A stretch of 64,000 bases of DNA from Rickettsiales bacterium (GTDB lineage: Bacteria; Pseudomonadota; Alphaproteobacteria; Rickettsiales; UBA998): positions 131,749-195,748 of the forward strand of contig JAXMDT010000003.1 of the NCBI GenBank assembly GCA_046348685.1, written 5' to 3'. The first letter of the stretch is position 1, and each line of letters starts with the position of its first letter. Shown here piece after piece: positions 1 through 64,000 of the stretch. The translations under genes were made by a program, and so were the position numbers. The notes under the pieces are model-generated. The model saw nothing but the letters and a program-made list of their open reading frames with translations. It searched no databases and was not told the origin of the DNA.

Positions 1-555
1 ACGCACTGGACGCCGGAAATGGCAGAAAAAGTTGCTAATACATTGCCTAAAACACTGAGCGACTACCTGCCAGGTGTTCAGCTGCCGAAAACCGGATTTA
101 CTACAATAACTAAGAAATCAGAACCTTTTTTGGGTGATCTGCCGAAGCGCATGGTGCCGACAGGCCTTTTCCAACCATTCGTCGGACCCTTTGGTGAAAT
201 AATTACACCGCATGTGACCACTAAACTCGATGAAGGTGAAGCGGGCTTATTTGAGGAAACGCAAGTTCCGGTAACGTTGCTCGGCACTTCTTACAGCGCT
301 GACCCCAAGTGGAATTTTGAAGGCGCAATCAAAACGGCGCTCCAATCTGATGTACTGAACCTGGCAGAAAAAGGACGCGGTCCCATTTACCCGCTGGAGC
401 AATTTTTCAAGACGACCGATTTCATCAACGCGCCCCCCAAATTGGTAATATGGGAAATTCCAGAGCGTTCGCTGGAAGTGCCATACGATTTCAACGTGGA
501 AGCACCGCATGCCATGAAAGCAATCAATGAGATGCAGACGAAGGAGTATCCGTAA
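1..555 (+). CDS. AlgJ/AlgX-family (SGNH-like) polysaccharide O-acetyltransferase, C-terminal part; 5' end lies off the window
   Basis: The frame is open from base 1, so the listed ATG at 19 is probably internal. 'VTLLGTSYSADPKWNFEG...PPKLVIWEIPER' parallels 'VLVGTSFSAEEKFNFEG...PPFLIWEAPS' of the AlgX-like ORF at 6418-7914. The stop at 553-555 abuts the algI ATG at 556. Confidence 0.6.
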   Translation, partial: THWTPEMAEKVANTLPKTLSDYLPGVQLPKTGFTTITKKSEPFLGDLPKRMVPTGLFQPFVGPFGEIITPHVTTKLDEGEAGLFEETQVPVTLLGTSYSADPKWNFEGAIKTALQSDVLNLAEKGRGPIYPLEQFFKTTDFINAPPKLVIWEIPERSLEVPYDFNVEAPHAMKAINEMQTKEYP

Positions 556-1974
556 ATGGTATTCTCCTCAGCAATCTTCCTTTTTGTCTTCCTGCCGATT
601 TTTCTTAGTATTTACTATCTGACTCCATATCGCTTCCGCTCGCCGGTGATTCTGGCAGGCAGCTATATTTTCTATGCATGGTGGCGAGTAGACTTCCTGT
701 TCCTGTTTGCCATTGTTACTTTCCTCACATATCTGCTTTCTCTTTACATCGAGCGGGCGGAGGATATAAGACGCAAAAAACAGTTATTGACGCTAGGCGT
801 TGTCGCTAACCTGTTGACGCTGGCTTACTTCAAATACTTCAATTTCGGCGTTGCAGCACTGAATGATCTGATCGTCAACATGGGCGGCCAACCGATGTCG
901 GCATGGTCTGTCATTCTGCCAATCGGTGTATCGTTCTATATTTTTCACTGCATCAGCTACCTTGCCGATGTCTATCGCGGCGATGCGGAAGTGGCGGATA
1001 CGTATTGGGACTTTGCGGCTTTTACGGCGCTTTTCCCGCATCTTATTGCCGGGCCGGTCCTGCGCTATAAAGACCTTGCGTGGCAATTCCGGACGCGTAC
1101 GCACAGCTGGGATAAATTCAACGAGGGCGTGCTGCGCTTTGGGGTTGGGTTTGCAAAAAAAGTCCTGATTGCCGATACGGTTGCGCCGCTGGCCGATGCC
1201 ATGTTCGCTCTTCCAGATCCAACTTTCACAGAATCCTGGATTGGTATTCTGTCTTATGCCATTCAACTTTATTTTGATTTTTCAGGCTACAGCGATATGG
1301 CGGTTGGATTAGCCTTAATGATGGGCTTCCGCTTCATCGAGAATTTCGATAATCCTTACATCAGCACCAGCATTACTGAATTCTGGCGCCGCTGGCACAT
1401 CTCGCTGTCCACATGGCTGCGCGATTATCTTTATATTCCTCTCGGCGGCAACAAAAAGGGCAGGATACGAACCTATATCAACCTCATGACGACAATGACG
1501 CTGGGTGGGCTCTGGCATGGCGCTAACTGGACATTTATTCTATGGGGAGCATGGCATGGGCTTATCCTTTCCATCGAGCGGATGCTCGGAGGCAAAAATA
1601 AGAATCCTTATCCGCGGCTCATTGCACTACCGTTGACCTTTGTTTTCGTCCTGGTTGGATGGGTGCTGTTTCGCTCGCATGATCTACAAGCAGCCTTTGC
1701 CATTTATCACGGTATGAGCGGACTCAATGGTTGGGCGCTGACAGATCGCGCGTTGTGGCAGATTAACCCGTTCGAACTTACAACACTCGGAATCGCTTAT
1801 ATTCTGGTGTTTGCATCACCATTCATCATCCGGAAAATCGATGAAAAAGGATTTCCGGCGATTGCAGCGCGCATGCCGCTTGCCGGACAGCTTGCCTGTA
1901 ATGGACTTTTTGCTGTGGCAATCATTAAGATGATCGCGCAGTCATTTTCGCCATTCCTGTATTTTCAATTTTAG
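556..1974 (+). CDS. algI: MBOAT-family membrane O-acetyltransferase, AlgI/DltB type
   Basis: 472 aa and polytopic. It has the typical AlgI N-terminus 'MVFSSAIFLFVFLPIFL' and conserved stretches 'FYIFHCISYLADVYRG', 'ITEFWRRWHISLSTWLRDYLYIPLGGN' and 'LGGLWHGANW'. Confidence 0.85.
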   Translation: MVFSSAIFLFVFLPIFLSIYYLTPYRFRSPVILAGSYIFYAWWRVDFLFLFAIVTFLTYLLSLYIERAEDIRRKKQLLTLGVVANLLTLAYFKYFNFGVAALNDLIVNMGGQPMSAWSVILPIGVSFYIFHCISYLADVYRGDAEVADTYWDFAAFTALFPHLIAGPVLRYKDLAWQFRTRTHSWDKFNEGVLRFGVGFAKKVLIADTVAPLADAMFALPDPTFTESWIGILSYAIQLYFDFSGYSDMAVGLALMMGFRFIENFDNPYISTSITEFWRRWHISLSTWLRDYLYIPLGGNKKGRIRTYINLMTTMTLGGLWHGANWTFILWGAWHGLILSIERMLGGKNKNPYPRLIALPLTFVFVLVGWVLFRSHDLQAAFAIYHGMSGLNGWALTDRALWQINPFELTTLGIAYILVFASPFIIRKIDEKGFPAIAARMPLAGQLACNGLFAVAIIKMIAQSFSPFLYFQF

Positions 1975-1985
1975 AGCAAATGCTT

Positions 1986-3068
1986 TTAATGACCGTAAAG
2001 CAGCTTAACATTGCCGCCGAGAGCTGAGGCGGCAAGGTCGGGATAGTCACTCAAAATCCGCTCAGCTTGAGGTGACGGGAAGCGATTATTATAAATATAT
2101 AGCCAGGCAATTTCATTCTCCTGGATTTTGCCGCCTTCGGTTACCTGCTTGGCGCCGGTTTTTTGTTCAAAGAAACTCGTGTCATCGTAAGTGTTGATCA
2201 ACAGCTTAACGAGGCGGTGCAGGGCGCCGCGCTCTTCCGAATAAAGGTCGATTCCATTGGCTGCAGCTATCTCCGCTGTAGCGACCAATGGCTGTGCGGC
2301 AAAAAAATGATATTTGCGTGCGCGGCCCGCTCGAAGCATCTCTGTGGGCAAGCTGCCGTCCTCGCGAATCTGGCGGATCCCTATACGCGCGCTTTCGACA
2401 CCCCAGTTAAACATGGATTGATCGTTGGTAACAACTGCGACGGATACCGCGCCCAGGCCATTCCAGTAACGTATGTTGTTTTCGCTGGTCCGCCGATCCT
2501 CGCGGGAATCAACGAAATTGATCATGGTTTTTGCAATCGAAGCAAGCCAGTTTAAAATTTTGGTTTTAGATTCTGCATCAAAAGCCGGATCATTACCGAA
2601 CTGCATGACTGAGAAAGACAGGGCAGCCAGCGTCTGGCCGATATGCAGTTGTGCCGTCCCCTGATTTAAATTAGAAAGAGCGTCCGCGTCAGCCCATTCT
2701 AAAAGCCAATCCTTCGCGCATTCAGCTACAGCGGATCGGTCATATTTGCCTTCGGTATACGTATTGGCCATCTTGACGATAGCCTGATTATATTCACGGA
2801 GCGGCGTTACTTTTTCGAGGTATTCTTTCCGCGATTCCTCATCGATAGTAGATCGGGTCGGGTCATCCTGACGATAGGAACTCGGCGCATCAATAGAGAT
2901 AATCGGGTCAGGAACCGATTCGCAGTCATATTCCTTCGGCTTCTTTTTAGCGACAACGGGAATGCCTGAAATTGTAAAAGGTGCGTTGAATGCCGCTGCA
3001 GTATACGCCGTTCCAGATAGGAAAAGCACCGCGATAGGGAAAATTAGCCGTAATGATACAGAATTCAT
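1986..3068 (-). CDS. algL: AlgL-like periplasmic polysaccharide lyase (PL5 alginate-lyase fold)
   Basis: 360 aa with an N-terminal signal peptide. By eye the C-terminal two thirds align with Pseudomonas AlgL: 'NNIRYWNGLGAVSVAVVTND' vs 'NNHSYWAAWSVMATAVATN', 'RAGRARKYHFFAAQPL' vs 'RRQRALAYHNYALPPL', and 'AAANGIDLY...GALHRL'. Confidence 0.8.
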   Translation of the reverse strand: MNSVSLRLIFPIAVLFLSGTAYTAAAFNAPFTISGIPVVAKKKPKEYDCESVPDPIISIDAPSSYRQDDPTRSTIDEESRKEYLEKVTPLREYNQAIVKMANTYTEGKYDRSAVAECAKDWLLEWADADALSNLNQGTAQLHIGQTLAALSFSVMQFGNDPAFDAESKTKILNWLASIAKTMINFVDSREDRRTSENNIRYWNGLGAVSVAVVTNDQSMFNWGVESARIGIRQIREDGSLPTEMLRAGRARKYHFFAAQPLVATAEIAAANGIDLYSEERGALHRLVKLLINTYDDTSFFEQKTGAKQVTEGGKIQENEIAWLYIYNNRFPSPQAERILSDYPDLAASALGGNVKLLYGH

Positions 3069-3118
3069 GGCTGAAACATATGGTTAAGTTTACGCCTGAT
3101 TGCAACCTATAGACGTTA

Positions 3119-5650
3119 CTAGTCTTTCTTTTTCTCGATCACGGCTAACTGCTGCTTTGCATCTTCATTGCCAAGCCCTGCTGCCTTTTCTAACCAATAG
3201 ACGGCACGTTCCTGCGATTCCTGAACGCCGAATCCCGCCGCATACGCATTGGCCATTTCCAGCATTGCTGAAACATCACCAGCTTCCGCAGCTTTGTTCA
3301 TCCATAAGATAAAGGTCTTAGGATCGTTCTCCACAGCGCCGCCGCGAGCATACAGCCGGCCTAGTTTGCGCATTGCGGAAGGAGAGCCTTGCTCTGCGGC
3401 GATGGTTAAATATTTGATCGCTTCTTTCTGATCGCGTTCAACACCAATACCGCTCAAATAAAGCTCGCCCAGTTCGCTTGCCGCACTAAGATCACCCAGA
3501 TTGGCAGCACGCTTGAGCCAGAAAGCACCTTGCTGCGCGTTAAGTGGGCGACCCTTGCCTGCAACATAAAGCAGCCCCAGTTCACGCATTGCTTCGGCGT
3601 TGCCAAGCTCTGAGGCTTGTTCAAGATAATCCGCGGCGGAACGCAGCTCGGCATCCGACATCGGTTTCTGGGACATATAAGTTTCAGCAAGTTTTTCAAT
3701 CGATTTCGCATGGTTTTCTTTTGCGGCGATCTTGTAAAAAGTACGTGCCTTATTCAGGTCGACAGATACTCCCGGAGCCCCATGATGATACAGCTGGCCT
3801 AGTGCATAAGCTGCCTTGGCGAAATTATGGTTATTGACTGCTTTTTCCAGGAGCGGAATTGCATCTTTGGCGGTCTTGCCGGGTACGCGGCCTTCAATAA
3901 AAGCGTTAGCGAGCGCCAGCAAAGCGTCAGGACGTTTTTCACCTGGCAACAATGCGCGTTCGCGCCAGGAGCGGGCGAGATCGGTGCTTTTTTCCAGGAG
4001 ACTTCCTTCCTGATATAGCATGCTCAATTCCACCATTGAACGTTTGTCGCCGGATTCTGCAGCTTTGCGGATGAGGCTGACAGCTTCCTGCTTATCTTCA
4101 TTCGTCGGTAATGACAGAAGAAGCTTCGATAACTCGAGTTGTGCACTGGTGTTCCCGACGGAAACGCCACGCTCCAGCCAACGTCGTTGCTTGGTTGAAT
4201 CCGGATTAACACCAATGCCTTTTTCGTAGTTTTCAGCCATCAGCATGATAGCGTCATCATTACCAAGATTGGCAGCCAGGCGGTAAAAGCGCAGCGAACG
4301 TTTGATGTCCTGATCGACGCCGCGGCCATAGCGGTATGCTTCGCCAAGCATGAAAATACCATCGGTATTACCCGCTTTGGCAGCACGTTCGTACCAGCTG
4401 AATGCCGTGCTGTGGTTTTTGGGTGTGCCTTTGCCATATGCATAGGCATCGCCAAGCTTGACCCAAATTGCCGGGTCAACATCCGGATGCTGGGAAGCAA
4501 TGCTCAGCCATTTAAAAGCCTTATCAGGATCCTGCTTGCCGCTCATGGGATCGGAATAAAGCGTAGCCAATTTTTCGATTGAGCGTAGTTGATGCAAATT
4601 AGCGGCTTTTTCATACCATTGGATTGCCTTTGGCAGATTTAAAGCGACACCGTCGCCTTTTTCATAGATGCCGCCGAGAACGTACATGGCGCGGACGCTT
4701 CCCATGGAGGCTGCCCGTTCCCACAGCGCAACGGCTTTGTTGATATCGCGCGCGGTACCCAGTCCAGCCTTATACATATCAGCGACCTGGAGCATGGAGG
4801 AAACATCTTTATTGGCTTTGATGCTGGCCTCCAGCCAGAGGAGGGCGGCTTCATCATTTTTCGGTACAGCGCGGCTGCGGCTATACAGCCAGCCAAAGCT
4901 TTGCAGCGTGGTGCAATCGCCCTTGCCAAGATTGGCAAACAACATATTCTGGCCGAGCTTGATAAGCTGTTCCGGCTTTTCGCTATCGAGCGCCGGAATT
5001 TTTCCGCCGCGATGCAGCTTAGCTAAATTGAATGCTGAGAACGGGTCACCCTCTTTCAAAGCTGAGCGGTAGTATTCTGCAGCTTTCGTATAATTTTCCT
5101 GGCGTTCTTCTAAAGCGCCTAAAACCTTTTCAGCATCGAGAGGGCGAGCTTTTAAAGCATCGTTCGCCCAAGCACGTATCTGTTCAGCAGATGCGGTCTG
5201 GCCATCCTCTCCAACGCCAAGGCGCGCAAGTGCGATTTTAGCGTCAAGCGTGCGCTTGTTATTAGTGGAAGCTACATAATTGTAGAGTTTGTGCGCAGTT
5301 ATCTTGTTAGCGGCTATCTTGTCGTTGCCAGACATATAGAATTGCGCATACTCATACATGTTTTCAGGCGATTCAGCGCCGGATTTTCCATCCCATGCAG
5401 TCCAATCTTTCTGCGGTACTTTCAGAGCGACTGGTGCAACGCAGTTTTTGGTGAAATCACCTTCCGGCGGATACAGGGCATCAATATCTGTTACGGCAGT
5501 ATCAGAGACATCCTGAGTTGCATCAACGTTTTCTGTATCTGCAGAATCATCTGTTTCCGCAAAAACAAGGGGCGCTGCCGAAACTAACAGCAGTGCAACC
5601 AAACCGACGTAGCGAGCCTTAACGAGGCAATCCCAAACTGCTTCCCGCAT
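3119..5650 (-). CDS. Secreted Sel1-repeat (SLR/TPR-like) protein in the position of an AlgK-type scaffold
   Basis: 843 aa with a signal-like N-terminus. About 16-17 recognisable Sel1 units by eye, with recurring 'A..W..KAA..G...A...LG..Y..G.GV..D' (for example 'AVYWLEKAAGLGNEDA', 'GAFWLKRAANLGDLSA'). Confidence 0.8.
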   Translation of the reverse strand: MREAVWDCLVKARYVGLVALLLVSAAPLVFAETDDSADTENVDATQDVSDTAVTDIDALYPPEGDFTKNCVAPVALKVPQKDWTAWDGKSGAESPENMYEYAQFYMSGNDKIAANKITAHKLYNYVASTNNKRTLDAKIALARLGVGEDGQTASAEQIRAWANDALKARPLDAEKVLGALEERQENYTKAAEYYRSALKEGDPFSAFNLAKLHRGGKIPALDSEKPEQLIKLGQNMLFANLGKGDCTTLQSFGWLYSRSRAVPKNDEAALLWLEASIKANKDVSSMLQVADMYKAGLGTARDINKAVALWERAASMGSVRAMYVLGGIYEKGDGVALNLPKAIQWYEKAANLHQLRSIEKLATLYSDPMSGKQDPDKAFKWLSIASQHPDVDPAIWVKLGDAYAYGKGTPKNHSTAFSWYERAAKAGNTDGIFMLGEAYRYGRGVDQDIKRSLRFYRLAANLGNDDAIMLMAENYEKGIGVNPDSTKQRRWLERGVSVGNTSAQLELSKLLLSLPTNEDKQEAVSLIRKAAESGDKRSMVELSMLYQEGSLLEKSTDLARSWRERALLPGEKRPDALLALANAFIEGRVPGKTAKDAIPLLEKAVNNHNFAKAAYALGQLYHHGAPGVSVDLNKARTFYKIAAKENHAKSIEKLAETYMSQKPMSDAELRSAADYLEQASELGNAEAMRELGLLYVAGKGRPLNAQQGAFWLKRAANLGDLSAASELGELYLSGIGVERDQKEAIKYLTIAAEQGSPSAMRKLGRLYARGGAVENDPKTFILWMNKAAEAGDVSAMLEMANAYAAGFGVQESQERAVYWLEKAAGLGNEDAKQQLAVIEKKKD

Positions 5651-5708
5651 TTTTCTTATTCTCCATGGTAACCGGGCTTCTACGTCCCATTGTTCAACCT
5701 TGTTATTA

Positions 5709-6416
5709 TTATTTTGCCGCGATATCGCTCACGGTCATTGTCGCCTGCCGGTTCGAGCCGGAACCCGTCAGCAGGAAGTTGACACCCGTGCGGCGCTTTA
5801 GCTCAACGCCAGGAAATGCTTTTACTTCCTTGCCTTCAGCATCATTAACTGCCACATCGATAGTCAATGCATTGACCTCGCGCGATGCACTTTCACCTGC
5901 TTTCACGCCAGAAACAATATCCGCTTTCTGCTTCACCGCATTAAGTGAAGCCGTGGCGGAATCCGAAAAATTATAAAAGTAGATCATTGCTTTAGCTGGG
6001 TTTTTTATCACTGCATCTTCCAGCGTTACCAATTCTTTTTTTCCATCTTTTTCAGTAATGGCAACAGAATAATACTTACCAGCTTCAATAGAAACCTTTT
6101 TGCTTACATCACCTGCCTTTGCCTCCTGCTCGCCTTGTGGAATAACGCGGTAAGGGGAAATCCCAGGCGCAGCTACGGAAGTATAAGATGCACTACCTAT
6201 AGTTGCATCAACGGCAGTTGCTGTCGTATTAATAATCCGCACGAAAGCGGAATCTGCAGGAGGTGTTGGATCATAAAGAGCGGTATCGTCCGCCGCGCTC
6301 ACTTCCTTAGCGAAAGAAAAAACTGAAAATACAACCGCTAAAGCCAAAAAGTAACGCACGGAAACCCTCCTGTCATGACAATAAATGTTAAGCAATTTAT
6401 TAATGCGGGAATGCAT
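5709..6416 (-). CDS. algF: AlgF-like periplasmic polysaccharide O-acetylation protein
   Basis: 'AADDTALYDPTPPADSAFVRIINT' resembles the AlgF N-terminus 'GDAALYGP.AP.GS.FVRLYN', and two beta-rich halves follow. Start moved to ATG 6414-6416 (MHSRINK...), which gives a signal peptide and sits 1 nt after the algX-like stop. The listed start at 6464 would overlap by 47 nt. Confidence 0.7.
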   Translation of the reverse strand: MHSRINKLLNIYCHDRRVSVRYFLALAVVFSVFSFAKEVSAADDTALYDPTPPADSAFVRIINTTATAVDATIGSASYTSVAAPGISPYRVIPQGEQEAKAGDVSKKVSIEAGKYYSVAITEKDGKKELVTLEDAVIKNPAKAMIYFYNFSDSATASLNAVKQKADIVSGVKAGESASREVNALTIDVAVNDAEGKEVKAFPGVELKRRTGVNFLLTGSGSNRQATMTVSDIAAK

Positions 6417-6417
6417 A

Positions 6418-7914
6418 TCAGCCTTTCTTGTCTTTTTCAATGTTGTTCTTGCTATTTGGGGCAAGACATAATCTCACATTGATGTCTGCCTTTACAGGCA
6501 AAGGGTTAATTAATGACACGCTTGTTAAGGCATCATTATCAATTTCATCGCTGAGTTCTACGAAAAAGCGGCCAGTATTTTTGAAATGTGATGAACGATC
6601 AATAGGAAACCATTCGCCATCACCGTCACCATAATCCAACTGAAGAGTAAATTTTGCTAATCCTAAATTGGAAACAGAAAGGAAAAGATAATAATCTTTT
6701 CCTGTAATATTTTTTTCGGGATCGAAAGATAGTAACGGAGTCGTCGTATTTGGGCCGACAGAAACAGTCTGGCTTCCAAGAACATCCTTGCCTTTACATG
6801 CACCGTAAATCCCTGGGATAATTTGCCGAAACGCATTGGCGCTATTGGCATTGATATCATAATTGGAAGGAGCCTCCCAAATTAAGAAGGGCGGCTTTGC
6901 GGATTCAAATTCTTCCGAAGATGTATAGGAAATAATTGAATTATAAAGCAGTCCACCATTGATAGCGTAATTTGCCAGTTCAAGGCCGGTTGCCTGAGCC
7001 AGAAATCCTTCAAAGTTGAATTTTTCTTCGGCGCTAAAGCTCGTACCCACTAAAACAGAGGGAGGCGAGCTATCCGCACCGCCGCCAAACAAATCTTCGG
7101 CTTTTTCTGAGCTTTTTTGACGGGTGATGTAAATGGGGAATTCTTCACCGGGAATATCTTTTTCACAGATGCGCTGAATTTCTTGAGCCATAAAATATTT
7201 CAGAAACTGTTTTTCTTTGAATGTCGTCTCGTATTTTTTTTTGGGCAAGGCATTATATTTTTCTGACTTTGATAGCTCGTCACGCACAAGGTTTGAGGAA
7301 AGCCTGGCTCCATAGGGCATCCAGTGGTGGTCACGTTTAAAGAAAAATGTCTCGCCGTCTGTGCCGACTTTATCTGCCATAGAACCCAGATCAGGTGTAA
7401 TGATGCCCATATTACGGAAAGATTGCAGGTAGTCGTGAAAGTTATGTTTTGCCCGTTCGATGGAATAATTTTTCATCACGGGTTCAGTATCATCAAAAAA
7501 TGCTTCGCCTATCCACGACCGCGGAGGGATAGTAACGAAAACCGGTGTAATGTTTCGTTGCTGAAGTGCTGCTGCGTAGCGCTTTAGATAAAAGCGCGCC
7601 TCGGAAAACAAATTAAAATTTTCAGAAAAATCCATCTCCTCGCGGAAGAACCACCCATTCGACCCTTGAAGGAATGTGCCATAATCTGTTTTTTCATGAT
7701 CCGCCAGGCGCGGACACGAAAATTCCTTTTCGCCAGCCAGATGCAACTGACGTTTTACCGGCTTGGCAATTTTTTTGCTGTCTTTTTTATTGTGATTAGA
7801 ATTTTTGCCAAAGGATTTTGCCGCCTCTTTAGGCGTTGAACCTGTTTGTGCAAACGCCATACACGGCGTACAAAGGGCTGCAAGCAGCAGAAAGCTTAGA
7901 AAATTTATGCGCAT
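6418..7914 (-). CDS. AlgX-like SGNH-type polysaccharide O-acetyltransferase with C-terminal beta-rich (carbohydrate-binding-like) domain
   Basis: 498 aa with signal peptide 'FLLLAALCTPCMAFA'. It has the catalytic-type motifs 'KRDHHW' (D-x-H-W) and 'VGTSFS' (G-x-S-x-S) as in AlgX/AlgJ. Size is close to AlgX. Confidence 0.75.
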   Translation of the reverse strand: MRINFLSFLLLAALCTPCMAFAQTGSTPKEAAKSFGKNSNHNKKDSKKIAKPVKRQLHLAGEKEFSCPRLADHEKTDYGTFLQGSNGWFFREEMDFSENFNLFSEARFYLKRYAAALQQRNITPVFVTIPPRSWIGEAFFDDTEPVMKNYSIERAKHNFHDYLQSFRNMGIITPDLGSMADKVGTDGETFFFKRDHHWMPYGARLSSNLVRDELSKSEKYNALPKKKYETTFKEKQFLKYFMAQEIQRICEKDIPGEEFPIYITRQKSSEKAEDLFGGGADSSPPSVLVGTSFSAEEKFNFEGFLAQATGLELANYAINGGLLYNSIISYTSSEEFESAKPPFLIWEAPSNYDINANSANAFRQIIPGIYGACKGKDVLGSQTVSVGPNTTTPLLSFDPEKNITGKDYYLFLSVSNLGLAKFTLQLDYGDGDGEWFPIDRSSHFKNTGRFFVELSDEIDNDALTSVSLINPLPVKADINVRLCLAPNSKNNIEKDKKG

Positions 7915-7962
7915 TCATCCGCTTTTTACAGCAAAACTGCGCTTCTCGCAAAGGTACAAGTC

Positions 7963-8649
7963 TTAACGCGTGGTAACGGAAGGTGTGACAAATCCGTATT
8001 TTAAGAGAAGTATCACCAGCTTGTAGAGAACTACCGCATTGATGAGATGCCACAAGAAATGCGTGCCTATGTGTAGCATGGGACACACTTCCAGGTCGAT
8101 GGTGCGAAAGACAAGCGATGCGGTCCATATAAAGACCACGTTGCGCAATGCGTTAAAGGCAGGGTGCGATAATGTGCGCAGCGCACCGAGGAGAAGAATC
8201 AGCACCGCGTAGGCGGGAATATACATAATTGTCCCGTGGAGCAGGTCATTCGGCAAAGCAATCTCAAAAAGATAACTAATGCCGACAAAAGCAATCCAGC
8301 AACCGATAGACGGCCAAATGCCGAAACGGATAATCCGTACCAAAAAAATAACGAGATAAAAATGAATGAATAAGGCAATCGGTATAACATCGCCCAGCAT
8401 GGCTTTTTGCGTTGCGATGGTATGCCATGCCGTGCTTCCGATACCGATGGCGACAAGTAATACAGTCAAAATTAAAATATCGATGCTCTGGCGTAGCGGA
8501 ATCTGTTGCTTGCGATATGCGGTAAATGCAAGAAAGGCGGCAATGATAAATGCAAGATTGGTGATTGCATTTAACGGTTCTGCCCAGAATCCGGCGTCGC
8601 CGGCACGTTCGCAGTAACCATCCAGGTAAGTTAATTGTGTGTCGGTCAT
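7963..8649 (-). CDS. Ceramidase-family (CREST-type 7TM hydrolase-like) membrane protein, paralog 1
   Basis: 228 aa and polytopic. The N-terminus 'YCERAGDAGFWAEPLNAITNLAFI' resembles the alkaline-ceramidase entry motif, and internal 'WH' and C-terminal 'GTHFLWH' (H-x3-H) are present. Same strand as the algX-like gene, 48 nt upstream of it. Confidence 0.5.
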   Translation of the reverse strand: MTDTQLTYLDGYCERAGDAGFWAEPLNAITNLAFIIAAFLAFTAYRKQQIPLRQSIDILILTVLLVAIGIGSTAWHTIATQKAMLGDVIPIALFIHFYLVIFLVRIIRFGIWPSIGCWIAFVGISYLFEIALPNDLLHGTIMYIPAYAVLILLLGALRTLSHPAFNALRNVVFIWTASLVFRTIDLEVCPMLHIGTHFLWHLINAVVLYKLVILLLKYGFVTPSVTTR

Positions 8650-8663
8650 AGCCTGAAGATAGA

Positions 8664-9380
8664 TTAGGCGAAATGCTCCGCCGCTTTGCGCAGCATGCGC
8701 GCACGTCGGTTGACGTTTCGCACAAGCTGTTTGACGAGAATAAAGATTAGCACGGCATTCAAACTGTGCCAGAGAAAATGTGTGCCAAAGGGAATCATGT
8801 CACAGACATAGTTATCAACAGAACGGAAAAACAGCGAAACGACTCCGATGATTGAAGCGACGAGAAATTTTCGCGCTGAAAAACGGCGCTTCATATTTAG
8901 GTGCAGTGCAAAAAGAATTAGCGCAGTCATGCTGGAAAGATAACCAATCGAATCATTCATGGCATTTGGAAATGCGTTTACCAGCATATGCGTGCCGCCT
9001 GCATAGGCGACGAGTCCGATAAAGGCCTGCAGCCAGTTGCACTTAGCAATGCGGAACAAGGCGCTCGTAAAGTAGATCACGATGAACCCGACAATAAAGC
9101 TCATGTCGAGCAGCTCGGTAAGTTGGGAAGGCATGGTATGGAAAAAGAAGCTGGCGATTCCAATGCAGAAAGTCAGCAGGACTAGAAGGTAAATATCCCA
9201 GATCCAAAATCCCTTTAGGTCATCGCGAATGCTGAGCATGTAGCGCAGTAGTAGTATTGCTGCGATGATAAAGCCGAGGTTGGTGATGGTATTTAACGGT
9301 TCGCCAAAAAAATAGGTGGGATCAGTACGTTCACATAACCCGTAATGATGGCTTATTTCAGTATTCGCTCCTTCATTCAT
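8664..9380 (-). CDS. Ceramidase-family (CREST-type 7TM hydrolase-like) membrane protein, paralog 2
   Basis: 238 aa and clearly paralogous to 7963-8649: 'LCERTDPTYFFGEPLNTITNLGFI' and 'GTHFLWHSLNAVLIF'. The two genes are 14 nt apart. Confidence 0.5.
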   Translation of the reverse strand: MNEGANTEISHHYGLCERTDPTYFFGEPLNTITNLGFIIAAILLLRYMLSIRDDLKGFWIWDIYLLVLLTFCIGIASFFFHTMPSQLTELLDMSFIVGFIVIYFTSALFRIAKCNWLQAFIGLVAYAGGTHMLVNAFPNAMNDSIGYLSSMTALILFALHLNMKRRFSARKFLVASIIGVVSLFFRSVDNYVCDMIPFGTHFLWHSLNAVLIFILVKQLVRNVNRRARMLRKAAEHFA

Positions 9381-9492
9381 ACGTCTATACTACCATTTTA
9401 TTTACGAATACTCAAAATATTTATTAATAATCAAATGCTTTTATTGCATTGCAGCAATCTACATTGATGTTTTATTTGGTAGCGTTCCAGGT

Positions 9493-9521
9493 CTTGATAC
9501 CAAAAAAGTGCATTCCTATAT
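9493..9521 (+). promoter_or_regulatory. Putative RpoH (sigma-32)-type heat-shock promoter for hsp20
   Basis: CTTGAT (9493-9498), a 16-nt spacer, then CCTATAT (9515-9521). This fits the alphaproteobacterial CTTG-N17/18-CYTATNT pattern and lies about 48 nt upstream of the hsp20 ATG. Confidence 0.4.
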
Positions 9522-9568
9522 TTCCATCATACGACGCTTTTATTAACTTTATGACAAGGAGGTTCATC

Positions 9569-10060
9569 ATGGGAAAAGTGTTCAGTATCATGCCGTGGCG
9601 GGATCTTTCCACGACTGGAGATGACACAGGTTGGCATTCGTTGCAGCGGCTGCAGCGTGATGTCGATACTATTTTTGACCGCATTTTGCAGGGTTCGGTG
9701 ACTGGGCGCAGCTCTGAGGTGCAGGGTTTTGCGCCGCGTCTAGACATTGCAGAGTCTTCAGAGGCTTATCATTTAACCGCCGAACTGCCGGGAGTTTCTG
9801 AAAAGGATATTGATCTTCAGATTAATGATGGAGTTCTAACTTTAAAGGGTGAAAAGAAATCTGAAGTTAAACAGGAAGATAAAAACTATCACCGTATCGA
9901 GCGACATTATGGCTCTTTCCAGCGTTCTATTGCGTTACCAGCGGAAGTAGATGAAGCTTCTATCAAGGCACGCTTCCAAAATGGTGTTCTGGAAATCGAT
10001 TTGCCTAAGGCAAAAGATCAGAAGCCAAAAAGCAAAAAGATCGAAATCGCATCCAGCTAA
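9569..10060 (+). CDS. Small heat-shock protein, Hsp20/alpha-crystallin family
   Basis: Alpha-crystallin core 'FAPRLDIAESSEAYHLTAELPGVSEKDIDLQINDGVLTLKGEKK...YHRIERHYGSFQRSIALP...GVLEIDLPK'. Start moved to ATG 9569, preceded by AAGGAGG. The listed 9449 extension has no support. Confidence 0.9.
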   Translation: MGKVFSIMPWRDLSTTGDDTGWHSLQRLQRDVDTIFDRILQGSVTGRSSEVQGFAPRLDIAESSEAYHLTAELPGVSEKDIDLQINDGVLTLKGEKKSEVKQEDKNYHRIERHYGSFQRSIALPAEVDEASIKARFQNGVLEIDLPKAKDQKPKSKKIEIASS

Positions 10061-10079
10061 TCCGGTTTTTCTCCTCAAA

Positions 10080-10113
10080 CCCTGCAATAGGCTGCTATTG
10101 CAGGGTTTTTTTA
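10080..10113 (+). terminator. Rho-independent terminator after hsp20
   Basis: An 11-bp perfect stem CCCTGCAATAG / CTATTGCAGGG with a GCTG loop, followed by a T run. Confidence 0.7.
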
Positions 10114-10215
10114 TTTTTTAGCATAAGATGACAATTCAGTTAAGCCGTGTCGCATTTCACTAGGAGTTGTGCGCTGCACCGCTATGCTGGCCCTAATTAA
10201 CAAAAAGTAATAATC

Positions 10216-13200
10216 ATGGCTTACGATAACACAATCCTGCTCAGCGCTAATCCGCTTGAAATCACCCACCATCTGACAAATCTTTACATTCAAGAATTAG
10301 GCACGACAGACCCTGCCATCGCAGCGCTGCTTAGTGAATTCAGAAATACAATCTGGCCTTTCGATGGGAAGTTGCCATCCCTCCAAGAAAAAGAAGGTAT
10401 CACAGAGCGTATAATCAACGCTGGCAAGATGCATAGCTATACCGCACAAAAGCAGCTTCTGACAGGTATGATGCGGTTAGGCCAGCTCTACGACGTAGCG
10501 GCAATAGCGGCGAGAGGTAATGCATTCGATCAGAATAGAATAAAGCATGGTGAGGATCGGGTTTCAGACTCAACGGGGGGTGTTGAAAATTTATTTGAAA
10601 CCTTTATCGAGCGCCATAAAACGAAAAGCGTGCTTGAACGTACTTCGGCAGGTTCATCAGATCAATATGCGCTACAATTCGATAAACAACCGAACTCAGT
10701 AATTCGAGACACACTTTCTGCGTTAAGTAAGCCTATTTTTGAAATGGTTATGACAACGCACCCCACTAATGTGAATGCGTTGGAAAGCCTTGAGCAGCTA
10801 AGAAACTTAGGAAAAGCGATTCATACTTATCGTAAGAACCAAGGCGATGACCTAAATCAACTGCAAGCAATGCAGGGTGCCGAGGAGCAAATAAAAACCG
10901 CCTTCAGCGGTTTGATGACGGTAGATGCTATCCCGATGAAGCATACGGAAAGTGGTAAAATTCCCGGCAAACTTTCAGTGCGCGGCGAAGTGGATATGGT
11001 GCTTTTCTACTTGAAAAGCCTGTATGATGATTTGCCTCAGGTTTATCGTGGCTTTGAACAACCGCTACGGCGCCTGCAACGTAAGCAGATTATTTCGCCT
11101 GACGAAATTTATAACCCTCTTGATTTAAAATTGAACATCCGTGCGAGTGCCTGGGGCCTTTCCGGTGACAAGGATGGTAACAAAAACATCAATGCCGATA
11201 CAACTCTGGAAGCGTTGTTAGCGACGAAAGTCGCGTTAATGGATTTATATTTGAAAGAAATTGCCGGTCTCTCCGAGAGTGTGCAGGCGCGGCTTCACAA
11301 CAAAATAAATGATTTCACGGAGCGAAAAACTGCCTACGAGAAAGGTTTGCAGGAGGTCGAGGAATTTATTGGTAGCGAGAAATTTATACCTGCAAGGAAA
11401 TTTAATGCGATCGTACGAAAACTACCAAAACCGGACAAAACGGAGGCGAGGGATTTTGTCGCGCTGTTAGAGGAGATTTATAACACTACGCCTGAAGAAG
11501 AGCGTGCAGGTCTCCTTACATTTATCCGGCGGGTGCGCTCGTTTGGATACCATTTTGCTAAAATCGAATACCGTGAGACTGCAGAAGAATATGCGCGAGT
11601 CGTAGCGGAAATCGTCCCCGGTTACAAAGCGCTCCATGAGCGTGGTATCGCCCTTAAAAACGATCTGGAGAATCTGGAAAATACCGCGCGGGTCGCTTCT
11701 CAAAGGGAAGGATTGCTTGCAGAATTCGCTGCAGTGGAAAAGGCTTCCAAAGCTATTGGTTCTGCTGAAAATCCGCTTACAGACGCGGAGTTGCGCGAAC
11801 GCATAAGACGCCTATCGCGTTCCGTAGATCCAGGCGATCAGGTGGAAACAGACGATGTTGGGCTTATGCCGTTGCAAAAAGGTGCGTTGCTGAAACGGCT
11901 TGATGCATTACGGGGAAAACTCCATGCTTTGAAATCTCCCGACGATATCCAGGATGATCGCCGAAAACTGCATCGGGAGCTGGACGAAATCGAGGCCAGG
12001 AAGCGATCTTTGCTAACGGAAGCACTCGATAATAACAAAGCACCGGCGATGTTGAAAAAGCACATGCGTCAGATTGTTGATGAAGGCAGCGCAAGACCCT
12101 ACGATAAAGAAACGGATCATCCGCGCAATGCAATGCCGATCGCGTATCATACTATTAAGCGGATGGAATTGGCTCGTGAATTCCCTGAGATGATCACAGC
12201 TAATGTCCTGGCGGAATGCCAGAATACCAGTAATATCCTGGAAGCCGTTTTCCTGCAGGCTGCCTGTGCGGATAAAAATGGCAAACGGCCCATAATGGGC
12301 GTCGTGCCGCTTTTTGAAGAACCCGACACCATGAAAAACGTGGGTACCATCATGGGCGATGCATATCGAAATCACGCATATGATAAACATATGAACCTTG
12401 TTGCCAAGCACCTGGGAGAAATGGGCTGGACTGATGGCGCCAAGCGCCAGCAGGTGCAGATCGCGCATAGTGATAATGCACGCCGCTCAGGATTTCTGGC
12501 GGCGCGCGCGTTTATCGACGAAGCGCATAAGGAGATTCGGGCGCTGAACAAGCAGTACAACATTAAGACCGAATTCTTCGAAGGAGGAAGTATCTCCGAT
12601 TCGTATCGTGGCGGCGTGCGCTCGATTTCGGCGGCGGTTAATGAATATGGTCTGCATGACTTTATGAAATTCACGTTTCAGGGCGGTGACCTGCCTAATT
12701 ATTTCGGTTCACCCGGCTCAACCGTTCGCTTGTTTACGCGGAATCTGGCGCACGCGGCAAAGCAGTTAAGCGACAACGGCGAAGCTGAGTATAAGGAAAC
12801 CGACTCCAATATCACCAACTATAGTGAAATTGCTCAGGAAGCACTCAAGAAAACCTTGCCGGATTACCAGAGAAATATCTTTAACCAGGCGATGATGGGT
12901 AATTTCATGAAATATGCAGTCGATCCCTATGGCAACGTGGGATCGCGCGCCGGGGCAAGGGGTGGCGCGGCGCAAACTGACCCGGATAAAGTACGCACCA
13001 TCGGATTCAGCGAAATGTTTCAACATGCAGGCGCACATCCTGCATGGCTGGGAGCCGAAACGCTCGCCGCTAATTTGGCGCAGGAGATTTTAACGCGCCT
13101 TCCCTCAACGGCAGGGCTTTATAGCGACTATGTGCCTGTCACTATGAAAAAAGGGGCGCAGGTGGAAGATGTTTTCTTTCTGCCCGCTGATGGAGATGTC

Positions 13201-13896
13201 AAAAAAGTAGATCCTGCCATTTATGGCGTTTTTTACGATAAATCTGCGGTGTTCCGAAATGCGGTGGATGGCATGGCATTTGGCTTAGCTGTCAGCAATC
13301 TCGATGCCTTGAAAAAGAATTATCCAATGCTTGCTGAAGATCCCTTTGTGAAGCGGATGGAAAGGGATTACCGTGCAGCAGCGCATATTGCGCTTGGCGC
13401 CCTGCACGAGCCTGCAAATGGCCCTGAAAAATTTACTGGAAACCATCGTGCGCGGGCACGCAAGGAAACGGATGCCCGCATGATTGCCCTCGACCCGACA
13501 GTACCGCTTTCAGTGCTAAGGGAAAAAATTCGTGAGCGGTTACCCCATCTGCAGGCATCGATTGAGCAAAAAGGTGCGTTGTTCGATGCGGTGGCAAGCA
13601 TGAAGTCCAGCTGGCGCCGGGATTGGGAATGGCAGGCGGCAGAGGAAAAAGACAGCACGTTCAAGGTGCCGCGCGAAGACGATATTCAGCATGGCTGGAT
13701 GCTGCATCTGGCGCATGGCGCTATCGATTCAGTGACGCACGGGCGCTACCTTATGGCGGATGATCCTATGTATATGCGGATGATCTATCCTGAATATTAT
13801 GCATCCTTAAGTACGAAGCGGAAGCTCCACCAGGAAGAGCCAACAAAGCTTCATATTCGGGTCGATACGCCGCAAGGTGGCAGAGCAGGACGTTAA
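10216..13896 (+). CDS. Phosphoenolpyruvate carboxylase-like protein, very long and highly divergent
   Basis: 1226 aa. PEPC landmarks are visible in the correct order. These are 'VMTTHPTNV' (cf VLTAHPTE), 'VVPLFEEPDTMKNV' (cf VVPLFE..DL.N), 'VQIAHSDNARRSGFLAA' (cf VMIGYSDSAKDAGVMAA) and 'FFEGGSISDSYRGG' (cf FHGRGGSIGRGG). They continue with 'KFTFQGGD' (cf RVTEQGE) and 'VRTIGFSEMFQHAGAHPAWLGAE' (cf [24 protein letters not shown]). Confidence 0.7.
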   Translation: MAYDNTILLSANPLEITHHLTNLYIQELGTTDPAIAALLSEFRNTIWPFDGKLPSLQEKEGITERIINAGKMHSYTAQKQLLTGMMRLGQLYDVAAIAARGNAFDQNRIKHGEDRVSDSTGGVENLFETFIERHKTKSVLERTSAGSSDQYALQFDKQPNSVIRDTLSALSKPIFEMVMTTHPTNVNALESLEQLRNLGKAIHTYRKNQGDDLNQLQAMQGAEEQIKTAFSGLMTVDAIPMKHTESGKIPGKLSVRGEVDMVLFYLKSLYDDLPQVYRGFEQPLRRLQRKQIISPDEIYNPLDLKLNIRASAWGLSGDKDGNKNINADTTLEALLATKVALMDLYLKEIAGLSESVQARLHNKINDFTERKTAYEKGLQEVEEFIGSEKFIPARKFNAIVRKLPKPDKTEARDFVALLEEIYNTTPEEERAGLLTFIRRVRSFGYHFAKIEYRETAEEYARVVAEIVPGYKALHERGIALKNDLENLENTARVASQREGLLAEFAAVEKASKAIGSAENPLTDAELRERIRRLSRSVDPGDQVETDDVGLMPLQKGALLKRLDALRGKLHALKSPDDIQDDRRKLHRELDEIEARKRSLLTEALDNNKAPAMLKKHMRQIVDEGSARPYDKETDHPRNAMPIAYHTIKRMELAREFPEMITANVLAECQNTSNILEAVFLQAACADKNGKRPIMGVVPLFEEPDTMKNVGTIMGDAYRNHAYDKHMNLVAKHLGEMGWTDGAKRQQVQIAHSDNARRSGFLAARAFIDEAHKEIRALNKQYNIKTEFFEGGSISDSYRGGVRSISAAVNEYGLHDFMKFTFQGGDLPNYFGSPGSTVRLFTRNLAHAAKQLSDNGEAEYKETDSNITNYSEIAQEALKKTLPDYQRNIFNQAMMGNFMKYAVDPYGNVGSRAGARGGAAQTDPDKVRTIGFSEMFQHAGAHPAWLGAETLAANLAQEILTRLPSTAGLYSDYVPVTMKKGAQVEDVFFLPADGDVKKVDPAIYGVFYDKSAVFRNAVDGMAFGLAVSNLDALKKNYPMLAEDPFVKRMERDYRAAAHIALGALHEPANGPEKFTGNHRARARKETDARMIALDPTVPLSVLREKIRERLPHLQASIEQKGALFDAVASMKSSWRRDWEWQAAEEKDSTFKVPREDDIQHGWMLHLAHGAIDSVTHGRYLMADDPMYMRMIYPEYYASLSTKRKLHQEEPTKLHIRVDTPQGGRAGR

Positions 13897-13960
13897 TCCG
13901 CAAAATTTGCTTGACTCTCCGCCTGTCTCAACGCATTAAGGAATTCGTTTTTTGACCCGT

Positions 13961-14036
13961 GGGGGCGTAGCTCAGTTGGTAGAGCGCCTGCTTTGCAAGC
14001 AGGATGTCGCGGGTTCAACTCCTGTCGCCTCCACCA
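13961..14036 (+). tRNA. tRNA-Ala (anticodon UGC)
   Basis: Hand-folded cloverleaf with acceptor GGGGGCG/CGCCTCC including the G3:U70 identity pair. Anticodon loop is TTTGCAA, T-loop is TTCAACT, and the CCA is encoded. 76 nt. Confidence 0.95.
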
Positions 14037-14060
14037 TTTTCCTGCTTTTAAAGTGTTTTT

Positions 14061-16334
14061 TTAGTTGAAATCGGCGAAGTTGCCTTCGGTCAGGCTCGCC
14101 AGTTCCGTATGCGTCACGCCTTGCAGACGGGCCACAAACTCAAGTGTATCATCAACTGCCGCTAAACTGCCTGGATTCGCGACTTCCGTAATTCGAACGA
14201 GACGGGCATCGGTCCCGTTGCTTACCAGCGCGTAAATAATATCTCCGGTTGCCAGATCGTCGGCAATGCCGCTCAGCGCCGAGTAGATATCTGCCTCAGA
14301 GAAACTGGCTACAGTATTCGTAGCGACGTAAATTCCGGCGTTGGCATCAAGGGTCTGCGCAGTGCTGGCGTTGCCTTGCGCGAATTCGATTCCAGTACCG
14401 CGCAGGCTGCCAACGCTTAGATCACTAAAGTCAATGACATCGGCCTCGCCGGTAAAGGCGTCGGTCACAAGGTCAATCAGTGTATCGCTCGCCGCAAGTT
14501 CAGCAATTTTATACGAGAAGGTATCCGCACCCAGTCCCCCGGATATTGTGTCAGCGCCAAGGCCGCCTGCGATGGTATCATTGGCGAGCCCGCCATTTAT
14601 ACTGTCTTCATTAGCGCCGCCTGTAATGCTGTCGCTGCCTTCTCCGCCGCGAATCGAGCTATCGGCAATACCGTCAAGGGCAATGCCTCCGTCCCCAGCA
14701 AGAATGGTATCGTTACCCGCACCTCCGGTGATCGTATCAACGCCATCGCCACCATTCAGGCTATCTGCCCCATCGCCACCGGTCAAAATGTCGTTGCCCG
14801 CGCCGCCGGTAAGGGCGTCACCCTTGCTGCCTGCAATCAATTGATCATTATTCGCCGTGCCGGAGAGGGCGGCTGTCGTCGTGCCGCCGACATTTGACAG
14901 GAAGACCGAGCCATCGCCAAAGGTCAGGTTTATCGCGGTGAATGTTCCGGCGTAATTCTGGAACACATAAGCACCGAGCCCTGCGCCAAAATTGTTTGTA
15001 AGTGTCGCTGACGAACCGAGATTGGTAGCGACAATGTCAATGGCAGAGCCACCGGATAGAGTAATTTGCGCCGAATCCGTTTTTTCGAAATTAGTAAATG
15101 TTACCGTCGCATCCGAGATCAGTGCAGAATCGTTGATCTTGAAGATATCATTTCCGGTGCCGCCATCAACCGTCAGCCCTGAGGAATTGGCGCGAGCGCC
15201 GCTGATAACGATCGTATCGGCCGCAACGCCGCCAAAAATCGCCAACGTTTCGCCCGCTGCAAGATTTGCAGTAGAAGTGATCGTATCCGCGCCGCCATTA
15301 CCATAAACGTAGGTATGATCGCCGGCGCTTCCGGAACCAACCAGAATGGTGTCGGCGGTATCGAGACTATCGCCTGCCCCGTTGCCACCGTAAATAGTTA
15401 CATTGCCCAGATGCGAGGTTGTATCAATGGTATCGGATCCGCGGTTTCCATAAATCAACAGCTTGCCTAGTGAACCCGTGCCGCCAATATCCCCTGATAT
15501 CGTGTCTGCTCCTGCACCGCCCGTCAAAATTTGTGACGCAGTAGCGGCAAAATCATCATAGAAAAGCACGTCATCACCGGCATTGCCATGCACGGCACTA
15601 TTGCCAAGGCCGCTGGTTAAAATATCAGCACCATCGACGGTATCGGCCGAGGTCGTATTGCCTAAAATGGTAATCGAGCCGGTGGCGCCGGCGCCGTTTA
15701 TCGTATCGTTGCCACGGCCACCGTACACATTAACAATACCTGCTGCATTACTGATGATTACGTTGTCGTCTCCAATTCCCACGCGCACGATAGATGTCTT
15801 GCCAAGACCTGTTGGATTCGTGAAAATAACAGTATCGTTACCGGCGTTGGTAAAAATATGATTGTTTCCGCTGGTGCCTCCACCGCCGTTAATAACAATG
15901 CGGTCCCCGCCGTCTGTTGTGTCGCTTTCACCTGTTCCCCCGTACACAATGTTGTCGTCGTTACCGACGGAAATCGTATCGGGGCCGCCCATGCCGAAAA
16001 GTACATTTGACTTATTCAAGTAAGACGATGCGCTACCGAACAGGTCGAGCGGCCCTAAATCAGTTTGGCTAAGGTCATCATCAGTCGTCGTAAGCATGTT
16101 GTCACCAACTACCAGATGGGAATTCGTTTCAGCGAAAATGAAATTACTGGTGGTGATCTGGGCAAGGCTTATGCCCTTCAACTTTGTAACCTGAGCGCCA
16201 TGCGTGATGGTAACTCCTGCGCCGCTTTGCGCATAAACATAATCGCTGGCGCTGCCGGGCAGATAAAGAACGTCAGCTGCGGCTGAGAAATTGGAAATAG
16301 TGCCTGCAATAGAATTATATTGTATAACTGACAT
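14061..16334 (-). CDS. RTX / hemolysin-type calcium-binding repeat protein (probable type I secretion substrate)
   Basis: 757 aa, Gly/Asp/Thr-rich. There is a block of canonical nonapeptides 'GGAGNDILTGGDGADSLNGGDGVDTITGGAGNDTILAG' and many looser G-x-G-x-D units upstream. It has no Cys and no N-terminal signal peptide. Confidence 0.85.
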   Translation of the reverse strand: MSVIQYNSIAGTISNFSAAADVLYLPGSASDYVYAQSGAGVTITHGAQVTKLKGISLAQITTSNFIFAETNSHLVVGDNMLTTTDDDLSQTDLGPLDLFGSASSYLNKSNVLFGMGGPDTISVGNDDNIVYGGTGESDTTDGGDRIVINGGGGTSGNNHIFTNAGNDTVIFTNPTGLGKTSIVRVGIGDDNVIISNAAGIVNVYGGRGNDTINGAGATGSITILGNTTSADTVDGADILTSGLGNSAVHGNAGDDVLFYDDFAATASQILTGGAGADTISGDIGGTGSLGKLLIYGNRGSDTIDTTSHLGNVTIYGGNGAGDSLDTADTILVGSGSAGDHTYVYGNGGADTITSTANLAAGETLAIFGGVAADTIVISGARANSSGLTVDGGTGNDIFKINDSALISDATVTFTNFEKTDSAQITLSGGSAIDIVATNLGSSATLTNNFGAGLGAYVFQNYAGTFTAINLTFGDGSVFLSNVGGTTTAALSGTANNDQLIAGSKGDALTGGAGNDILTGGDGADSLNGGDGVDTITGGAGNDTILAGDGGIALDGIADSSIRGGEGSDSITGGANEDSINGGLANDTIAGGLGADTISGGLGADTFSYKIAELAASDTLIDLVTDAFTGEADVIDFSDLSVGSLRGTGIEFAQGNASTAQTLDANAGIYVATNTVASFSEADIYSALSGIADDLATGDIIYALVSNGTDARLVRITEVANPGSLAAVDDTLEFVARLQGVTHTELASLTEGNFADFN

Positions 16335-16494
16335 AAGCTCTGCGCCTTAAATTGATATTACAATGACATAAGCATGAATCGTGCCAAGTGTAATCCTTAC
16401 CCATGAAAAATGGCTTAACGCATGGCTGCAAAGGCGCATTAACTAAAAAGTAGCAGTAGAGCCTTAGGATGAAACTGCACTATTGGGATCATTT

Positions 16495-17394
16495 ATGACC
16501 AAGATTCTTGCCGTCGATGATGAGGAATTTAATCTCGATATTCTTGTCGAATATCTGGAAGCGGAATCCTACACCGTCGTGCAGGCAACAAACGGCCAGG
16601 AAGCCTGGAAAAAACTCGAAGAAAATCCTGATGTCGCTGTGATCCTGCTGGATCGCATGATGCCGGTTATGGATGGAATGGCTTTCAATGCCAAAATCAA
16701 AGATGACAAGCGCTTCAAAGATATTCCAGTCATCATGCAGACGGCTGCCGCCGCACAGCACGAAGTGGAAGAGGGTATTAAGGCGGGTGTCTTTTATTAT
16801 CTGACCAAACCTTACCGCCGTGAAATGATGATGGGGATCGTCCGCTCAGCGATTTTGCACGGCGAATCCCTGCATACGATTTCTGAACAGTTGGACAAGA
16901 ACATCAGTGTACTCGGCCTGATGCGCCACGGCACATTTCAGTTCCAGACGCTGGAACAGGCGCATGTGCTGGCCAGCTTTATCGCTCAATGCTGTCCTGT
17001 TCCAACAAGTGCCAGCCTTGGTTTGAGTGAGCTTATGGTCAATGCAGTCGAGCATGGCAATCTGGGCATCACGTATGCGGAAAAATCAGCGTTGATTCAG
17101 TCAGGTACCTGGCAGCAGGAAGTGGAACGACGCCAGGCAGTACCTGAAAACCAGATGAAATTTGCTAAACTGGAATATCACCTGGATGGCGACTTGCTGC
17201 TTATTCGTATCAAAGATGAAGGCAAAGGCTTCGATGTCTCGCGCTATCTGAACATTGATCCGCTGCGTGCAACCCACCCTAATGGTCGCGGCATAGCCAT
17301 GGCGCGCCTGACAAGTTTTGATGATTTGGAATATATTGGCCCGGGAAATGAGGTGCTCTGTACCATTCGTCTCAAAAAGCACATGCTCAATTAG
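16495..17394 (+). CDS. Response-regulator receiver fused to RsbW/SpoIIAB-type serine kinase domain (HATPase_c_2)
   Basis: REC domain: 'KILAVDDEEFN...ILLDRMMPVMDG...TKP'. Kinase domain: N box 'ELMVNAVEHGN', G1 'DEGKGFD', G2 'GRGIAMAR'. Start set at ATG 16495; the listed TTG at 16483 is possible. Confidence 0.75.
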   Translation: MTKILAVDDEEFNLDILVEYLEAESYTVVQATNGQEAWKKLEENPDVAVILLDRMMPVMDGMAFNAKIKDDKRFKDIPVIMQTAAAAQHEVEEGIKAGVFYYLTKPYRREMMMGIVRSAILHGESLHTISEQLDKNISVLGLMRHGTFQFQTLEQAHVLASFIAQCCPVPTSASLGLSELMVNAVEHGNLGITYAEKSALIQSGTWQQEVERRQAVPENQMKFAKLEYHLDGDLLLIRIKDEGKGFDVSRYLNIDPLRATHPNGRGIAMARLTSFDDLEYIGPGNEVLCTIRLKKHMLN

Positions 17395-18558
17395 CTAAAT
17401 ACGCTGCAGGATAGCAATTGTCAGATCGTCCTCGACGCAGTCGTCACCGGTTGTTTCATAAAAAGCAGAAAGGATTGCCGTGAGCATCGTTTGCGGCGAC
17501 ATGGTTTTATTAAAGCGCTGGCATGTCGCCAGTAACCCAGACTCATCGAAAGCCTGATTTCCGACGCGTTGCTTTTCAATCAAGGCATCGCTGTAAGTGA
17601 TGAGTGTATCAAGCAACTGGAAGGGAGTGGACTGAGTTTTGTAAATGGTGTTTTCCTTGACGCTAAGCGGTAACCCATTGCCGCTCAACACGCGCAGGTT
17701 ACCGCCGGATTCTAAAATAATAGCGTTAGTGCTCGCTGCAACAGCATAATCAAGGCGGCTTTCAAGCAGGTTGATAACGCCATAAAACATGGTGGCAAAC
17801 TCCCGAGTCATCAGGATTTCGTGCAGATAATTATTCAACTCCGTCAGATAGTCGCCGGGACGGTTATGTAATGGCAATTTTGATTCAATCAATGTGTGCA
17901 GCCTGAATGTATTCATCGCGGCCATGACGCCGTGGCCGGCAAAATCAACTTGGTAAAGCGCGATTTCATGTTCGCTTATTTTTTTTATGCCCCAGAGATC
18001 GCCGCTCAATTCTTCAGAGGCAACAAAATGCGATGCTATTTTTAAATTAAAAAAATCTTCTAGCTTTGCAATGGATTCTTTACTGGGAAGAATGGACATT
18101 TGCATGGAAATTGCTTGCGAAAGTTCACTTTCCGTGCGTTCCTGATGCTGCAGCAGATTACGCTGTAAAATGCGGTTCTCCAGATGCACTGTGGCGCGTG
18201 CGATCAACTCCGCCGGGGAGATCGGTTTCAAAATAAGGTCTGTAGCGCCGGCGGCAAAGGCTTGCGTATGTTTTTCAGTGTCGGCCAGTGCTGTTTGCAC
18301 AATGACAGGCGTTGTATCATAGGGTGAAATACTGCGAATTTTCTTAAGGTAATCATACCCATCCATGCGCGGCATGATTAGGTCCAGCACAACGAGGTCC
18401 GGATTGAGTTTTACCGTTTGCTCAATGCCTTCTATGCCGTCGTTCGCAAAATAAACAGACTGGTACCCGGCATCCGAAAATATGCCGCTAATAATCGAAC
18501 GCCCTATGGCGGAATCTTCAATGACAAGAATTTTAGTAGCCTGATTGAAGGGCTGCAT
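17395..18558 (-). CDS. Response-regulator receiver fused to PP2C/SpoIIE serine phosphatase (RsbU-like)
   Basis: REC domain: 'KILVIEDSAIG...VVLDLIMPRMDG...LKP'. SpoIIE domain: 'SGDLWGI...DFAGHGVMAAM', 'ATMFYGVI', 'ITYSDALIE', 'EDDLTIAIL'. Confidence 0.85.
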   Translation of the reverse strand: MQPFNQATKILVIEDSAIGRSIISGIFSDAGYQSVYFANDGIEGIEQTVKLNPDLVVLDLIMPRMDGYDYLKKIRSISPYDTTPVIVQTALADTEKHTQAFAAGATDLILKPISPAELIARATVHLENRILQRNLLQHQERTESELSQAISMQMSILPSKESIAKLEDFFNLKIASHFVASEELSGDLWGIKKISEHEIALYQVDFAGHGVMAAMNTFRLHTLIESKLPLHNRPGDYLTELNNYLHEILMTREFATMFYGVINLLESRLDYAVAASTNAIILESGGNLRVLSGNGLPLSVKENTIYKTQSTPFQLLDTLITYSDALIEKQRVGNQAFDESGLLATCQRFNKTMSPQTMLTAILSAFYETTGDDCVEDDLTIAILQRI

Positions 18559-18560
18559 CG

Positions 18561-18866
18561 TCAGGACGCGATTGAAAACACTTTATCCAGCTGGGCCACT
18601 TCAAACATCTTTTTAACTTGCCCTTGTGGATTGTGCACGACCAGGGCTACCGATTTCTGGTCACATTTCTCTTTTAGCAAAAGCAGCATGCCGATGCCGG
18701 ATGAGTCGATGAACTCTAATTCCGCCAGATGCACGTTCACCTGCTTTGGTGCCGCTTGCTCCAGACGTTGGAACACGTCTTGAAAATGTTTGTAGTCGGC
18801 AAAGGTCAATTTGCCTTTAAACGTCATTGCGGTTGCATTTTCTGAGAAATTTTCTGCCAGTTCCAT
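18561..18866 (-). CDS. STAS-domain anti-sigma-factor antagonist (SpoIIAA/RsbV-like)
   Basis: 'LEFIDSSGIGMLLLLKE' carries the phosphorylatable DSSG serine motif. Start moved to ATG 18864-18866, preceded by GAGGTGG (listed start 18884). The stop lies 2 nt before the REC-PP2C start. Confidence 0.85.
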   Translation of the reverse strand: MELAENFSENATAMTFKGKLTFADYKHFQDVFQRLEQAAPKQVNVHLAELEFIDSSGIGMLLLLKEKCDQKSVALVVHNPQGQVKKMFEVAQLDKVFSIAS

Positions 18867-19043
18867 ATTTTCCACCTCTAACATTGTCGCGGATGAACAT
18901 TAATTTAGTCTTACCAAAAACAACATCTCGTTGAAAAAATTACAAAAGATCACATTAATATAGTATTTTAAGAACCGTCTATTCCATTGAGCATCAATCA
19001 TTCTTCTGTTACCACAAAGCATTGCAATGTGGGGAGTGTATCT

Positions 19044-20084
19044 ATGCAATATCGTAAGCTCGGCACCACGGATATTTCAGTTAGCCTGATCTGTTTAGGA
19101 ACGATGACCTGGGGTGAGCAGAATACGGAAGCAGATGCCCATGCGCAAATGGATTATGCGACAGGCGAGGGCGTGAATTTTTTCGACGCGGCGGAAATGT
19201 ACCCTGTGCCACCACGCGCAGAAACGCAGGGTGCGACGGAGCGTTTTATAGGCTCTTGGCTGAAGGCACGTGGCAAGCGTGATAAAGTCATCCTTGCGAC
19301 TAAAGTAGTTGGACCGGACGAAGGTTTTAAACATGTGCGCGGTGAAATGCCACGCCTAAATAAAGATCATATCCACCGCGCTTTGGATGCGAGCCTAATG
19401 CGCCTGCAAACGGATTATATCGATCTTTATCAACTCCATTGGCCAGAGCGTACGACAAATTATTTCGGCCAGCTCGGTTACCGCCACGTAGATAATGAAG
19501 ACACTGTCAGTCTTGAGGAATCTTTGCATGTGCTGCATGAGATTGTTCGAAGCGGCAAAGTACGCGCCATTGGTATTTCCAATGAAACGCCGTGGGGAAT
19601 GATGACATTTCTCAAATTATCCGAGACCAAAAAATATACGCGTATCGTCAGCATTCAGAATCCTTATAACTTGCTGAACCGGAGTTTTGAAGTCGGACTT
19701 GCGGAGTGCTCCATGCGTGAAGGGTGTAGGCTTCTTGCTTACTCACCCATGGCGTTCGGCATGCTGAGTGGAAAATATATCGGTGGCACCAGGCCGCCCA
19801 AGTCTCGGCTCACATTGTTCTCGCGTTTCCAGCGTTACACAAATCCGCTGGGGCAGGCGGCGACGGAGCGTTATGTGGAATTGGCGCGTCGCTATGAACT
19901 CAGTCCGGCGCAAATGAGCTTGGCTTTCATTAATCAAAAGCCTTTTGTCACCAGCACAATTATCGGTGCGACGACTTTGGAGCAGCTTAAAGAGAATATT
20001 GACAGCGTGAATGTGAAATTATCGGACGAGGTGCTGGCGGAGATTGATGCGATTCATCAGGATATACCCAATCCTTGTCCCTGA
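19044..20084 (+). CDS. tas: Aldo/keto reductase, Tas family
   Basis: 'MQYRKLGTTDISVSLICLGTMTWGEQNTEADAHAQMDYATGEGVNFFDAAEMYPVPPRAETQG' is close to E. coli Tas. Starting at ATG 19044 after GGGGAG gives 346 aa. Confidence 0.85.
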   Translation: MQYRKLGTTDISVSLICLGTMTWGEQNTEADAHAQMDYATGEGVNFFDAAEMYPVPPRAETQGATERFIGSWLKARGKRDKVILATKVVGPDEGFKHVRGEMPRLNKDHIHRALDASLMRLQTDYIDLYQLHWPERTTNYFGQLGYRHVDNEDTVSLEESLHVLHEIVRSGKVRAIGISNETPWGMMTFLKLSETKKYTRIVSIQNPYNLLNRSFEVGLAECSMREGCRLLAYSPMAFGMLSGKYIGGTRPPKSRLTLFSRFQRYTNPLGQAATERYVELARRYELSPAQMSLAFINQKPFVTSTIIGATTLEQLKENIDSVNVKLSDEVLAEIDAIHQDIPNPCP

Positions 20085-21718
20085 TGATCCGTACGGGCGA
20101 AATTCCAGCATATCTCAGTTTGCGGTAATGCAAAGGCGGGTGTGACAACCAGTTGTTGCGTTTTTTGCGGCTTACCGTAGTAGCCGAGATAAACACTCTC
20201 TTCTACGGATACAGTATGATATCCTTCAATTGTAAACTTCCACGTGGATCCTTTCACAGAAGTTAAAACTACGTGTTTATTGTCCGGATGCTGGCAACGT
20301 ATATCGGGGTGCAGATGAAATCGTAGATAAATTTTTGCATCCCGCGGGCGATCAAATCCTTGTTCAGGTGTCAGGATATCGCGGCCTCGAATTTCACTTC
20401 CATCGTTTTTCAGAGTAAGCGAGCGTTGATGCACAATGCCGCCAAGGGAACACTGTATATATTGCTCGGAAACTGCGTGCGCATGACCATCGCGCTTTTC
20501 GAGAAGATTTTCCATCAGGCTCAATCCGGCTTTTTTATCGTTTTCCGGCAAAGGCGGCGGAATGAGCATTGTATTTTGCAGACTGATTTCCTGCTTTTTG
20601 ACTTCGATTGAAGCAGAGCTATGAGCGGATGCCTGACGGGTTGCGTGACGCCATTGAGGATGGACTCCAAGGAAGTAACCGCAATTGACGACAACTCTTT
20701 CGATCCGGTCACTGAATTCAAAACTATTGATATACTCGGCATCATCTGGATCGGTGCGCGTTGGTCTTCCGGCAAAAAGCAAAGTTACTTCACCACCTTC
20801 CAGACGGAAAAATCCGCTATGCACGCCCAATGCAAACGCAGGTTCGCTAACGCCGGCTAATTGCGCTACGCGAGCAATGATAGCGGCATCTTCCATCAGA
20901 TTGCCATTGAACAGCGCCAGGCGATTGTCGCCATGACGCAGCATCAGCAGCATGGATGCCATACGCTGAATCATGTTCTGCAATACATCGGAAGTAACTT
21001 CCACTTCAGCTAAAGACTGGCGAATTTCGAGCAGGACAACCAATAACCGGAGTTGCTCAGAAGCATTGCGCGAAATATGCATGCCATCGGGCAGCACTGT
21101 TTGTTTCAGTGTCTGCTCAAGCATATTGATGATCGACGGAATCAAAAAGTGCAGCTCGTGAAATACGCAGGCGCCTGCAACCAGGCCTTGTAGGGCGTAG
21201 CAAGATAGTCCTTCATTATGTCGTTTGAGTCGATAGAGATGGCGTATTTCGCTGATGATTTTACGAAGGAAGCATTTACGGAATTTGAGGCTGCCGCCTT
21301 TAAGCAGAAAATAACGATGCGTCAGCCAGGATGCGACGCGCATGCCTATAACGTCGGCATCAAAAGCTGCAGCAGGTAGTGCTTGTGCGTTTTGAGTGAA
21401 ACCATAGACAAACTCGCGTCCTAAACTGGATGCAATTTTGTTCGTGTGCGAAATGGCAATATCGCGCAGCCAGCGAAAAGAGTAGAAGTCGCGATACCAG
21501 CCGTCACTTGCCTGATCGCTCTGCCAGATGATACGACCGGGTATTTCGATCGAGCTGCCGGAAAAATCAAAGCGTCGTTTAAGAAGTTTCTTGCTTTCCG
21601 GCGTGCTTGGCGGCCATAGCGGAGAAAGGTTTTCGCCTTCATCGAGCAGGCGTACCGCCAATTTTGGACTGCCTGCGGATATGTAAAGCTTCAGAAAACG
21701 TAACGATGCAAGCGGCAT
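20057..21718 (-). CDS. Heparinase II/III-like family protein (conserved alphaproteobacterial protein of unknown role)
   Basis: 553 aa. 'FYSFRWLRDI' resembles the family N-domain motif, and I recall a similar gene sitting near rsmB in Rhizobiales. Family assignment is tentative. It overlaps the tas 3' end by 28 nt. Confidence 0.45.
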   Translation of the reverse strand: MPLASLRFLKLYISAGSPKLAVRLLDEGENLSPLWPPSTPESKKLLKRRFDFSGSSIEIPGRIIWQSDQASDGWYRDFYSFRWLRDIAISHTNKIASSLGREFVYGFTQNAQALPAAAFDADVIGMRVASWLTHRYFLLKGGSLKFRKCFLRKIISEIRHLYRLKRHNEGLSCYALQGLVAGACVFHELHFLIPSIINMLEQTLKQTVLPDGMHISRNASEQLRLLVVLLEIRQSLAEVEVTSDVLQNMIQRMASMLLMLRHGDNRLALFNGNLMEDAAIIARVAQLAGVSEPAFALGVHSGFFRLEGGEVTLLFAGRPTRTDPDDAEYINSFEFSDRIERVVVNCGYFLGVHPQWRHATRQASAHSSASIEVKKQEISLQNTMLIPPPLPENDKKAGLSLMENLLEKRDGHAHAVSEQYIQCSLGGIVHQRSLTLKNDGSEIRGRDILTPEQGFDRPRDAKIYLRFHLHPDIRCQHPDNKHVVLTSVKGSTWKFTIEGYHTVSVEESVYLGYYGKPQKTQQLVVTPAFALPQTEICWNFARTDHQGQGLGIS

Positions 21719-21721
21719 TTT

Positions 21722-22294
21722 TTATGCCCCGCCCGCAAGTTCGGATTCCACCAGCTCGGCAAGAATATGCAGCGCCAACATATGCACTTCCTGCACGCGG
21801 GCGGTATCGGTGACGGGTACGGCGAATAAATGATCGGCTACGGATGTCTGGTTCTTGCCGCGCTCACCGGTCATGAGCACGGTGGTTACGCCTTTGCTGC
21901 GTGCTTTGGCGAATGCCTGCAGAATATTAGCACTGCTGCCGGAGGTAGACATGGCGATAAGCAAGTCGCCTTTCTTGGCAAGCGCTTCGATTTGCCGTGA
22001 GAAAATTTCAGTAAACCCGTAGTCATTACCAATGGCTGTAATAACCCCACTATCGGCACTGAGGGAAATAGCGGGAAGCCCAATGCGCTCACGTTTGAAC
22101 CGACCGACAAATTCGCCTGCAATATGCATTGAGTCACAAGCGCTGCCGCCATTGCCGGCAAAGAAAATGGTGCCGTTATTTTTGAGGCATTGCGCCGCCT
22201 CTGCCGCCAGGGATACCCAACGTTCGCTTTCTGTCGCAAAAAAACGCTCGGCAGCGGATTGATGTTCGGAAAGCAGGGCAGCAATCACGGACAT
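21722..22294 (-). CDS. SIS-domain protein, GmhA/DiaA family (phosphoheptose isomerase-like)
   Basis: 'GTIFFAGNGGSACDSMHIAGEFVGRF', 'ISLSADSGVITAIGNDYG', 'GDLLIAMSTSGSSANI'. Start moved to ATG 22292-22294 (MSVIAALL), 1 nt after the rpe stop. The listed 22447 extension overlaps rpe. Confidence 0.8.
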   Translation of the reverse strand: MSVIAALLSEHQSAAERFFATESERWVSLAAEAAQCLKNNGTIFFAGNGGSACDSMHIAGEFVGRFKRERIGLPAISLSADSGVITAIGNDYGFTEIFSRQIEALAKKGDLLIAMSTSGSSANILQAFAKARSKGVTTVLMTGERGKNQTSVADHLFAVPVTDTARVQEVHMLALHILAELVESELAGGA

Positions 22295-22295
22295 G

Positions 22296-22955
22296 CTATC
22301 CTCTGAGCGCCTGAATGTTAGTAGCGTAATCAGCAGGATTTCCGGTGAAAACGGCAGAGCCCGCAACGAGCATATCGGCTCCGGCGGCGATGACTTCTTT
22401 TGCCGTATCTTTATTGATGCCGCCATCGACTTCGAGCGCAATGTCACGACCTGTTGCCTGAATCATCTGACGCAGTGTAGAAATCTTCTCGAGCTGGGTG
22501 CGGATAAAGCGCTGCCCTCCGAATCCAGGGTTCACCGACATGACGAGAATAAGATCAAGTAAAGGCATTACATGCTTCAATGCTTCAACTGGGGTGCTCG
22601 GCACGAGAGAGACGCCACATTTCACGCCATTTTCCTTGATAAGGTTCAGTACGCGATCAAGATGGGTGACCGCTTCCACATGCACGGTAAGATAATCGGC
22701 GCCTGCTTTGATAAATGGCATCAACAGCACATCGACCGGCTGGATCATAAGGTGGACATCAAGCGGCTTTGAGCTATGCGGCTTGATAGCCTTTACGACA
22801 TCCGGACCAATGGTGAGATTAGGGACAAAATGTCCGTCCATCACATCGACATGTACCAAATCGGCACCTGCGGTGCAGATAGAGCGCACTTCCTCTCCCA
22901 AACGCGAGAAGTCAGCGGACAAAATGGATGGGGCGATACGAACCATATGAGACAT
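22296..22955 (-). CDS. rpe: Ribulose-phosphate 3-epimerase
   Basis: 'IAPSILSADFSRLGEEV...GADLVHVDVMDGHFVPNLTIGP', 'MSVNPGFGGQRFI', 'LEVDGGIN'. Confidence 0.9.
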   Translation of the reverse strand: MSHMVRIAPSILSADFSRLGEEVRSICTAGADLVHVDVMDGHFVPNLTIGPDVVKAIKPHSSKPLDVHLMIQPVDVLLMPFIKAGADYLTVHVEAVTHLDRVLNLIKENGVKCGVSLVPSTPVEALKHVMPLLDLILVMSVNPGFGGQRFIRTQLEKISTLRQMIQATGRDIALEVDGGINKDTAKEVIAAGADMLVAGSAVFTGNPADYATNIQALRG

Positions 22956-23021
22956 GGGGAGAAAATAGACGTGTGGTTAACAGATTGCAACGAAAGGAAC
23001 GTCTTGGTACGGCGTTTAAAC

Positions 23022-24323
23022 TTACTTTTTCTGTAAACAGATCATGAAAAACCCATCCATTCCACCTTGCGCCGCACCATAATAAGGCAATGTACGGATT
23101 CCGCCATTTGGTAAAATCCATTCCGGCGGTACGCCGAGCGATGCAAAATCGGGCTGATGGACGGAAAAAGACGCGTTTTTTGCTAAAAAAACAGAAATGA
23201 TATCTTCGCCTTCTGCTTTAAGAAGAGAACAAACACAGTATACTAGCACGCCACCGACGGGCAGTAAGTTGGCTGCATGTCCGAGAAGAGAAGATTGCAG
23301 GTCGGTTAGTTTGAAGGTGTCCTCTGGATTACGATGAAACGCAACATCGGGGTGGCGGCGCATGGTGCCTGTAGCGCTGCATGGTGCATCTAACAAAATC
23401 GCATCGATAGGCCGGTCCGGTTGAAACGTTTTCGCATCGCTAACATAAACAGTTGCTTTTAAGCCGGTTCGTTTTAGGTTTCCCTCAACACGTTTTAACC
23501 GCGATGCGGAACGATCTACCGCCAGGACTTCTGCGCCAGCTGCCGCTAGCTGCATAGTCTTTCCGCCCGGAGCGGCGCATAGATCCAGCACTGTTTTGCC
23601 TTTAATATCACCGAGCAGTTTTACTGGTAAGGCAGCGGCTGCATCCTGCACCCACCATGCGCCCTCCTGAAATCCCTTAAGGTCTTGAACGGCCTGGGCA
23701 TCTTTCAATCGCAGCGATCCGGTTGGAAGTTTTTCGGCATTGGGAAGTGTAAAAGAAGGATTGCGCAGGGAAATATCGAGCGGTGCTTCCGGAATATGTG
23801 CGGCGCTAATGGCTTCGGCGGTTTCATGGCCGTAATCCGCGATTAATGCCCGCTGTAGCCAGTCTGGAAGGTTACTAAGCGGCGAGGGTAGAGAAAGGGC
23901 ATCGCGACTGCGATTGATTTTTTTCAATACGGCATTGGCGAGGCCTGCATGTTTGGGTGAGCGACTTTGTTTAACTAAGTCAACGGTCGTATCGATGGCG
24001 GCATAATCCGGCACATCCATCCATAAAAGCTGTGCGACACCTAATGCCAGCGCATCTTCGACGGTATGCGGCAATTTTTTGTCCGGCTGGTCAAGAGAGG
24101 CTTGAACAATGGCACGGATTTCGCCGCTACGTTTAAGGCAGAGCATTAACAACTGTTTGAGGAAAGCGCGGTCACGGCCTTCTAATGCAGCGACTTCGGC
24201 CGAATCCATAGCCTGGTCGAGGGCAATATTCTTGCGCATGATGCGATGCAAGAGTAGAAGGGCGGTCCGCCGCGCATTCGCGGGTGCCTTGACAAGTTTA
24301 GGAGCAGAGTACATTCTTCCCAT
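23022..24323 (-). CDS. rsmB: 16S rRNA (cytosine967-C5)-methyltransferase RsmB/Sun
   Basis: NusB-like N-terminal domain, plus the SAM methyltransferase motifs 'VLDLCAAPGGKT', 'DAILLDAPCSATGTMRRHPD' and 'LVYCVCSL'. Confidence 0.85.
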   Translation of the reverse strand: MGRMYSAPKLVKAPANARRTALLLLHRIMRKNIALDQAMDSAEVAALEGRDRAFLKQLLMLCLKRSGEIRAIVQASLDQPDKKLPHTVEDALALGVAQLLWMDVPDYAAIDTTVDLVKQSRSPKHAGLANAVLKKINRSRDALSLPSPLSNLPDWLQRALIADYGHETAEAISAAHIPEAPLDISLRNPSFTLPNAEKLPTGSLRLKDAQAVQDLKGFQEGAWWVQDAAAALPVKLLGDIKGKTVLDLCAAPGGKTMQLAAAGAEVLAVDRSASRLKRVEGNLKRTGLKATVYVSDAKTFQPDRPIDAILLDAPCSATGTMRRHPDVAFHRNPEDTFKLTDLQSSLLGHAANLLPVGGVLVYCVCSLLKAEGEDIISVFLAKNASFSVHQPDFASLGVPPEWILPNGGIRTLPYYGAAQGGMDGFFMICLQKK

Positions 24324-24343
24324 GTTTCACCTATGGCTGCACT

Positions 24344-24493
24344 ATGGATAAAAAGCAACCGACGCCCACCCCTAAAGAATCTGGGATAAAAGAGAAAGAA
24401 AAAAGCACGCCTGACGAAGCAGGCGGTCCGAAAGGTCCAGAACCGACGCGTTATGGTGATTGGGAAAAAGCAGGACGCTGCATTGATTTCTGA
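24344..24493 (+). CDS. DUF1674 small protein (SDHAF4-like), 49 aa; absent from the supplied ORF track
   Basis: Hand translation gives MDKKQPTPTPKESGIKEKEKSTPDEAGGPKGPEPTRYGDWEKAGRCIDF*. The C-terminal 'GPEPTRYGDWE+KGRC.DF' is the DUF1674 signature. Confidence 0.75.
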   Translation: MDKKQPTPTPKESGIKEKEKSTPDEAGGPKGPEPTRYGDWEKAGRCIDF

Positions 24494-25688
24494 GAAACTA
24501 ACTTATGCCTGCTCTTGGCTGCTGATTCTGCTGCCTGTTCTGCTGCTCGCTGGTTCGGCAGCACCGGATATTGCGTGTATTGTGATCGGTCTCGGGTTTT
24601 TGGCTTATTCTGCCAGCACACGCGACTGGGCATGGTGCCGCGCCAATTGGGTAAAGTTGGTAGCCATCATCTATTTTTATATTGTCGTAAGGAGCATCTT
24701 TACGGAATTTCCTAAGGAATCGCTAGGGCGTTCGGCGCAGTGGATACGCTATCCGCTGTTGGCGGCAGCAATCTGCTACTGGCTTTATGCGCTGCCCTTA
24801 GTCAAGAAATGGCTCCCAAAGACGTTGGTCCTGGCAGTTGCCTTTTTAATCATTGATATGGGTATTCAATATGTCACCGGTTTTGATGTTATCGGCCGGT
24901 CAAGCATCATAAGTGACGGGGGGGCAATGCGTCTGACAGGTCCTTACATTGCGCCTCGATCTGGTATTACGCTGGTATGGCTGTGCTGGCCCGCTATCGC
25001 CTATTTGCTAATCAGCACCAAAAATTCCAAGGAAAAATTATGGGCTGCTCTGCTTTGGGGGGGCTGCATTGTTATTATTTTCCTCTCCGGTGAGCGGATG
25101 GCGACGCTGCTTGCGGGGCTGGGGTCGGTGTTGTTGATTTTGCTGGTGCAGGAAACGCGACGCATGGCACTATGGTTGCTTCCAGTAAGTATTTTAGCGA
25201 TTGGAGCATTGATCGCACTCAATCCCGCATTGGTCACACGTCAGGTCGATGCAACCGTAGCTGCCGCTGCTGAAGCGAAGAAATCACCATATGGTAGGCT
25301 TTGGGTGAGCAGTGCGAAGATTATTGCCGATGCTCCATTGTTCGGTGTTGGCGCTAAGCAGTTTCGTAATGTTTGCCTGAAGAATCAGTATGGCGGTTCG
25401 GATATATTGAATTGTAATCTACACCCGCATCATCTTTACCTGGAGTGGTGGGTGGAGGAGGGGCTGGTCGGCTTGCTGTTGTTTATGGCGCTGATTGTTA
25501 TTTGGACGAAAGAAGCATGGCGCTACTGGCGCATGCATACAGGAGATATCCTCTTTGTCGGGTTAATTATTGCTTGTATTGTCAAACTCTTTCCATTTTC
25601 CACCGCAATCAGTTTTTTCGTCAACTGGTCGGCCATTCCGTTTTGGCTTTTAATGGGTTGGATGCTGGCAAAAATACGAGAGGCCTAA
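24453..25688 (+). CDS. O-antigen ligase / Wzy_C-domain membrane protein
   Basis: 411 aa and polytopic. It has 'SGERMATLLAGLG' and 'HPHHLYLEWWVEEGLVGLLLF' (Wzy_C-type H-x-H-N/H...E..G..G). ATG 24453 overlaps DUF1674 by 41 nt; the in-frame TTG at 24483 is an alternative start. Confidence 0.65.
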   Translation: MVIGKKQDAALISEKLTYACSWLLILLPVLLLAGSAAPDIACIVIGLGFLAYSASTRDWAWCRANWVKLVAIIYFYIVVRSIFTEFPKESLGRSAQWIRYPLLAAAICYWLYALPLVKKWLPKTLVLAVAFLIIDMGIQYVTGFDVIGRSSIISDGGAMRLTGPYIAPRSGITLVWLCWPAIAYLLISTKNSKEKLWAALLWGGCIVIIFLSGERMATLLAGLGSVLLILLVQETRRMALWLLPVSILAIGALIALNPALVTRQVDATVAAAAEAKKSPYGRLWVSSAKIIADAPLFGVGAKQFRNVCLKNQYGGSDILNCNLHPHHLYLEWWVEEGLVGLLLFMALIVIWTKEAWRYWRMHTGDILFVGLIIACIVKLFPFSTAISFFVNWSAIPFWLLMGWMLAKIREA

Positions 25689-26471
25689 ATGCTCATTCTT
25701 CTTTCGCCTTCTAAAACACTGGATATGTCTGTACGCGATTGGAAGCTGCCCACCAGTACGCCGGCGTTACTTAAGGATACGAGCGAGCTGATGAAAAAAC
25801 TTAAAGCGCTATCGGTGAAAGACATTCAAAAGCTCATGGATGTGAGTGAAAAAATTGCAATGCTTAATGTCGAGCGCAATAAGGCATTTATAATACCATT
25901 CACGGAAAATAATGCCGTTCCTGCGCTCTTTGCTTTTAAAGGTGATGTGTATGAGCCGCTGGAAGTAGAAACCTATAGCAAAGCCGAGTTGAAATATGCG
26001 AATACGCATGTGCGCTCGCTTTCAGGTTTGTATGGGCTGCTTCGTCCGATGGATTTAATGCAGGCTTATCGGCTTGAGATGGGCGCATCGCTAAAAAACA
26101 TCCGAGGCAAGGATCTTTATGCTTTCTGGGGCGATAGAATAACTGACCTTATCAATAAAGAAGCGTCGACGCTTAAAAATCCTGTCATCGTTAATCTGGC
26201 ATCGCAGGAATATTTTAAAGCCGTACAGCCGAAAAAATTGAAATACCCGCTAATCACACCGGAGTTCAAAGAATTTAAAGCGGGCAGTTATAAGATAATA
26301 GGCATTATGGCGAAGCGAGCAAGGGGTCTGATGACAAATTATGCGATTCGCCATAACATAAGTGATGCTGATGCATTAAAAGCATTTTCAGCTGAAGGCT
26401 ATAGTTACAATAGTAAGCTTTCAACGCAAAATCAGTGGATTTTTACCCGTAAACAGAAAAAGGCCGCATAA
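25689..26471 (+). CDS. yaaA: YaaA (UPF0246) peroxide-stress protein
   Basis: 'MLILLSPSKTLD', 'AFKGDVY', 'LSGLYGLLRPMDLMQAYRLEMG...RGKDLYAFWGD' and 'VNLASQEYFKAV' are near-collinear with E. coli YaaA. Confidence 0.9.
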   Translation: MLILLSPSKTLDMSVRDWKLPTSTPALLKDTSELMKKLKALSVKDIQKLMDVSEKIAMLNVERNKAFIIPFTENNAVPALFAFKGDVYEPLEVETYSKAELKYANTHVRSLSGLYGLLRPMDLMQAYRLEMGASLKNIRGKDLYAFWGDRITDLINKEASTLKNPVIVNLASQEYFKAVQPKKLKYPLITPEFKEFKAGSYKIIGIMAKRARGLMTNYAIRHNISDADALKAFSAEGYSYNSKLSTQNQWIFTRKQKKAA

Positions 26472-26572
26472 AGATTCAATGCGGTAAAAAATTATAATAA
26501 ATCGTCAATTGATCCACGCTTGTTTACTAATTATTTAGAGTCTTCAGCCTACCATCAGGCAAAGGTAAATCT

Positions 26573-27220
26573 ATGGCGCATCCCACGATGATGGCTGAAA
26601 TGCTGGCAACCAAGCTTTGTCATGATCTGACAGGGCCAATTGGTGCGGTTAATAACGGCGCGGAATTCATCAGCGATGAAGATTTCTCCATGCAGGGAGA
26701 CGCGCTGCAATTGATTACAGACAGTGCACGCGAGGCTTCGGTACGTCTGCAATTCTACCGTCAGTCCTATGGCAGTATCAAAGGCGCTGGCGAAGTTAGC
26801 CTGGCAGAAAAAAAACAGCTTGTTTCCGGGTTTTTTAAAAATAGCCGTATCCAGGTCGACTGGCCTGATCTTTATGCCGATGCCGGCAATGTCTCTTTGG
26901 CGCAGCGGACGTCGCGCTTGATGCTAAATATGATTATTATTGTAGCCGGCACGATGATTAAAGGCGGCACGCTGCACATCCGTATTGAACAGGATGGTGA
27001 TGCCGATAAGGTCATTACTATCAAGGCGGAAGCCGACGTACTGAAGGTCGATCCGGAGGTTTTAAAAATTCTTGATCGTTCCAGCGATGCGCCGGAAATG
27101 TCGCCGAAGAATGTCCAGGTTTATTTTACGGCCAATCTCGTCAATGAGCTCACCGTTACGCTTTCTCATGCGCATCAAGACGGAACATTTTCGTTAATTG
27201 CGCGTAAATCCGCGGCATGA
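26573..27220 (+). CDS. chpT: ChpT-family histidine phosphotransferase
   Basis: 'MLATKLCHDLTGPIGAVNNGAEFI' matches the Caulobacter ChpT 'LAARLCHDFISPASAIVSGLDLL' phospho-His helix. A degenerate CA-like C-terminal half follows. 215 aa. Confidence 0.8.
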   Translation: MAHPTMMAEMLATKLCHDLTGPIGAVNNGAEFISDEDFSMQGDALQLITDSAREASVRLQFYRQSYGSIKGAGEVSLAEKKQLVSGFFKNSRIQVDWPDLYADAGNVSLAQRTSRLMLNMIIIVAGTMIKGGTLHIRIEQDGDADKVITIKAEADVLKVDPEVLKILDRSSDAPEMSPKNVQVYFTANLVNELTVTLSHAHQDGTFSLIARKSAA

Positions 27221-27328
27221 CCGCCGCAGGTTTTTCTAAAATAAGTTGTATCCCTTTAAGAATCCATAAAAGTAGTTGTGTAATAATAATGATATCTATA
27301 CTTCATTAGCTTATGCACAGGGCCACCC

Positions 27329-30019
27329 ATGGATGATCTGATCAGTGAATTTATTACGGAAACCTCGGAAAGCATTTCGATGCTGGATCAGGAACTCGTC
27401 AAGCTGGAGCAGAATCCGGAAGATACCGAAATTCTTAGCAATATTTTCCGCCTTGTGCATACGATCAAAGGCACCTGCGGCTTTTTGGGGCTGCCGCGTC
27501 TTGAATCCGTAGCGCATGCCGGGGAAAATGTACTCGGAAGAGTTCGGGATAAGGAAATCCCGGCATCGCCCGCAGCAATTTCACTGGTACTTGAAGCGCT
27601 GGATGCTATACGCAATATCATTGAATATCTTGCCGCGAACGGCAAAGAGCCTGAAGGCAACGACGACAGCCTGCGTTCGCGGTTAAATGAGTTTGCGCTA
27701 AGTGGGGGTAAAAGCACCGCCGCCGCCGCACCGACACCGCCGCCTGCACCAAAAATAGAGCCTGCCGATCCACTCAATCCAACAGAAGCAGAACTACAAG
27801 CCATTTTCGACGCCGCTCCAGGTCCTGGCGAAGCGCCGAAGGCTTTCGCACAAGAGCCGGCGAAGAAAGAGGAAGCCGCTGCATCCGTGCCGGTGGCAAA
27901 AGAATTGCCAAAGGCGATCAAGGAAGAGGCCATTCAACAAGGGCTGAAAACCGATGCCAAAGCCGGTCAGGATGCCCTTGCCAATCAAAGCATTCGCGTC
28001 AATTTGGACGTCCTTGAAAATCTGATGCGCATGGTTGGCGAACTAGTATTGATTCGTAACCAGTTGCTGCAAATATCGCGTACACGTGACGATAGTGAAT
28101 TCAGCAGCCCGCTTCAGCAGCTCAGCCATATTACGACAGAGCTGCAGGAGGGCGTAATGAAAACACGCATGCAGCCGATCGGCAATGCATGGTCAAAATT
28201 TCCGCGCCTGATTCGCGACCTATCGATGGAACTCAATAAGAAAATTGAGCTTAAAATGCTCGGTGCGGAAACAGAACTGGATCGCCAGCTGCTGGAGTTG
28301 ATCAAGGACCCGCTGACGCACATGGTACGTAACTCTTGTGATCACGGCCTTGAAGGACCGGAAGACCGTCTTGCAGCGGGTAAGCCTGAAACCGGCACCG
28401 TGACGCTCAGCGCGTATCACGAGGGTGGTCATATTATCGTCGATATTATTGATGATGGGCGCGGCATTTCTATTGAACGCGTCAAAGCAAAAGCTATTCA
28501 GAACAAGCTGGCAACGGAAGCCGAGATCGAGCAGATGTCAGAGCAGCAGATCATGCAATTCATTTTCCGCGCTGGATTCTCGACGGCAGAGAAGGTGACC
28601 AGTGTGTCAGGCCGTGGCGTTGGAATGGATGTGGTCCGCACCAATATTGAAAAAATTGGCGGCACAGTCGAACTCCAATCCAAAGTTGGCTTTGGCTCGA
28701 CGTTCCATATCAAGATTCCGCTGACGCTAGCTATTGTATCCGTCATGATCGTCGAATCCTCAAAGCAGCGCTTCGCTATTCCGCAGATCAATGTCGTCGA
28801 ATTGGTGCGCACCGGCAAAGACGCCGAATACAAAGTGGAAATCATCAATGGCACACCGGTGCTTCGCCTGCGCGAAACGCTGCTGCCGATGATTTCGCTG
28901 GCAAAGGTGCTAGGTATGCCCGAAACACCGTTCGATCATAAAAAAGAAAACCGTTATGTTGTGGTATGCCGCGTTGGAGCTAATGATTTCGGCCTGATTG
29001 TTGATAGCATTTATGATACCGAAGAAATCGTCGTGAAGCCGGTTTCCGAGAAGCTGTCTCATATTAACGTCTATTCGGGAAATACCGTGCTCGGCGATGG
29101 TAGCGTTATTATGATCCTTGATCCGACGGGTATTCTGCGCCGCATTGAAGGCGAAGCGCTGTCTGCTGCAGCGAAGGGCTCGCTAAGCACGGAAACAACA
29201 GATGAACTGCTTGCTGAAGATATGGTCAGCTTCCTGCTATTCAGTACCGGTGTTGGTGCGCCCAAAGCGGTGGCGCTTGAGCTGGTGGCGCGGCTTGAGG
29301 AGCTGGATGCCTCGCAGGTGGAATACTCCAATGGGCGTCCTGTGGTTCAGTACCGTGAGGATCTCATGTTGCTCACCACGACCGGCGACATGCCTATTCC
29401 AACAGAAGGTGCATTTGAAGCCATCGTATTTGCTTATGACGGTAAGTCCGTTGGTTTGGTGGTGAAGGAAGTGCTCGACATTCTCTCCGCTCCGCCACGC
29501 GTCCAAATCGGCTCCAAGGATGATACGTATCTTGGCAGTCTGGTCATGAATGGACGCACGACAGATGTGCTTGATGTTGGCAAGATGCTTTCCCGCATTC
29601 TGAATATTTCTGCGCATGTGGTTGGCACCCTCGGTAATCACTCCCAAGATATCCGCGTCTTATTAGTGGATGACAGTATGTTCTTCCGCAATCTTACGGT
29701 GCCTTTCCTGACTGAAGTCGGCTATAAAGTAATGGCTGTTGCGGGTGCGGAAGAAGCGCTGGCGGCAATGAAGAAGCACCAATTCGATGTAATCGTTACC
29801 GATATCGAAATGCCAAAAATCGATGGATTCGAGCTCACGCGGCAGATTCGCAGATTACCGCAAGGTGCTGATTTAAAAATAATTGGTTTCACAGCTACGT
29901 TCAGTGACGCTATTCAGGAAAGAGTCGTGCAAAGCGGCATGGATACCTGCATCATGAAGATGGAGCGTGAGAAATTGATTCTTGCTATTGCACATCATAA
30001 TGAACTGGAGACGGTCTGA
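27329..30019 (+). CDS. cheA: Chemotaxis histidine kinase CheA, hybrid with C-terminal receiver
   Basis: HPt 'FRLVHTIKGTCGFLGL' and an Ala/Pro-rich linker. HATPase motifs are 'HMVRNSCDHGLE', 'DDGRGI' and 'GRGVGMDVV'. Two CheW-like regions follow, then REC 'VLLVDDSMFFRN...VTDIEMPKIDG'. Confidence 0.9.
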   Translation: MDDLISEFITETSESISMLDQELVKLEQNPEDTEILSNIFRLVHTIKGTCGFLGLPRLESVAHAGENVLGRVRDKEIPASPAAISLVLEALDAIRNIIEYLAANGKEPEGNDDSLRSRLNEFALSGGKSTAAAAPTPPPAPKIEPADPLNPTEAELQAIFDAAPGPGEAPKAFAQEPAKKEEAAASVPVAKELPKAIKEEAIQQGLKTDAKAGQDALANQSIRVNLDVLENLMRMVGELVLIRNQLLQISRTRDDSEFSSPLQQLSHITTELQEGVMKTRMQPIGNAWSKFPRLIRDLSMELNKKIELKMLGAETELDRQLLELIKDPLTHMVRNSCDHGLEGPEDRLAAGKPETGTVTLSAYHEGGHIIVDIIDDGRGISIERVKAKAIQNKLATEAEIEQMSEQQIMQFIFRAGFSTAEKVTSVSGRGVGMDVVRTNIEKIGGTVELQSKVGFGSTFHIKIPLTLAIVSVMIVESSKQRFAIPQINVVELVRTGKDAEYKVEIINGTPVLRLRETLLPMISLAKVLGMPETPFDHKKENRYVVVCRVGANDFGLIVDSIYDTEEIVVKPVSEKLSHINVYSGNTVLGDGSVIMILDPTGILRRIEGEALSAAAKGSLSTETTDELLAEDMVSFLLFSTGVGAPKAVALELVARLEELDASQVEYSNGRPVVQYREDLMLLTTTGDMPIPTEGAFEAIVFAYDGKSVGLVVKEVLDILSAPPRVQIGSKDDTYLGSLVMNGRTTDVLDVGKMLSRILNISAHVVGTLGNHSQDIRVLLVDDSMFFRNLTVPFLTEVGYKVMAVAGAEEALAAMKKHQFDVIVTDIEMPKIDGFELTRQIRRLPQGADLKIIGFTATFSDAIQERVVQSGMDTCIMKMEREKLILAIAHHNELETV

Positions 30020-30498
30020 TGAGCGGGCAATTGCAGGCAGTTGATAAATCCACTGCGATCTCGGTTGCTGATGTCTCCCGGCATGGTTACGTTACTGTCA
30101 GGGTGGCAAACCAACTATTCGGTATACCTGTCACAAACGTACAGGATGTACTTCGTGCACAGAAAATTTATGTCGTGCCACTGGCTCCCAAAGAAATTGC
30201 CGGTTCGATTAATCTGCGGGGTCGTATTGTGACGGTAATCGACCTTAGAAAACGTTTAGGCCTGCCGGATTTCGAAGCGGAAGCCAAGGTTATGCATGTG
30301 GTCGTTGAGTCAGGCGGGGAGCCTTTCAGTTTAATGGTCGATGCAGTAGGCGATGTATTAACTCTTTCACCGGAACGTGTTGAAAAAACTCCAACAAATC
30401 TTCGTGGCATCTGGCGCGAAGTCGCCACAGGCGTGTGTCGCTTGGATCAAGAGCTATTATTAATTGTAGATATTCAAGCTATATTAACATTTTCATGA
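30019..30498 (+). CDS. cheW: Chemotaxis coupling protein CheW
   Basis: 159 aa, with 'FGIPVTNVQDVL...PLAPKEIAGSINLRGRIVTVIDLRKRLG'. The start overlaps the cheA stop (ATGA). Confidence 0.9.
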   Translation: MSGQLQAVDKSTAISVADVSRHGYVTVRVANQLFGIPVTNVQDVLRAQKIYVVPLAPKEIAGSINLRGRIVTVIDLRKRLGLPDFEAEAKVMHVVVESGGEPFSLMVDAVGDVLTLSPERVEKTPTNLRGIWREVATGVCRLDQELLLIVDIQAILTFS

Positions 30499-30573
30499 AA
30501 TGATCGTAAATACCCGGAACAGCGCACTTAACCGGGATTTATTAAGCACGGATTATGTGTCTGGAGAGCGATC

Positions 30574-30942
30574 ATGAAAACCGCTATGGTGGTAGACGAT
30601 TCAAAAATCGTCCGCAATGTAACGAAGAAGATTTTGGAGACGCTTGGCTATTCTGTCGTTGAGGCGGAAAACGGTAAACTGGCGCTGGATGTATTTACCG
30701 CAAACCATCCCTCACTCATCATGCTAGACTGGCATATGCCGGAGATGGACGGCCTGGCCTTTTTGAAAGTATTGCGCTCGTCAACGCCAGGCGGCGATAA
30801 GCCTGTCGTAGTTTTTTGTACTACGGAAACGGCCCTGAATCATATTCAGGAAGCGATCATAGCAGGCGCTAACGAATACGTCATGAAGCCTTTTGACGAA
30901 GAGATTATCCGCGGCAAGCTCCAACAACTCGGCCTGTTGTAG
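30574..30942 (+). CDS. cheY: Chemotaxis response regulator CheY
   Basis: 122-aa single REC domain: 'VVDDSKIVRN', 'IMLDWHMPEMDG', 'YVMKPF'. Confidence 0.9.
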   Translation: MKTAMVVDDSKIVRNVTKKILETLGYSVVEAENGKLALDVFTANHPSLIMLDWHMPEMDGLAFLKVLRSSTPGGDKPVVVFCTTETALNHIQEAIIAGANEYVMKPFDEEIIRGKLQQLGLL

Positions 30943-30956
30943 GAGATACCTTTAAA

Positions 30957-32105
30957 ATGGCCGCATCCGTGCAGACAACAAAGTCGCCTGTTAGAGTCAT
31001 GATTGTTGATGACTCTGCGATCGTGCGCGGCCTCATTAGCAAAATGCTGGGCGAGCAACGCTCAATTGAAATCGTTGCGACTGCCTTCGATGGCTTTTCA
31101 GCAATCGCGGAAATTCAACGCCACCATGTGGACGTTGTCATCCTTGATATTGAAATGCCGCGTATGGATGGGCTGACCGCGCTACCAGAACTGCTTAAAG
31201 TATCTCCGCACTCCAAAGTCATCATTGCCTCTACCATGTCGCAACGAAACGCTGAAATCAGCTTACGCGCTCTTAGCCTTGGCGCGAGTGACTATATCGC
31301 TAAGCCTACCTCACAGCGCGATAAGGAAAATAATGATCAATTTTACCGTGAGTTATTCGAAAAAATCATGGCGCTTGCGTCAGCCTCGTCGACGCCTGCC
31401 TATGTCAAGCCTGAGCAGGGGGCAGCGGCATCCATTCAGAAAACCCCGATGGGAAACGCTTTTAAAAGCGATGCACCAGAAATCAAGAAAAATGCACTGG
31501 GCGATTCTTCTATCTATCCAAATAAGGTGCCGCGTGCGATTGCGATTGCCTCTTCCACGGGTGGCCCGCAGGCGCTTTTGAAACTTTTTGCGCATACAAA
31601 AGGCAGGCTAAGCCATTTGCCAATTTTTATTACGCAGCATATGCCGCCTAATTTTACGACGATTCTGGCAACGAATATCCGCCAGACGGCGGAAAAGGAC
31701 TGCCATGAGGCAGTCGATGGCGAAAAAGTAAAAAATGGCATAATTTATCTGGCGCCCGGCGACTTTCACCTTCAGCCGGTCGTGCGCGACCGCGAGGTTA
31801 TGATCAGCCTGAACCAAAATCCGCCGGTGAATTTCTGCCGGCCTGCGGCTGATCCCATGATCGAATCGCTTCTGGATATTTATGGCCAGCATTTACTTGT
31901 CCTGGTTCTGACCGGTATGGGCTCCGATGGTTACCTTGCCGCACAAAAAGTCCATAAAGCGGGCGGTACGGTTATCGCACAAGACAAAGATTCCTCGGTG
32001 GTGTGGGGTATGCCGCGTGCGGTTGCAGAAAACCAGGCGTGCAGGGCAGTGCTCTCGCTCGAGGACATTCCTGCGTATCTCCTTAAAGCATGTAGGGAGG
32101 GCTAG
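30957..32105 (+). CDS. cheB: Chemotaxis methylesterase/deamidase CheB
   Basis: N-terminal REC 'VMIVDDSAIVR...ILDIEMPRMDG'. C-terminal esterase domain 'IAIASSTGGPQAL', 'ITQHMPPNFT', 'LTGMGSDG'. Confidence 0.9.
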   Translation: MAASVQTTKSPVRVMIVDDSAIVRGLISKMLGEQRSIEIVATAFDGFSAIAEIQRHHVDVVILDIEMPRMDGLTALPELLKVSPHSKVIIASTMSQRNAEISLRALSLGASDYIAKPTSQRDKENNDQFYRELFEKIMALASASSTPAYVKPEQGAAASIQKTPMGNAFKSDAPEIKKNALGDSSIYPNKVPRAIAIASSTGGPQALLKLFAHTKGRLSHLPIFITQHMPPNFTTILATNIRQTAEKDCHEAVDGEKVKNGIIYLAPGDFHLQPVVRDREVMISLNQNPPVNFCRPAADPMIESLLDIYGQHLLVLVLTGMGSDGYLAAQKVHKAGGTVIAQDKDSSVVWGMPRAVAENQACRAVLSLEDIPAYLLKACREG

Positions 32106-32106
32106 G

Positions 32107-32919
32107 ATGCGTCCGGAAGATTTTGATGTCCTGGCAGGCCTTCTGACGCAGCGTTCCGGTATCGCGCTGACGCCGGATAAGCAGTATTTGCTCGAAACAC
32201 GTCTACAACCTATCCTTGCAGGGCTGAATTGCAAAACCATTGGCGATCTCATTACGAAACTCAAGCTGGACAGCAAGAATGACGCTTTAATACGCGAAGT
32301 GATCGAAGCGATGACGACGAACGAGTCCATGTTCTTTCGCGACATTAAGCCTTTTGAACAACTGAAAAAAATGGTTTTCCCCGAAATCAAGAATAAGCAA
32401 GGAACAATTCGCATCTGGAGCGCGGCATGCTCCAATGGCCAGGAGCCTTACTCCATCGCTATCAGTATATTAGAAGAGAAAAACAATCTTAACGGCGCGC
32501 AGTTTGAAATTCTGGCGACGGACCTGGATACTAAGGTGATCAAAAAAGCGCAGGAGGGGCTATATACTCAGTTCGAGGTTCAACGTGGCCTGCCTATTAC
32601 CACGCTGCTTTCCAATTTTTCGCAGGAAGCCAACAATAACTGGCGCATTAAGGATCATGTGAAATCAATGGTAAGATTCCGTCAGTTCAACCTTCTTGAT
32701 AGCTTCGCACTGCACGGCAAGTTTGATATCATCATGTGTCGCAACGTGTTGATTTATTTTGATGATGCGACCAAGCGTGACATCCTGAAGAAATTATCGC
32801 AGGCGCTGCAGCCAAACGGGTATCTGTTTCTGGGTGCTGCCGAAACAATCATCGGATTGTCAGATGATCTGAAGCCATTTGGCAATGAACGTGGTATTTA
32901 CGTTCGGGTAAATCCTTAG
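32107..32919 (+). CDS. cheR: Chemotaxis methyltransferase CheR
   Basis: 'FDVLAGLLTQRSGIAL', 'NESMFFRD', 'IRIWSAACSNGQEPYSIAI', 'FDIIMCRNVLIYFD'. Start moved to ATG 32107, 1 nt after the cheB stop. The listed 31927 extension overlaps cheB. Confidence 0.9.
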   Translation: MRPEDFDVLAGLLTQRSGIALTPDKQYLLETRLQPILAGLNCKTIGDLITKLKLDSKNDALIREVIEAMTTNESMFFRDIKPFEQLKKMVFPEIKNKQGTIRIWSAACSNGQEPYSIAISILEEKNNLNGAQFEILATDLDTKVIKKAQEGLYTQFEVQRGLPITTLLSNFSQEANNNWRIKDHVKSMVRFRQFNLLDSFALHGKFDIIMCRNVLIYFDDATKRDILKKLSQALQPNGYLFLGAAETIIGLSDDLKPFGNERGIYVRVNP

Positions 32920-33536
32920 TGTAATATAATTGGGGCGGCGATAAAGGCTGCATGAATAACACGGTCGCCCGGACTGATGCCTTGATTCTGCGTTACGCCG
33001 CCTTTCAGAAAAAGCATGGCTTTCATCGGAGCGTCCGGCTGGAGGGCCTTATTGATGTTTGAAAGAATAACATTTGGAGCAATCGCTTTAATAACGCCTT
33101 CTTCATCAATAAAAAGAATATCGAGAGGCTTATAAAGCTTATTGGGTTGCAATGTAAAACGTTGAGGAATGTCATAAGTGATCATGACACCGTCTTTTTC
33201 CTTAAGCGACTCCAGCGAGAAAAACCATTCCATTGAAAGGGCCGTAGGATCGCGCACCTCAACGTTAAAGTAATGCTTTGCTTTCTCGTCAGAGGTTTTT
33301 GTTTTTTCATCTGAAACGGTTTTCTCTGATTTGTCGGTTGTTTCTTTTTGATTTTCTTTAGAGTCTTCGCCTTTATCGTCGCTTTTGCTTTTTGCATCCT
33401 CCTCCTTATTGGTTTCCGGTACCTTAGGATTGGACACGATGGTTATGGTAGAGCGAGTAAAAACGACGGGATTAACTTGTTGGGCAAGAACCGGGGCATT
33501 TAGCAGAATCAGGATTAGGAAAAGTAACCGGGACAT
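32916..33536 (-). CDS. Secreted DUF192-like protein with Lys/Glu/Asp-rich insert
   Basis: Signal peptide 'LLFLILILLNAPVLA', a low-complexity stretch 'NKEEDAKSKSDDKGEDSKENQKETTDKSEKTVSDEKTKTSDEKAK', and the C-terminal 'PLDILFIDEEGVIKAI...MLFLKGG'. It is paralogous to 33540-34013. Confidence 0.55.
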   Translation of the reverse strand: MSRLLFLILILLNAPVLAQQVNPVVFTRSTITIVSNPKVPETNKEEDAKSKSDDKGEDSKENQKETTDKSEKTVSDEKTKTSDEKAKHYFNVEVRDPTALSMEWFFSLESLKEKDGVMITYDIPQRFTLQPNKLYKPLDILFIDEEGVIKAIAPNVILSNINKALQPDAPMKAMLFLKGGVTQNQGISPGDRVIHAAFIAAPIILH

Positions 33537-33539
33537 AAT

Positions 33540-34013
33540 CTACCTTTGAGTCGGAAGAGAATATTCTACTGTATCACCCTCTTCAATTGAGAGTTTCTTT
33601 ACTGTGCCGGCAGGAACTTCCAATACAGCCGCCACCTTCTCCGCCGGACCGATGGAATCCAAAGAAAGCGGCTGGGTGCTTTCGGCGATCATGGTAATTC
33701 TTCCCTCGGTTCCGACAAAAATCATGTCGAGCGGTATATATGTATTCTTCATCCACATTTGCATCCTGCGTGGCGGATCCTGTGGAAACAGCATTCCCTG
33801 ATTTTCTGCTAAAGATGAGCGATACATGAGGCCGGTTTCCTGCTCCGCGTCAGTCATGGCGACTTCGGCGAGAATGGCGGCAGGGTTTTTTTTAGTCAAA
33901 ATGCGGACCAAGGTCGTTTTTTGGCCATTTTCCGCTGCATGCACAGGGAATGCGATAGCCAATATTAGACATACAAAACTCAGGCTATTCAAATGCTTCA
34001 GGCGTATTGTCAC
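33540..34013 (-). CDS. Secreted DUF192 (COG1430) protein
   Basis: 'ETGLMYRSSLAENQGMLF...MWMKNTYIPLDMIFVGTEGRI...VLEVPAGT...GDTV' fits the DUF192 pattern. A signal peptide is present. Confidence 0.7.
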   Translation of the reverse strand: MTIRLKHLNSLSFVCLILAIAFPVHAAENGQKTTLVRILTKKNPAAILAEVAMTDAEQETGLMYRSSLAENQGMLFPQDPPRRMQMWMKNTYIPLDMIFVGTEGRITMIAESTQPLSLDSIGPAEKVAAVLEVPAGTVKKLSIEEGDTVEYSLPTQR

Positions 34014-34084
34014 GAAAACTTCATAATGGAAAAGCGCACGTTATGCTATGATTTTACCCATTGAACATACGAGGGAGAGTGTCG

Positions 34085-34693
34085 ATGTCCAGAGGATTCA
34101 TGGGTGGCGGCGGTGGAATGTTTGGTAAGAAAAAAAAGAAAAAATCCGCGCGGGAAATTTTTGAAGCAAAACGAAGAGGAGAAGATGACGAGTCGCTTAC
34201 ACCGGAACAACGTTACCAGAAACTGGTTAAGGAAAAAACGGAGGACCTCCGTAAGCAAATGTCCAAAGGAAGCAAGTTCACCCTCCCCGGAACCGACCCT
34301 GAAGCTGGTCAAAAACTTTCCAAATCCGCCGAAGCGCTTATCGAAATGATGGCGCAGAAGCAAGCCAAGAAAGAAGCCAAGAAACAGAAAGCGGCTTCGG
34401 CCATCCAAGCGAAATGGCTGGGCAGCGCCGGTAGAATTGACAAATCTGGTAAAATCTATGGTCCCGACGGCAAGTGCGTAGCGAAAGTGGATGCAAAAAC
34501 CGGTAAGATTAAAGCGTCTAGCGGTCGCAGCCTTGGTAAATACGACCCTAAATCGCCGATGAACGAGACGAAGATCATACGCTACATCCAAAGCCAGCAA
34601 AAGAAGCCCGCGCCGGCTGGAACAGGTCTTGGAAATGTTGGCAATTTCTGGGGCGGCGGCGACGACAACAAAGGTGGTGGTTTTTGGGGATAG
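34085..34693 (+). CDS. Hypothetical protein, strongly basic and Gly/Lys-rich, probably disordered
   Basis: ATG 34085 is preceded by GAGGGAGAG. The sequence runs 'MSRGFMGGGGGMFGKKKKKK...' and ends 'WGGGDDNKGGGFWG'. I recognise no family. The antisense ORF 34046-34600 is judged a shadow. Confidence 0.5.
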   Translation: MSRGFMGGGGGMFGKKKKKKSAREIFEAKRRGEDDESLTPEQRYQKLVKEKTEDLRKQMSKGSKFTLPGTDPEAGQKLSKSAEALIEMMAQKQAKKEAKKQKAASAIQAKWLGSAGRIDKSGKIYGPDGKCVAKVDAKTGKIKASSGRSLGKYDPKSPMNETKIIRYIQSQQKKPAPAGTGLGNVGNFWGGGDDNKGGGFWG

Positions 34694-34720
34694 CTATACC
34701 TTCTAGGATTGAGCTCCGAC

Positions 34721-44623: not shown

Positions 44624-45855
44624 CAGGCAGCTTTCGATTCCGGTTGCAGCATACGCGGTAAGTCACCCTGCATTCCCATCGCGGTTTGCATGAACATTTG
44701 CTTAAGCGGAGAAAAACGCTGGAATGTGCTTAGACCGAGGCGGCGTACAAGCCGTGTCAAAGGGCGATTCGTCGAGAACAAGCGGTTCAGCCCATCCGTC
44801 ACTGCTGCCATGCTCCACGCATCAAACTTCCTCCATTGCTGATAATGCTCCAAGGCTGTCAGGCTGCCGAGGTCCAGCCCGAGTTTTTTCTGATTAGCAA
44901 TAATATCAGTCATGACCGCAACATCGCGATAGCCTAGATTGACGCCCTGGCCGGCAATAGGATGAATGCCATGCGCAGAGTCGCCAATTAAAGCGGCGCG
45001 TTCAACGTAATACTTATCTGCTTGAATGAGGGCGAGGGGATAAGCGTGCCTTTTACCCTGTATAATGCATGAACCAAGATAACCTTTTAAACGCGCCTCT
45101 AACTCTTCGATAAACGCTTCCTCAGGCAGTTGCATGATATGTTTTGCCATTGCATGCGGTTCTGTCCAGACAACCGCAGTGCGGTCTTCAGTCATTGGCA
45201 GCAAGGCAAGGGGGCCTGCAGGTAGGAATTGCTCAACGGCAATGCCGTGATGCGGTTGGCTATGCTTGACAGTCGCAACTATGGCGGTTTGTCCATATTC
45301 CGTGATGCGATGCCCTACAGCAAGCATCTCTCGCGTTTGTGAGAATTTTCCATCCGCGGCCAACAACAGGGAAGAGCGAATCGTGCGGCCATCTTTTAGC
45401 GTACTGATCCGATGGTTATCCGCCGCCGTTGTTGATTCAAGTTCCGTCTGCGGCAGATACGTAATATTTGAATTATTCATAACCGCGCGTAATAAAGTCT
45501 GACGCAGAAAAACATTAGGAAGCATATAGCCGAACGGTTCGCTGCCGACCTCTGTATGCGAAAAGTGTACAAGTGCGGGCGAATCCTCATCCACCACGCG
45601 GATATCATTCATGGGGCCAGCATGCGGGAGCAATGTTTCCCATATTCCAATATGTTTCATTACCTGCACGGATGCATGTGAAATAGCGCTGACGCGGCCA
45701 TCATATTCCAGGGCAAGCACGTTTTCCGGCGTATCACGTTCGACGATTACCGAGCGTATGCCCTCTTTAGACAAAGCGAGCGCTTGCGCCGCTCCAACCA
45801 GTCCCGCGCCGATAATCAGAATGTCCGCCTCAATGTCTCTCATGGCGGGAATCAT
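44623..45855 (-). CDS. UbiH/UbiF/VisC/COQ6-family FAD-dependent ubiquinone-biosynthesis hydroxylase
   Basis: 'DILIIGAGLVGAAQALAL' (GxGxxG), 'LLLAADG', 'ALIGDSAHGIHPIAGQGVNLGYRD'. Confidence 0.8.
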   Translation of the reverse strand: MIPAMRDIEADILIIGAGLVGAAQALALSKEGIRSVIVERDTPENVLALEYDGRVSAISHASVQVMKHIGIWETLLPHAGPMNDIRVVDEDSPALVHFSHTEVGSEPFGYMLPNVFLRQTLLRAVMNNSNITYLPQTELESTTAADNHRISTLKDGRTIRSSLLLAADGKFSQTREMLAVGHRITEYGQTAIVATVKHSQPHHGIAVEQFLPAGPLALLPMTEDRTAVVWTEPHAMAKHIMQLPEEAFIEELEARLKGYLGSCIIQGKRHAYPLALIQADKYYVERAALIGDSAHGIHPIAGQGVNLGYRDVAVMTDIIANQKKLGLDLGSLTALEHYQQWRKFDAWSMAAVTDGLNRLFSTNRPLTRLVRRLGLSTFQRFSPLKQMFMQTAMGMQGDLPRMLQPESKAA

Positions 45856-45878
45856 AGTCTCTTTCTAGGTATTGTAAA

Positions 45879-46145
45879 TTATTCTCCCGGCGCCCTGGCA
45901 TCGACCTGCAGGGCGTGAATGCCGCCGGAAAGCTCATGTTTTAATGCATCATAGACCATTCGGTGGCGCTCCACGCGGCGTTTGCCCTGAAACGTATCCG
46001 CCACAATCTTCACCTGGAAATGGCTTTCGCCGCTGCCGTCGTGTCCTGCATGGCCGAGATGCTTTGCCGAATCATTGATAACGGTCAGCGAGAGCGGGGA
46101 AAATGCTGCCGTCAACTTGTTTTTTAAACGTTCTTCCATGGTCAT
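45879..46145 (-). CDS. bolA: BolA-family protein
   Basis: 'LTVINDSAKHLGHAGHDGSGESHFQVKIVADTFQGKRRVERHRMVYDAL...IHALQV'. Start moved to ATG 46143-46145 (88 aa). The listed 46460 extension overlaps the divergent gene. Confidence 0.8.
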   Translation of the reverse strand: MTMEERLKNKLTAAFSPLSLTVINDSAKHLGHAGHDGSGESHFQVKIVADTFQGKRRVERHRMVYDALKHELSGGIHALQVDARAPGE

Positions 46146-46184
46146 AGTCTTGAAAACCGAAGCAAAATTGACGATAATGCTTGT

Positions 46185-46724
46185 ATGCCAAGACGAAAGG
46201 AAAAGCCAGTAGAAGAACCGTTCCGTGCCTGCGATTCCGAGGGTTGCGCGGCACACGCAGGCTACCGGGCGCCAAAATCGAAAGAAGACAATCACGGCTT
46301 TTTCTGGTTTTGCCTGGACCATGTGCGGGAATACAATCAAAAATGGGACTATTTCGCCGGTATGGGTCCGGATGAGATTGAAGCATTTCGCCGCGATGCC
46401 GTTATAGGCCACCGACCGACCTGGTACATGAGCAGCAATGGCAGCCGCACCCCGGCGCATCTAGGCAGTGCATTACGACGATTCTTCTTTTTTGAAGAGC
46501 AGGACTACATTGCGCCGCCGATTCCTTCCGGGCTTCGCAAAGCGCTCTCTATCCTTGACCTGGAGCACCCTACCTCTAAAAAAACAATCAAATCGACCTA
46601 TAAAAAGCTAGTTAAGCGCTATCATCCTGATGTGAACCAAGGGGATAATACGGCCGCGGAGCGTTTTAAAAGCATCAACGAAGCGTATCACCAGCTGATG
46701 GAATCCTATCCGGAAGTTGCCTGA
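46185..46724 (+). CDS. J-domain protein (DnaJ-like, C-terminal J domain, Cys/His-containing N-terminal region)
   Basis: 'ALSILDLEHPTSKKTIKSTYKKLVKRYHPDVNQGDNTAAERFKSINEAYHQL' carries the HPD motif. The N-terminus has 'CDSEGCAAHAGYRAP...FWFCLDHVREYN'. Confidence 0.75.
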   Translation: MPRRKEKPVEEPFRACDSEGCAAHAGYRAPKSKEDNHGFFWFCLDHVREYNQKWDYFAGMGPDEIEAFRRDAVIGHRPTWYMSSNGSRTPAHLGSALRRFFFFEEQDYIAPPIPSGLRKALSILDLEHPTSKKTIKSTYKKLVKRYHPDVNQGDNTAAERFKSINEAYHQLMESYPEVA

Positions 46725-46776
46725 TTTTTGTAAGTAAATGCTTTGCTTTCCGGGCAATCTAGGCTATGCGAAAAGC

Positions 46777-47772
46777 ATGGTTACCGCTAAACCCAAAATC
46801 GCTGAAAAAGCACCGCTGCCCGTTATCGAAGGCGCGGCGTGGATGGCGGCGCGCGATGTTTTTGATATAGATAGCGACGTGAAAGTTCCGGTCCTATCCG
46901 AGCAGAGCGAGTATGTGCCTGCTAAAGATAGCTCTTACCAGTTTGATAAGGAAACGACGCTCGCCATACTTGCCGGATTTACTCATCGTAAGAATGTTCT
47001 GGTACAAGGCTATCATGGCACCGGTAAATCGAGTCACGTTGAGCAGGTGGCGGCGCGCCTGAATTGGCCGCTGATTCGCATCAACCTTGATGGGCATGTC
47101 AGCCGTGTGGATCTGATTGGCCGTGACATGATCGTTCTCAAAGACGGCAAGCAGATAACCGAATTCGTCGAGGGAATGATTCCATGGGCGATTCAACGCC
47201 GTATGGCTCTCGTTTTCGATGAATACGATGCGGCGCGTCCGGATGTCATGTTCGTGCTGCAGCGCGTGCTCGAAACCGAAGGTAAGTTGACGTTGCTCGA
47301 TCAGAATCGCGTGCTGCATGCCCACCCGGGATTCCGCTTGTTTGCGACCGCAAACACTGTTGGGCTTGGCGATGCAAGCGGTCTGTATCATGGTACAAAC
47401 CCTATCAACCAGGGGCAGATGGACCGCTGGCACATCGTGGCGACGCTAAACTATCTGCCGGAAGAGGTCGAACAGAATATTGTTCTTGCTAAAGTTCCTG
47501 CAATGGATACTTCCAAAGGCAAAGAGGAAATCCGAAGCATGGTAAAAATGGCGGGGCTTACACGCATTGCTTTTGCCAACGGTGATATTTCAACCGTCAT
47601 GTCGCCGCGCACAGTGATCCACTGGGCAGAAAATATGGCTATTTTTGGAGATCGGGAATTAGCGTTCCGCTATGCATTCATGAACAAATGCGATGAATCA
47701 GAGCGCCCGGTTATCGCAGAATTCTACCAACGCGTATTCGATGTGCAATTGCCTGAAATGATTTCCCTCTAG
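46777..47772 (+). CDS. cobS: CobS-type AAA+ (MoxR-like) ATPase
   Basis: '[15 protein letters not shown]', Walker A '[13 protein letters not shown]', '[19 protein letters not shown]', Walker B 'ALVFDEYD'. Starting at ATG 46777 gives 331 aa. Confidence 0.85.
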
Positions 47773-47777
47773 TCCCT

Positions 47778-48401
47778 ATGGACATCGCCTTTCTCAAATC
47801 CGCTTTTATTACGCTGTTCGTCGCGATCGATCCGCCCGGACTCGCAACGATCTTCCTTGGATTGACCGCTTCGATGAGTGCGATCTCGCGCAAGAAGACG
47901 GCGTACCAGGCCGTGATCATCGCATTTTGTATTCTGGCAGCGGCAGCGTTAGGCGGCCAGGCGCTGCTTAATGCGTTGTCGATCAGTATCCCAGCGTTCA
48001 AGATAGCTGGCGGGTTGCTGCTATTTTATATCGCGGCTGAAATGGTGTTCGAGCATCGCACGCCACGTAAGAACGAGGCGGCAGAAACGACCATCGTCGA
48101 AGATGCGCCGCATAATATTGCCGCCTTTCCGCTAGCCATTCCCCTCATGGCTGGCCCCGGCGCGATTACGGCGACGATCCTGCTCGCCAGCAATACCCAC
48201 GGCAATATCGTTGATCTGATTGCCCTGATCGTTATTATCGGAGTGATTATAGGCTCCTGCCTACTGACCTTTTTAATGGCCGAGCCTATCAACCGCTTAC
48301 TCGGAGTGACCGGAAGAGTGGTACTTTCCAGGCTCTTAGGAGTCTTACTGGCGGCTATGGCTGTTCAGATCGTAGGGGATGGGGTTCTAGCGTTTAGTTA
48401 G
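47778..48401 (+). CDS. MarC-family (UPF0056) integral membrane protein
   Basis: 207 aa with about 6 TM helices. 'FITLFVAIDPPGLATIFLGLT' and 'AAFPLAIPLMAGPGAITATILL' are typical of MarC/NAAT. Confidence 0.8.
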   Translation: MDIAFLKSAFITLFVAIDPPGLATIFLGLTASMSAISRKKTAYQAVIIAFCILAAAALGGQALLNALSISIPAFKIAGGLLLFYIAAEMVFEHRTPRKNEAAETTIVEDAPHNIAAFPLAIPLMAGPGAITATILLASNTHGNIVDLIALIVIIGVIIGSCLLTFLMAEPINRLLGVTGRVVLSRLLGVLLAAMAVQIVGDGVLAFS

Positions 48402-48477
48402 TAAAGACGCTGATTTTTAATATAATTGTAATACAAAGTTATATCAGGCTTGATACATTGTTTTAGGGAGAAAAACG

Positions 48478-48852
48478 ATGACAACATTATATTATAAAAA
48501 CACTGGCGGCGGCTTGGTAAACGGTATTGAGCACGATGCAGCTACCAGCACAGGCAAGGTTTTACTCACAATGGCAGCCAATCCTACCGAAGTTGCAGAG
48601 AAATTAAGCGATCGTGGTATTAAATGCAGAGCAAATGCTGGTATTTATCAAAATGGAAGCGCTCACCTGCATGTTGATGTAGAAGACACATCATTATTGG
48701 ATTTGCAAGATGCAATCGTAATGTCTGGATTAACCGCGAATACTAAAGGTGATTTGTGGACGCCAGGCGTTGAAGTGAATCATGCTGCGCCTGATAGTTG
48801 GGCAGCAGATATAAAAGCCGGGCAACCTAAAGGTTGGGGTATAAGTACTTAA
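48478..48852 (+). CDS. Hypothetical protein
   Basis: 124-aa ORF preceded by GGGAGAAAAACG, with an AT-rich upstream region. No recognised family. Confidence 0.4.
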   Translation: MTTLYYKNTGGGLVNGIEHDAATSTGKVLLTMAANPTEVAEKLSDRGIKCRANAGIYQNGSAHLHVDVEDTSLLDLQDAIVMSGLTANTKGDLWTPGVEVNHAAPDSWAADIKAGQPKGWGIST

Positions 48853-48860
48853 TTTAAGCT

Positions 48861-49643
48861 TTACTGTGCGCTCCAGCCTGCGTCGATGACCATCGGCGTA
48901 CCGGTAATGCAGCGGGCGGAATCCGAGCAGAGATAAAGGACCATCGCGGCGATGTCCTCGACCCTGACAAACTCTTTCACCGCATGAGTCTTTAGCAGCA
49001 CTTTATCGACGACGTCCTTTTCCGACATATTATGCGCTTTGGCCTGCTCGGGGATTTGCTTGCGCACGAGCGGCGTATCCACATAGCCGGGACAGATCGC
49101 ATTTGCAGTAATGCCATACGGTGCGAGATCAAGTGCGGCGACTTTCGTCAGTCCAACAACGCCGTGTTTTGCGGCAACATACGCCGCTTTGAATTCGGAA
49201 GCGACTAAGCCGTGAATCGAGGCGATGTTGATAATGCGGCCCCAGCCTTTTTTCTTCATGCCGGGCGCTGCGGCTTTAATGCCATGAAATGCTGCAGATA
49301 GATTGATAGCGATGATCGCATCCCATTTCGCGTCGTCGAATTCATCAATCGGCTGTACATTCTGGATGCCAGCATTGCTGACCATAATATCAACGGAGCC
49401 AAACGCCGCTTCCGCATCTTTCACCATCTTTTGAATTTCGGCAGGCTTGCTCATATCGGCAGGAGAGTAGAGTGCTTTGACGCCTAACTTTTCCAAACCC
49501 GCGCGTTCCTTTTCGATGGCGGCAGCGTCACCGAAACCATTGATCATGATATGGACGCCATCTTTGGCGAGTGCCTGAGCAATGCCAAGGCCGATGCCGC
49601 TGGTGGAACCGGTAACGATGGCGGATTTACCTTTAAGTGACAT
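48861..49643 (-). CDS. bdhA: 3-hydroxybutyrate dehydrogenase (short-chain dehydrogenase/reductase)
   Basis: 'LKGKSAIVTGSTSGIGLGIAQALA' (TGxxxGxG), 'SNAGIQ', 'YVAAKHGVVGLTK' (YxxxK). Overall resemblance to BdhA. Confidence 0.8.
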   Translation of the reverse strand: MSLKGKSAIVTGSTSGIGLGIAQALAKDGVHIMINGFGDAAAIEKERAGLEKLGVKALYSPADMSKPAEIQKMVKDAEAAFGSVDIMVSNAGIQNVQPIDEFDDAKWDAIIAINLSAAFHGIKAAAPGMKKKGWGRIINIASIHGLVASEFKAAYVAAKHGVVGLTKVAALDLAPYGITANAICPGYVDTPLVRKQIPEQAKAHNMSEKDVVDKVLLKTHAVKEFVRVEDIAAMVLYLCSDSARCITGTPMVIDAGWSAQ

Positions 49644-49675
49644 GAGTGCCTCCGAAAAAATGATTTGTTTGCTAC

Positions 49676-50338
49676 TTAAGCCGCACGGCTTTCCTTTACA
49701 AGGCCATCCTTGAGCGTCAGCACAGGATAATCGAATTCACGGATCAATTCTTCATCGTGCGTGGCAAAAATGACTGTAGTGCCTAAGTCGTTGAGCGATT
49801 CAAACAGGTACATGAACCGCTTGCGAAGCGCTGGGTCGAGGTTACCGGTCGGCTCATCGCAGAGGAGAAGTGGAGGATTGTTGATAACTGCCCGGGCAAT
49901 AGCCACCCGCTGCTTTTGGCCGCCCGATAGCAATTTAGGCTTAACATCCTTAAATTCGCTCATTTCGATCCAGCCCAGGAGCTGATCCACTTTCGCGGCG
50001 ATCTCATTTTCATCTATCCCCATGATTTTTTGTGGTAAAGCGATGTTTTCTGCTACAGTTAGATGCTCAAGCAGCTGAAAATCCTGAACAACTGACCCAA
50101 TGCCCCGTCTAAGCTGAGGCAACTCCGAATGATGAAGATCGGTGACCTCTTTACCCAGCATCATCAGCTTGCCCGAGGTGGGGCGTATATTTAAGGATAA
50201 GATATTCAAAAATGTCGATTTTCCAGCTCCGCTGGCACCGGTTAAAAAATAAAATCCGCCTTTGGCGAGCTTCAAAGAAACCCCGTTTAGAACCCGCCTT
50301 CCGGGTGTATATTCCAGTGTTAAATTGTAACAGGTAAT
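49676..50338 (-). CDS. ftsE: Cell-division ABC ATPase FtsE
   Basis: Collinear by eye with E. coli FtsE: Walker A 'GASGAGKST', '[18 protein letters not shown]', signature '[14 protein letters not shown]', Walker B '[12 protein letters not shown]'. Starting at ATG 50338 gives 220 aa. Confidence 0.8.
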
Positions 50339-50438
50339 CATACAGAAGGTATGCCGTATGGGAATCAATTAGACAAGTTGAAGCTTGTGGGATATTACTA
50401 AAGGCAACAATAAAACAAAAAGAAGAAAAGGGAGAGCA

Positions 50439-51275
50439 ATGCAACTCGCATGTCCGGATTGCGGTTCACGTTTCCGTGTACCCCAGAACGCGCTTGGCGA
50501 TTCCGGGCGCAAAGTGCGTTGCGCAAAGTGCAAATTCGAATGGTTTGCCGAACCTAACGATTTGATTATCGATCCGATGGATGTTGATGATGCGCACCAT
50601 CTCCATGAGCCACCGGTCGAAGAGGATATCCACGAAGAGGACGAAACTGCCGCCGCTCCGGTCGTTGAACCTGTCATTGAGCAATTTGTTCCGCCGCGGG
50701 AAGATTTGCAAGCTTTGCTTGCAGCGGGTATCGAAGAAAAACCTCAATTTGACTTTGCCAATCGCCCTAAAAAAACTCGCGCTGCCGTGCAGCAGAAACA
50801 GGAAAAGCCGGTTACCGACCTTGGCCGCTATGCTATCTGGGTCTGGATCGCCAACGGCGCGACGTTCACGCTACTCATGTTCATGTGTTTCCTTGCTTTT
50901 CGTGATACCGTCATGGTTTCGATTCCTGCGCTTAAATCCATGTATAACAGTGTTGGTTATGCAGACACGTCCGGTTTGAAATTGACCGACCTTGCGCTCA
51001 CCGAGATGCAGAACGGCAGCAAAATCAAGTACGGTCTTTCCGGAAAAATCGTCAATACATCGGACGTAACTATTTCGCTTCCAGTGCTTTCCATATCTCT
51101 GGTCGACAAAGACGGAGTTTCGGTACGTCAATGGAGTTTCGAACAGCCGGGTCAGCTAAAGCCGGGGCAGGAAATTCCGTTTGTGCGTGACGCGCTGGAA
51201 AGCCGTGCGGGTCCACGTAATAACGCATTGGTTGTGGAAATTGGCAGCCCGACCGAGCTTTCCCTGCGGCAATAA
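50439..51275 (+). CDS. MJ0042-type zinc-ribbon protein with C-terminal DUF3426-like domain
   Basis: 'MQLACPDCGSRFRVPQNALGDSGRKVRCAKCKFEWF' is followed by an acidic linker, one TM helix and a beta-rich C-terminus. ATG 50439 is preceded by AAGGGAGAG. Confidence 0.75.
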   Translation: MQLACPDCGSRFRVPQNALGDSGRKVRCAKCKFEWFAEPNDLIIDPMDVDDAHHLHEPPVEEDIHEEDETAAAPVVEPVIEQFVPPREDLQALLAAGIEEKPQFDFANRPKKTRAAVQQKQEKPVTDLGRYAIWVWIANGATFTLLMFMCFLAFRDTVMVSIPALKSMYNSVGYADTSGLKLTDLALTEMQNGSKIKYGLSGKIVNTSDVTISLPVLSISLVDKDGVSVRQWSFEQPGQLKPGQEIPFVRDALESRAGPRNNALVVEIGSPTELSLRQ

Positions 51276-51832
51276 TGCATAGCATGCAGAAACCTGCAGA
51301 TTATCAGGATCCAAAAACAGTTGAAGTGATGTTCAGCGCGCAGCAGATTGCCGAGCGTATCGATTCCCTCGCAAACGAAATTGTCTCCACAATAGGCAAG
51401 GATTTCATCATCGTTGGCCTACTGCGCGGCAGCTTTGTCTTTACGGCGGATTTAATTCGAGCGTTGCATAAGCATGGCGCTGAACCGCAAATCGATTTCA
51501 TGACGCTCTCCAGTTATGGCATACGCAAGGAAGGCGGAAATCTCATTACCATCGAGCGCGATATTGCCGATGATGTGATGGACCGCACCGTACTCATCGT
51601 TGATGATATTCTGGAGTCCGGCCGTACGCTTGATTATGCGCGTACTATTATGCTGAAACGCGGTGCCAAGATTCTGAAAATTTGCGTGCTGCTCGAAAAG
51701 CCGGGTAAGCGCCGTGCAGAAGTAGAAGCCAACTTCGTCGGATTTATGGTGCCGGACCGATTTGTCGTCGGGTTCGGTCTCGATTATGCCAACTTTTATC
51801 GCGAGCTGCCTTTTATCGGAGCGCTGGACTAG
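51275..51832 (+). CDS. hpt: Hypoxanthine phosphoribosyltransferase
   Basis: 'IVGLLRGSFVFTADLIRAL', PRPP motif 'VLIVDDILESGRTL', 'VGFGLDYANFYRELPFI'. Confidence 0.85.
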   Translation: MHSMQKPADYQDPKTVEVMFSAQQIAERIDSLANEIVSTIGKDFIIVGLLRGSFVFTADLIRALHKHGAEPQIDFMTLSSYGIRKEGGNLITIERDIADDVMDRTVLIVDDILESGRTLDYARTIMLKRGAKILKICVLLEKPGKRRAEVEANFVGFMVPDRFVVGFGLDYANFYRELPFIGALD

Positions 51833-51875
51833 CGCACTATTGCCTTCTTGCGAAAATCGCCCTACGTTCCTGTCG

Positions 51876-52271
51876 ATGTTCACCAAGACAACTAATTTCA
51901 TCAAAGTCACCGCGATTCCGAATTTTTTAGAAAATCAGTCGGAGCCTGATGATGGCCATTATGTCTGGGCTTACACCATACATCTGGAAAATCTGGGTGA
52001 GGATACGGTGCAGCTTATTAATCGCACCTGGTATATTACAGATGCGCACGGGCAAGTGCAGCGTGTGCACGGCCCTGGCGTCGTTGGCGAGCAGCCAATC
52101 ATTCGTCCGGGTGACATGTTCGAATATACCAGCGGCACAGTCCTGCAAACGCCTTCAGGTATCATGGTTGGCACCTACGAAATGGAGGATATCATCAGCC
52201 GCGAACGCTTTGATATTGATATTCCGGCCTTTTCCTTGGATAGCCCGATGCAGGTGATGCGTGCCAACTAG
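51876..52271 (+). CDS. apaG: ApaG (DUF525) protein
   Basis: 'YVWAYTIHLENLGEDTVQLINRTWYITDAHGQVQRVHGPGVVGEQPIIRPGDMFEYTSG'. Start moved to ATG 51876. Confidence 0.9.
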   Translation: MFTKTTNFIKVTAIPNFLENQSEPDDGHYVWAYTIHLENLGEDTVQLINRTWYITDAHGQVQRVHGPGVVGEQPIIRPGDMFEYTSGTVLQTPSGIMVGTYEMEDIISRERFDIDIPAFSLDSPMQVMRAN

Positions 52272-52334
52272 ATCCTTATGATATTGTCATAAATCTGTAA
52301 ACTTAGTATAGTAGTCTGTATTATAGAGAAAAAT

Positions 52335-52787
52335 ATGTCTGATGACTTATTGAATGTAGGTGGCCCCAACTCCGCGGCAATGTTTGCTTCAGGGCAAATT
52401 GGCGGCGGTGGAGGAGGCGCGCCCGGCGGCCAGGGTGTCATGAACCTGCCGGCTCAGGCTATTGCATGTCTTTTGCGGGTCAATTTAGGAACCGCTCCTA
52501 ATGGTATTTTGCCGGATAGCCCTGGTCTATTAGGTTCGCAAATTCCAGGTATATTACCACGTTATCAAGGTGCATTCGCCTCAATTGCAAATCAGCTGAA
52601 AGCATGCGTAGTGGCAAAAGACCAATTGTTTCAGGATAATGCACCAATTATGCAGGCAGCAATTGAACATGCGCCTATTCAGGAAGCATCTTTGGGCAGC
52701 CTTTCGCCTGGTTCGGCTGGCGGGCCGAGCAGCTTTGCTGAATTAGTGGGCGGGCCATCCAATGATGGCGGCTTCGGCGTTGCATAA
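52335..52787 (+). CDS. Hypothetical Gly-rich protein
   Basis: 150-aa ORF containing 'GQIGGGGGGAPGGQG'. The upstream region is AT-rich and GAGAAAAATATG may serve as an RBS. No recognised family. Confidence 0.4.
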   Translation: MSDDLLNVGGPNSAAMFASGQIGGGGGGAPGGQGVMNLPAQAIACLLRVNLGTAPNGILPDSPGLLGSQIPGILPRYQGAFASIANQLKACVVAKDQLFQDNAPIMQAAIEHAPIQEASLGSLSPGSAGGPSSFAELVGGPSNDGGFGVA

Positions 52788-52792
52788 ATCCC

Positions 52793-52821
52793 TTGACCTT
52801 CCTTTGATTCCCCGTTAGATA
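52793..52821 (+). promoter_or_regulatory. Putative sigma-70-type promoter upstream of rpmB
   Basis: TTGACC (52793-52798), a 17-nt spacer, then TAGATA (52816-52821), about 70 nt upstream of the rpmB ATG. Confidence 0.35.
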
Positions 52822-52892
52822 TCCGCGTTCATTTTGATAAAGAACGCCTTTTTGCGTATGTCAAAGAGGTAAAAAGAGGGACGGAGACGACC

Positions 52893-53174
52893 ATGACACG
52901 TAAATGCGATATTTCAGGTAAAACGGTTCAAAGCGGCAATAAAGTGTCGCACTCGAACCGTAAAACGAAGCGCCGCTTTCTGCCAAATTTGCAGCACGTG
53001 TCGCTGCCAAGCGAAATTCTCGGTCATGATGTGCATATGCGCGTCACCGCAAATGGTATCCGCACCATCGAGCATAATGGCGGCATCGATAACTATCTAC
53101 TGGGCACGCCTAATTCCCGCCTGAGTGAAGAATCGCTGAAGATCAAGCGCAAGCTGAAAAAGAAACAAGCGTAG
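52893..53174 (+). CDS. rpmB: 50S ribosomal protein L28
   Basis: 'MTRKCDISGKTVQSGNKVSHSNRKTKRRFLPNLQ'. Confidence 0.95.
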   Translation: MTRKCDISGKTVQSGNKVSHSNRKTKRRFLPNLQHVSLPSEILGHDVHMRVTANGIRTIEHNGGIDNYLLGTPNSRLSEESLKIKRKLKKKQA

Positions 53175-53175
53175 T

Positions 53176-54972
53176 TTACTTTTCAAATAATTTTACGAGT
53201 TCTTGCGTCATCGTTTCGCCGAGGCGCGAAACATCATTCAGTGTGACGGAATGTTTATAGTAGCGCGTCACATCGTGACCGATGCCGATTGCCAGTAATT
53301 CAATCTCCGGTTTGTTCTCCAGGAATGCAATCGCTTCACGCAGGTGCTTATCGAGATAGCCGGCGGAATTCGCCGATAACGTGGCATCGTCAACGGGCGC
53401 GCCATCTGAAATCACCATTAAAATTTTGCGCTCTTCAGGACGCTTGCGCAGACGCTCGTATGCCCAGAGCAGTGCTTCACCGTCGATATTTTCCTTAAGC
53501 AATCCATCTTTCAGCATCAGCCCGAGATTGCGCCGCGCCCGCACGAAAGGAAGATCTGCCGGCTTGTAAATGATATGGCGCAGATCATTTAGTCGGCCAG
53601 GTTGAGACGGGCGGTTTTCCTTTACCCATTCTTTGTAGCTCTGTCCGCCTTTCCAATCTTTGGTGGTAAAGCCAAGTATTTCGACTTTAACGCCAGCGCG
53701 CTCCAGTGTCTTTGCAAGAATATCGGCGGACAGCGCAGCAATCGTAATAGGCCTTCCTCGCATTGAGCCGGAATTATCAAGCAGCAACGTAACTACCGTA
53801 TCTTTAAAATCGGTATCTTTTTCGCGTTTGAAAATTTGGTTATGCACGGGCGATGCAACGAGGCGTGCAAGGCGTGCGGAATGAATCATCCCGTCTTCCA
53901 GATCGAATTCCCAGGCGCGTTGCTTACGTGCAAGCAAAAGGCGCTGCAATGCGGCTGACAGTTTGGAAAATGTACCGCGCACCTGGGTGAGTTTTTCATC
54001 GAGCTGTGCCCGTAAGCGCACCAATTCATCCGCCGGAACCAATTCATGTGCGAAGATGATCTCATCGAACTCGCGCCGAAACACGCGGTAGGAAGAAGAA
54101 GGAAGCGCAAATTGTGAAGAGGGAGGGTTTGGAATATCGCCGTCCGGATCACGCAGCGTGAAGGCGTCATCACCTTTTTCTTCCGACATCGACGTTGCGC
54201 CTTCGCCGCTTTCCTGCTGCGTTGTGCGCTGTTCGCCGCGCTCGGTGGATACATCATCCGTTTGTTCCGATGTAGATGTGCTATCTACGGTCTGATCGGA
54301 GTTTTCCTCCGTTTCCTGAGGCAGGAACTGCGCGCTGCTATTACTTACGCCCGTTTCCATGCCGCCAAGCGCGGTGATCAATTCGCGCGATAAGGATGCA
54401 AATTCTTTTTGGGATGTGACAGCATGAGCCAGTTTTTCAAGGAAAGCATAAGCATGTTTTTCAATCTGCAGCCGCACGCGGGCGGTATGCCGGTCTAAGG
54501 ATTTTGGCACTGGCTGACCGCTGGCAACCTCGCGTAATACTCCGGCGAGCACTTCTCCCCATGGCGTTTCGGATTGGCCAGAAATGCCATCCTGCTCCAA
54601 CTGGCGGTCAGTGCGTGCGGCAAGATTATGCGCAAGGCCCTTCATACCGCTTTTACTGGCAAGAATTTCCAGACGGGCAACTTCGAGGCGGTCGAATACA
54701 CGCGCTTCCTTGTCGGTCGCAGGGCGTCGATGCAGGTGCTCCATATGGTTATGGTAACGTTTGCCAAACGCCGCTAAATCCAGCTCGCCGCGGTAGCGCA
54801 TCGCGTCATTAGCAGTATCAATAACGTTAGTATTGGGCAGGAAAATCGTATCGCTGGTGCTGATCGTCGATCCGTAATCATTCCCTTTCAAAGATAATGC
54901 AAGCTTGCGGCGATGGGAAAGCGCACGGGCTGTGACGGATAATGTCGTTTCTGGTGAGGGAACCGATTTCAT
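53176..54972 (-). CDS. cobT: CobT-type vWA-domain protein (partner of CobS)
   Basis: 598 aa with an acidic Ser/Thr/Glu-rich central linker. The C-terminal vWA domain has the MIDAS motif '[14 protein letters not shown]'. '[14 protein letters not shown]' is also present. Confidence 0.85.
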
Positions 54973-55883
54973 GCTGCCTGCGCCGTCAATCCCTGAAATG
55001 CACCGCGGATCGCATTGCGCATTTTATTGAGCTTACCACTTTCACACACCAGAATACGGAAAAAATCCAATTTCATTGCGAGAATATCAAATAACACAAA
55101 TCCAGGCCATTGCCTGCCATAGCGCCTCCAGTTGCGGATGCGATTACGGTAAATCGTATAGCGGCGATCTGCCTCGTGATTGCTTGTCGTGAGCCGCACG
55201 CCCATCAACTTATGATCGCGGCAATGACCAAGCTGGTGATACAGCAGCGCATCACGGACGGCGACAATCTTATAACCATTCGTAATCAACCGCAGGCAAA
55301 ACTCACGATCCACATCATCAATACCGTATGTTTCATCCATGCCGCCGACTTGATCCAGGACCTGCATAGAAATCAAGCTTCCGGAGGCGATGGCGCACAT
55401 CAGGTCGTCGAGGTAGGGGCGATTTTCAAAACCAGTCCATTTAAATAAAAACTTTCCATACTTGCGCAGATAGCGCGGACCGCGCTCCGAATTACGGTCA
55501 AAAAGAGCGGGGGCAAGTAAGGCGATATTTGCATCCGATAGATTTTGATACGCAGTAGCGAGATTATGCACCATCGCAACGTCAAAGAAGCTGTCATGAT
55601 CGCTGAGGATAACCCAATCCGCGCCTTGTGCACGCGCGGCGGCGATTCCGGCATTCTGGGCAGCTGCCAGATTATTTTCCGTGCGTTCAATTAATGTGTA
55701 AAATTCAGGGGCTCCGGCTACGATGCTGCGCAGGATGTGCAATGTATCAGGATGAGACCCGTTATCGATAATTATCAGCCCATCTACCTGAGATTTAATA
55801 GAATTTACAGTCTGGTGTACGGATTCGCCTATATTGTAGGTGACCAGAACGGCAACTATTTTTCCTATAGCCTGTTGCTTCAT
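54969..55883 (-). CDS. Family-2 glycosyltransferase (rhamnosyltransferase-like)
   Basis: 'VAVLVTYN', 'IIIDNGS', '[10 protein letters not shown]', 'VILSDHDS', '[12 protein letters not shown]'. Its stop overlaps the cobT start by 4 nt. Confidence 0.8.
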
Positions 55884-56047
55884 AAAACCTTGATTCTTTA
55901 CGGATATTTTTCATACACTGCCTGATCCGGCATGTCCATGGAAGAGCCGCATCATTTTGCTTTATTTTATCTTTCAGATGGGTATAATCCCGGCCTTCCT
56001 GCAGGCTAGGCCTGTGATTATGATCAAAATATTTAACGGAGACCTCC

Positions 56048-56230
56048 ATGGCTGTGCCAAAGAGAAAAACAAGTCCATCTGCCCGCGGTATGCGCCGCTC
56101 GCACCTGGCGCTGAAAAAGAAAACGGCTGTGGAAGATAAAACCACGGGCGAACTGAAACGTCCGCACCACGTTTCTCCGGACGGCTATTATAATGGCCGC
56201 CAGGTTACTAAAGCAAAAGTAAACCACTAG
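56048..56230 (+). CDS. rpmF: 50S ribosomal protein L32
   Basis: '[19 protein letters not shown]'. Confidence 0.95.
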
Positions 56231-56243
56231 TTTTCTTTCCGCC

Positions 56244-57323
56244 ATGCCATCTGGCTTGCCGCTTTCTGTAGATGCGATGGGCGGAGACCACGCACCCAAT
56301 ATCGTTATTGAGGGCGCTGCTATTGCGTATCGCAAGCAACCTCAGCGCAGTTTCCTTTTTTTTGGTGATGAGAAAAAAATCGGTCCTCTGCTCGATGCGC
56401 ATCCCGGACTAAAAGCCGCGTCCACCATCGTTCATACCGACGAATTTGTTCCCGGCAACGAAAAACCGTCGCTCGCACTTCGCCGAGGCAAGAATACAAG
56501 TATGCGCCTTGCTATCGAAGCGGTAAAAGATGGGAAAGCAAGCGGTGTTGTATCCGCCGGTAATACCGGGGCTTTCATGGCCATGTCGAAAATGATTTTC
56601 AAAACGCTTCCGGGCATCACGCGCCCCGCGATCGCCGGCATCATGCCCAATGTGCATCACGATGTGGTGATGCTCGATTTGGGAGCTAACGTCTATTCCG
56701 ATGCTCAGGAGCTATGCGAATTCGCGCTGATGGGCGATGCGTATGCGCGCGCTGTGCTGGGTATTGAAAAGCCCAAGATTGGTCTGCTTAACATCGGATC
56801 GGAAGACATGAAGGGGCATGAGGAAGTGCGGGGGGCGGCGAATATCCTGCGCGAGGCTTCAAACCTGCTTAATTTCATTGGTTTCGTAGAAGGCGACGAT
56901 ATCACCAATGGCGAAGTCGATGTTGTTGTGACGGATGGATTTTCCGGTAACATTGCACTGAAATCCTCCGAAGGCGTCGCCATGTTCTTCTATCGCCAGC
57001 TGCGTACCGCGATGGAATCTTCGTGGGCAGGTAAACTGGCCTATCTGATTGCCAAGCCAGCATTCAAGCAACTGCGAATTAAAGTAGACCCTCGCCGCTA
57101 TAATGGCGCCATGTTTCTGGGACTAAATGGCATTGCCGTGAAAAGTCATGGCGGTGCGGATGGGAAAGCCTTTGCCAACGCAATCAAGGTGGCGTATGAA
57201 CTCATTGGCGCGAATGTGAATGAAAAGATTTCACAGGAGCTCAACCGGCTCGCACCGTTGATGGTCACGGGAGTGGAGCATCTTTTCGCCGACATCGACC
57301 ATTCGGAATTCGCCAATACCTAA
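56244..57323 (+). CDS. plsX: Phosphate acyltransferase PlsX
   Basis: 'SVDAMGGDHAP', 'SAGNTGAFMA', 'LLNIGSE', 'DVVVTDGFSGNIALK', 'GIAVKSHG'. Confidence 0.9.
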   Translation: MPSGLPLSVDAMGGDHAPNIVIEGAAIAYRKQPQRSFLFFGDEKKIGPLLDAHPGLKAASTIVHTDEFVPGNEKPSLALRRGKNTSMRLAIEAVKDGKASGVVSAGNTGAFMAMSKMIFKTLPGITRPAIAGIMPNVHHDVVMLDLGANVYSDAQELCEFALMGDAYARAVLGIEKPKIGLLNIGSEDMKGHEEVRGAANILREASNLLNFIGFVEGDDITNGEVDVVVTDGFSGNIALKSSEGVAMFFYRQLRTAMESSWAGKLAYLIAKPAFKQLRIKVDPRRYNGAMFLGLNGIAVKSHGGADGKAFANAIKVAYELIGANVNEKISQELNRLAPLMVTGVEHLFADIDHSEFANT

Positions 57324-58282
57324 TGACTCGTTCTGTTATTCTATCGACCGGCAGCTACCTTCCTGAAAAAGTGGTGACGAATAGCGATCTCGAAAAATCG
57401 CTTGAAACATCGGATATCTGGATTCGCGAGCGCACCGGCATCACCCAGCGCCATATCGCGGCGGAAGCCGAATATACCTCCCATTTGGCGACTAAAGCAG
57501 CCCGCAAAGCCTTGGCGAAATCGAGTATAAGGCCGGAAATAATCGATGTAGTACTGGTTGCGACCGCTACGCCGGATGAAACATTTCCCGGCTGTTCGGC
57601 GCGAGTGCAGCAGGCGCTCGGCTGTATGCAATCCGCTGCCTTTGACATGCAGGCAGCATGTAGCGGGTTTGTCTATGCAATGACAGTTGCCGATAGCATG
57701 ATCAAAGCGGAGACAGCAAAGAACGTGCTGGTCATCGGGGCGGAAACTATGTCCCGCGTGGTTGATTGGAATGATCGAAAAACCGCTATTTTGTTTGGTG
57801 ACGGGGCAGGCGCCGTCATCCTGTCTGCAGAAAATGAATCAAGCCGCGGTGTCCTCGCCACGCATTGGGCGGCTAACGGTGCCTACGCCGACCTGCTGCA
57901 TACAACGGGAGGCATATCTTCCAGCAAAACCGCGGGTTTCCTGCAAATGGAAGGTAAGGAAGTCTTCCGCCATGCGGTCGAATGCATGACGGAATCATCC
58001 CTGTGCGTACTGGACAGGGCACGGATCGATCCGGACCAGGTGAAGTGGGTTGTGCCACACCAGGCAAATGCGCGCATCCTCTCGGCCACGGCAAAGAAGC
58101 TAGGTATTGACGAATCAAGGGTTATTATGACAGTATCCCAGCACGCCAACACGTCATCCGCGTCCATCCCCCTTGCACTGGATCACGCGGCTACCCAGGG
58201 AAAGATTAAATCAGGCGACCTCGTGCTCTTGACAGCGCTGGGAGCCGGGTTTACTTGGGGAAGTGTTTTAATACGCTGGTAA
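57323..58282 (+). CDS. fabH: 3-oxoacyl-ACP synthase III
   Basis: 'YLPEKVVTNSDLE', active-site 'AACSGFVYAM', 'VPHQANARI', 'GNTSSASIP' (here 'ANTSSASIP'), 'GAGFTWGS'. Confidence 0.9.
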   Translation: MTRSVILSTGSYLPEKVVTNSDLEKSLETSDIWIRERTGITQRHIAAEAEYTSHLATKAARKALAKSSIRPEIIDVVLVATATPDETFPGCSARVQQALGCMQSAAFDMQAACSGFVYAMTVADSMIKAETAKNVLVIGAETMSRVVDWNDRKTAILFGDGAGAVILSAENESSRGVLATHWAANGAYADLLHTTGGISSSKTAGFLQMEGKEVFRHAVECMTESSLCVLDRARIDPDQVKWVVPHQANARILSATAKKLGIDESRVIMTVSQHANTSSASIPLALDHAATQGKIKSGDLVLLTALGAGFTWGSVLIRW

Positions 58283-58303
58283 AAAGCTTTGAAGGAGGCC
58301 ACC

Positions 58304-58648
58304 ATGACGACAGAAATCGAAGACGATAAAACGATCACCCGTGCCGTACTCGGCAATGCAGTCTACCGCGAAGTAGGGCTCTCGCTCTCCGATTCGATGA
58401 ATATGGTGGATGCCGTGTTTGAAGAAATCGCGCTCGCCCTCGAAGAAGGCCAGACCGTGAAACTTTCGTCGTTCGGCACCTTCGCGCTTCGCAAGAAAAA
58501 AGCGCGCGTTGGCCGCAATCCGAAAACCGGCGTCGAAGTGCCGATTACACCGCGCACCGTGCTTTCCTTCAATCCGTCGAACCTGCTCAAAACGCAAGTC
58601 AATGAAAGCCTCGGCGGTTATCTCCCCGGCTCCAAGAAACCCGCTTAA
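58304..58648 (+). CDS. ihfA: Integration host factor alpha subunit
   Basis: 'ITRAVLGNAVYREVGLS', 'GQTVKLSSFGTFALRKKKARVGRNPKTGVEVPITPRTVLSF'. ATG 58304 is preceded by GAAGGAGG. Confidence 0.9.
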   Translation: MTTEIEDDKTITRAVLGNAVYREVGLSLSDSMNMVDAVFEEIALALEEGQTVKLSSFGTFALRKKKARVGRNPKTGVEVPITPRTVLSFNPSNLLKTQVNESLGGYLPGSKKPA

Positions 58649-58665
58649 GTTTTCGGTAAGCAGCG

Positions 58666-59091
58666 TTGCCCCCGCTTGCCGATGAAAAAGCGCCTGGTGC
58701 GCTAAAGACGATCCGTGAAGTGGCGGAGATTCTCGAATTGCCGCCGCATGTGCTGCGTTTCTGGGAAACCAAGTTTCCGCAGATTCAGCCGTTGAAGCGG
58801 GCAGGCGGCCGGCGTTTCTATCGCAATGAGGATGTGGATGCGCTGCTCATCATACGCGATCTCGTCCACCAGAAAAAATATACGATCAAAGGTGCGCAGG
58901 CGGCGCTTCCTAAACTGCTTCGCGATAAAAAAGAAGGCGTGAAGCCTGTGGTGTCCTCCTTCGTGCCACCTGCGCTTCTGCCTCCAGCGCCCGCGCCACA
59001 AACCTCCGCTGGTCTCAGCAAAGGCGATATTTCGTTACTTTTCGCGCTGCGCGACGAATTACACGCCATGAAACGCGTTTTAGCCTCCTAA
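58666..59091 (+). CDS. MerR-family transcriptional regulator (the type commonly found downstream of ihfA in alphaproteobacteria)
   Basis: HTH '[43 protein letters not shown]'. The listed start is TTG and is uncertain. Confidence 0.8.
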
Positions 59092-59093
59092 TT

Positions 59094-59280
59094 GTCACCC
59101 CGGCGTAAGCCGGGGTCTACGTCTTACTTATCTTAGAAAAATCGTGGATACCGGCCTTCGCCGGTATGACATATAAGTGATTTCCTCATTGCCAGCCTAG
59201 GGCGCGTTCGCTATGTTCCCGCCTGATCGAGGACCCCTCGATCCAGATGTATCGTCATTCCAGCGAAAGCTGGAATCCAG
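59094..59280. repeat. Cluster of four short GC-rich hairpin repeats of the 'GTCAT-stem-GNRA-like loop-stem-ATCCAG' type
   Basis: Copies: 59094-59120 GTCACCCCGGCGTAAGCCGGGGTCTAC. 59145-59171 is the reverse complement of TGTCATACCGGCGAAGGCCGGTATCCA. 59225-59246 GATCGAGGACCCCTCGATCCAG. 59254-59280 GTCATTCCAGCGAAAGCTGGAATCCAG, which would translate as VIPAKAGIQ. Confidence 0.7.
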
Positions 59281-59295
59281 TACACAAATCCGTGT

Positions 59296-59372
<77 letters not shown>

Positions 59373-59374
59373 TT

Positions 59375-59406
59375 AAAAAAGGAGCCCATTTTGGGTTCCT
59401 TTTTTA
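59375..59406. terminator. Bidirectional-looking rho-independent terminator after tRNA-Pro
   Basis: A run, then stem AAGGAGCCC / GGGTTCCTT (one G:U pair) with an ATTTT loop, then a T run. Confidence 0.65.
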
Positions 59407-59471
59407 ATGTCTGCGTTAGAGTATTGCCTCACAAGACGTTTCGTTTATAATATGCTTTAACAATCATTTAA

Positions 59472-60377
59472 ATGCCAATGACAATCAATAAAGAAATCGA
59501 AAAACCTAAAGAGATAACTATTCCAACATCTGTTATAGTAAGTGTTTTTTTCGAGAAAATTGCACCTTATAAAAAAGTTAGTATAAAACCTGAGATCGTA
59601 GAATATCAATACTCTATTACGCTAACTCCAATTCAATTAGATTGCCATATCTGTAATGGCGTAAGATTTTTTCAATCTAACGATAAAAAAATAGTACTTC
59701 CTATTAATCGATCAATTGAAACATTTGTTCATTTTATCTGCAAGAATTGCAGCCGCTCAACAAAAACCTATTCAATTAATTTGGTTTTAAGCGAAGACAA
59801 AAATTGGGCATATGTTTTTAAATATGGAGAGTACCCACTTTTTGGTTTTGCAACTCCGTCAAAGGTTATTACTTTGTTAGGAAACGAGAAAGAATATTTT
59901 TTAAGAGGGAGAAGATGCGAAACACAGGGCCTTGGAATTGGCGCACTTACATATTACCGACGAATAATTGAAGAAAAAAGAAACAGCTTGTTTGATGAAA
60001 TTATTCGTGTTTCTGAAAAATTAGGTGCTTCAGATGAATTAATACAAGAATTAAATTTAGCGAAGCAAGAAACGCAATTCAGCAAAGCGATTGAATCTAT
60101 AAAGCATGCAATACCTCAAGCTCTTTTAATCAACGGCCGAAATCCACTTACTTTACTGCATAGCGCTCTAAGTGAAGGAGTACACACGAAAACAGATGAG
60201 GAATGTTTGGCAATTGCAGAAAGCATTAGAATTGTACTTTTCGAATTTGTTGAGAAGCTTTCACAAGCAATGAAAAATGATTTAGAGCTTAATGAAGCTG
60301 TAAATCGCCTAATTAACTCAAAATCTTCCAAAAAAAGAATAATTAATTTCCCTCCGTCACAGAAACTTCACACTTAG
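59472..60377 (+). CDS. Hypothetical protein: N-terminal CxxC...CxxC zinc-ribbon-like region, C-terminal helical region resembling DUF4145
   Basis: 301 aa, in the most AT-rich DNA of the window. It has 'CHICNG...(30 aa)...CKNCSRS'. C-terminal 'GALTYYRRIIEEK...LLHSALSEGVHTKTDEECLAIAESIRIVLFEFVEKL' resembles the DUF4145 pattern (A..RR.LE ... GN.gaH ... ee.....). The domain call is tentative. Confidence 0.5.
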   Translation: MPMTINKEIEKPKEITIPTSVIVSVFFEKIAPYKKVSIKPEIVEYQYSITLTPIQLDCHICNGVRFFQSNDKKIVLPINRSIETFVHFICKNCSRSTKTYSINLVLSEDKNWAYVFKYGEYPLFGFATPSKVITLLGNEKEYFLRGRRCETQGLGIGALTYYRRIIEEKRNSLFDEIIRVSEKLGASDELIQELNLAKQETQFSKAIESIKHAIPQALLINGRNPLTLLHSALSEGVHTKTDEECLAIAESIRIVLFEFVEKLSQAMKNDLELNEAVNRLINSKSSKKRIINFPPSQKLHT

Positions 60378-60434
60378 GCCCCTACCGGTTGTGGTATAGT
60401 GGGTGCAATAATAAACGATGTTGAGGATGAACGT

Positions 60435-60653
60435 ATGACGATGACGGACGATGTATTTTTAAACCTGGAAGAACTGAAACCCAGCAAGGATGCCGCGTTT
60501 GTCACGTATGTTCGCCCGATCGTTCTGGAAGACGATCTCACCGCGTATGGTGTGTACAGCGAAGACGGCGTACAGCTGGCGGTGTTTGAAACGGAAGAGG
60601 CTGCGTATTATTCGGCGCGCCTGAATCATCTCGAACCGGTTTTAATCCACTAG
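60435..60653 (+). CDS. DUF1150 small protein
   Basis: 'AFVTYVRPIVLEDDLTAYGVYSEDGVQLAVFETEEAAYYSARLNHLEPVLIH' fits the DUF1150 pattern (...AYAIH.ADG..LA......A...A+.N.LEPVSVH). ATG 60435 is preceded by GAGGATGA. Confidence 0.7.
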   Translation: MTMTDDVFLNLEELKPSKDAAFVTYVRPIVLEDDLTAYGVYSEDGVQLAVFETEEAAYYSARLNHLEPVLIH

Positions 60654-60667
60654 TTATTTTTTATTTT

Positions 60668-60754
60668 GTCATCCTCACCCGCTTTGCTCCGCTGATGCGG
60701 AGCGACAGCTTCCCTCTCCCTCTACTAGAGGGAGAGGGGTAGGGTGAGGGTGGC
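60668..60754. repeat. Composite palindromic repeat element between convergent genes
   Basis: It opens with GTCATCCTCACCC. The outer arm CCTCACCC pairs with GGGTGAGG, and two inner hairpins lie between: GCTCCGC-TGAT-GCGGAGC and CCCTCTCCCTCT-AC-TAGAGGGAGAGGG. Confidence 0.65.
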
Positions 60755-60755
60755 A

Positions 60756-61730
60756 CTAATCCACGAGAAATTCACCCCTCGATTCCGCCACCGTTTTTCC
60801 ATCTCGAAGGACGGATACCAAGCCGGTATAGGTGCCTTTTGCCCAAGGATCCGTTTTGCGCTTTTTGCCAATGAATTGAAAATACTGTGCCTTGGCGCGA
60901 TCAAGCGTGACATCTTTTGAAACGGCAATATTTCCTTGCGGATCGGTGAGCTTCATCGAGAGCACGTCTCCTGTATGCAGGCCGTAAAGCAAGCTCCAGA
61001 AAATCATCATCGGTGCATCTTGTTTAATCTCCGTGCCGCTGAATTTTCCATCCATGACGTCATCATATTTTGGGACATCCTGAATGAAACCCGTCTTCAG
61101 CACACCCGTATCGCGATACTGCATGGCTTCTGCGGCAGTGGCGCTCCACAGTGATTTTGTACCTTTGCCGCAGCCTGTTTCCATACTGCCGCCTGTATAA
61201 GGATCGACTTTAGCGCCATCCTTACGCACGGAAACATGCACGTGCGGAAACTCCGTATCGCCTGAAAGCCCTATCAGGCCAAGCGGATCGCCCGCTTTGA
61301 CAGTCTGGCCTTTGTGGACGATGACGCTGCCTTTCATCATGTGACAATATTGCGTCTGCCAGCCGTCCGCGTGATCGATGACAACGCCGTTGCCACATTC
61401 TTTGTCCTTAATCGTATTCCGGTCGATCTTGCGGACGGAAATATCCGCCATCTCATCCCTGACATTCAGCACGGCGCCATCCGCGGCGGCGAGCACTTTC
61501 ACGCCTTTGTCCATCTCGGCACGCGTCGGCAGGCGGATGTCGATACCGTCATGCTTATCGTAGGTTAGTTTGTTGCACATGAAATCCTGATAATCGCTAC
61601 CCGCCGCCTGATCGACATAGTTTTGCACAAAGCACTCTTTGCCAAGGTCACATTGTACAGGAACGTTCAAGTCAAACGCAGAGGCGGGCAGGGCTGGGAC
61701 CAACATTAAGAGTGTTAGAAATAAACGCAT
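60756..61730 (-). CDS. Secreted M23-family (LytM-type) metallopeptidase
   Basis: Signal peptide 'LFLTLLMLVPALPASA'. M23 motifs 'HDGIDIR' (HxxxD) and 'FPHVHVSV' (HxH) are present. 'GNGVVIDHADGWQTQYCHM' is also present. Confidence 0.85.
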   Translation of the reverse strand: MRLFLTLLMLVPALPASAFDLNVPVQCDLGKECFVQNYVDQAAGSDYQDFMCNKLTYDKHDGIDIRLPTRAEMDKGVKVLAAADGAVLNVRDEMADISVRKIDRNTIKDKECGNGVVIDHADGWQTQYCHMMKGSVIVHKGQTVKAGDPLGLIGLSGDTEFPHVHVSVRKDGAKVDPYTGGSMETGCGKGTKSLWSATAAEAMQYRDTGVLKTGFIQDVPKYDDVMDGKFSGTEIKQDAPMMIFWSLLYGLHTGDVLSMKLTDPQGNIAVSKDVTLDRAKAQYFQFIGKKRKTDPWAKGTYTGLVSVLRDGKTVAESRGEFLVD

Positions 61731-61817
61731 GCCACATGGTTAGAAAAAGATAGCGCAAAAAGTCAATAAGGCATTTTTTTTGCATAACAATTAATGGGAG
61801 CAGAACAGGAGTGTTTT

Positions 61818-62426
61818 ATGACGACGATTAATACCAGCTTAAGCAGCGCATTTGCGGCGCTCGACAAGGATAATAAAACGACTGTAACCACGGAGACATT
61901 GGCGAATGTGCTGGCAAACGATAAGTCTGCCGCTCAAACGCCAAATATCGACGAGGCGGTGGATTTAAATCTTAGCGATGAAGCGAAAGCCATGCTCGAA
62001 AAGGCATCGCCTATCTTCACGGATTTCAGCGGCGACCGTTTTGTGCTGAACATTCGCCAACGCAATACGATAGAATCCGTTATTCAGAAATATAAGGATG
62101 CGCCGTTCACGCAGGATACGTTCGATGCAATAATGAACGATCTGGAAGGCGAGGGCCTGTCGCCGGAAATCCTGAGCGCGAAAGAAAAGGCGCTTTCGAT
62201 CAATCCTGTCGGTATATTCCTGGCGGCTATGGGTGGTCAGGATACGACATTCAATCCGTTAGGCGATGTTAGCGATGATGCTCAGGAAACCAAATCGAGC
62301 AATTTTATGCTCGATGTCGTGGCGCGCTGGCATGAGATAACCACCGCGCAGGGGCCTGCCGAGACGGATGTTGATACGGATGTCGATACAGGGAGCGGAG
62401 CTGTGAGCGAAACGGAGGAAAGTTAA
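61818..62426 (+). CDS. Hypothetical acidic protein
   Basis: ATG 61818 is preceded by AGGAG. 202 aa, ending in an acidic 'DVDTDVDTGSGAVSETEES' tail. No recognised family. Confidence 0.45.
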   Translation: MTTINTSLSSAFAALDKDNKTTVTTETLANVLANDKSAAQTPNIDEAVDLNLSDEAKAMLEKASPIFTDFSGDRFVLNIRQRNTIESVIQKYKDAPFTQDTFDAIMNDLEGEGLSPEILSAKEKALSINPVGIFLAAMGGQDTTFNPLGDVSDDAQETKSSNFMLDVVARWHEITTAQGPAETDVDTDVDTGSGAVSETEES

Positions 62427-62513
62427 AAGAATCAAAGGCTTGGATTTTTTGACTTAATGCCTGTTTTCACGTATACTTTGTGTATTGCAATGTATGCATG
62501 GTAAAAGACAGGT

Positions 62514-62966
62514 ATGTTCGGCTCGGTTTCCACAACTCCATCTTATTACAATTTGCTGAATCCTTCTTCGAAGAGCAATTCTTCGTCCGGTTCATCCGTG
62601 CTTGATGCGATTTCGTCCGCCATCGATGCCGCGAGCATTGCCGATCATGCAGTTTCGGATCTTTCCGATTCCGTGACGCTGTCGCCTGCTGTTCAGTCTC
62701 TACTCGATGGCTTAAGCAGTGGTGGTACAGGCATTGTCGGCGCCTGGGTGGGAGGGACGTCTTCTTCCGGTAACCTGATTTTAAGTGCAGCGGCAAAGGC
62801 AGCCATGAAACAGGCATACGCCACGATTTCCGCCGCGGCCTATAACGCGGCTTCTACCAGAGCATCTGCCAATGCGATTGCGGCCAATCCGATGGATAAA
62901 GTCATCAATGCCTATCATAGCGCATTAAACGGTGATCCCGTTACCACGACAACCACCGAAGCCTAA
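62514..62966 (+). CDS. Hypothetical Ser/Ala-rich protein
   Basis: 150-aa low-complexity ORF (S, A, G, T rich). No recognised family, and coding status is moderate. Confidence 0.4.
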   Translation: MFGSVSTTPSYYNLLNPSSKSNSSSGSSVLDAISSAIDAASIADHAVSDLSDSVTLSPAVQSLLDGLSSGGTGIVGAWVGGTSSSGNLILSAAAKAAMKQAYATISAAAYNAASTRASANAIAANPMDKVINAYHSALNGDPVTTTTTEA

Positions 62967-62970
62967 TCTT

Positions 62971-62995
62971 GTCATTCCAGAGCTAGCCGAGTCCC
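62971..62995. repeat. Degenerate half-copy of the GTCATTCCAG hairpin repeat
   Basis: GTCATTCCAGAGCTAGCCGAGTCCC shares its first 11 nt with the 59254 copy (GTCATTCCAGC/GTCATTCCAGA). The stem is not preserved. Confidence 0.4.
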
Positions 62996-63017
62996 ATGCA
63001 GCGCATTGGTAAAGAGG

Positions 63018-63809
63018 CTATAAATTCACTTCTACCATGACCGGCACATGATCGGACGGACTTATCCAATCCCGCGCGTCGCGCAGGGTATGGCAACTGA
63101 CCAAAGCATCCTTTAAGCCCGGTGTAATCCAGATATGGTCAAGGCGCCGTCCCCGGTCTGATTTCTTCCAGTCCTGATTTCGATAGCTCCACCAGCTATA
63201 GAGCTTTTGCTCAAGCGGAACGTACTCCCGCGCGATATCGATCCATTTACTGATGCCTTTGAAAGCAAGGAGGCCTTCGGTTTCCACCGGCGTGTGACTG
63301 ACCACATCCAGCAACTGCTTATGCGACCACACATCATGCTCGTGCGGTGCGATATTGAAATCACCCATGATAATGGTCTTGGAAGCGGGTTTTACATCTT
63401 TCGACCAAGTGGTCATCTCTGCCACGCAGCGCAGTTTATCGGCGAATTTGGGATTAGCTACCGGGTCTGGAATATCTCCTCCTGCAGGCACATAAAAATT
63501 ATGCAAGCGGGTGCCATCCGGCAGCGTTGCGGCAATATGGCGGCGATGAATACCCCCTCCGAACTCATCAATGACTTCACGATCTTTTAGCGGCAGCTTG
63601 GAAAGAATAGCGACACCGTTATAACTCTTTTGGCCGCTGAAAAAGCGGTGCTTGAAGCCAAGCTTGTCCAGATCGCTTTCAGGAAACAATTCGTCCGTAA
63701 CCTTTGTTTCCTGAAGACAGAGGATATCCGGCGCATGCTCTTTTGCCAGTTTTTTGACCAGCGGCATGCGGAGGCGGACGGAGTTGATATTCCAGGTGGC
63801 GATTTTCAT
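63018..63809 (-). CDS. xthA: Exodeoxyribonuclease III
   Basis: 'MKIATWNINSVRLR', 'DILCLQETK', 'GDFNIAP', 'YSWWSYR', 'RLDHIW', 'PSDHVPV'. Confidence 0.9.
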   Translation of the reverse strand: MKIATWNINSVRLRMPLVKKLAKEHAPDILCLQETKVTDELFPESDLDKLGFKHRFFSGQKSYNGVAILSKLPLKDREVIDEFGGGIHRRHIAATLPDGTRLHNFYVPAGGDIPDPVANPKFADKLRCVAEMTTWSKDVKPASKTIIMGDFNIAPHEHDVWSHKQLLDVVSHTPVETEGLLAFKGISKWIDIAREYVPLEQKLYSWWSYRNQDWKKSDRGRRLDHIWITPGLKDALVSCHTLRDARDWISPSDHVPVMVEVNL

Positions 63810-63856
63810 AAAATCTGCATACTGGAAATAAGTCAGAACTCAACTATATTAAAGTC

Positions 63857-64000
63857 ATGCAAAAAGCTGTTTTCGCTGCGGGATGTTTCTGGGGAGTGCA
63901 GGATGCATTCGAAACCTTGCCGGGCGTACTCAAAACCACAGTCGGATATATTGGCGGCAGGACGGAAAAGCCAACCTACAAGGATGTCTGCAATGGCAAT
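63857..64000 (+). CDS. msrA: Peptide-methionine (S)-S-oxide reductase MsrA, N-terminal part (3' end off window)
   Basis: '[48 protein letters not shown]' carries the GCFWG active-site motif. The frame stays open to the window edge. Confidence 0.85.

Follow-up and report, generated by a model that had tools for sequence, protein, structure and literature searches.

A divergent phosphoenolpyruvate carboxylase-like protein family with a rebuilt lid loop in uncultured Rickettsiales-like bacteria

The PEPC-like gene, its family and its surroundings

The window analysed here, a 64,000-nt stretch of DNA from a Rickettsiales bacterium, contains a complete gene for a protein related to phosphoenolpyruvate carboxylase (PEPC) (Table 1). 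The original prediction had proposed an open reading frame of 1226 codons at this place, and this was borne out: the frame is unbroken across 3681 nt, and its product is identical to the NCBI protein MFO1242239.1, deposited as 'MAG: phosphoenolpyruvate carboxylase [Rickettsiales bacterium]'. The product exceeds E. coli Ppc (883 aa) by 343 aa, in line with the predicted excess of about 340 aa, and all the motifs quoted beforehand (TTHPTN, AHSDNARR, FEGGSISDSYRGG, TFQGGD and PAWLGA) were located between aa 180 and 947.

Table 1 Features of the PEPC-like gene and its flanks (positions counted from the first letter of the window; residue equivalents refer to E. coli Ppc)
Feature	Position	Strand	Remarks
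Terminator-like hairpin	10077..10118	+	14-bp stem and T-run, after the upstream Hsp20 gene
PEPC-like gene, complete, 1226 aa	10216..13896	+	Pfam PF00311 match; NCBI protein identity
TTHPTN, aa 180-185	10753..10770	+	H182 = H138, catalytic base; N185 replaces E141
WGLSGDKDGN, aa 313-322	11152..11181	+	W313 = W248, hydrophobic pocket; GDKDGN = canonical GDRDGN
EYRETAEEY, aa 451-459	11566..11592	+	R453 = R396, PEP-phosphate ligand, family-invariant
Charged helical arm, ~aa 470-625	11623..12090	+	Six predicted helices; pLDDT down to ~41 at 536-551
PLFEE, aa 698-702	12307..12321	+	L699 = L504; E701 = E506, divalent-metal ligand
AHSDNARR, aa 750-757	12463..12486	+	D753 = D543, metal ligand; R756 = K546; R757 = D547
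Rebuilt lid loop FEGGSISDSYRGG, aa 788-800	12577..12615	+	E789 replaces H579; G791 replaces R581; R798 = R587
TFQGGD, aa 820-825	12673..12690	+	Stands where canonical PEPC has TEQGE
GSRAGAR ... VRTIGFSE, aa 909-933	12940..13014	+	R911 = R699, R915 = R703, R927 = R713; PEP-phosphate ligands and mobile loop II
PAWLGA, aa 942-947	13039..13056	+	Common to canonical PEPC; G946 family-invariant
THGRYLMADDP, aa 1174-1184	13735..13767	+	Family-specific C-terminal motif, in place of canonical (R)NTG
tRNA-Ala(TGC)	13961..14036	+	65 nt beyond the stop codon; downstream limit of the unit

The homology of the window protein to PEPC is far beyond chance. The Pfam profile PF00311 was matched in two stretches with 130.9 bits (cutoff 22.4, E=5.6e-38), and hhalign against canonical PEPC gave a probability of 100% (E=6.5e-56) over 811 columns. 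Sequence identity to canonical PEPC is only about 19%. The score against the canonical equivalog NF000584 was 120.1 bits, far below its cutoff of 815, and the archaeal-type models TIGR02751 (25.2 bits, cutoff 146) and PF14010 (20.9 bits, cutoff 25) were not reached either. The scores against NF000584 and TIGR02751 agree with the earlier suggestion of a deep, distinct PEPC lineage, and on its profile scores the window protein is placed outside every characterised PEPC subfamily.

The structure prediction that had been recommended was carried out with AlphaFold2, and the model (pLDDT 84.3, pTM 0.86) matched solved PEPCs over the full length at a TM of about 0.7. The top 50 Foldseek matches were all PEPCs, with E values of about 1e-24 for 1jqn, 1fiy and 6mgi and target-normalised TM scores of 0.66-0.73, so the predicted fold is that of PEPC throughout. 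PPi-dependent PEPCK, which is of similar size, has the PEPCK fold rather than the PEPC fold; it was considered and discarded because every fold match of the window protein was a PEPC.

The protein falls in a large, uncharacterised PEPC branch that numbers over 100 clusters (clustered at 50% identity) and is confined to uncultured Rickettsiales-like alphaproteobacteria. The gene is carried by at least 36 metagenome-assembled genomes (L006-L041), and short members of the family exist, such as P0019 with 949 aa. A syntenic orthologue of the window gene is 55% identical, and there is a graded series of still more divergent relatives with other loop variants. Literature searches found no description of this family; the single match related to Rickettsiales dealt with enzymes of the host.

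A terminator-like hairpin follows the upstream Hsp20 gene, and the PEPC-like gene therefore probably forms a transcription unit by itself. Its neighbours in the window are the Hsp20 gene, the tRNA-Ala gene and a gene for an RTX protein, and there is no linkage to icd. Hsp20 also lies upstream in the closest relative; in five loci this place is taken by YaaA, and in one larger subclade by icd. Linkage to icd, which then lies directly upstream on the same strand (contigs P0007, P0017, P0021 and P0023; loci L017, L028, L029 and L030), is confined to two related subgroups, and sucA/sucB/lpdA lie near the gene in three of the icd-linked loci. No operon partner conserved across the whole family was found, the only recurrent metabolic neighbours being TCA genes. 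Since genes for ICDH and DapA are present in the window genome, TCA intermediates would be drawn off for biosynthesis. Among the ORFs of at least 400 aa in the 64-kb window, no match was found to the pyruvate carboxylase, PEPCK, malic enzyme or PPDK families. One of these ORFs, of 588 aa (34709-36475), has no Pfam hit at all.

Retained and altered active-site residues

Residues were mapped on an L-INS-i alignment, with conservation counted over 24 sequences, and the family census comprised 108 full-length representatives bearing the family signature. The equivalents of H138, R396, E506, D543, R587, R699 and R713 were conserved in 24/24 aligned sequences, and all seven were kept in 108/108 representatives, which share a pairwise identity of 21-53%. 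Thus the catalytic histidine (H182, within T(A/T)HPTN, where E141 has become N), both metal ligands (E701 and D753), the three arginines that bind the PEP phosphate (R453, R911 and R927) and the R587 equivalent (R798) are invariant; the equivalents of W248 and L504 are also kept in the alignment. According to passages of PMC11832675 citing Terada & Izui 1991 and Yano 1995, it is the carboxylation step of the E. coli enzyme for which H138 and R587 are specifically important. It can be argued that this step is retained in the family, because the equivalents of both residues are invariant.

Several other canonical motifs are altered, as had been predicted, for example the glycine-rich loop and TEQGE. 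In the lid loop, which is one residue longer than the canonical one, R587 alone survives of the three residues H579, R581 and R587 of FHGRGGxxGRGG. The H579 position is occupied by E in 20/24 sequences (Q in three, Y in one) and the R581 position by G in 23/24. The loop nevertheless follows a conserved pattern of its own, (F/Y)(E/Q)GGSxSDxxRxG, with G790, S792, S794, D795, R798 and G800 invariant in the family. TEQGE is replaced by TFQGG, in which E612 has become F, Y or V and E615 has become G. Further swaps are I585 to D, Q397 to E and, in the CO2 pocket, M538 to Q.

The description of these motifs as eroded could not be maintained. Of the seven catalytic residues listed for tabulation, H579 and R581 are indeed replaced; the other five are kept together with both metal ligands, and the refutation named beforehand, conservation of all catalytic residues, thus holds in part. 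Furthermore, 61 columns of the family alignment are invariant, against a mean column identity of 30%, and the changed positions N754, R757, G790, S792, S794 and D795 are themselves invariant. Since the changed motif positions are fixed across 108 diverged relatives, they point to constraint and purifying selection rather than erosion. Some observations speak against a working carboxylase: H579 has been reported to be important for the activity of E. coli PEPC (PMC11832675), M538 of the CO2 pocket is Q, and the icd linkage is confined to the two subgroups named above. E789, D795 and R757 would bring new charges next to the expected bicarbonate/carboxyphosphate site and could change the second substrate. 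The possibility that R757, in place of D547, stands in for the lost R581 was dropped for want of support from covariation: relatives with R or K at position 581 mostly keep R at position 547.

Helical arm and C-terminal region

A charged, coiled-coil-like insertion had been predicted at aa 380-620. An extra helical segment of this kind does exist, but its bounds lie at about aa 470-625, and residues 306-466 align to E. coli 241-409. This arm of about 155 residues is lineage-specific and is longest in the window protein. The segment from R396 to E506 measures 248 aa here, compared with a family median of 137, a canonical length of 113 and 110 in E. coli; it is hypervariable in the family (122-248 aa), most members being near the canonical length. 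BLASTP suggests that part of the arm is an old internal duplication of a helical hairpin, and a search for tandem DNA repeats as the source of the insertion found none of note.

The C-terminal region is longer as well, with 299 aa after the R713 equivalent against 170 in E. coli (family median 236, canonical 165). As predicted, the protein does not end in the canonical (Q/R)NTG but in ...GGRAGR. The family has instead the motif THGRYLMADDP, in which H1175, G1176, R1177 and D1183 show a conservation of 90% or more, followed by a variable tail of 42 aa. At the Asp/malate inhibitor site the window protein has V, K and T for K773, R832 and N881, and these positions vary across the family, with the reservation that the alignment of the last ~30 E. 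coli residues is uncertain, since hhalign stops at E. coli residue 853.

Relation to known PEPC classes and possible function

Four PEPC classes are recognised: bacterial, plant-type, plant bacterial-type and archaeal-type (PMC8100219). Compared with canonical PEPC (PF00311; NF000584; E. coli Ppc 1FIY/1JQN; maize and Arabidopsis), the family has the same full-length fold and is collinear over 811 columns, with the catalytic His, the metal-binding E/D, the three phosphate arginines, Arg587, W248/L504, GDxDGN and PAWLG in common. In contrast, HPTE is changed to HPTN, GYSDSxKD to AHSDNxRR, FHGRGGxxGRGG to FEGGSxSDxYRGG, TEQGE to TFQGG and WTQNR to FQHA. The family is also without the Asp/malate site and NTG, gains HGRxxxADDP and a longer C-terminal region, and in the window protein carries the extra helical arm.

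Archaeal-type PEPC (atPEPC; PF14010, TIGR02751) was represented by full-length genes from a metagenome scan, confirmed against PDB 3ODM, a Clostridium perfringens protein deposited as phosphoenolpyruvate carboxylase, whose corresponding motifs are MTQHPDN / PLVED / IARSDTAMSYG / ILGCGSLPFRGH / TFTFQSA / PRAISFT / ...RGSIG. Several of these resemble the family motifs. HPDN and HPTN both have N at the E141 position; the K546/D547 pair is absent from both (A)RSDTAMS and (A)HSDNARR; GCGSLPFRGH and the family's GGSISDSYRGG are both without His579/Arg581 and keep GS and an aromatic-Arg-Gly; TFTFQSA and RAISFT correspond to KFTFQGG and RTIGFS; and NTG is found in neither. However, atPEPC is about 540 aa long and is without the N-terminal and much of the helical domain, whereas the window protein has 1226 aa. 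In hhalign, the family matched atPEPC with a probability of only 92 (E=6e-7), which is no improvement on the match of canonical PEPC to atPEPC (90, E=1.8e-6). The idea that the lid-loop region is closer to atPEPC was dropped, because a PDB search with aa 745-848 ranked canonical PEPCs first and 3ODM was absent. The resemblance is one of motifs, either convergent or ancestral states, with no sign of membership. Since E141, K546, D547, H579, R581, E612, E615 and NTG are absent from 3ODM, they are not universal requirements of PEPC. Archaeal-type PEPC is treated as a genuine class in a review of PEP-pyruvate-oxaloacetate metabolism (PMC8100219), and the loss of the changed residues does not rule out carboxylation, because this class is without them too.

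Plant and algal bacterial-type PEPCs (BTPCs) are long polypeptides with lineage-specific inserted regions (PMC8100219). Similarly, the window protein is enlarged by insertions in surface regions. BTPCs are generally understood to retain the canonical catalytic motifs, whereas the family of the window protein does not keep them.

Taken as a whole, the homology, predicted fold, conservation, constraint and the TCA-gene linkage in some relatives suggest, with a probability of about 60%, that the product is a working anaplerotic PEPC with the large, bacterial/plant-type fold, which would represent a new structural subclass and be regulated in a non-canonical way. PEP would be carboxylated to oxaloacetate, refilling the TCA cycle. 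Mg2+ or Mn2+ would be bound by E701 and D753 and the PEP phosphate by R453, R911 and R927; bicarbonate would attack the phosphate to give carboxyphosphate and pyruvate enolate, carboxyphosphate would be deprotonated by H182, and CO2 would be held in a W313/L699/Q748 pocket until attacked by the enolate. The lid loop, with R798 retained, is expected to cover this pocket; it and the neighbouring motifs have been rebuilt to states partly like those of archaeal-type PEPC, and neither the inhibitor pocket for Asp/malate nor the NTG end of canonical PEPC is present. Regulation, and possibly oligomerisation, would differ, because a family C-terminal motif and a variable helical arm were added.

The same residues could be read as signs of changed chemistry, in which a PEP-dependent (or related phospho-enol/phosphonate) enzyme keeps the PEP and metal site but uses another acceptor than bicarbonate or forms a different product, the rebuilt lid loop and the charge swaps (D547 to R, H579 to E, R581 to G, I585 to D, E612 to F, E615 to G and Q397 to E) being the adaptation. 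The substitutions are systematic, family-wide and clustered round the lid loop and the beta6/beta7 loop region; the states of D795, S794, R757 and E454 occur in neither canonical nor archaeal-type PEPC; and the 120 bits against an 815-bit ppc equivalog cutoff, as well as the more divergent relatives with their graded loop variants, would fit such a shift. However, carboxylation requires the invariant H138 and R587 but PEP cleavage does not, archaeal-type PEPC likewise does without most of the 'lost' residues, and no conserved operon partner points to a pathway other than the TCA cycle. Changed chemistry is therefore regarded as unlikely, though not negligible. It is likewise unlikely that the window protein is the first recognised member of a fifth class of enzymes on the PEPC fold, whose rebuilt, acidic lid loop and charge-swapped active-site rim would bring about chemistry other than PEP carboxylation, for example with another phosphoryl or enolpyruvyl acceptor, or else wholly different regulation.

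Pseudoenzymes normally lose metal-ligand, substrate-binding and catalytic residues. The original prediction had also considered a pseudoenzyme recruited to another role; in such a reading, a dead PEPC fold would serve in regulation or as a scaffold, the helical arm being an interaction module. Two classic residues of FHGRGG are lost, the window protein is extended at its C-terminus and carries large helical insertions that are charged, and its gene stands alone beside stress (Hsp20) and RTX genes. This reading is nevertheless very improbable, since the catalytic His, metal ligands and phosphate-binding arginines are invariant in every relative of the census, and the helical arm is no feature of the family, in which the segment concerned is mostly near the canonical length. 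Decay or misassembly of a canonical ppc would account for the non-canonical motifs, the sole observation in its favour; it is effectively refuted by the family-wide conservation, with more than 100 diverged relatives sharing the motifs, and has next to no likelihood given the unbroken frame, the identical deposited protein, the 55%-identical syntenic orthologue and the confident full-length predicted fold.

Should the members be active PEPCs, the family would form a fifth class beside the four recognised ones (PMC8100219), and it would show as a natural experiment that H579, R581, E141, both glutamates of TEQGE, the pair K546/D547 and NTG, regarded as universally conserved, are dispensable on the large PEPC scaffold; if its chemistry has changed, a new reaction would have arisen on a well-studied fold. 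Because the Asp/malate pocket is absent, carboxylases insensitive to feedback inhibition might be sought in this family. When the metabolism of uncultured Rickettsiales-like lineages is reconstructed, it is relevant that the automatic label 'PEPC' was given to a protein scoring 15% of the equivalog threshold.

Homology, fold and active-site residues

The PEPC-like gene is a single uninterrupted ORF of 1226 codons, and its product is identical to NCBI MFO1242239.1 from a 203-kb contig, labelled 'MAG: phosphoenolpyruvate carboxylase [Rickettsiales bacterium]'. Databases apply the PEPC label through a Pfam match, so the general identity of the protein was already known. The ORF and all motifs quoted in the original prediction were recovered in the translation, namely TTHPTN (aa 180-185), AHSDNARR (750-757), the lid loop FEGGSISDSYRGG (788-800), TFQGGD (820-825) and PAWLGA (942-947). 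A C-terminus without NTG and about 340 extra residues had also been predicted correctly: the protein ends in ...GGRAGR and exceeds E. coli Ppc (883 aa, sequence from NC_000913) by 343 residues.

The window protein is a true, very distant PEPC homologue, in agreement with the deep lineage proposed earlier. Pfam PEPcase matched it at E=5.6e-38 (131 bits), yet it scored 120 bits against the NCBIfam ppc equivalog model (cutoff 815) and 25 bits against the archaeal-type PEPC model (cutoff 146), and phmmer against PDB sequences reached E. coli Ppc at only E=8e-6. When the family profile was compared with one of canonical PEPCs, 811 columns aligned at Prob 100% and E=6.5e-56 (window 1-1140 / E. coli 1-853). 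The structure prediction that had been called for was made with AlphaFold2 from residues 1-1200 and a 24-sequence family alignment (mean pLDDT 84.3, pTM 0.86). In a Foldseek search of the PDB, its best 50 matches were all PEPCs (E ~1e-24, target-normalised TM 0.66-0.73), including E. coli 1JQN/1FIY and the maize, Arabidopsis and Flaveria enzymes.

Active-site residues were tabulated from a MAFFT L-INS-i alignment in which 24 members of the family were combined with E. coli Ppc and 9 canonical PEPCs. The proposed alteration of catalytic motifs was confirmed in part: H579 and R581 are replaced, but the other five of the seven catalytic residues singled out (H138, R396, R587, R699 and R713) and both metal ligands are kept. 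In this alignment the family does not retain K773, R832 and N881 of the Asp/malate site, and NTG is absent. The replacement residues N754, R757, G790, S792, S794 and D795 are themselves invariant in the family.

Active-site positions in E. coli Ppc, the window protein and 24 family members
E. coli	Window	Family
H138	H182	24/24
R396	R453	24/24
E506 (metal ligand)	E701	24/24
D543 (metal ligand)	D753	24/24
R587	R798	24/24
R699	R911	24/24
R713	R927	24/24
R703	R915	20/24
W248	W313	kept
L504	L699	kept
H579	E789	E 20, Q 3, Y 1
R581	G791	G 23/24
K546	R756	R 20, K 4
D547	R757	R 24/24
E141	N185	N 22, S 2
M538	Q748	Q 23, M 1
E612	F821	F 18, Y 3, V 2, E 1
E615	G824	G 22, I 1, L 1

E. coli mutagenesis cited in PMC11832675 ties H138 and R587 to catalytic activity. 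The equivalents of both residues are invariant in the family. They are reportedly needed for the carboxylation step, not for PEP cleavage.

Family conservation and proposed function

A word-indexed search returned 23 relatives at E 0 to 1e-83, followed by a gap, with canonical PEPCs at E 1e-9 or weaker. When 1.84 billion cluster representatives were searched in full with an HMMER profile, more than 75 clusters (50% identity) scored above 800 bits, followed by a graded tail of more divergent proteins of 1000-1400 aa; canonical PEPCs (~930 aa) appeared only at ~190-210 bits. The full family signature was found in 108 of the 148 full-length sequences that were mapped onto the alignment. These are 21-53% identical to the window protein (median 32.5%), against ~19% for canonical PEPCs. 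Among genomes chosen one per GTDB species, 36 carried the gene; these are MAGs whose labels read Rickettsiales, Alphaproteobacteria, Pseudomonadota or Rhodospirillaceae, and one that is labelled Azospirillum brasilense. The more divergent PEPC-fold proteins P0111-P0160 (1000-1250 aa) form a graded set with other lid-loop variants, such as FHGGS..D..RGG (His579 retained) and YEG(K/R)S..H..R.G; every one of them retains the H/R/E/D/R/R/R core, and they may be further uncharacterised subclasses or evolutionary intermediates.

Archaeal-type PEPC (atPEPC) is treated in PMC8100219 as a genuine PEPC class strongly unlike the bacterial/plant type. In profile-profile alignment, the motifs MMTQHPDN, IIPLVED, MIARSDTAMSYG, PILGCGSLPFRGH, KTFTFQSA and PRAISFT of the solved Clostridium perfringens atPEPC (3ODM, ending ...VRGSIG) fell opposite family HPTN, PLFEE, IAHSDNARRSG, FEGGSISDSYRGG, KFTFQGG and RTIGFSE, and also opposite the canonical motifs. 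Like the family, atPEPC lacks E141, K546, D547, H579, R581, E612, E615 and NTG. None of these is therefore a universal requirement of PEPCs, and the chief reason to suppose that the chemistry was lost or altered in the family falls away. Membership of the family in atPEPC itself was rejected on size, fold coverage and scores; in a PDB search with the whole loop region, canonical PEPCs matched better than atPEPC.

We consider it probable (about 0.6) that the window protein works as an anaplerotic PEP carboxylase and belongs to a new structural subclass. The sites for metal and PEP and the catalytic base are conserved, the lid loop is rebuilt and the canonical Asp/malate pocket is missing; the C-terminus follows a new HGRxxxADDP motif, and the window lineage carries an extra helical arm. 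The subclass falls outside the four recognised PEPC types outlined in PMC8100219; it has no curated model, and no description was found in the literature searched.

A PEPC scaffold retained for altered chemistry appears rather unlikely. E789, D795, R757 and E454 are family-specific charges found in neither known PEPC class, but many of the changed residues are also missing from atPEPC, a genuine PEPC class. The seven core residues are kept in 108/108 signature-bearing relatives; conservation of core and replacement residues across such divergence indicates that this alternative architecture is under purifying selection, and the term 'eroded' was thus wrong. A pseudoenzyme is accordingly improbable, and decay of the gene hardly credible.

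Helical arm

Lengths were measured between conserved anchor residues. The R396-E506 segment spans 248 aa in the window protein (family median 137, range 122-248; canonical 113), the part after R713 299 aa (median 236; canonical 165), and that from the N-terminus to H138 182 aa (median 169; canonical 150). The charged, helical insertion predicted at aa 380-620 is present, but lies at ~470-625: the model has six helices at ~aa 470-624, with low confidence at 536-551, and charged residues make up 36% of the arm segment versus 27% of the whole protein. The segment is ~90 aa shorter in P0002, the nearest relative (syntenic, 55% identity). Given this and the spread of lengths, the arm is a real, lineage-specific elaboration of a hypervariable surface region, not a family character. 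Window residues 480-514 and 568-603 both match one and the same stretch of P0002, suggesting a duplication within the protein. The corresponding E. coli segment forms part of the tetramer interface (R438/E433), so the arm may affect oligomerisation.

Genomic context and metabolic linkage

The PEPC-like gene stands alone in the window. On its upstream side is a cluster of alginate-type O-acetylation and lyase genes (556-9380) with those of two ceramidase-family proteins, in the same gene order as in the related contig L002, and the arrangement around the gene recurs at the syntenic P0002 locus. L002 carries an additional 939-aa heparinase/RTX/peptidase-M10 fusion between the PEPC-like and RTX genes, and a STAS-domain gene adjoining the equivalent response-regulator pair; together, the pair and the STAS gene resemble a partner-switching module controlled by a two-component system.

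Features of the window around and beyond the PEPC-like gene
Feature	Coordinates	Strand	Remark
MBOAT/AlgI	556-1974	+	
Alginate lyase	1986-3068	-	
Sel1-repeat protein	3119-5650	-	843 aa
AlgF	5709-6464	-	
AlgX	6418-7914	-	
Ceramidase-family (PF05875) membrane proteins	7963-8649, 8664-9380	-	tandem pair
Terminator-like hairpin	10077-10108		14-bp stem, 3' of upstream Hsp20 gene
PEPC-like gene	10216-13896	+	
tRNA-Ala(TGC)			65 nt downstream of PEPC-like gene
RTX calcium-binding-repeat protein	14061-16334	-	757 aa; directly downstream of PEPC-like gene and tRNA-Ala
Response regulator + HATPase_c_2 (anti-sigma-type kinase) fusion	16483-17394	+	
Response regulator + SpoIIE/PP2C phosphatase fusion	17395-18558	-	convergent with preceding gene
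Heparinase II/III-like protein	20057-21718	-	farther downstream
Chemotaxis gene cluster	27329-32105		CheA 896 aa, CheB 382 aa and neighbours
ORF without Pfam match at E<=1e-5	34709-36475	+	588 aa
Isocitrate dehydrogenase	37126-38604	-	492-aa form, bacterial C-terminal domain PF18324
ORF without Pfam match at E<=1e-5	38831-40024	+	397 aa

In a larger subclade (contigs of the relatives P0007, P0017, P0021 and P0023; loci L017, L028, L029 and L030), the PEPC-like gene is directly preceded by a co-oriented icd at a distance of 50-100 bp, with sucA-sucB-lpdA a few kb off in three of these loci. The icd genes are ~80% identical to one another, so the loci are not fully independent observations. This linkage, the only recurrent metabolic one in the family, points to the TCA cycle. 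The window isocitrate dehydrogenase is 23 kb from the PEPC-like gene, and its 492-aa form differs from the ~400-aa icd products encoded upstream of the gene elsewhere (L042-L044, P0007 contig). YaaA is the upstream neighbour in five loci.

Among ORFs of at least 400 aa in the 64-kb window, none matched the pyruvate carboxylase, PEPCK, malic enzyme or PPDK families (the 588-aa ORF had no Pfam match at all). The window has further genes for ICDH, DapA, chemotaxis proteins and enzymes of fatty-acid synthesis; the organism is thus no minimal obligate parasite, and anaplerosis would be required. Judging by the chemotaxis genes, motility is probable, in contrast to the classical obligate intracellular Rickettsiales and in spite of the 'Rickettsiales bacterium' label. 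The relative P0021 lies in locus L042 (GCA_013558355.1, JACCDH010716171.1), a 124-kb bacterial contig in an assembly of more than 700,000 contigs. The assembly probably comes from a eukaryote genome project, a hint at host association in some carriers of the family.

Follow-up and report, generated by a model that had tools for sequence, protein, structure and literature searches.

A putative receiver-gated STAS phosphorylation switch, split into separate kinase and phosphatase proteins, in a Rickettsiales bacterium

In this study, we report the analysis of three adjoining genes in a 64,000-nucleotide stretch of DNA from a Rickettsiales bacterium (the window), which encode a receiver domain (REC) fused to an RsbW-like serine kinase, a REC fused to a PP2C/SpoIIE serine phosphatase, and a STAS-only protein. 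The trio is a split form of a known bacterial switch and, judged by its motifs and by the gene neighbourhoods of its relatives, probably acts as a receiver-gated STAS phosphorylation switch. The novelty attached to it in an initial sequence-only reading was overstated; all parts are of known kinds, SypE, HsbR, RsbY and HenR are established receiver-fused partner switches, and the single locus will not surprise specialists. Its wider interest lies in a design seen repeatedly, a partner switch whose two antagonistic enzymes, kinase and phosphatase, would be gated separately by phosphorelays; this could serve to compare two signals or to make the response to a single one sharper. Additionally, the comparative evidence points to the LvrC/TciR family of REC-kinases acting with PP2C phosphatases on STAS proteins, an alternative to the sigma-factor proposals of the published papers that can be tested at once.

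Gene layout of the trio

The trio spans positions 16495-18884 of the window, with the REC-kinase on the plus strand facing the STAS gene and the REC-PP2C gene, in that order, on the minus strand, the stops converging. The features are:

16495..17394, plus strand: REC + RsbW-like (Bergerat-fold) serine kinase of the LvrC/TciR family, 299 aa (NCBI MFO1242241.1)
16504..16839, plus strand: receiver domain of the kinase, aa 4-115 (Pfam), with phospho-acceptor D53 at codon 16651-16653
17014..17358, plus strand: kinase/ATP-binding domain, aa 174-288, with N-box, G1 and G2 (Pfam, motif alignment)
17395..18558, minus strand: REC + PP2C/SpoIIE serine phosphatase, 387 aa (NCBI MFO1242242.1)
18196..18531, minus strand: receiver domain of the phosphatase, aa 10-121 (Pfam)
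17401..17973, minus strand: PP2C/SpoIIE catalytic domain, aa 196-386 (Pfam, motif alignment)
18561..18884, minus strand: STAS-only protein with a DSSG motif, 107 aa, or 101 aa if started at ATG 18866

As read from the sequence, the TAG of the kinase gene (17392-17394) directly abuts the reverse-strand stop of the phosphatase gene (17395-17397) with zero gap, and the STAS stop is followed, after 2 nt (18559-18560), by the phosphatase ATG. The three genes, domains, motifs and junction geometry given in the sequence-only reading were borne out by the open reading frames, by Pfam and by inspection of the sequence, and the profiles it had proposed as a check (Response_reg, HATPase_c_2, SpoIIE and STAS) all matched in the expected proteins. 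The other possible start of the kinase ORF is TTG 16483. For the STAS gene the true start is probably ATG 18866, giving 101 aa, because the STAS protein of an 83%-related locus is 101 aa long and because the exact 107-aa product is absent from the protein collection; the predicted phospho-serine (codon 18702-18704) is Ser61 in the 107-aa form and S55 in the 101-aa form.

The neighbours of the STAS/REC-PP2C pair are an aldo-keto reductase gene on one side and the REC-kinase on the other. Neither promoter and terminator scans nor a search for inverted repeats where the two stops meet yielded a signal exceeding chance. An 83%-identical relative (L004) has the same convergent genes, again with zero gap; synteny with this locus was rejected as evidence of linkage, since the whole region is syntenic.

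Domains, conserved motifs and families

The REC-kinase of the window is a member of the LvrC/TciR family. Its Pfam matches were Response_reg at 83.8 bits and HATPase_c_2 at 29.9 bits, the latter marginal against a cut-off of 27.4 bits and covering profile positions 33-124 only. This weak score is outweighed by invariant motifs and by a full-length match to the LvrC structure. The N-box (E179, N183, H187-G188-N189), G1 (D241, G243, G245) and G2 (G264-R265-G266) were invariant in 40 family members; phmmer aligned residues 3-295 of the protein with residues 5-296 of the LvrC chain in PDB 9qih (E 1e-16, or 1.5e-11 for the kinase domain alone), and the same entry was the best Foldseek match of its AF2 model (pLDDT 88.5; E 5.5e-17, 315 aligned columns). 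Within its receiver, D8, D9, D53 and K105 were invariant and T83 nearly invariant among 40 homologs, and both receivers of the trio have an intact acidic pocket, with the phospho-acceptor Asp (D53 in the kinase, D59 in the phosphatase), Thr and Lys also retained.

The family is large (approximately 3,100 representative clusters), and its architecture is already in print. TciR of Vogesella, a REC + RsbW-like regulator of pigment production, was published in December 2025 (PMC12826045), and LvrC, a REC + RsbW-like regulator of Leptospira virulence, in April 2026 (PDB 9QIH; PMC13269768). The window protein resembles both in its REC + Bergerat-fold architecture, its length, and its full-length sequence and fold match. 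LvrC is paired with the histidine kinase LvrB and TciR with TciK, whereas no histidine kinase adjoins the window kinase; the two papers tie neither regulator to STAS/PP2C genes, whereas the window member abuts a STAS/REC-PP2C operon. Each regulator was proposed by its authors to be an anti-sigma factor for an unnamed sigma factor (PMC13269768, PMC12826045), and the TciR authors noted that V. indigofera is without an RsbV homolog (PMC12826045). The L. noguchii LvrC locus was checked for STAS, PP2C and histidine kinase neighbours, and none was found; the LvrC gene of that species is split into two ORFs, one carrying the REC and the other HATPase_c_2.

The REC-PP2C protein matched SpoIIE at 106.8 bits and Response_reg at 86.5 bits. 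Its phospho-acceptor D59 and the four PPM acidic motifs (SGD, DFAGHG, SD and DDLT) were invariant in 20 homologs, the invariant residues being D187, D205-G208-H209-G210, D324 and D377-D378. The STAS protein scored 56.8 bits with Pfam STAS and, at 55.9 bits, passed the cut-off of NCBIfam TIGR00377 (anti-sigma factor antagonist); this match aside, no curated NCBIfam model names the window's proteins or their fused relatives, the hits being receiver-domain matches far below cut-off. The DSSG serine aligned with Ser58 of SpoIIAA, and 55 of the 56 module-associated STAS proteins have the phospho-serine. By motif content, the trio shows three hallmarks of an RsbV/RsbW/RsbU-type system, namely the STAS serine, the N, G1 and G2 boxes of the kinase, and the PP2C metal-binding aspartates.

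A STAS protein together with a serine phosphatase has already been described as part of F7 'stage 1' chemosensory clusters (Ortega et al. 2020, PMC7184735). The order reported there, cheR-cheD-cheB-receptor-STAS-serine phosphatase, matches that of many relatives of the window's pair; the STAS/REC-PP2C family usually ends F7-type chemosensory clusters, and Che genes were present in 16 of 80 related REC-PP2C loci. The window pair differs in not lying directly downstream of cheR-cheD-cheB-receptor, the Che cluster being 8 kb off and without cheD, and the published F7 'stage 1' description mentions no kinase (PMC7184735).

Probable linkage of the kinase to the phosphatase and STAS protein

On the comparative evidence, the link between the kinase and the STAS/PP2C genes looks real. 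In a sample of 80 REC-kinase-centred loci, taken from one genome per species, PP2C accounted for 11 of the 136 genes immediately beside REC-kinases and for 2 of 825 other genes (odds ratio 36, Fisher p = 2e-8), these statistics ignoring shared ancestry, with about 10 of the PP2C cases forming a single betaproteobacterial block. The layout itself is not confined to the window's genome; the trio or its convergent form recurs in distant lineages, and the linkage spans several phyla and gene orders. An SAR324 locus (L032) has REC-SpoIIE, REC-kinase and STAS in succession; in L161, STAS and REC-SpoIIE converge on a REC-kinase that has a hybrid HK-REC-REC-Hpt behind it; and L095 has a REC-kinase followed by REC-SpoIIE. 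A convergent layout like that of the window was also found in L129 and L137. Longer arrays are histidine kinase, SpoIIE, REC-kinase, STAS and a second REC-kinase in L065, and histidine kinase, REC-kinase and REC-PAS-SpoIIE in Rhodocyclales loci. SpoIIE was fused in 6 of 10 long proteins bearing the REC-kinase unit; one protein (P0334) is a REC-kinase-REC-PAS-SpoIIE with both receivers kept, and L155 encodes a REC-kinase-SpoIIE fusion. Among 80 loci centred on REC-PP2C, 45 had a kinase domain matching the profile of the window's kinase family and 43 had STAS; the profile scored SypE-type kinase domains at 21-35 bits, RsbW at 17.7 and SpoIIAB at 7.7. The adjacency enrichment, the distant loci of the same layout and the kinase-PP2C fusions support the reading of the trio as one STAS phosphorylation module.

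The genes could also be coincidental neighbours, the REC-kinase being an orphan LvrC/TciR-type regulator with an unrelated target, such as a distant sigma factor, and the STAS/REC-PP2C pair a chemosensory output that uses another kinase. Neither PP2C nor STAS was nearby in 66 of the 80 REC-kinase loci, which counts against linkage; a histidine kinase adjoined in 46, such a neighbour being common in the family but not obligatory, and 31 had no detectable partner nearby and shared no common neighbour (ParA-like, M48 peptidase, metallo-beta-lactamase-fold, DUF2383 and threonine synthase genes were seen). The nearest non-syntenic kinase relatives (L005, at 57% identity, L076 and L028) follow a histidine kinase, with no STAS or PP2C nearby. 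Against a single switch, furthermore, stand the REC-PP2C/STAS relatives of 42-45% identity, which have no adjoining kinase, and the convergence of the window's genes, by which the kinase is not co-transcribed with STAS/REC-PP2C; to our knowledge, phosphorylation of any substrate has been shown for no member of the REC-kinase family, which likewise counts against it, as do the LvrC locus without STAS or PP2C and the RsbV homolog reported as missing from V. indigofera. The association of the STAS/REC-PP2C family mainly with Che clusters and the uninformative synteny of L004 also favour coincidence. We nevertheless regard coincidence as unlikely, given the strong enrichment of PP2C beside the kinase family, the recurrence of the convergent layout, the repeated kinase-PP2C fusions, the retention of the STAS phospho-serine, and the 64-kb window encoding no second serine kinase.

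Comparison with known systems places the trio closest to SypE/SypA of Vibrio fischeri, a likeness drawn from domain order and from fused relatives rather than from the sequence of SypE itself, a protein not covered by any curated NCBIfam model. Of the top 120 REC-PP2C relatives, about 10 (36-42% identity) show the SypE order kinase-REC-PP2C, with kinase domains that match the window's profile; an HsbR-like identity of these fused relatives was rejected, as their kinase domain is N-terminal, and the Pseudomonas protein HsbR, named earlier as a fused comparison, is displaced accordingly. SypE phosphorylates SypA via its N-terminal kinase domain (PMC3610818). Serine kinases of one subtype occur in both systems, together with a receiver, a PP2C and a STAS protein as known or presumed substrate, and the V. 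fischeri locus is without a sigma factor and has a polysaccharide/biofilm output; SypE, however, is one polypeptide with one receiver, whereas the window has two proteins on opposite strands with a receiver each. HsbR/HsbA of Pseudomonas and CrsR/CrsA of Shewanella are alike in having, in Gram-negative bacteria, a Hpt-fed, receiver-controlled PP2C and an RsbW-like kinase that act on STAS, with a sigma target that is not adjacent, but there the order is REC-PP2C-kinase in a single protein with one receiver, fed by HptB in the case of HsbR. In Anabaena HenR/All4160/Alr3423 and Bacillus cereus RsbY, too, a STAS domain is the target of a REC-SpoIIE phosphatase; the kinases of these systems are without a receiver domain. 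RsbY belongs to the sigma-B operon, while the output of the HenR system is a polysaccharide enzyme and not a sigma factor.

Inputs, sigma factors and output

[quoted passage not shown] The kinase receiver may be fed by a HisKA-type kinase encoded elsewhere, and the phosphatase receiver by a Che/Hpt-type donor, possibly from a cluster about 8 kb away that holds the phosphorelay genes nearest to the trio:

26573..27220, plus strand: ChpT-like histidine phosphotransferase, candidate phosphodonor (Pfam HPTransfase, 80.8 bits)
27329..30019, plus strand: hybrid CheA-REC, candidate REC-PP2C input (Pfam Hpt, H-kinase_dim, HATPase_c, CheW and Response_reg)

The CheA-REC gene heads a cheW-cheY-cheB-cheR cluster. 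The ChpT-like and CheA-REC proteins are kept as candidates only, because a single other locus (L130) has a similar HPTransfase and CheA, about 2 kb from a related REC-PP2C, and because the Che order of the window is not that of F7.

With separate donors for the two receivers, the switch would compare two inputs, as had been suggested from the sequence. In favour of this, the donor classes near each half's family usually differ (HisKA kinases for the kinase, Che clusters for the phosphatase), and the two receivers are 27% identical with differing alpha1 helices, that of the phosphatase receiver resembling those of the window's CheB and CheY; against it, one kinase gene precedes both enzymes elsewhere. 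Two separate inputs are thus plausible, and a single reciprocal input appears equally possible. Under the latter, a shared donor would activate the phosphatase and silence the kinase, in the way that SypE or HsbR uses its one receiver, and the result would be a sharp switch instead of two-signal integration. The Rhodocyclales loci, with one histidine kinase gene before both REC-kinase and REC-PAS-PP2C, the single hybrid HK-REC-REC-Hpt flanking the L161 module, and the toggling of both activities by the one receiver of HsbR argue for it, and the divergence of the window's receivers and of the usual donor classes argues against; we consider a common donor a serious possibility, though short of likely.

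The ORFs on either side of the trio (within 8 kb) include no sigma factor and no HisKA kinase, in agreement with the sequence-only reading for both the sigma factor and the histidine kinase. Sigma-70-family probes had no match in the whole 64-kb window and gave only 3 strong matches in about 165 related loci; one sigma-70-family gene lies 1.4 kb upstream of a STAS, histidine kinase and REC-kinase series (L054). As far as these neighbourhoods indicate, sigma factors are unlinked to the REC-kinase family as a whole. The absence of a sigma target cannot follow from adjacency, as the kinase domains of HsbR and CrsR bind RpoS, which is encoded away from them (PMC6482189). A classical partner switch, in which the kinase domain sequesters a distant sigma factor that unphosphorylated STAS frees, as with CrsR/CrsA-RpoS or as proposed for LvrC, would fit that precedent, the resemblance of LvrC to RsbW and SpoIIAB dimers (PMC13269768) and the L054 locus. 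It is rather improbable in view of the scarcity of probe matches and of the sigma-less precedents SypA, HsbA-HsbD and All4160, which act on non-sigma targets.

For the LvrC/TciR family as a whole, we tentatively suggest, at somewhat less than even confidence, that its members are receiver-gated STAS kinases and not anti-sigma factors, and that they arose from kinases of STAS/PP2C modules linked to chemosensory clusters. In that case the window would show an unfused two-receiver form, comparing histidine-kinase signals (via the kinase) and Che/Hpt signals (via the phosphatase) on one serine. As a low-confidence guess, the output of the trio may be post-transcriptional control of surface polysaccharide or biofilm, and not an adjacent sigma factor, by analogy with SypA, HsbA and All4160 and because polysaccharide and RTX genes surround the trio.

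Genes and domains of the trio

Three genes were delineated by ORF listing and direct sequence reading:

16495-17394, plus strand: REC-kinase gene (receiver and RsbW-like kinase domain), 299 aa
17395-18558, minus strand: REC-PP2C gene (receiver and SpoIIE-type phosphatase), 387 aa
18561-18866/18884, minus strand: STAS gene, 101/107 aa

The stop codons of the REC-kinase and REC-PP2C genes abut with 0 bases between them, and the phosphatase start follows the STAS stop after 2 bases. Pfam searches identified Response_reg and HATPase_c_2 in the kinase, Response_reg and SpoIIE in the phosphatase, and STAS in the third protein. The HATPase_c_2 match scored 29.9 bits, marginally above the cut-off of 27.4, but is rescued by N, G1 and G2 boxes that are invariant family-wide and by agreement with a solved structure along the whole protein. 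The AlphaFold model (pLDDT 88.5) found its best structural match, likewise full-length, in Leptospira LvrC. The phospho-acceptor pockets of both receivers are complete, all four acidic motifs are present in the PP2C domain, and the DSSG serine of the STAS protein lines up with Ser58 of SpoIIAA (a rough reference). The trio is real, with the domains and converging zero-gap layout described in the sequence-only reading, and it is likely to function. Among known partner-switching modules it represents a split variant with receiver gating of both enzymes.

Families of the two halves and their linkage

The trio is not of a categorically new kind; it is assembled from two families already in the literature. 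The REC-kinase is a member of a large family: the kinase domain alone was matched by approximately 3,100 representatives (50% clustering), including 1,755 with E <= 1e-10. Its architecture is likewise published: the only PDB sequence with a significant match to the kinase domain, 9QIH, is LvrC, a Rec and Bergerat fold protein phosphorylated by the histidine kinase (HK) LvrB (PMC13269768), and Vogesella TciR, paired with the kinase TciK, has the same architecture, being according to its authors the first protein of its kind to be characterised (PMC12826045). The LvrC ortholog of Leptospira noguchii str. Hook was called as two ORFs (94-aa REC and 198-aa HATPase_c_2; L170 8684-9597), suggesting a frameshift or assembly error. 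The REC-kinase unit was also found fused to GGDEF-EAL (P0289, 764 aa) and to EAL (P0249, 711 aa), which hints that this kinase family is tied to c-di-GMP turnover and recalls HsbA-HsbD.

The phosphatase belongs to a mainly alphaproteobacterial family of approximately 390-400 aa proteins, and STAS/REC-PP2C relatives at 42-45% identity close chemotaxis-like operons. STAS genes were present in 43 and Che genes in 16 of 80 metagenomic loci centred on REC-PP2C. The typical Che-linked order (cheR-cheD-cheB, a gap of about 1 kb, STAS, REC-PP2C) is that of the 'stage 1' F7 chemosensory cluster, whose function was called unclear by Ortega et al. 2020 (PMC7184735). About 10 of the top 120 relatives were fused proteins in the order kinase-REC-PP2C, that reported for Vibrio fischeri SypE, whose substrate is the STAS protein SypA (PMC3610818); the likeness to SypE refers to domain order and the literature. 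Three Che-linked STAS/PP2C modules carry kinases of about 303-305 aa (L129 9270-10178, L137 1108-2019, L122 5468-6382) with the length and C-terminal kinase of the REC-kinases; their N-terminal 170 aa show only a faint receiver trace and may be degenerate pseudo-receivers.

We consider it fairly probable, on several independent lines of evidence, that the trio is one functional module. In 80 REC-kinase-centred loci, PP2C genes made up 11 of the 136 genes adjacent to REC-kinases but 2 of the 825 others (odds ratio 36, p = 2e-8), a statistic that ignores phylogeny, and about 10 of the cases form one betaproteobacterial block. Linkage occurs across lineages in varied, Pfam-verified gene orders: REC-SpoIIE, REC-kinase, STAS in SAR324 (L032); HK, SpoIIE, REC-kinase, STAS, REC-kinase in L065; HK, REC-kinase, REC-PAS-SpoIIE in Rhodocyclales; REC-kinase, REC-SpoIIE in L095; and, in L161, STAS then REC-SpoIIE converging on REC-kinase, the layout of the window. 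Among ten long proteins with the kinase unit, four were REC-kinase-SpoIIE, one SpoIIE-REC-kinase and one REC-kinase-REC-PAS-SpoIIE; L155 is a further REC-kinase-SpoIIE protein. Module kinases, whether stand-alone, fused or of about 300 aa, all matched a profile derived from REC-kinase family members. In a crude neighbour-joining tree without support values they were basal, and PP2C/STAS linkage re-emerged in at least six places inside the REC-kinase radiation. Of the 56 STAS proteins from modules, 55 keep the serine, which argues that the modules need a kinase. The window's kinase is 41-57% identical to both HK-coupled and module-linked members, which, judged by sequence, form one continuous family.

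Several observations count against one module. Outside the syntenic relative, the nearest kin of the window's kinase are HK-coupled with neither STAS nor PP2C nearby, most family members lack such linkage, the convergent genes are not co-transcribed, and Vogesella indigofera reportedly has no RsbV homolog (PMC12826045); the locus of LvrC itself is uninformative. Mechanical ORF calling was used for the related loci. Many metagenomic contigs are short, making absences there weak evidence. The main value of the trio is that it suggests, in testable form, a joint action of LvrC/TciR-type regulators and PP2C phosphatases on STAS proteins.

Immediately ahead of the SAR324 trio, L032 3818-5857 encodes a protein of 680 aa in which REC, adenylate/guanylate cyclase and PilZ domains are joined to STAS, a fusion of STAS to cyclic-nucleotide signalling domains.

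Inputs and output

Two separate His-Asp inputs had been proposed for the trio. Identity between the two receivers is only 27%, and the alpha1 helix of the phosphatase receiver, unlike that of the kinase receiver, resembles those of the window's CheB and CheY; this is a weak sign. It fits the genes that usually accompany each half, with Che clusters near the phosphatase and HisKA kinases near the REC-kinase (an HK was adjacent in 46 of 80 REC-kinase-centred loci, one genome per species), and so supports two inputs at the window locus. In Rhodocyclales and in L161, however, both enzymes are flanked by one kinase gene, which keeps alive the alternative that both receivers would answer to a single reciprocal input, by analogy with SypE and HsbR.

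A sigma factor is not consistently linked, a linkage that the sequence-only reading had named as counting against novelty: approximately 165 related loci gave three strong sigma-family matches, and sigma-70-family probes found no such ORF in the 64-kb window. The SpoIIAA, RsbV, SpoIIAB, RsbW, RpoE, SigF and SigB sequences, taken as probes or outgroups, are rough references only. The only locus of classical look was L054, with a sigma-70-family gene (4160-4894) about 1.4 kb upstream of STAS, a HisKA kinase and REC-kinase. By analogy with HsbR and CrsR, which bind RpoS encoded elsewhere (PMC6482189), the kinase may act on an unlinked target. Sigma-less STAS switches mostly govern exopolysaccharide or biofilm (SypA, HsbA-HsbD, Anabaena All4160, S. 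meliloti beta-glucan), and a surface or biofilm output is tentatively suggested because the trio sits among polysaccharide and RTX genes.

Surroundings of the trio

On its upstream side the trio is bordered by an alginate-type exopolysaccharide modification cluster, HSP20, a gene for an atypical PEP-carboxylase-like protein and an RTX gene; downstream are genes for an aldo-keto reductase and a heparinase II/III-like protein, then housekeeping genes. The cluster (19-8000) is unexpected in a genome labelled Rickettsiales:

19-555 and 6418-7914: AlgX/AlgJ-like SGNH proteins
556-1974: MBOAT AlgI-like protein
1986-3068: alginate lyase
3119-5650: Sel1-repeat AlgK-like protein, 843 aa
5709-6464: AlgF

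The protein of 1226 aa at 10216-13896 matched PEP carboxylase only in part (residues 652-953, profile positions 481-772 of 919), has the look of an unusual, long PEPC-like enzyme, and is kept in L004, an 83%-identical syntenic relative. The RTX calcium-binding repeat gene (14061-16334, 757 aa) is divergent from the REC-kinase gene; at this site L004 has an extra 939-aa gene with heparinase II/III, RTX and peptidase M10 C-terminal domains.

About 8 kb from the trio, at 26573-32919, a ChpT-like HPTransfase gene lies directly upstream of a hybrid CheA-REC gene, followed by cheW, cheY, cheB and cheR; neither cheD nor a receptor gene was found in this cluster. The ChpT-like/CheA-REC order suggests a CheA to REC to Hpt-like phosphorelay. 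Three sizeable ORFs of 588, 211 and 397 aa (34709-37125 and 38831-40024) gave no Pfam hit with E <= 0.001. Ceramidase-like membrane protein paralogs and DUF192 paralogs, two tandem each, are located at 7963-9380 and 32916-34013.
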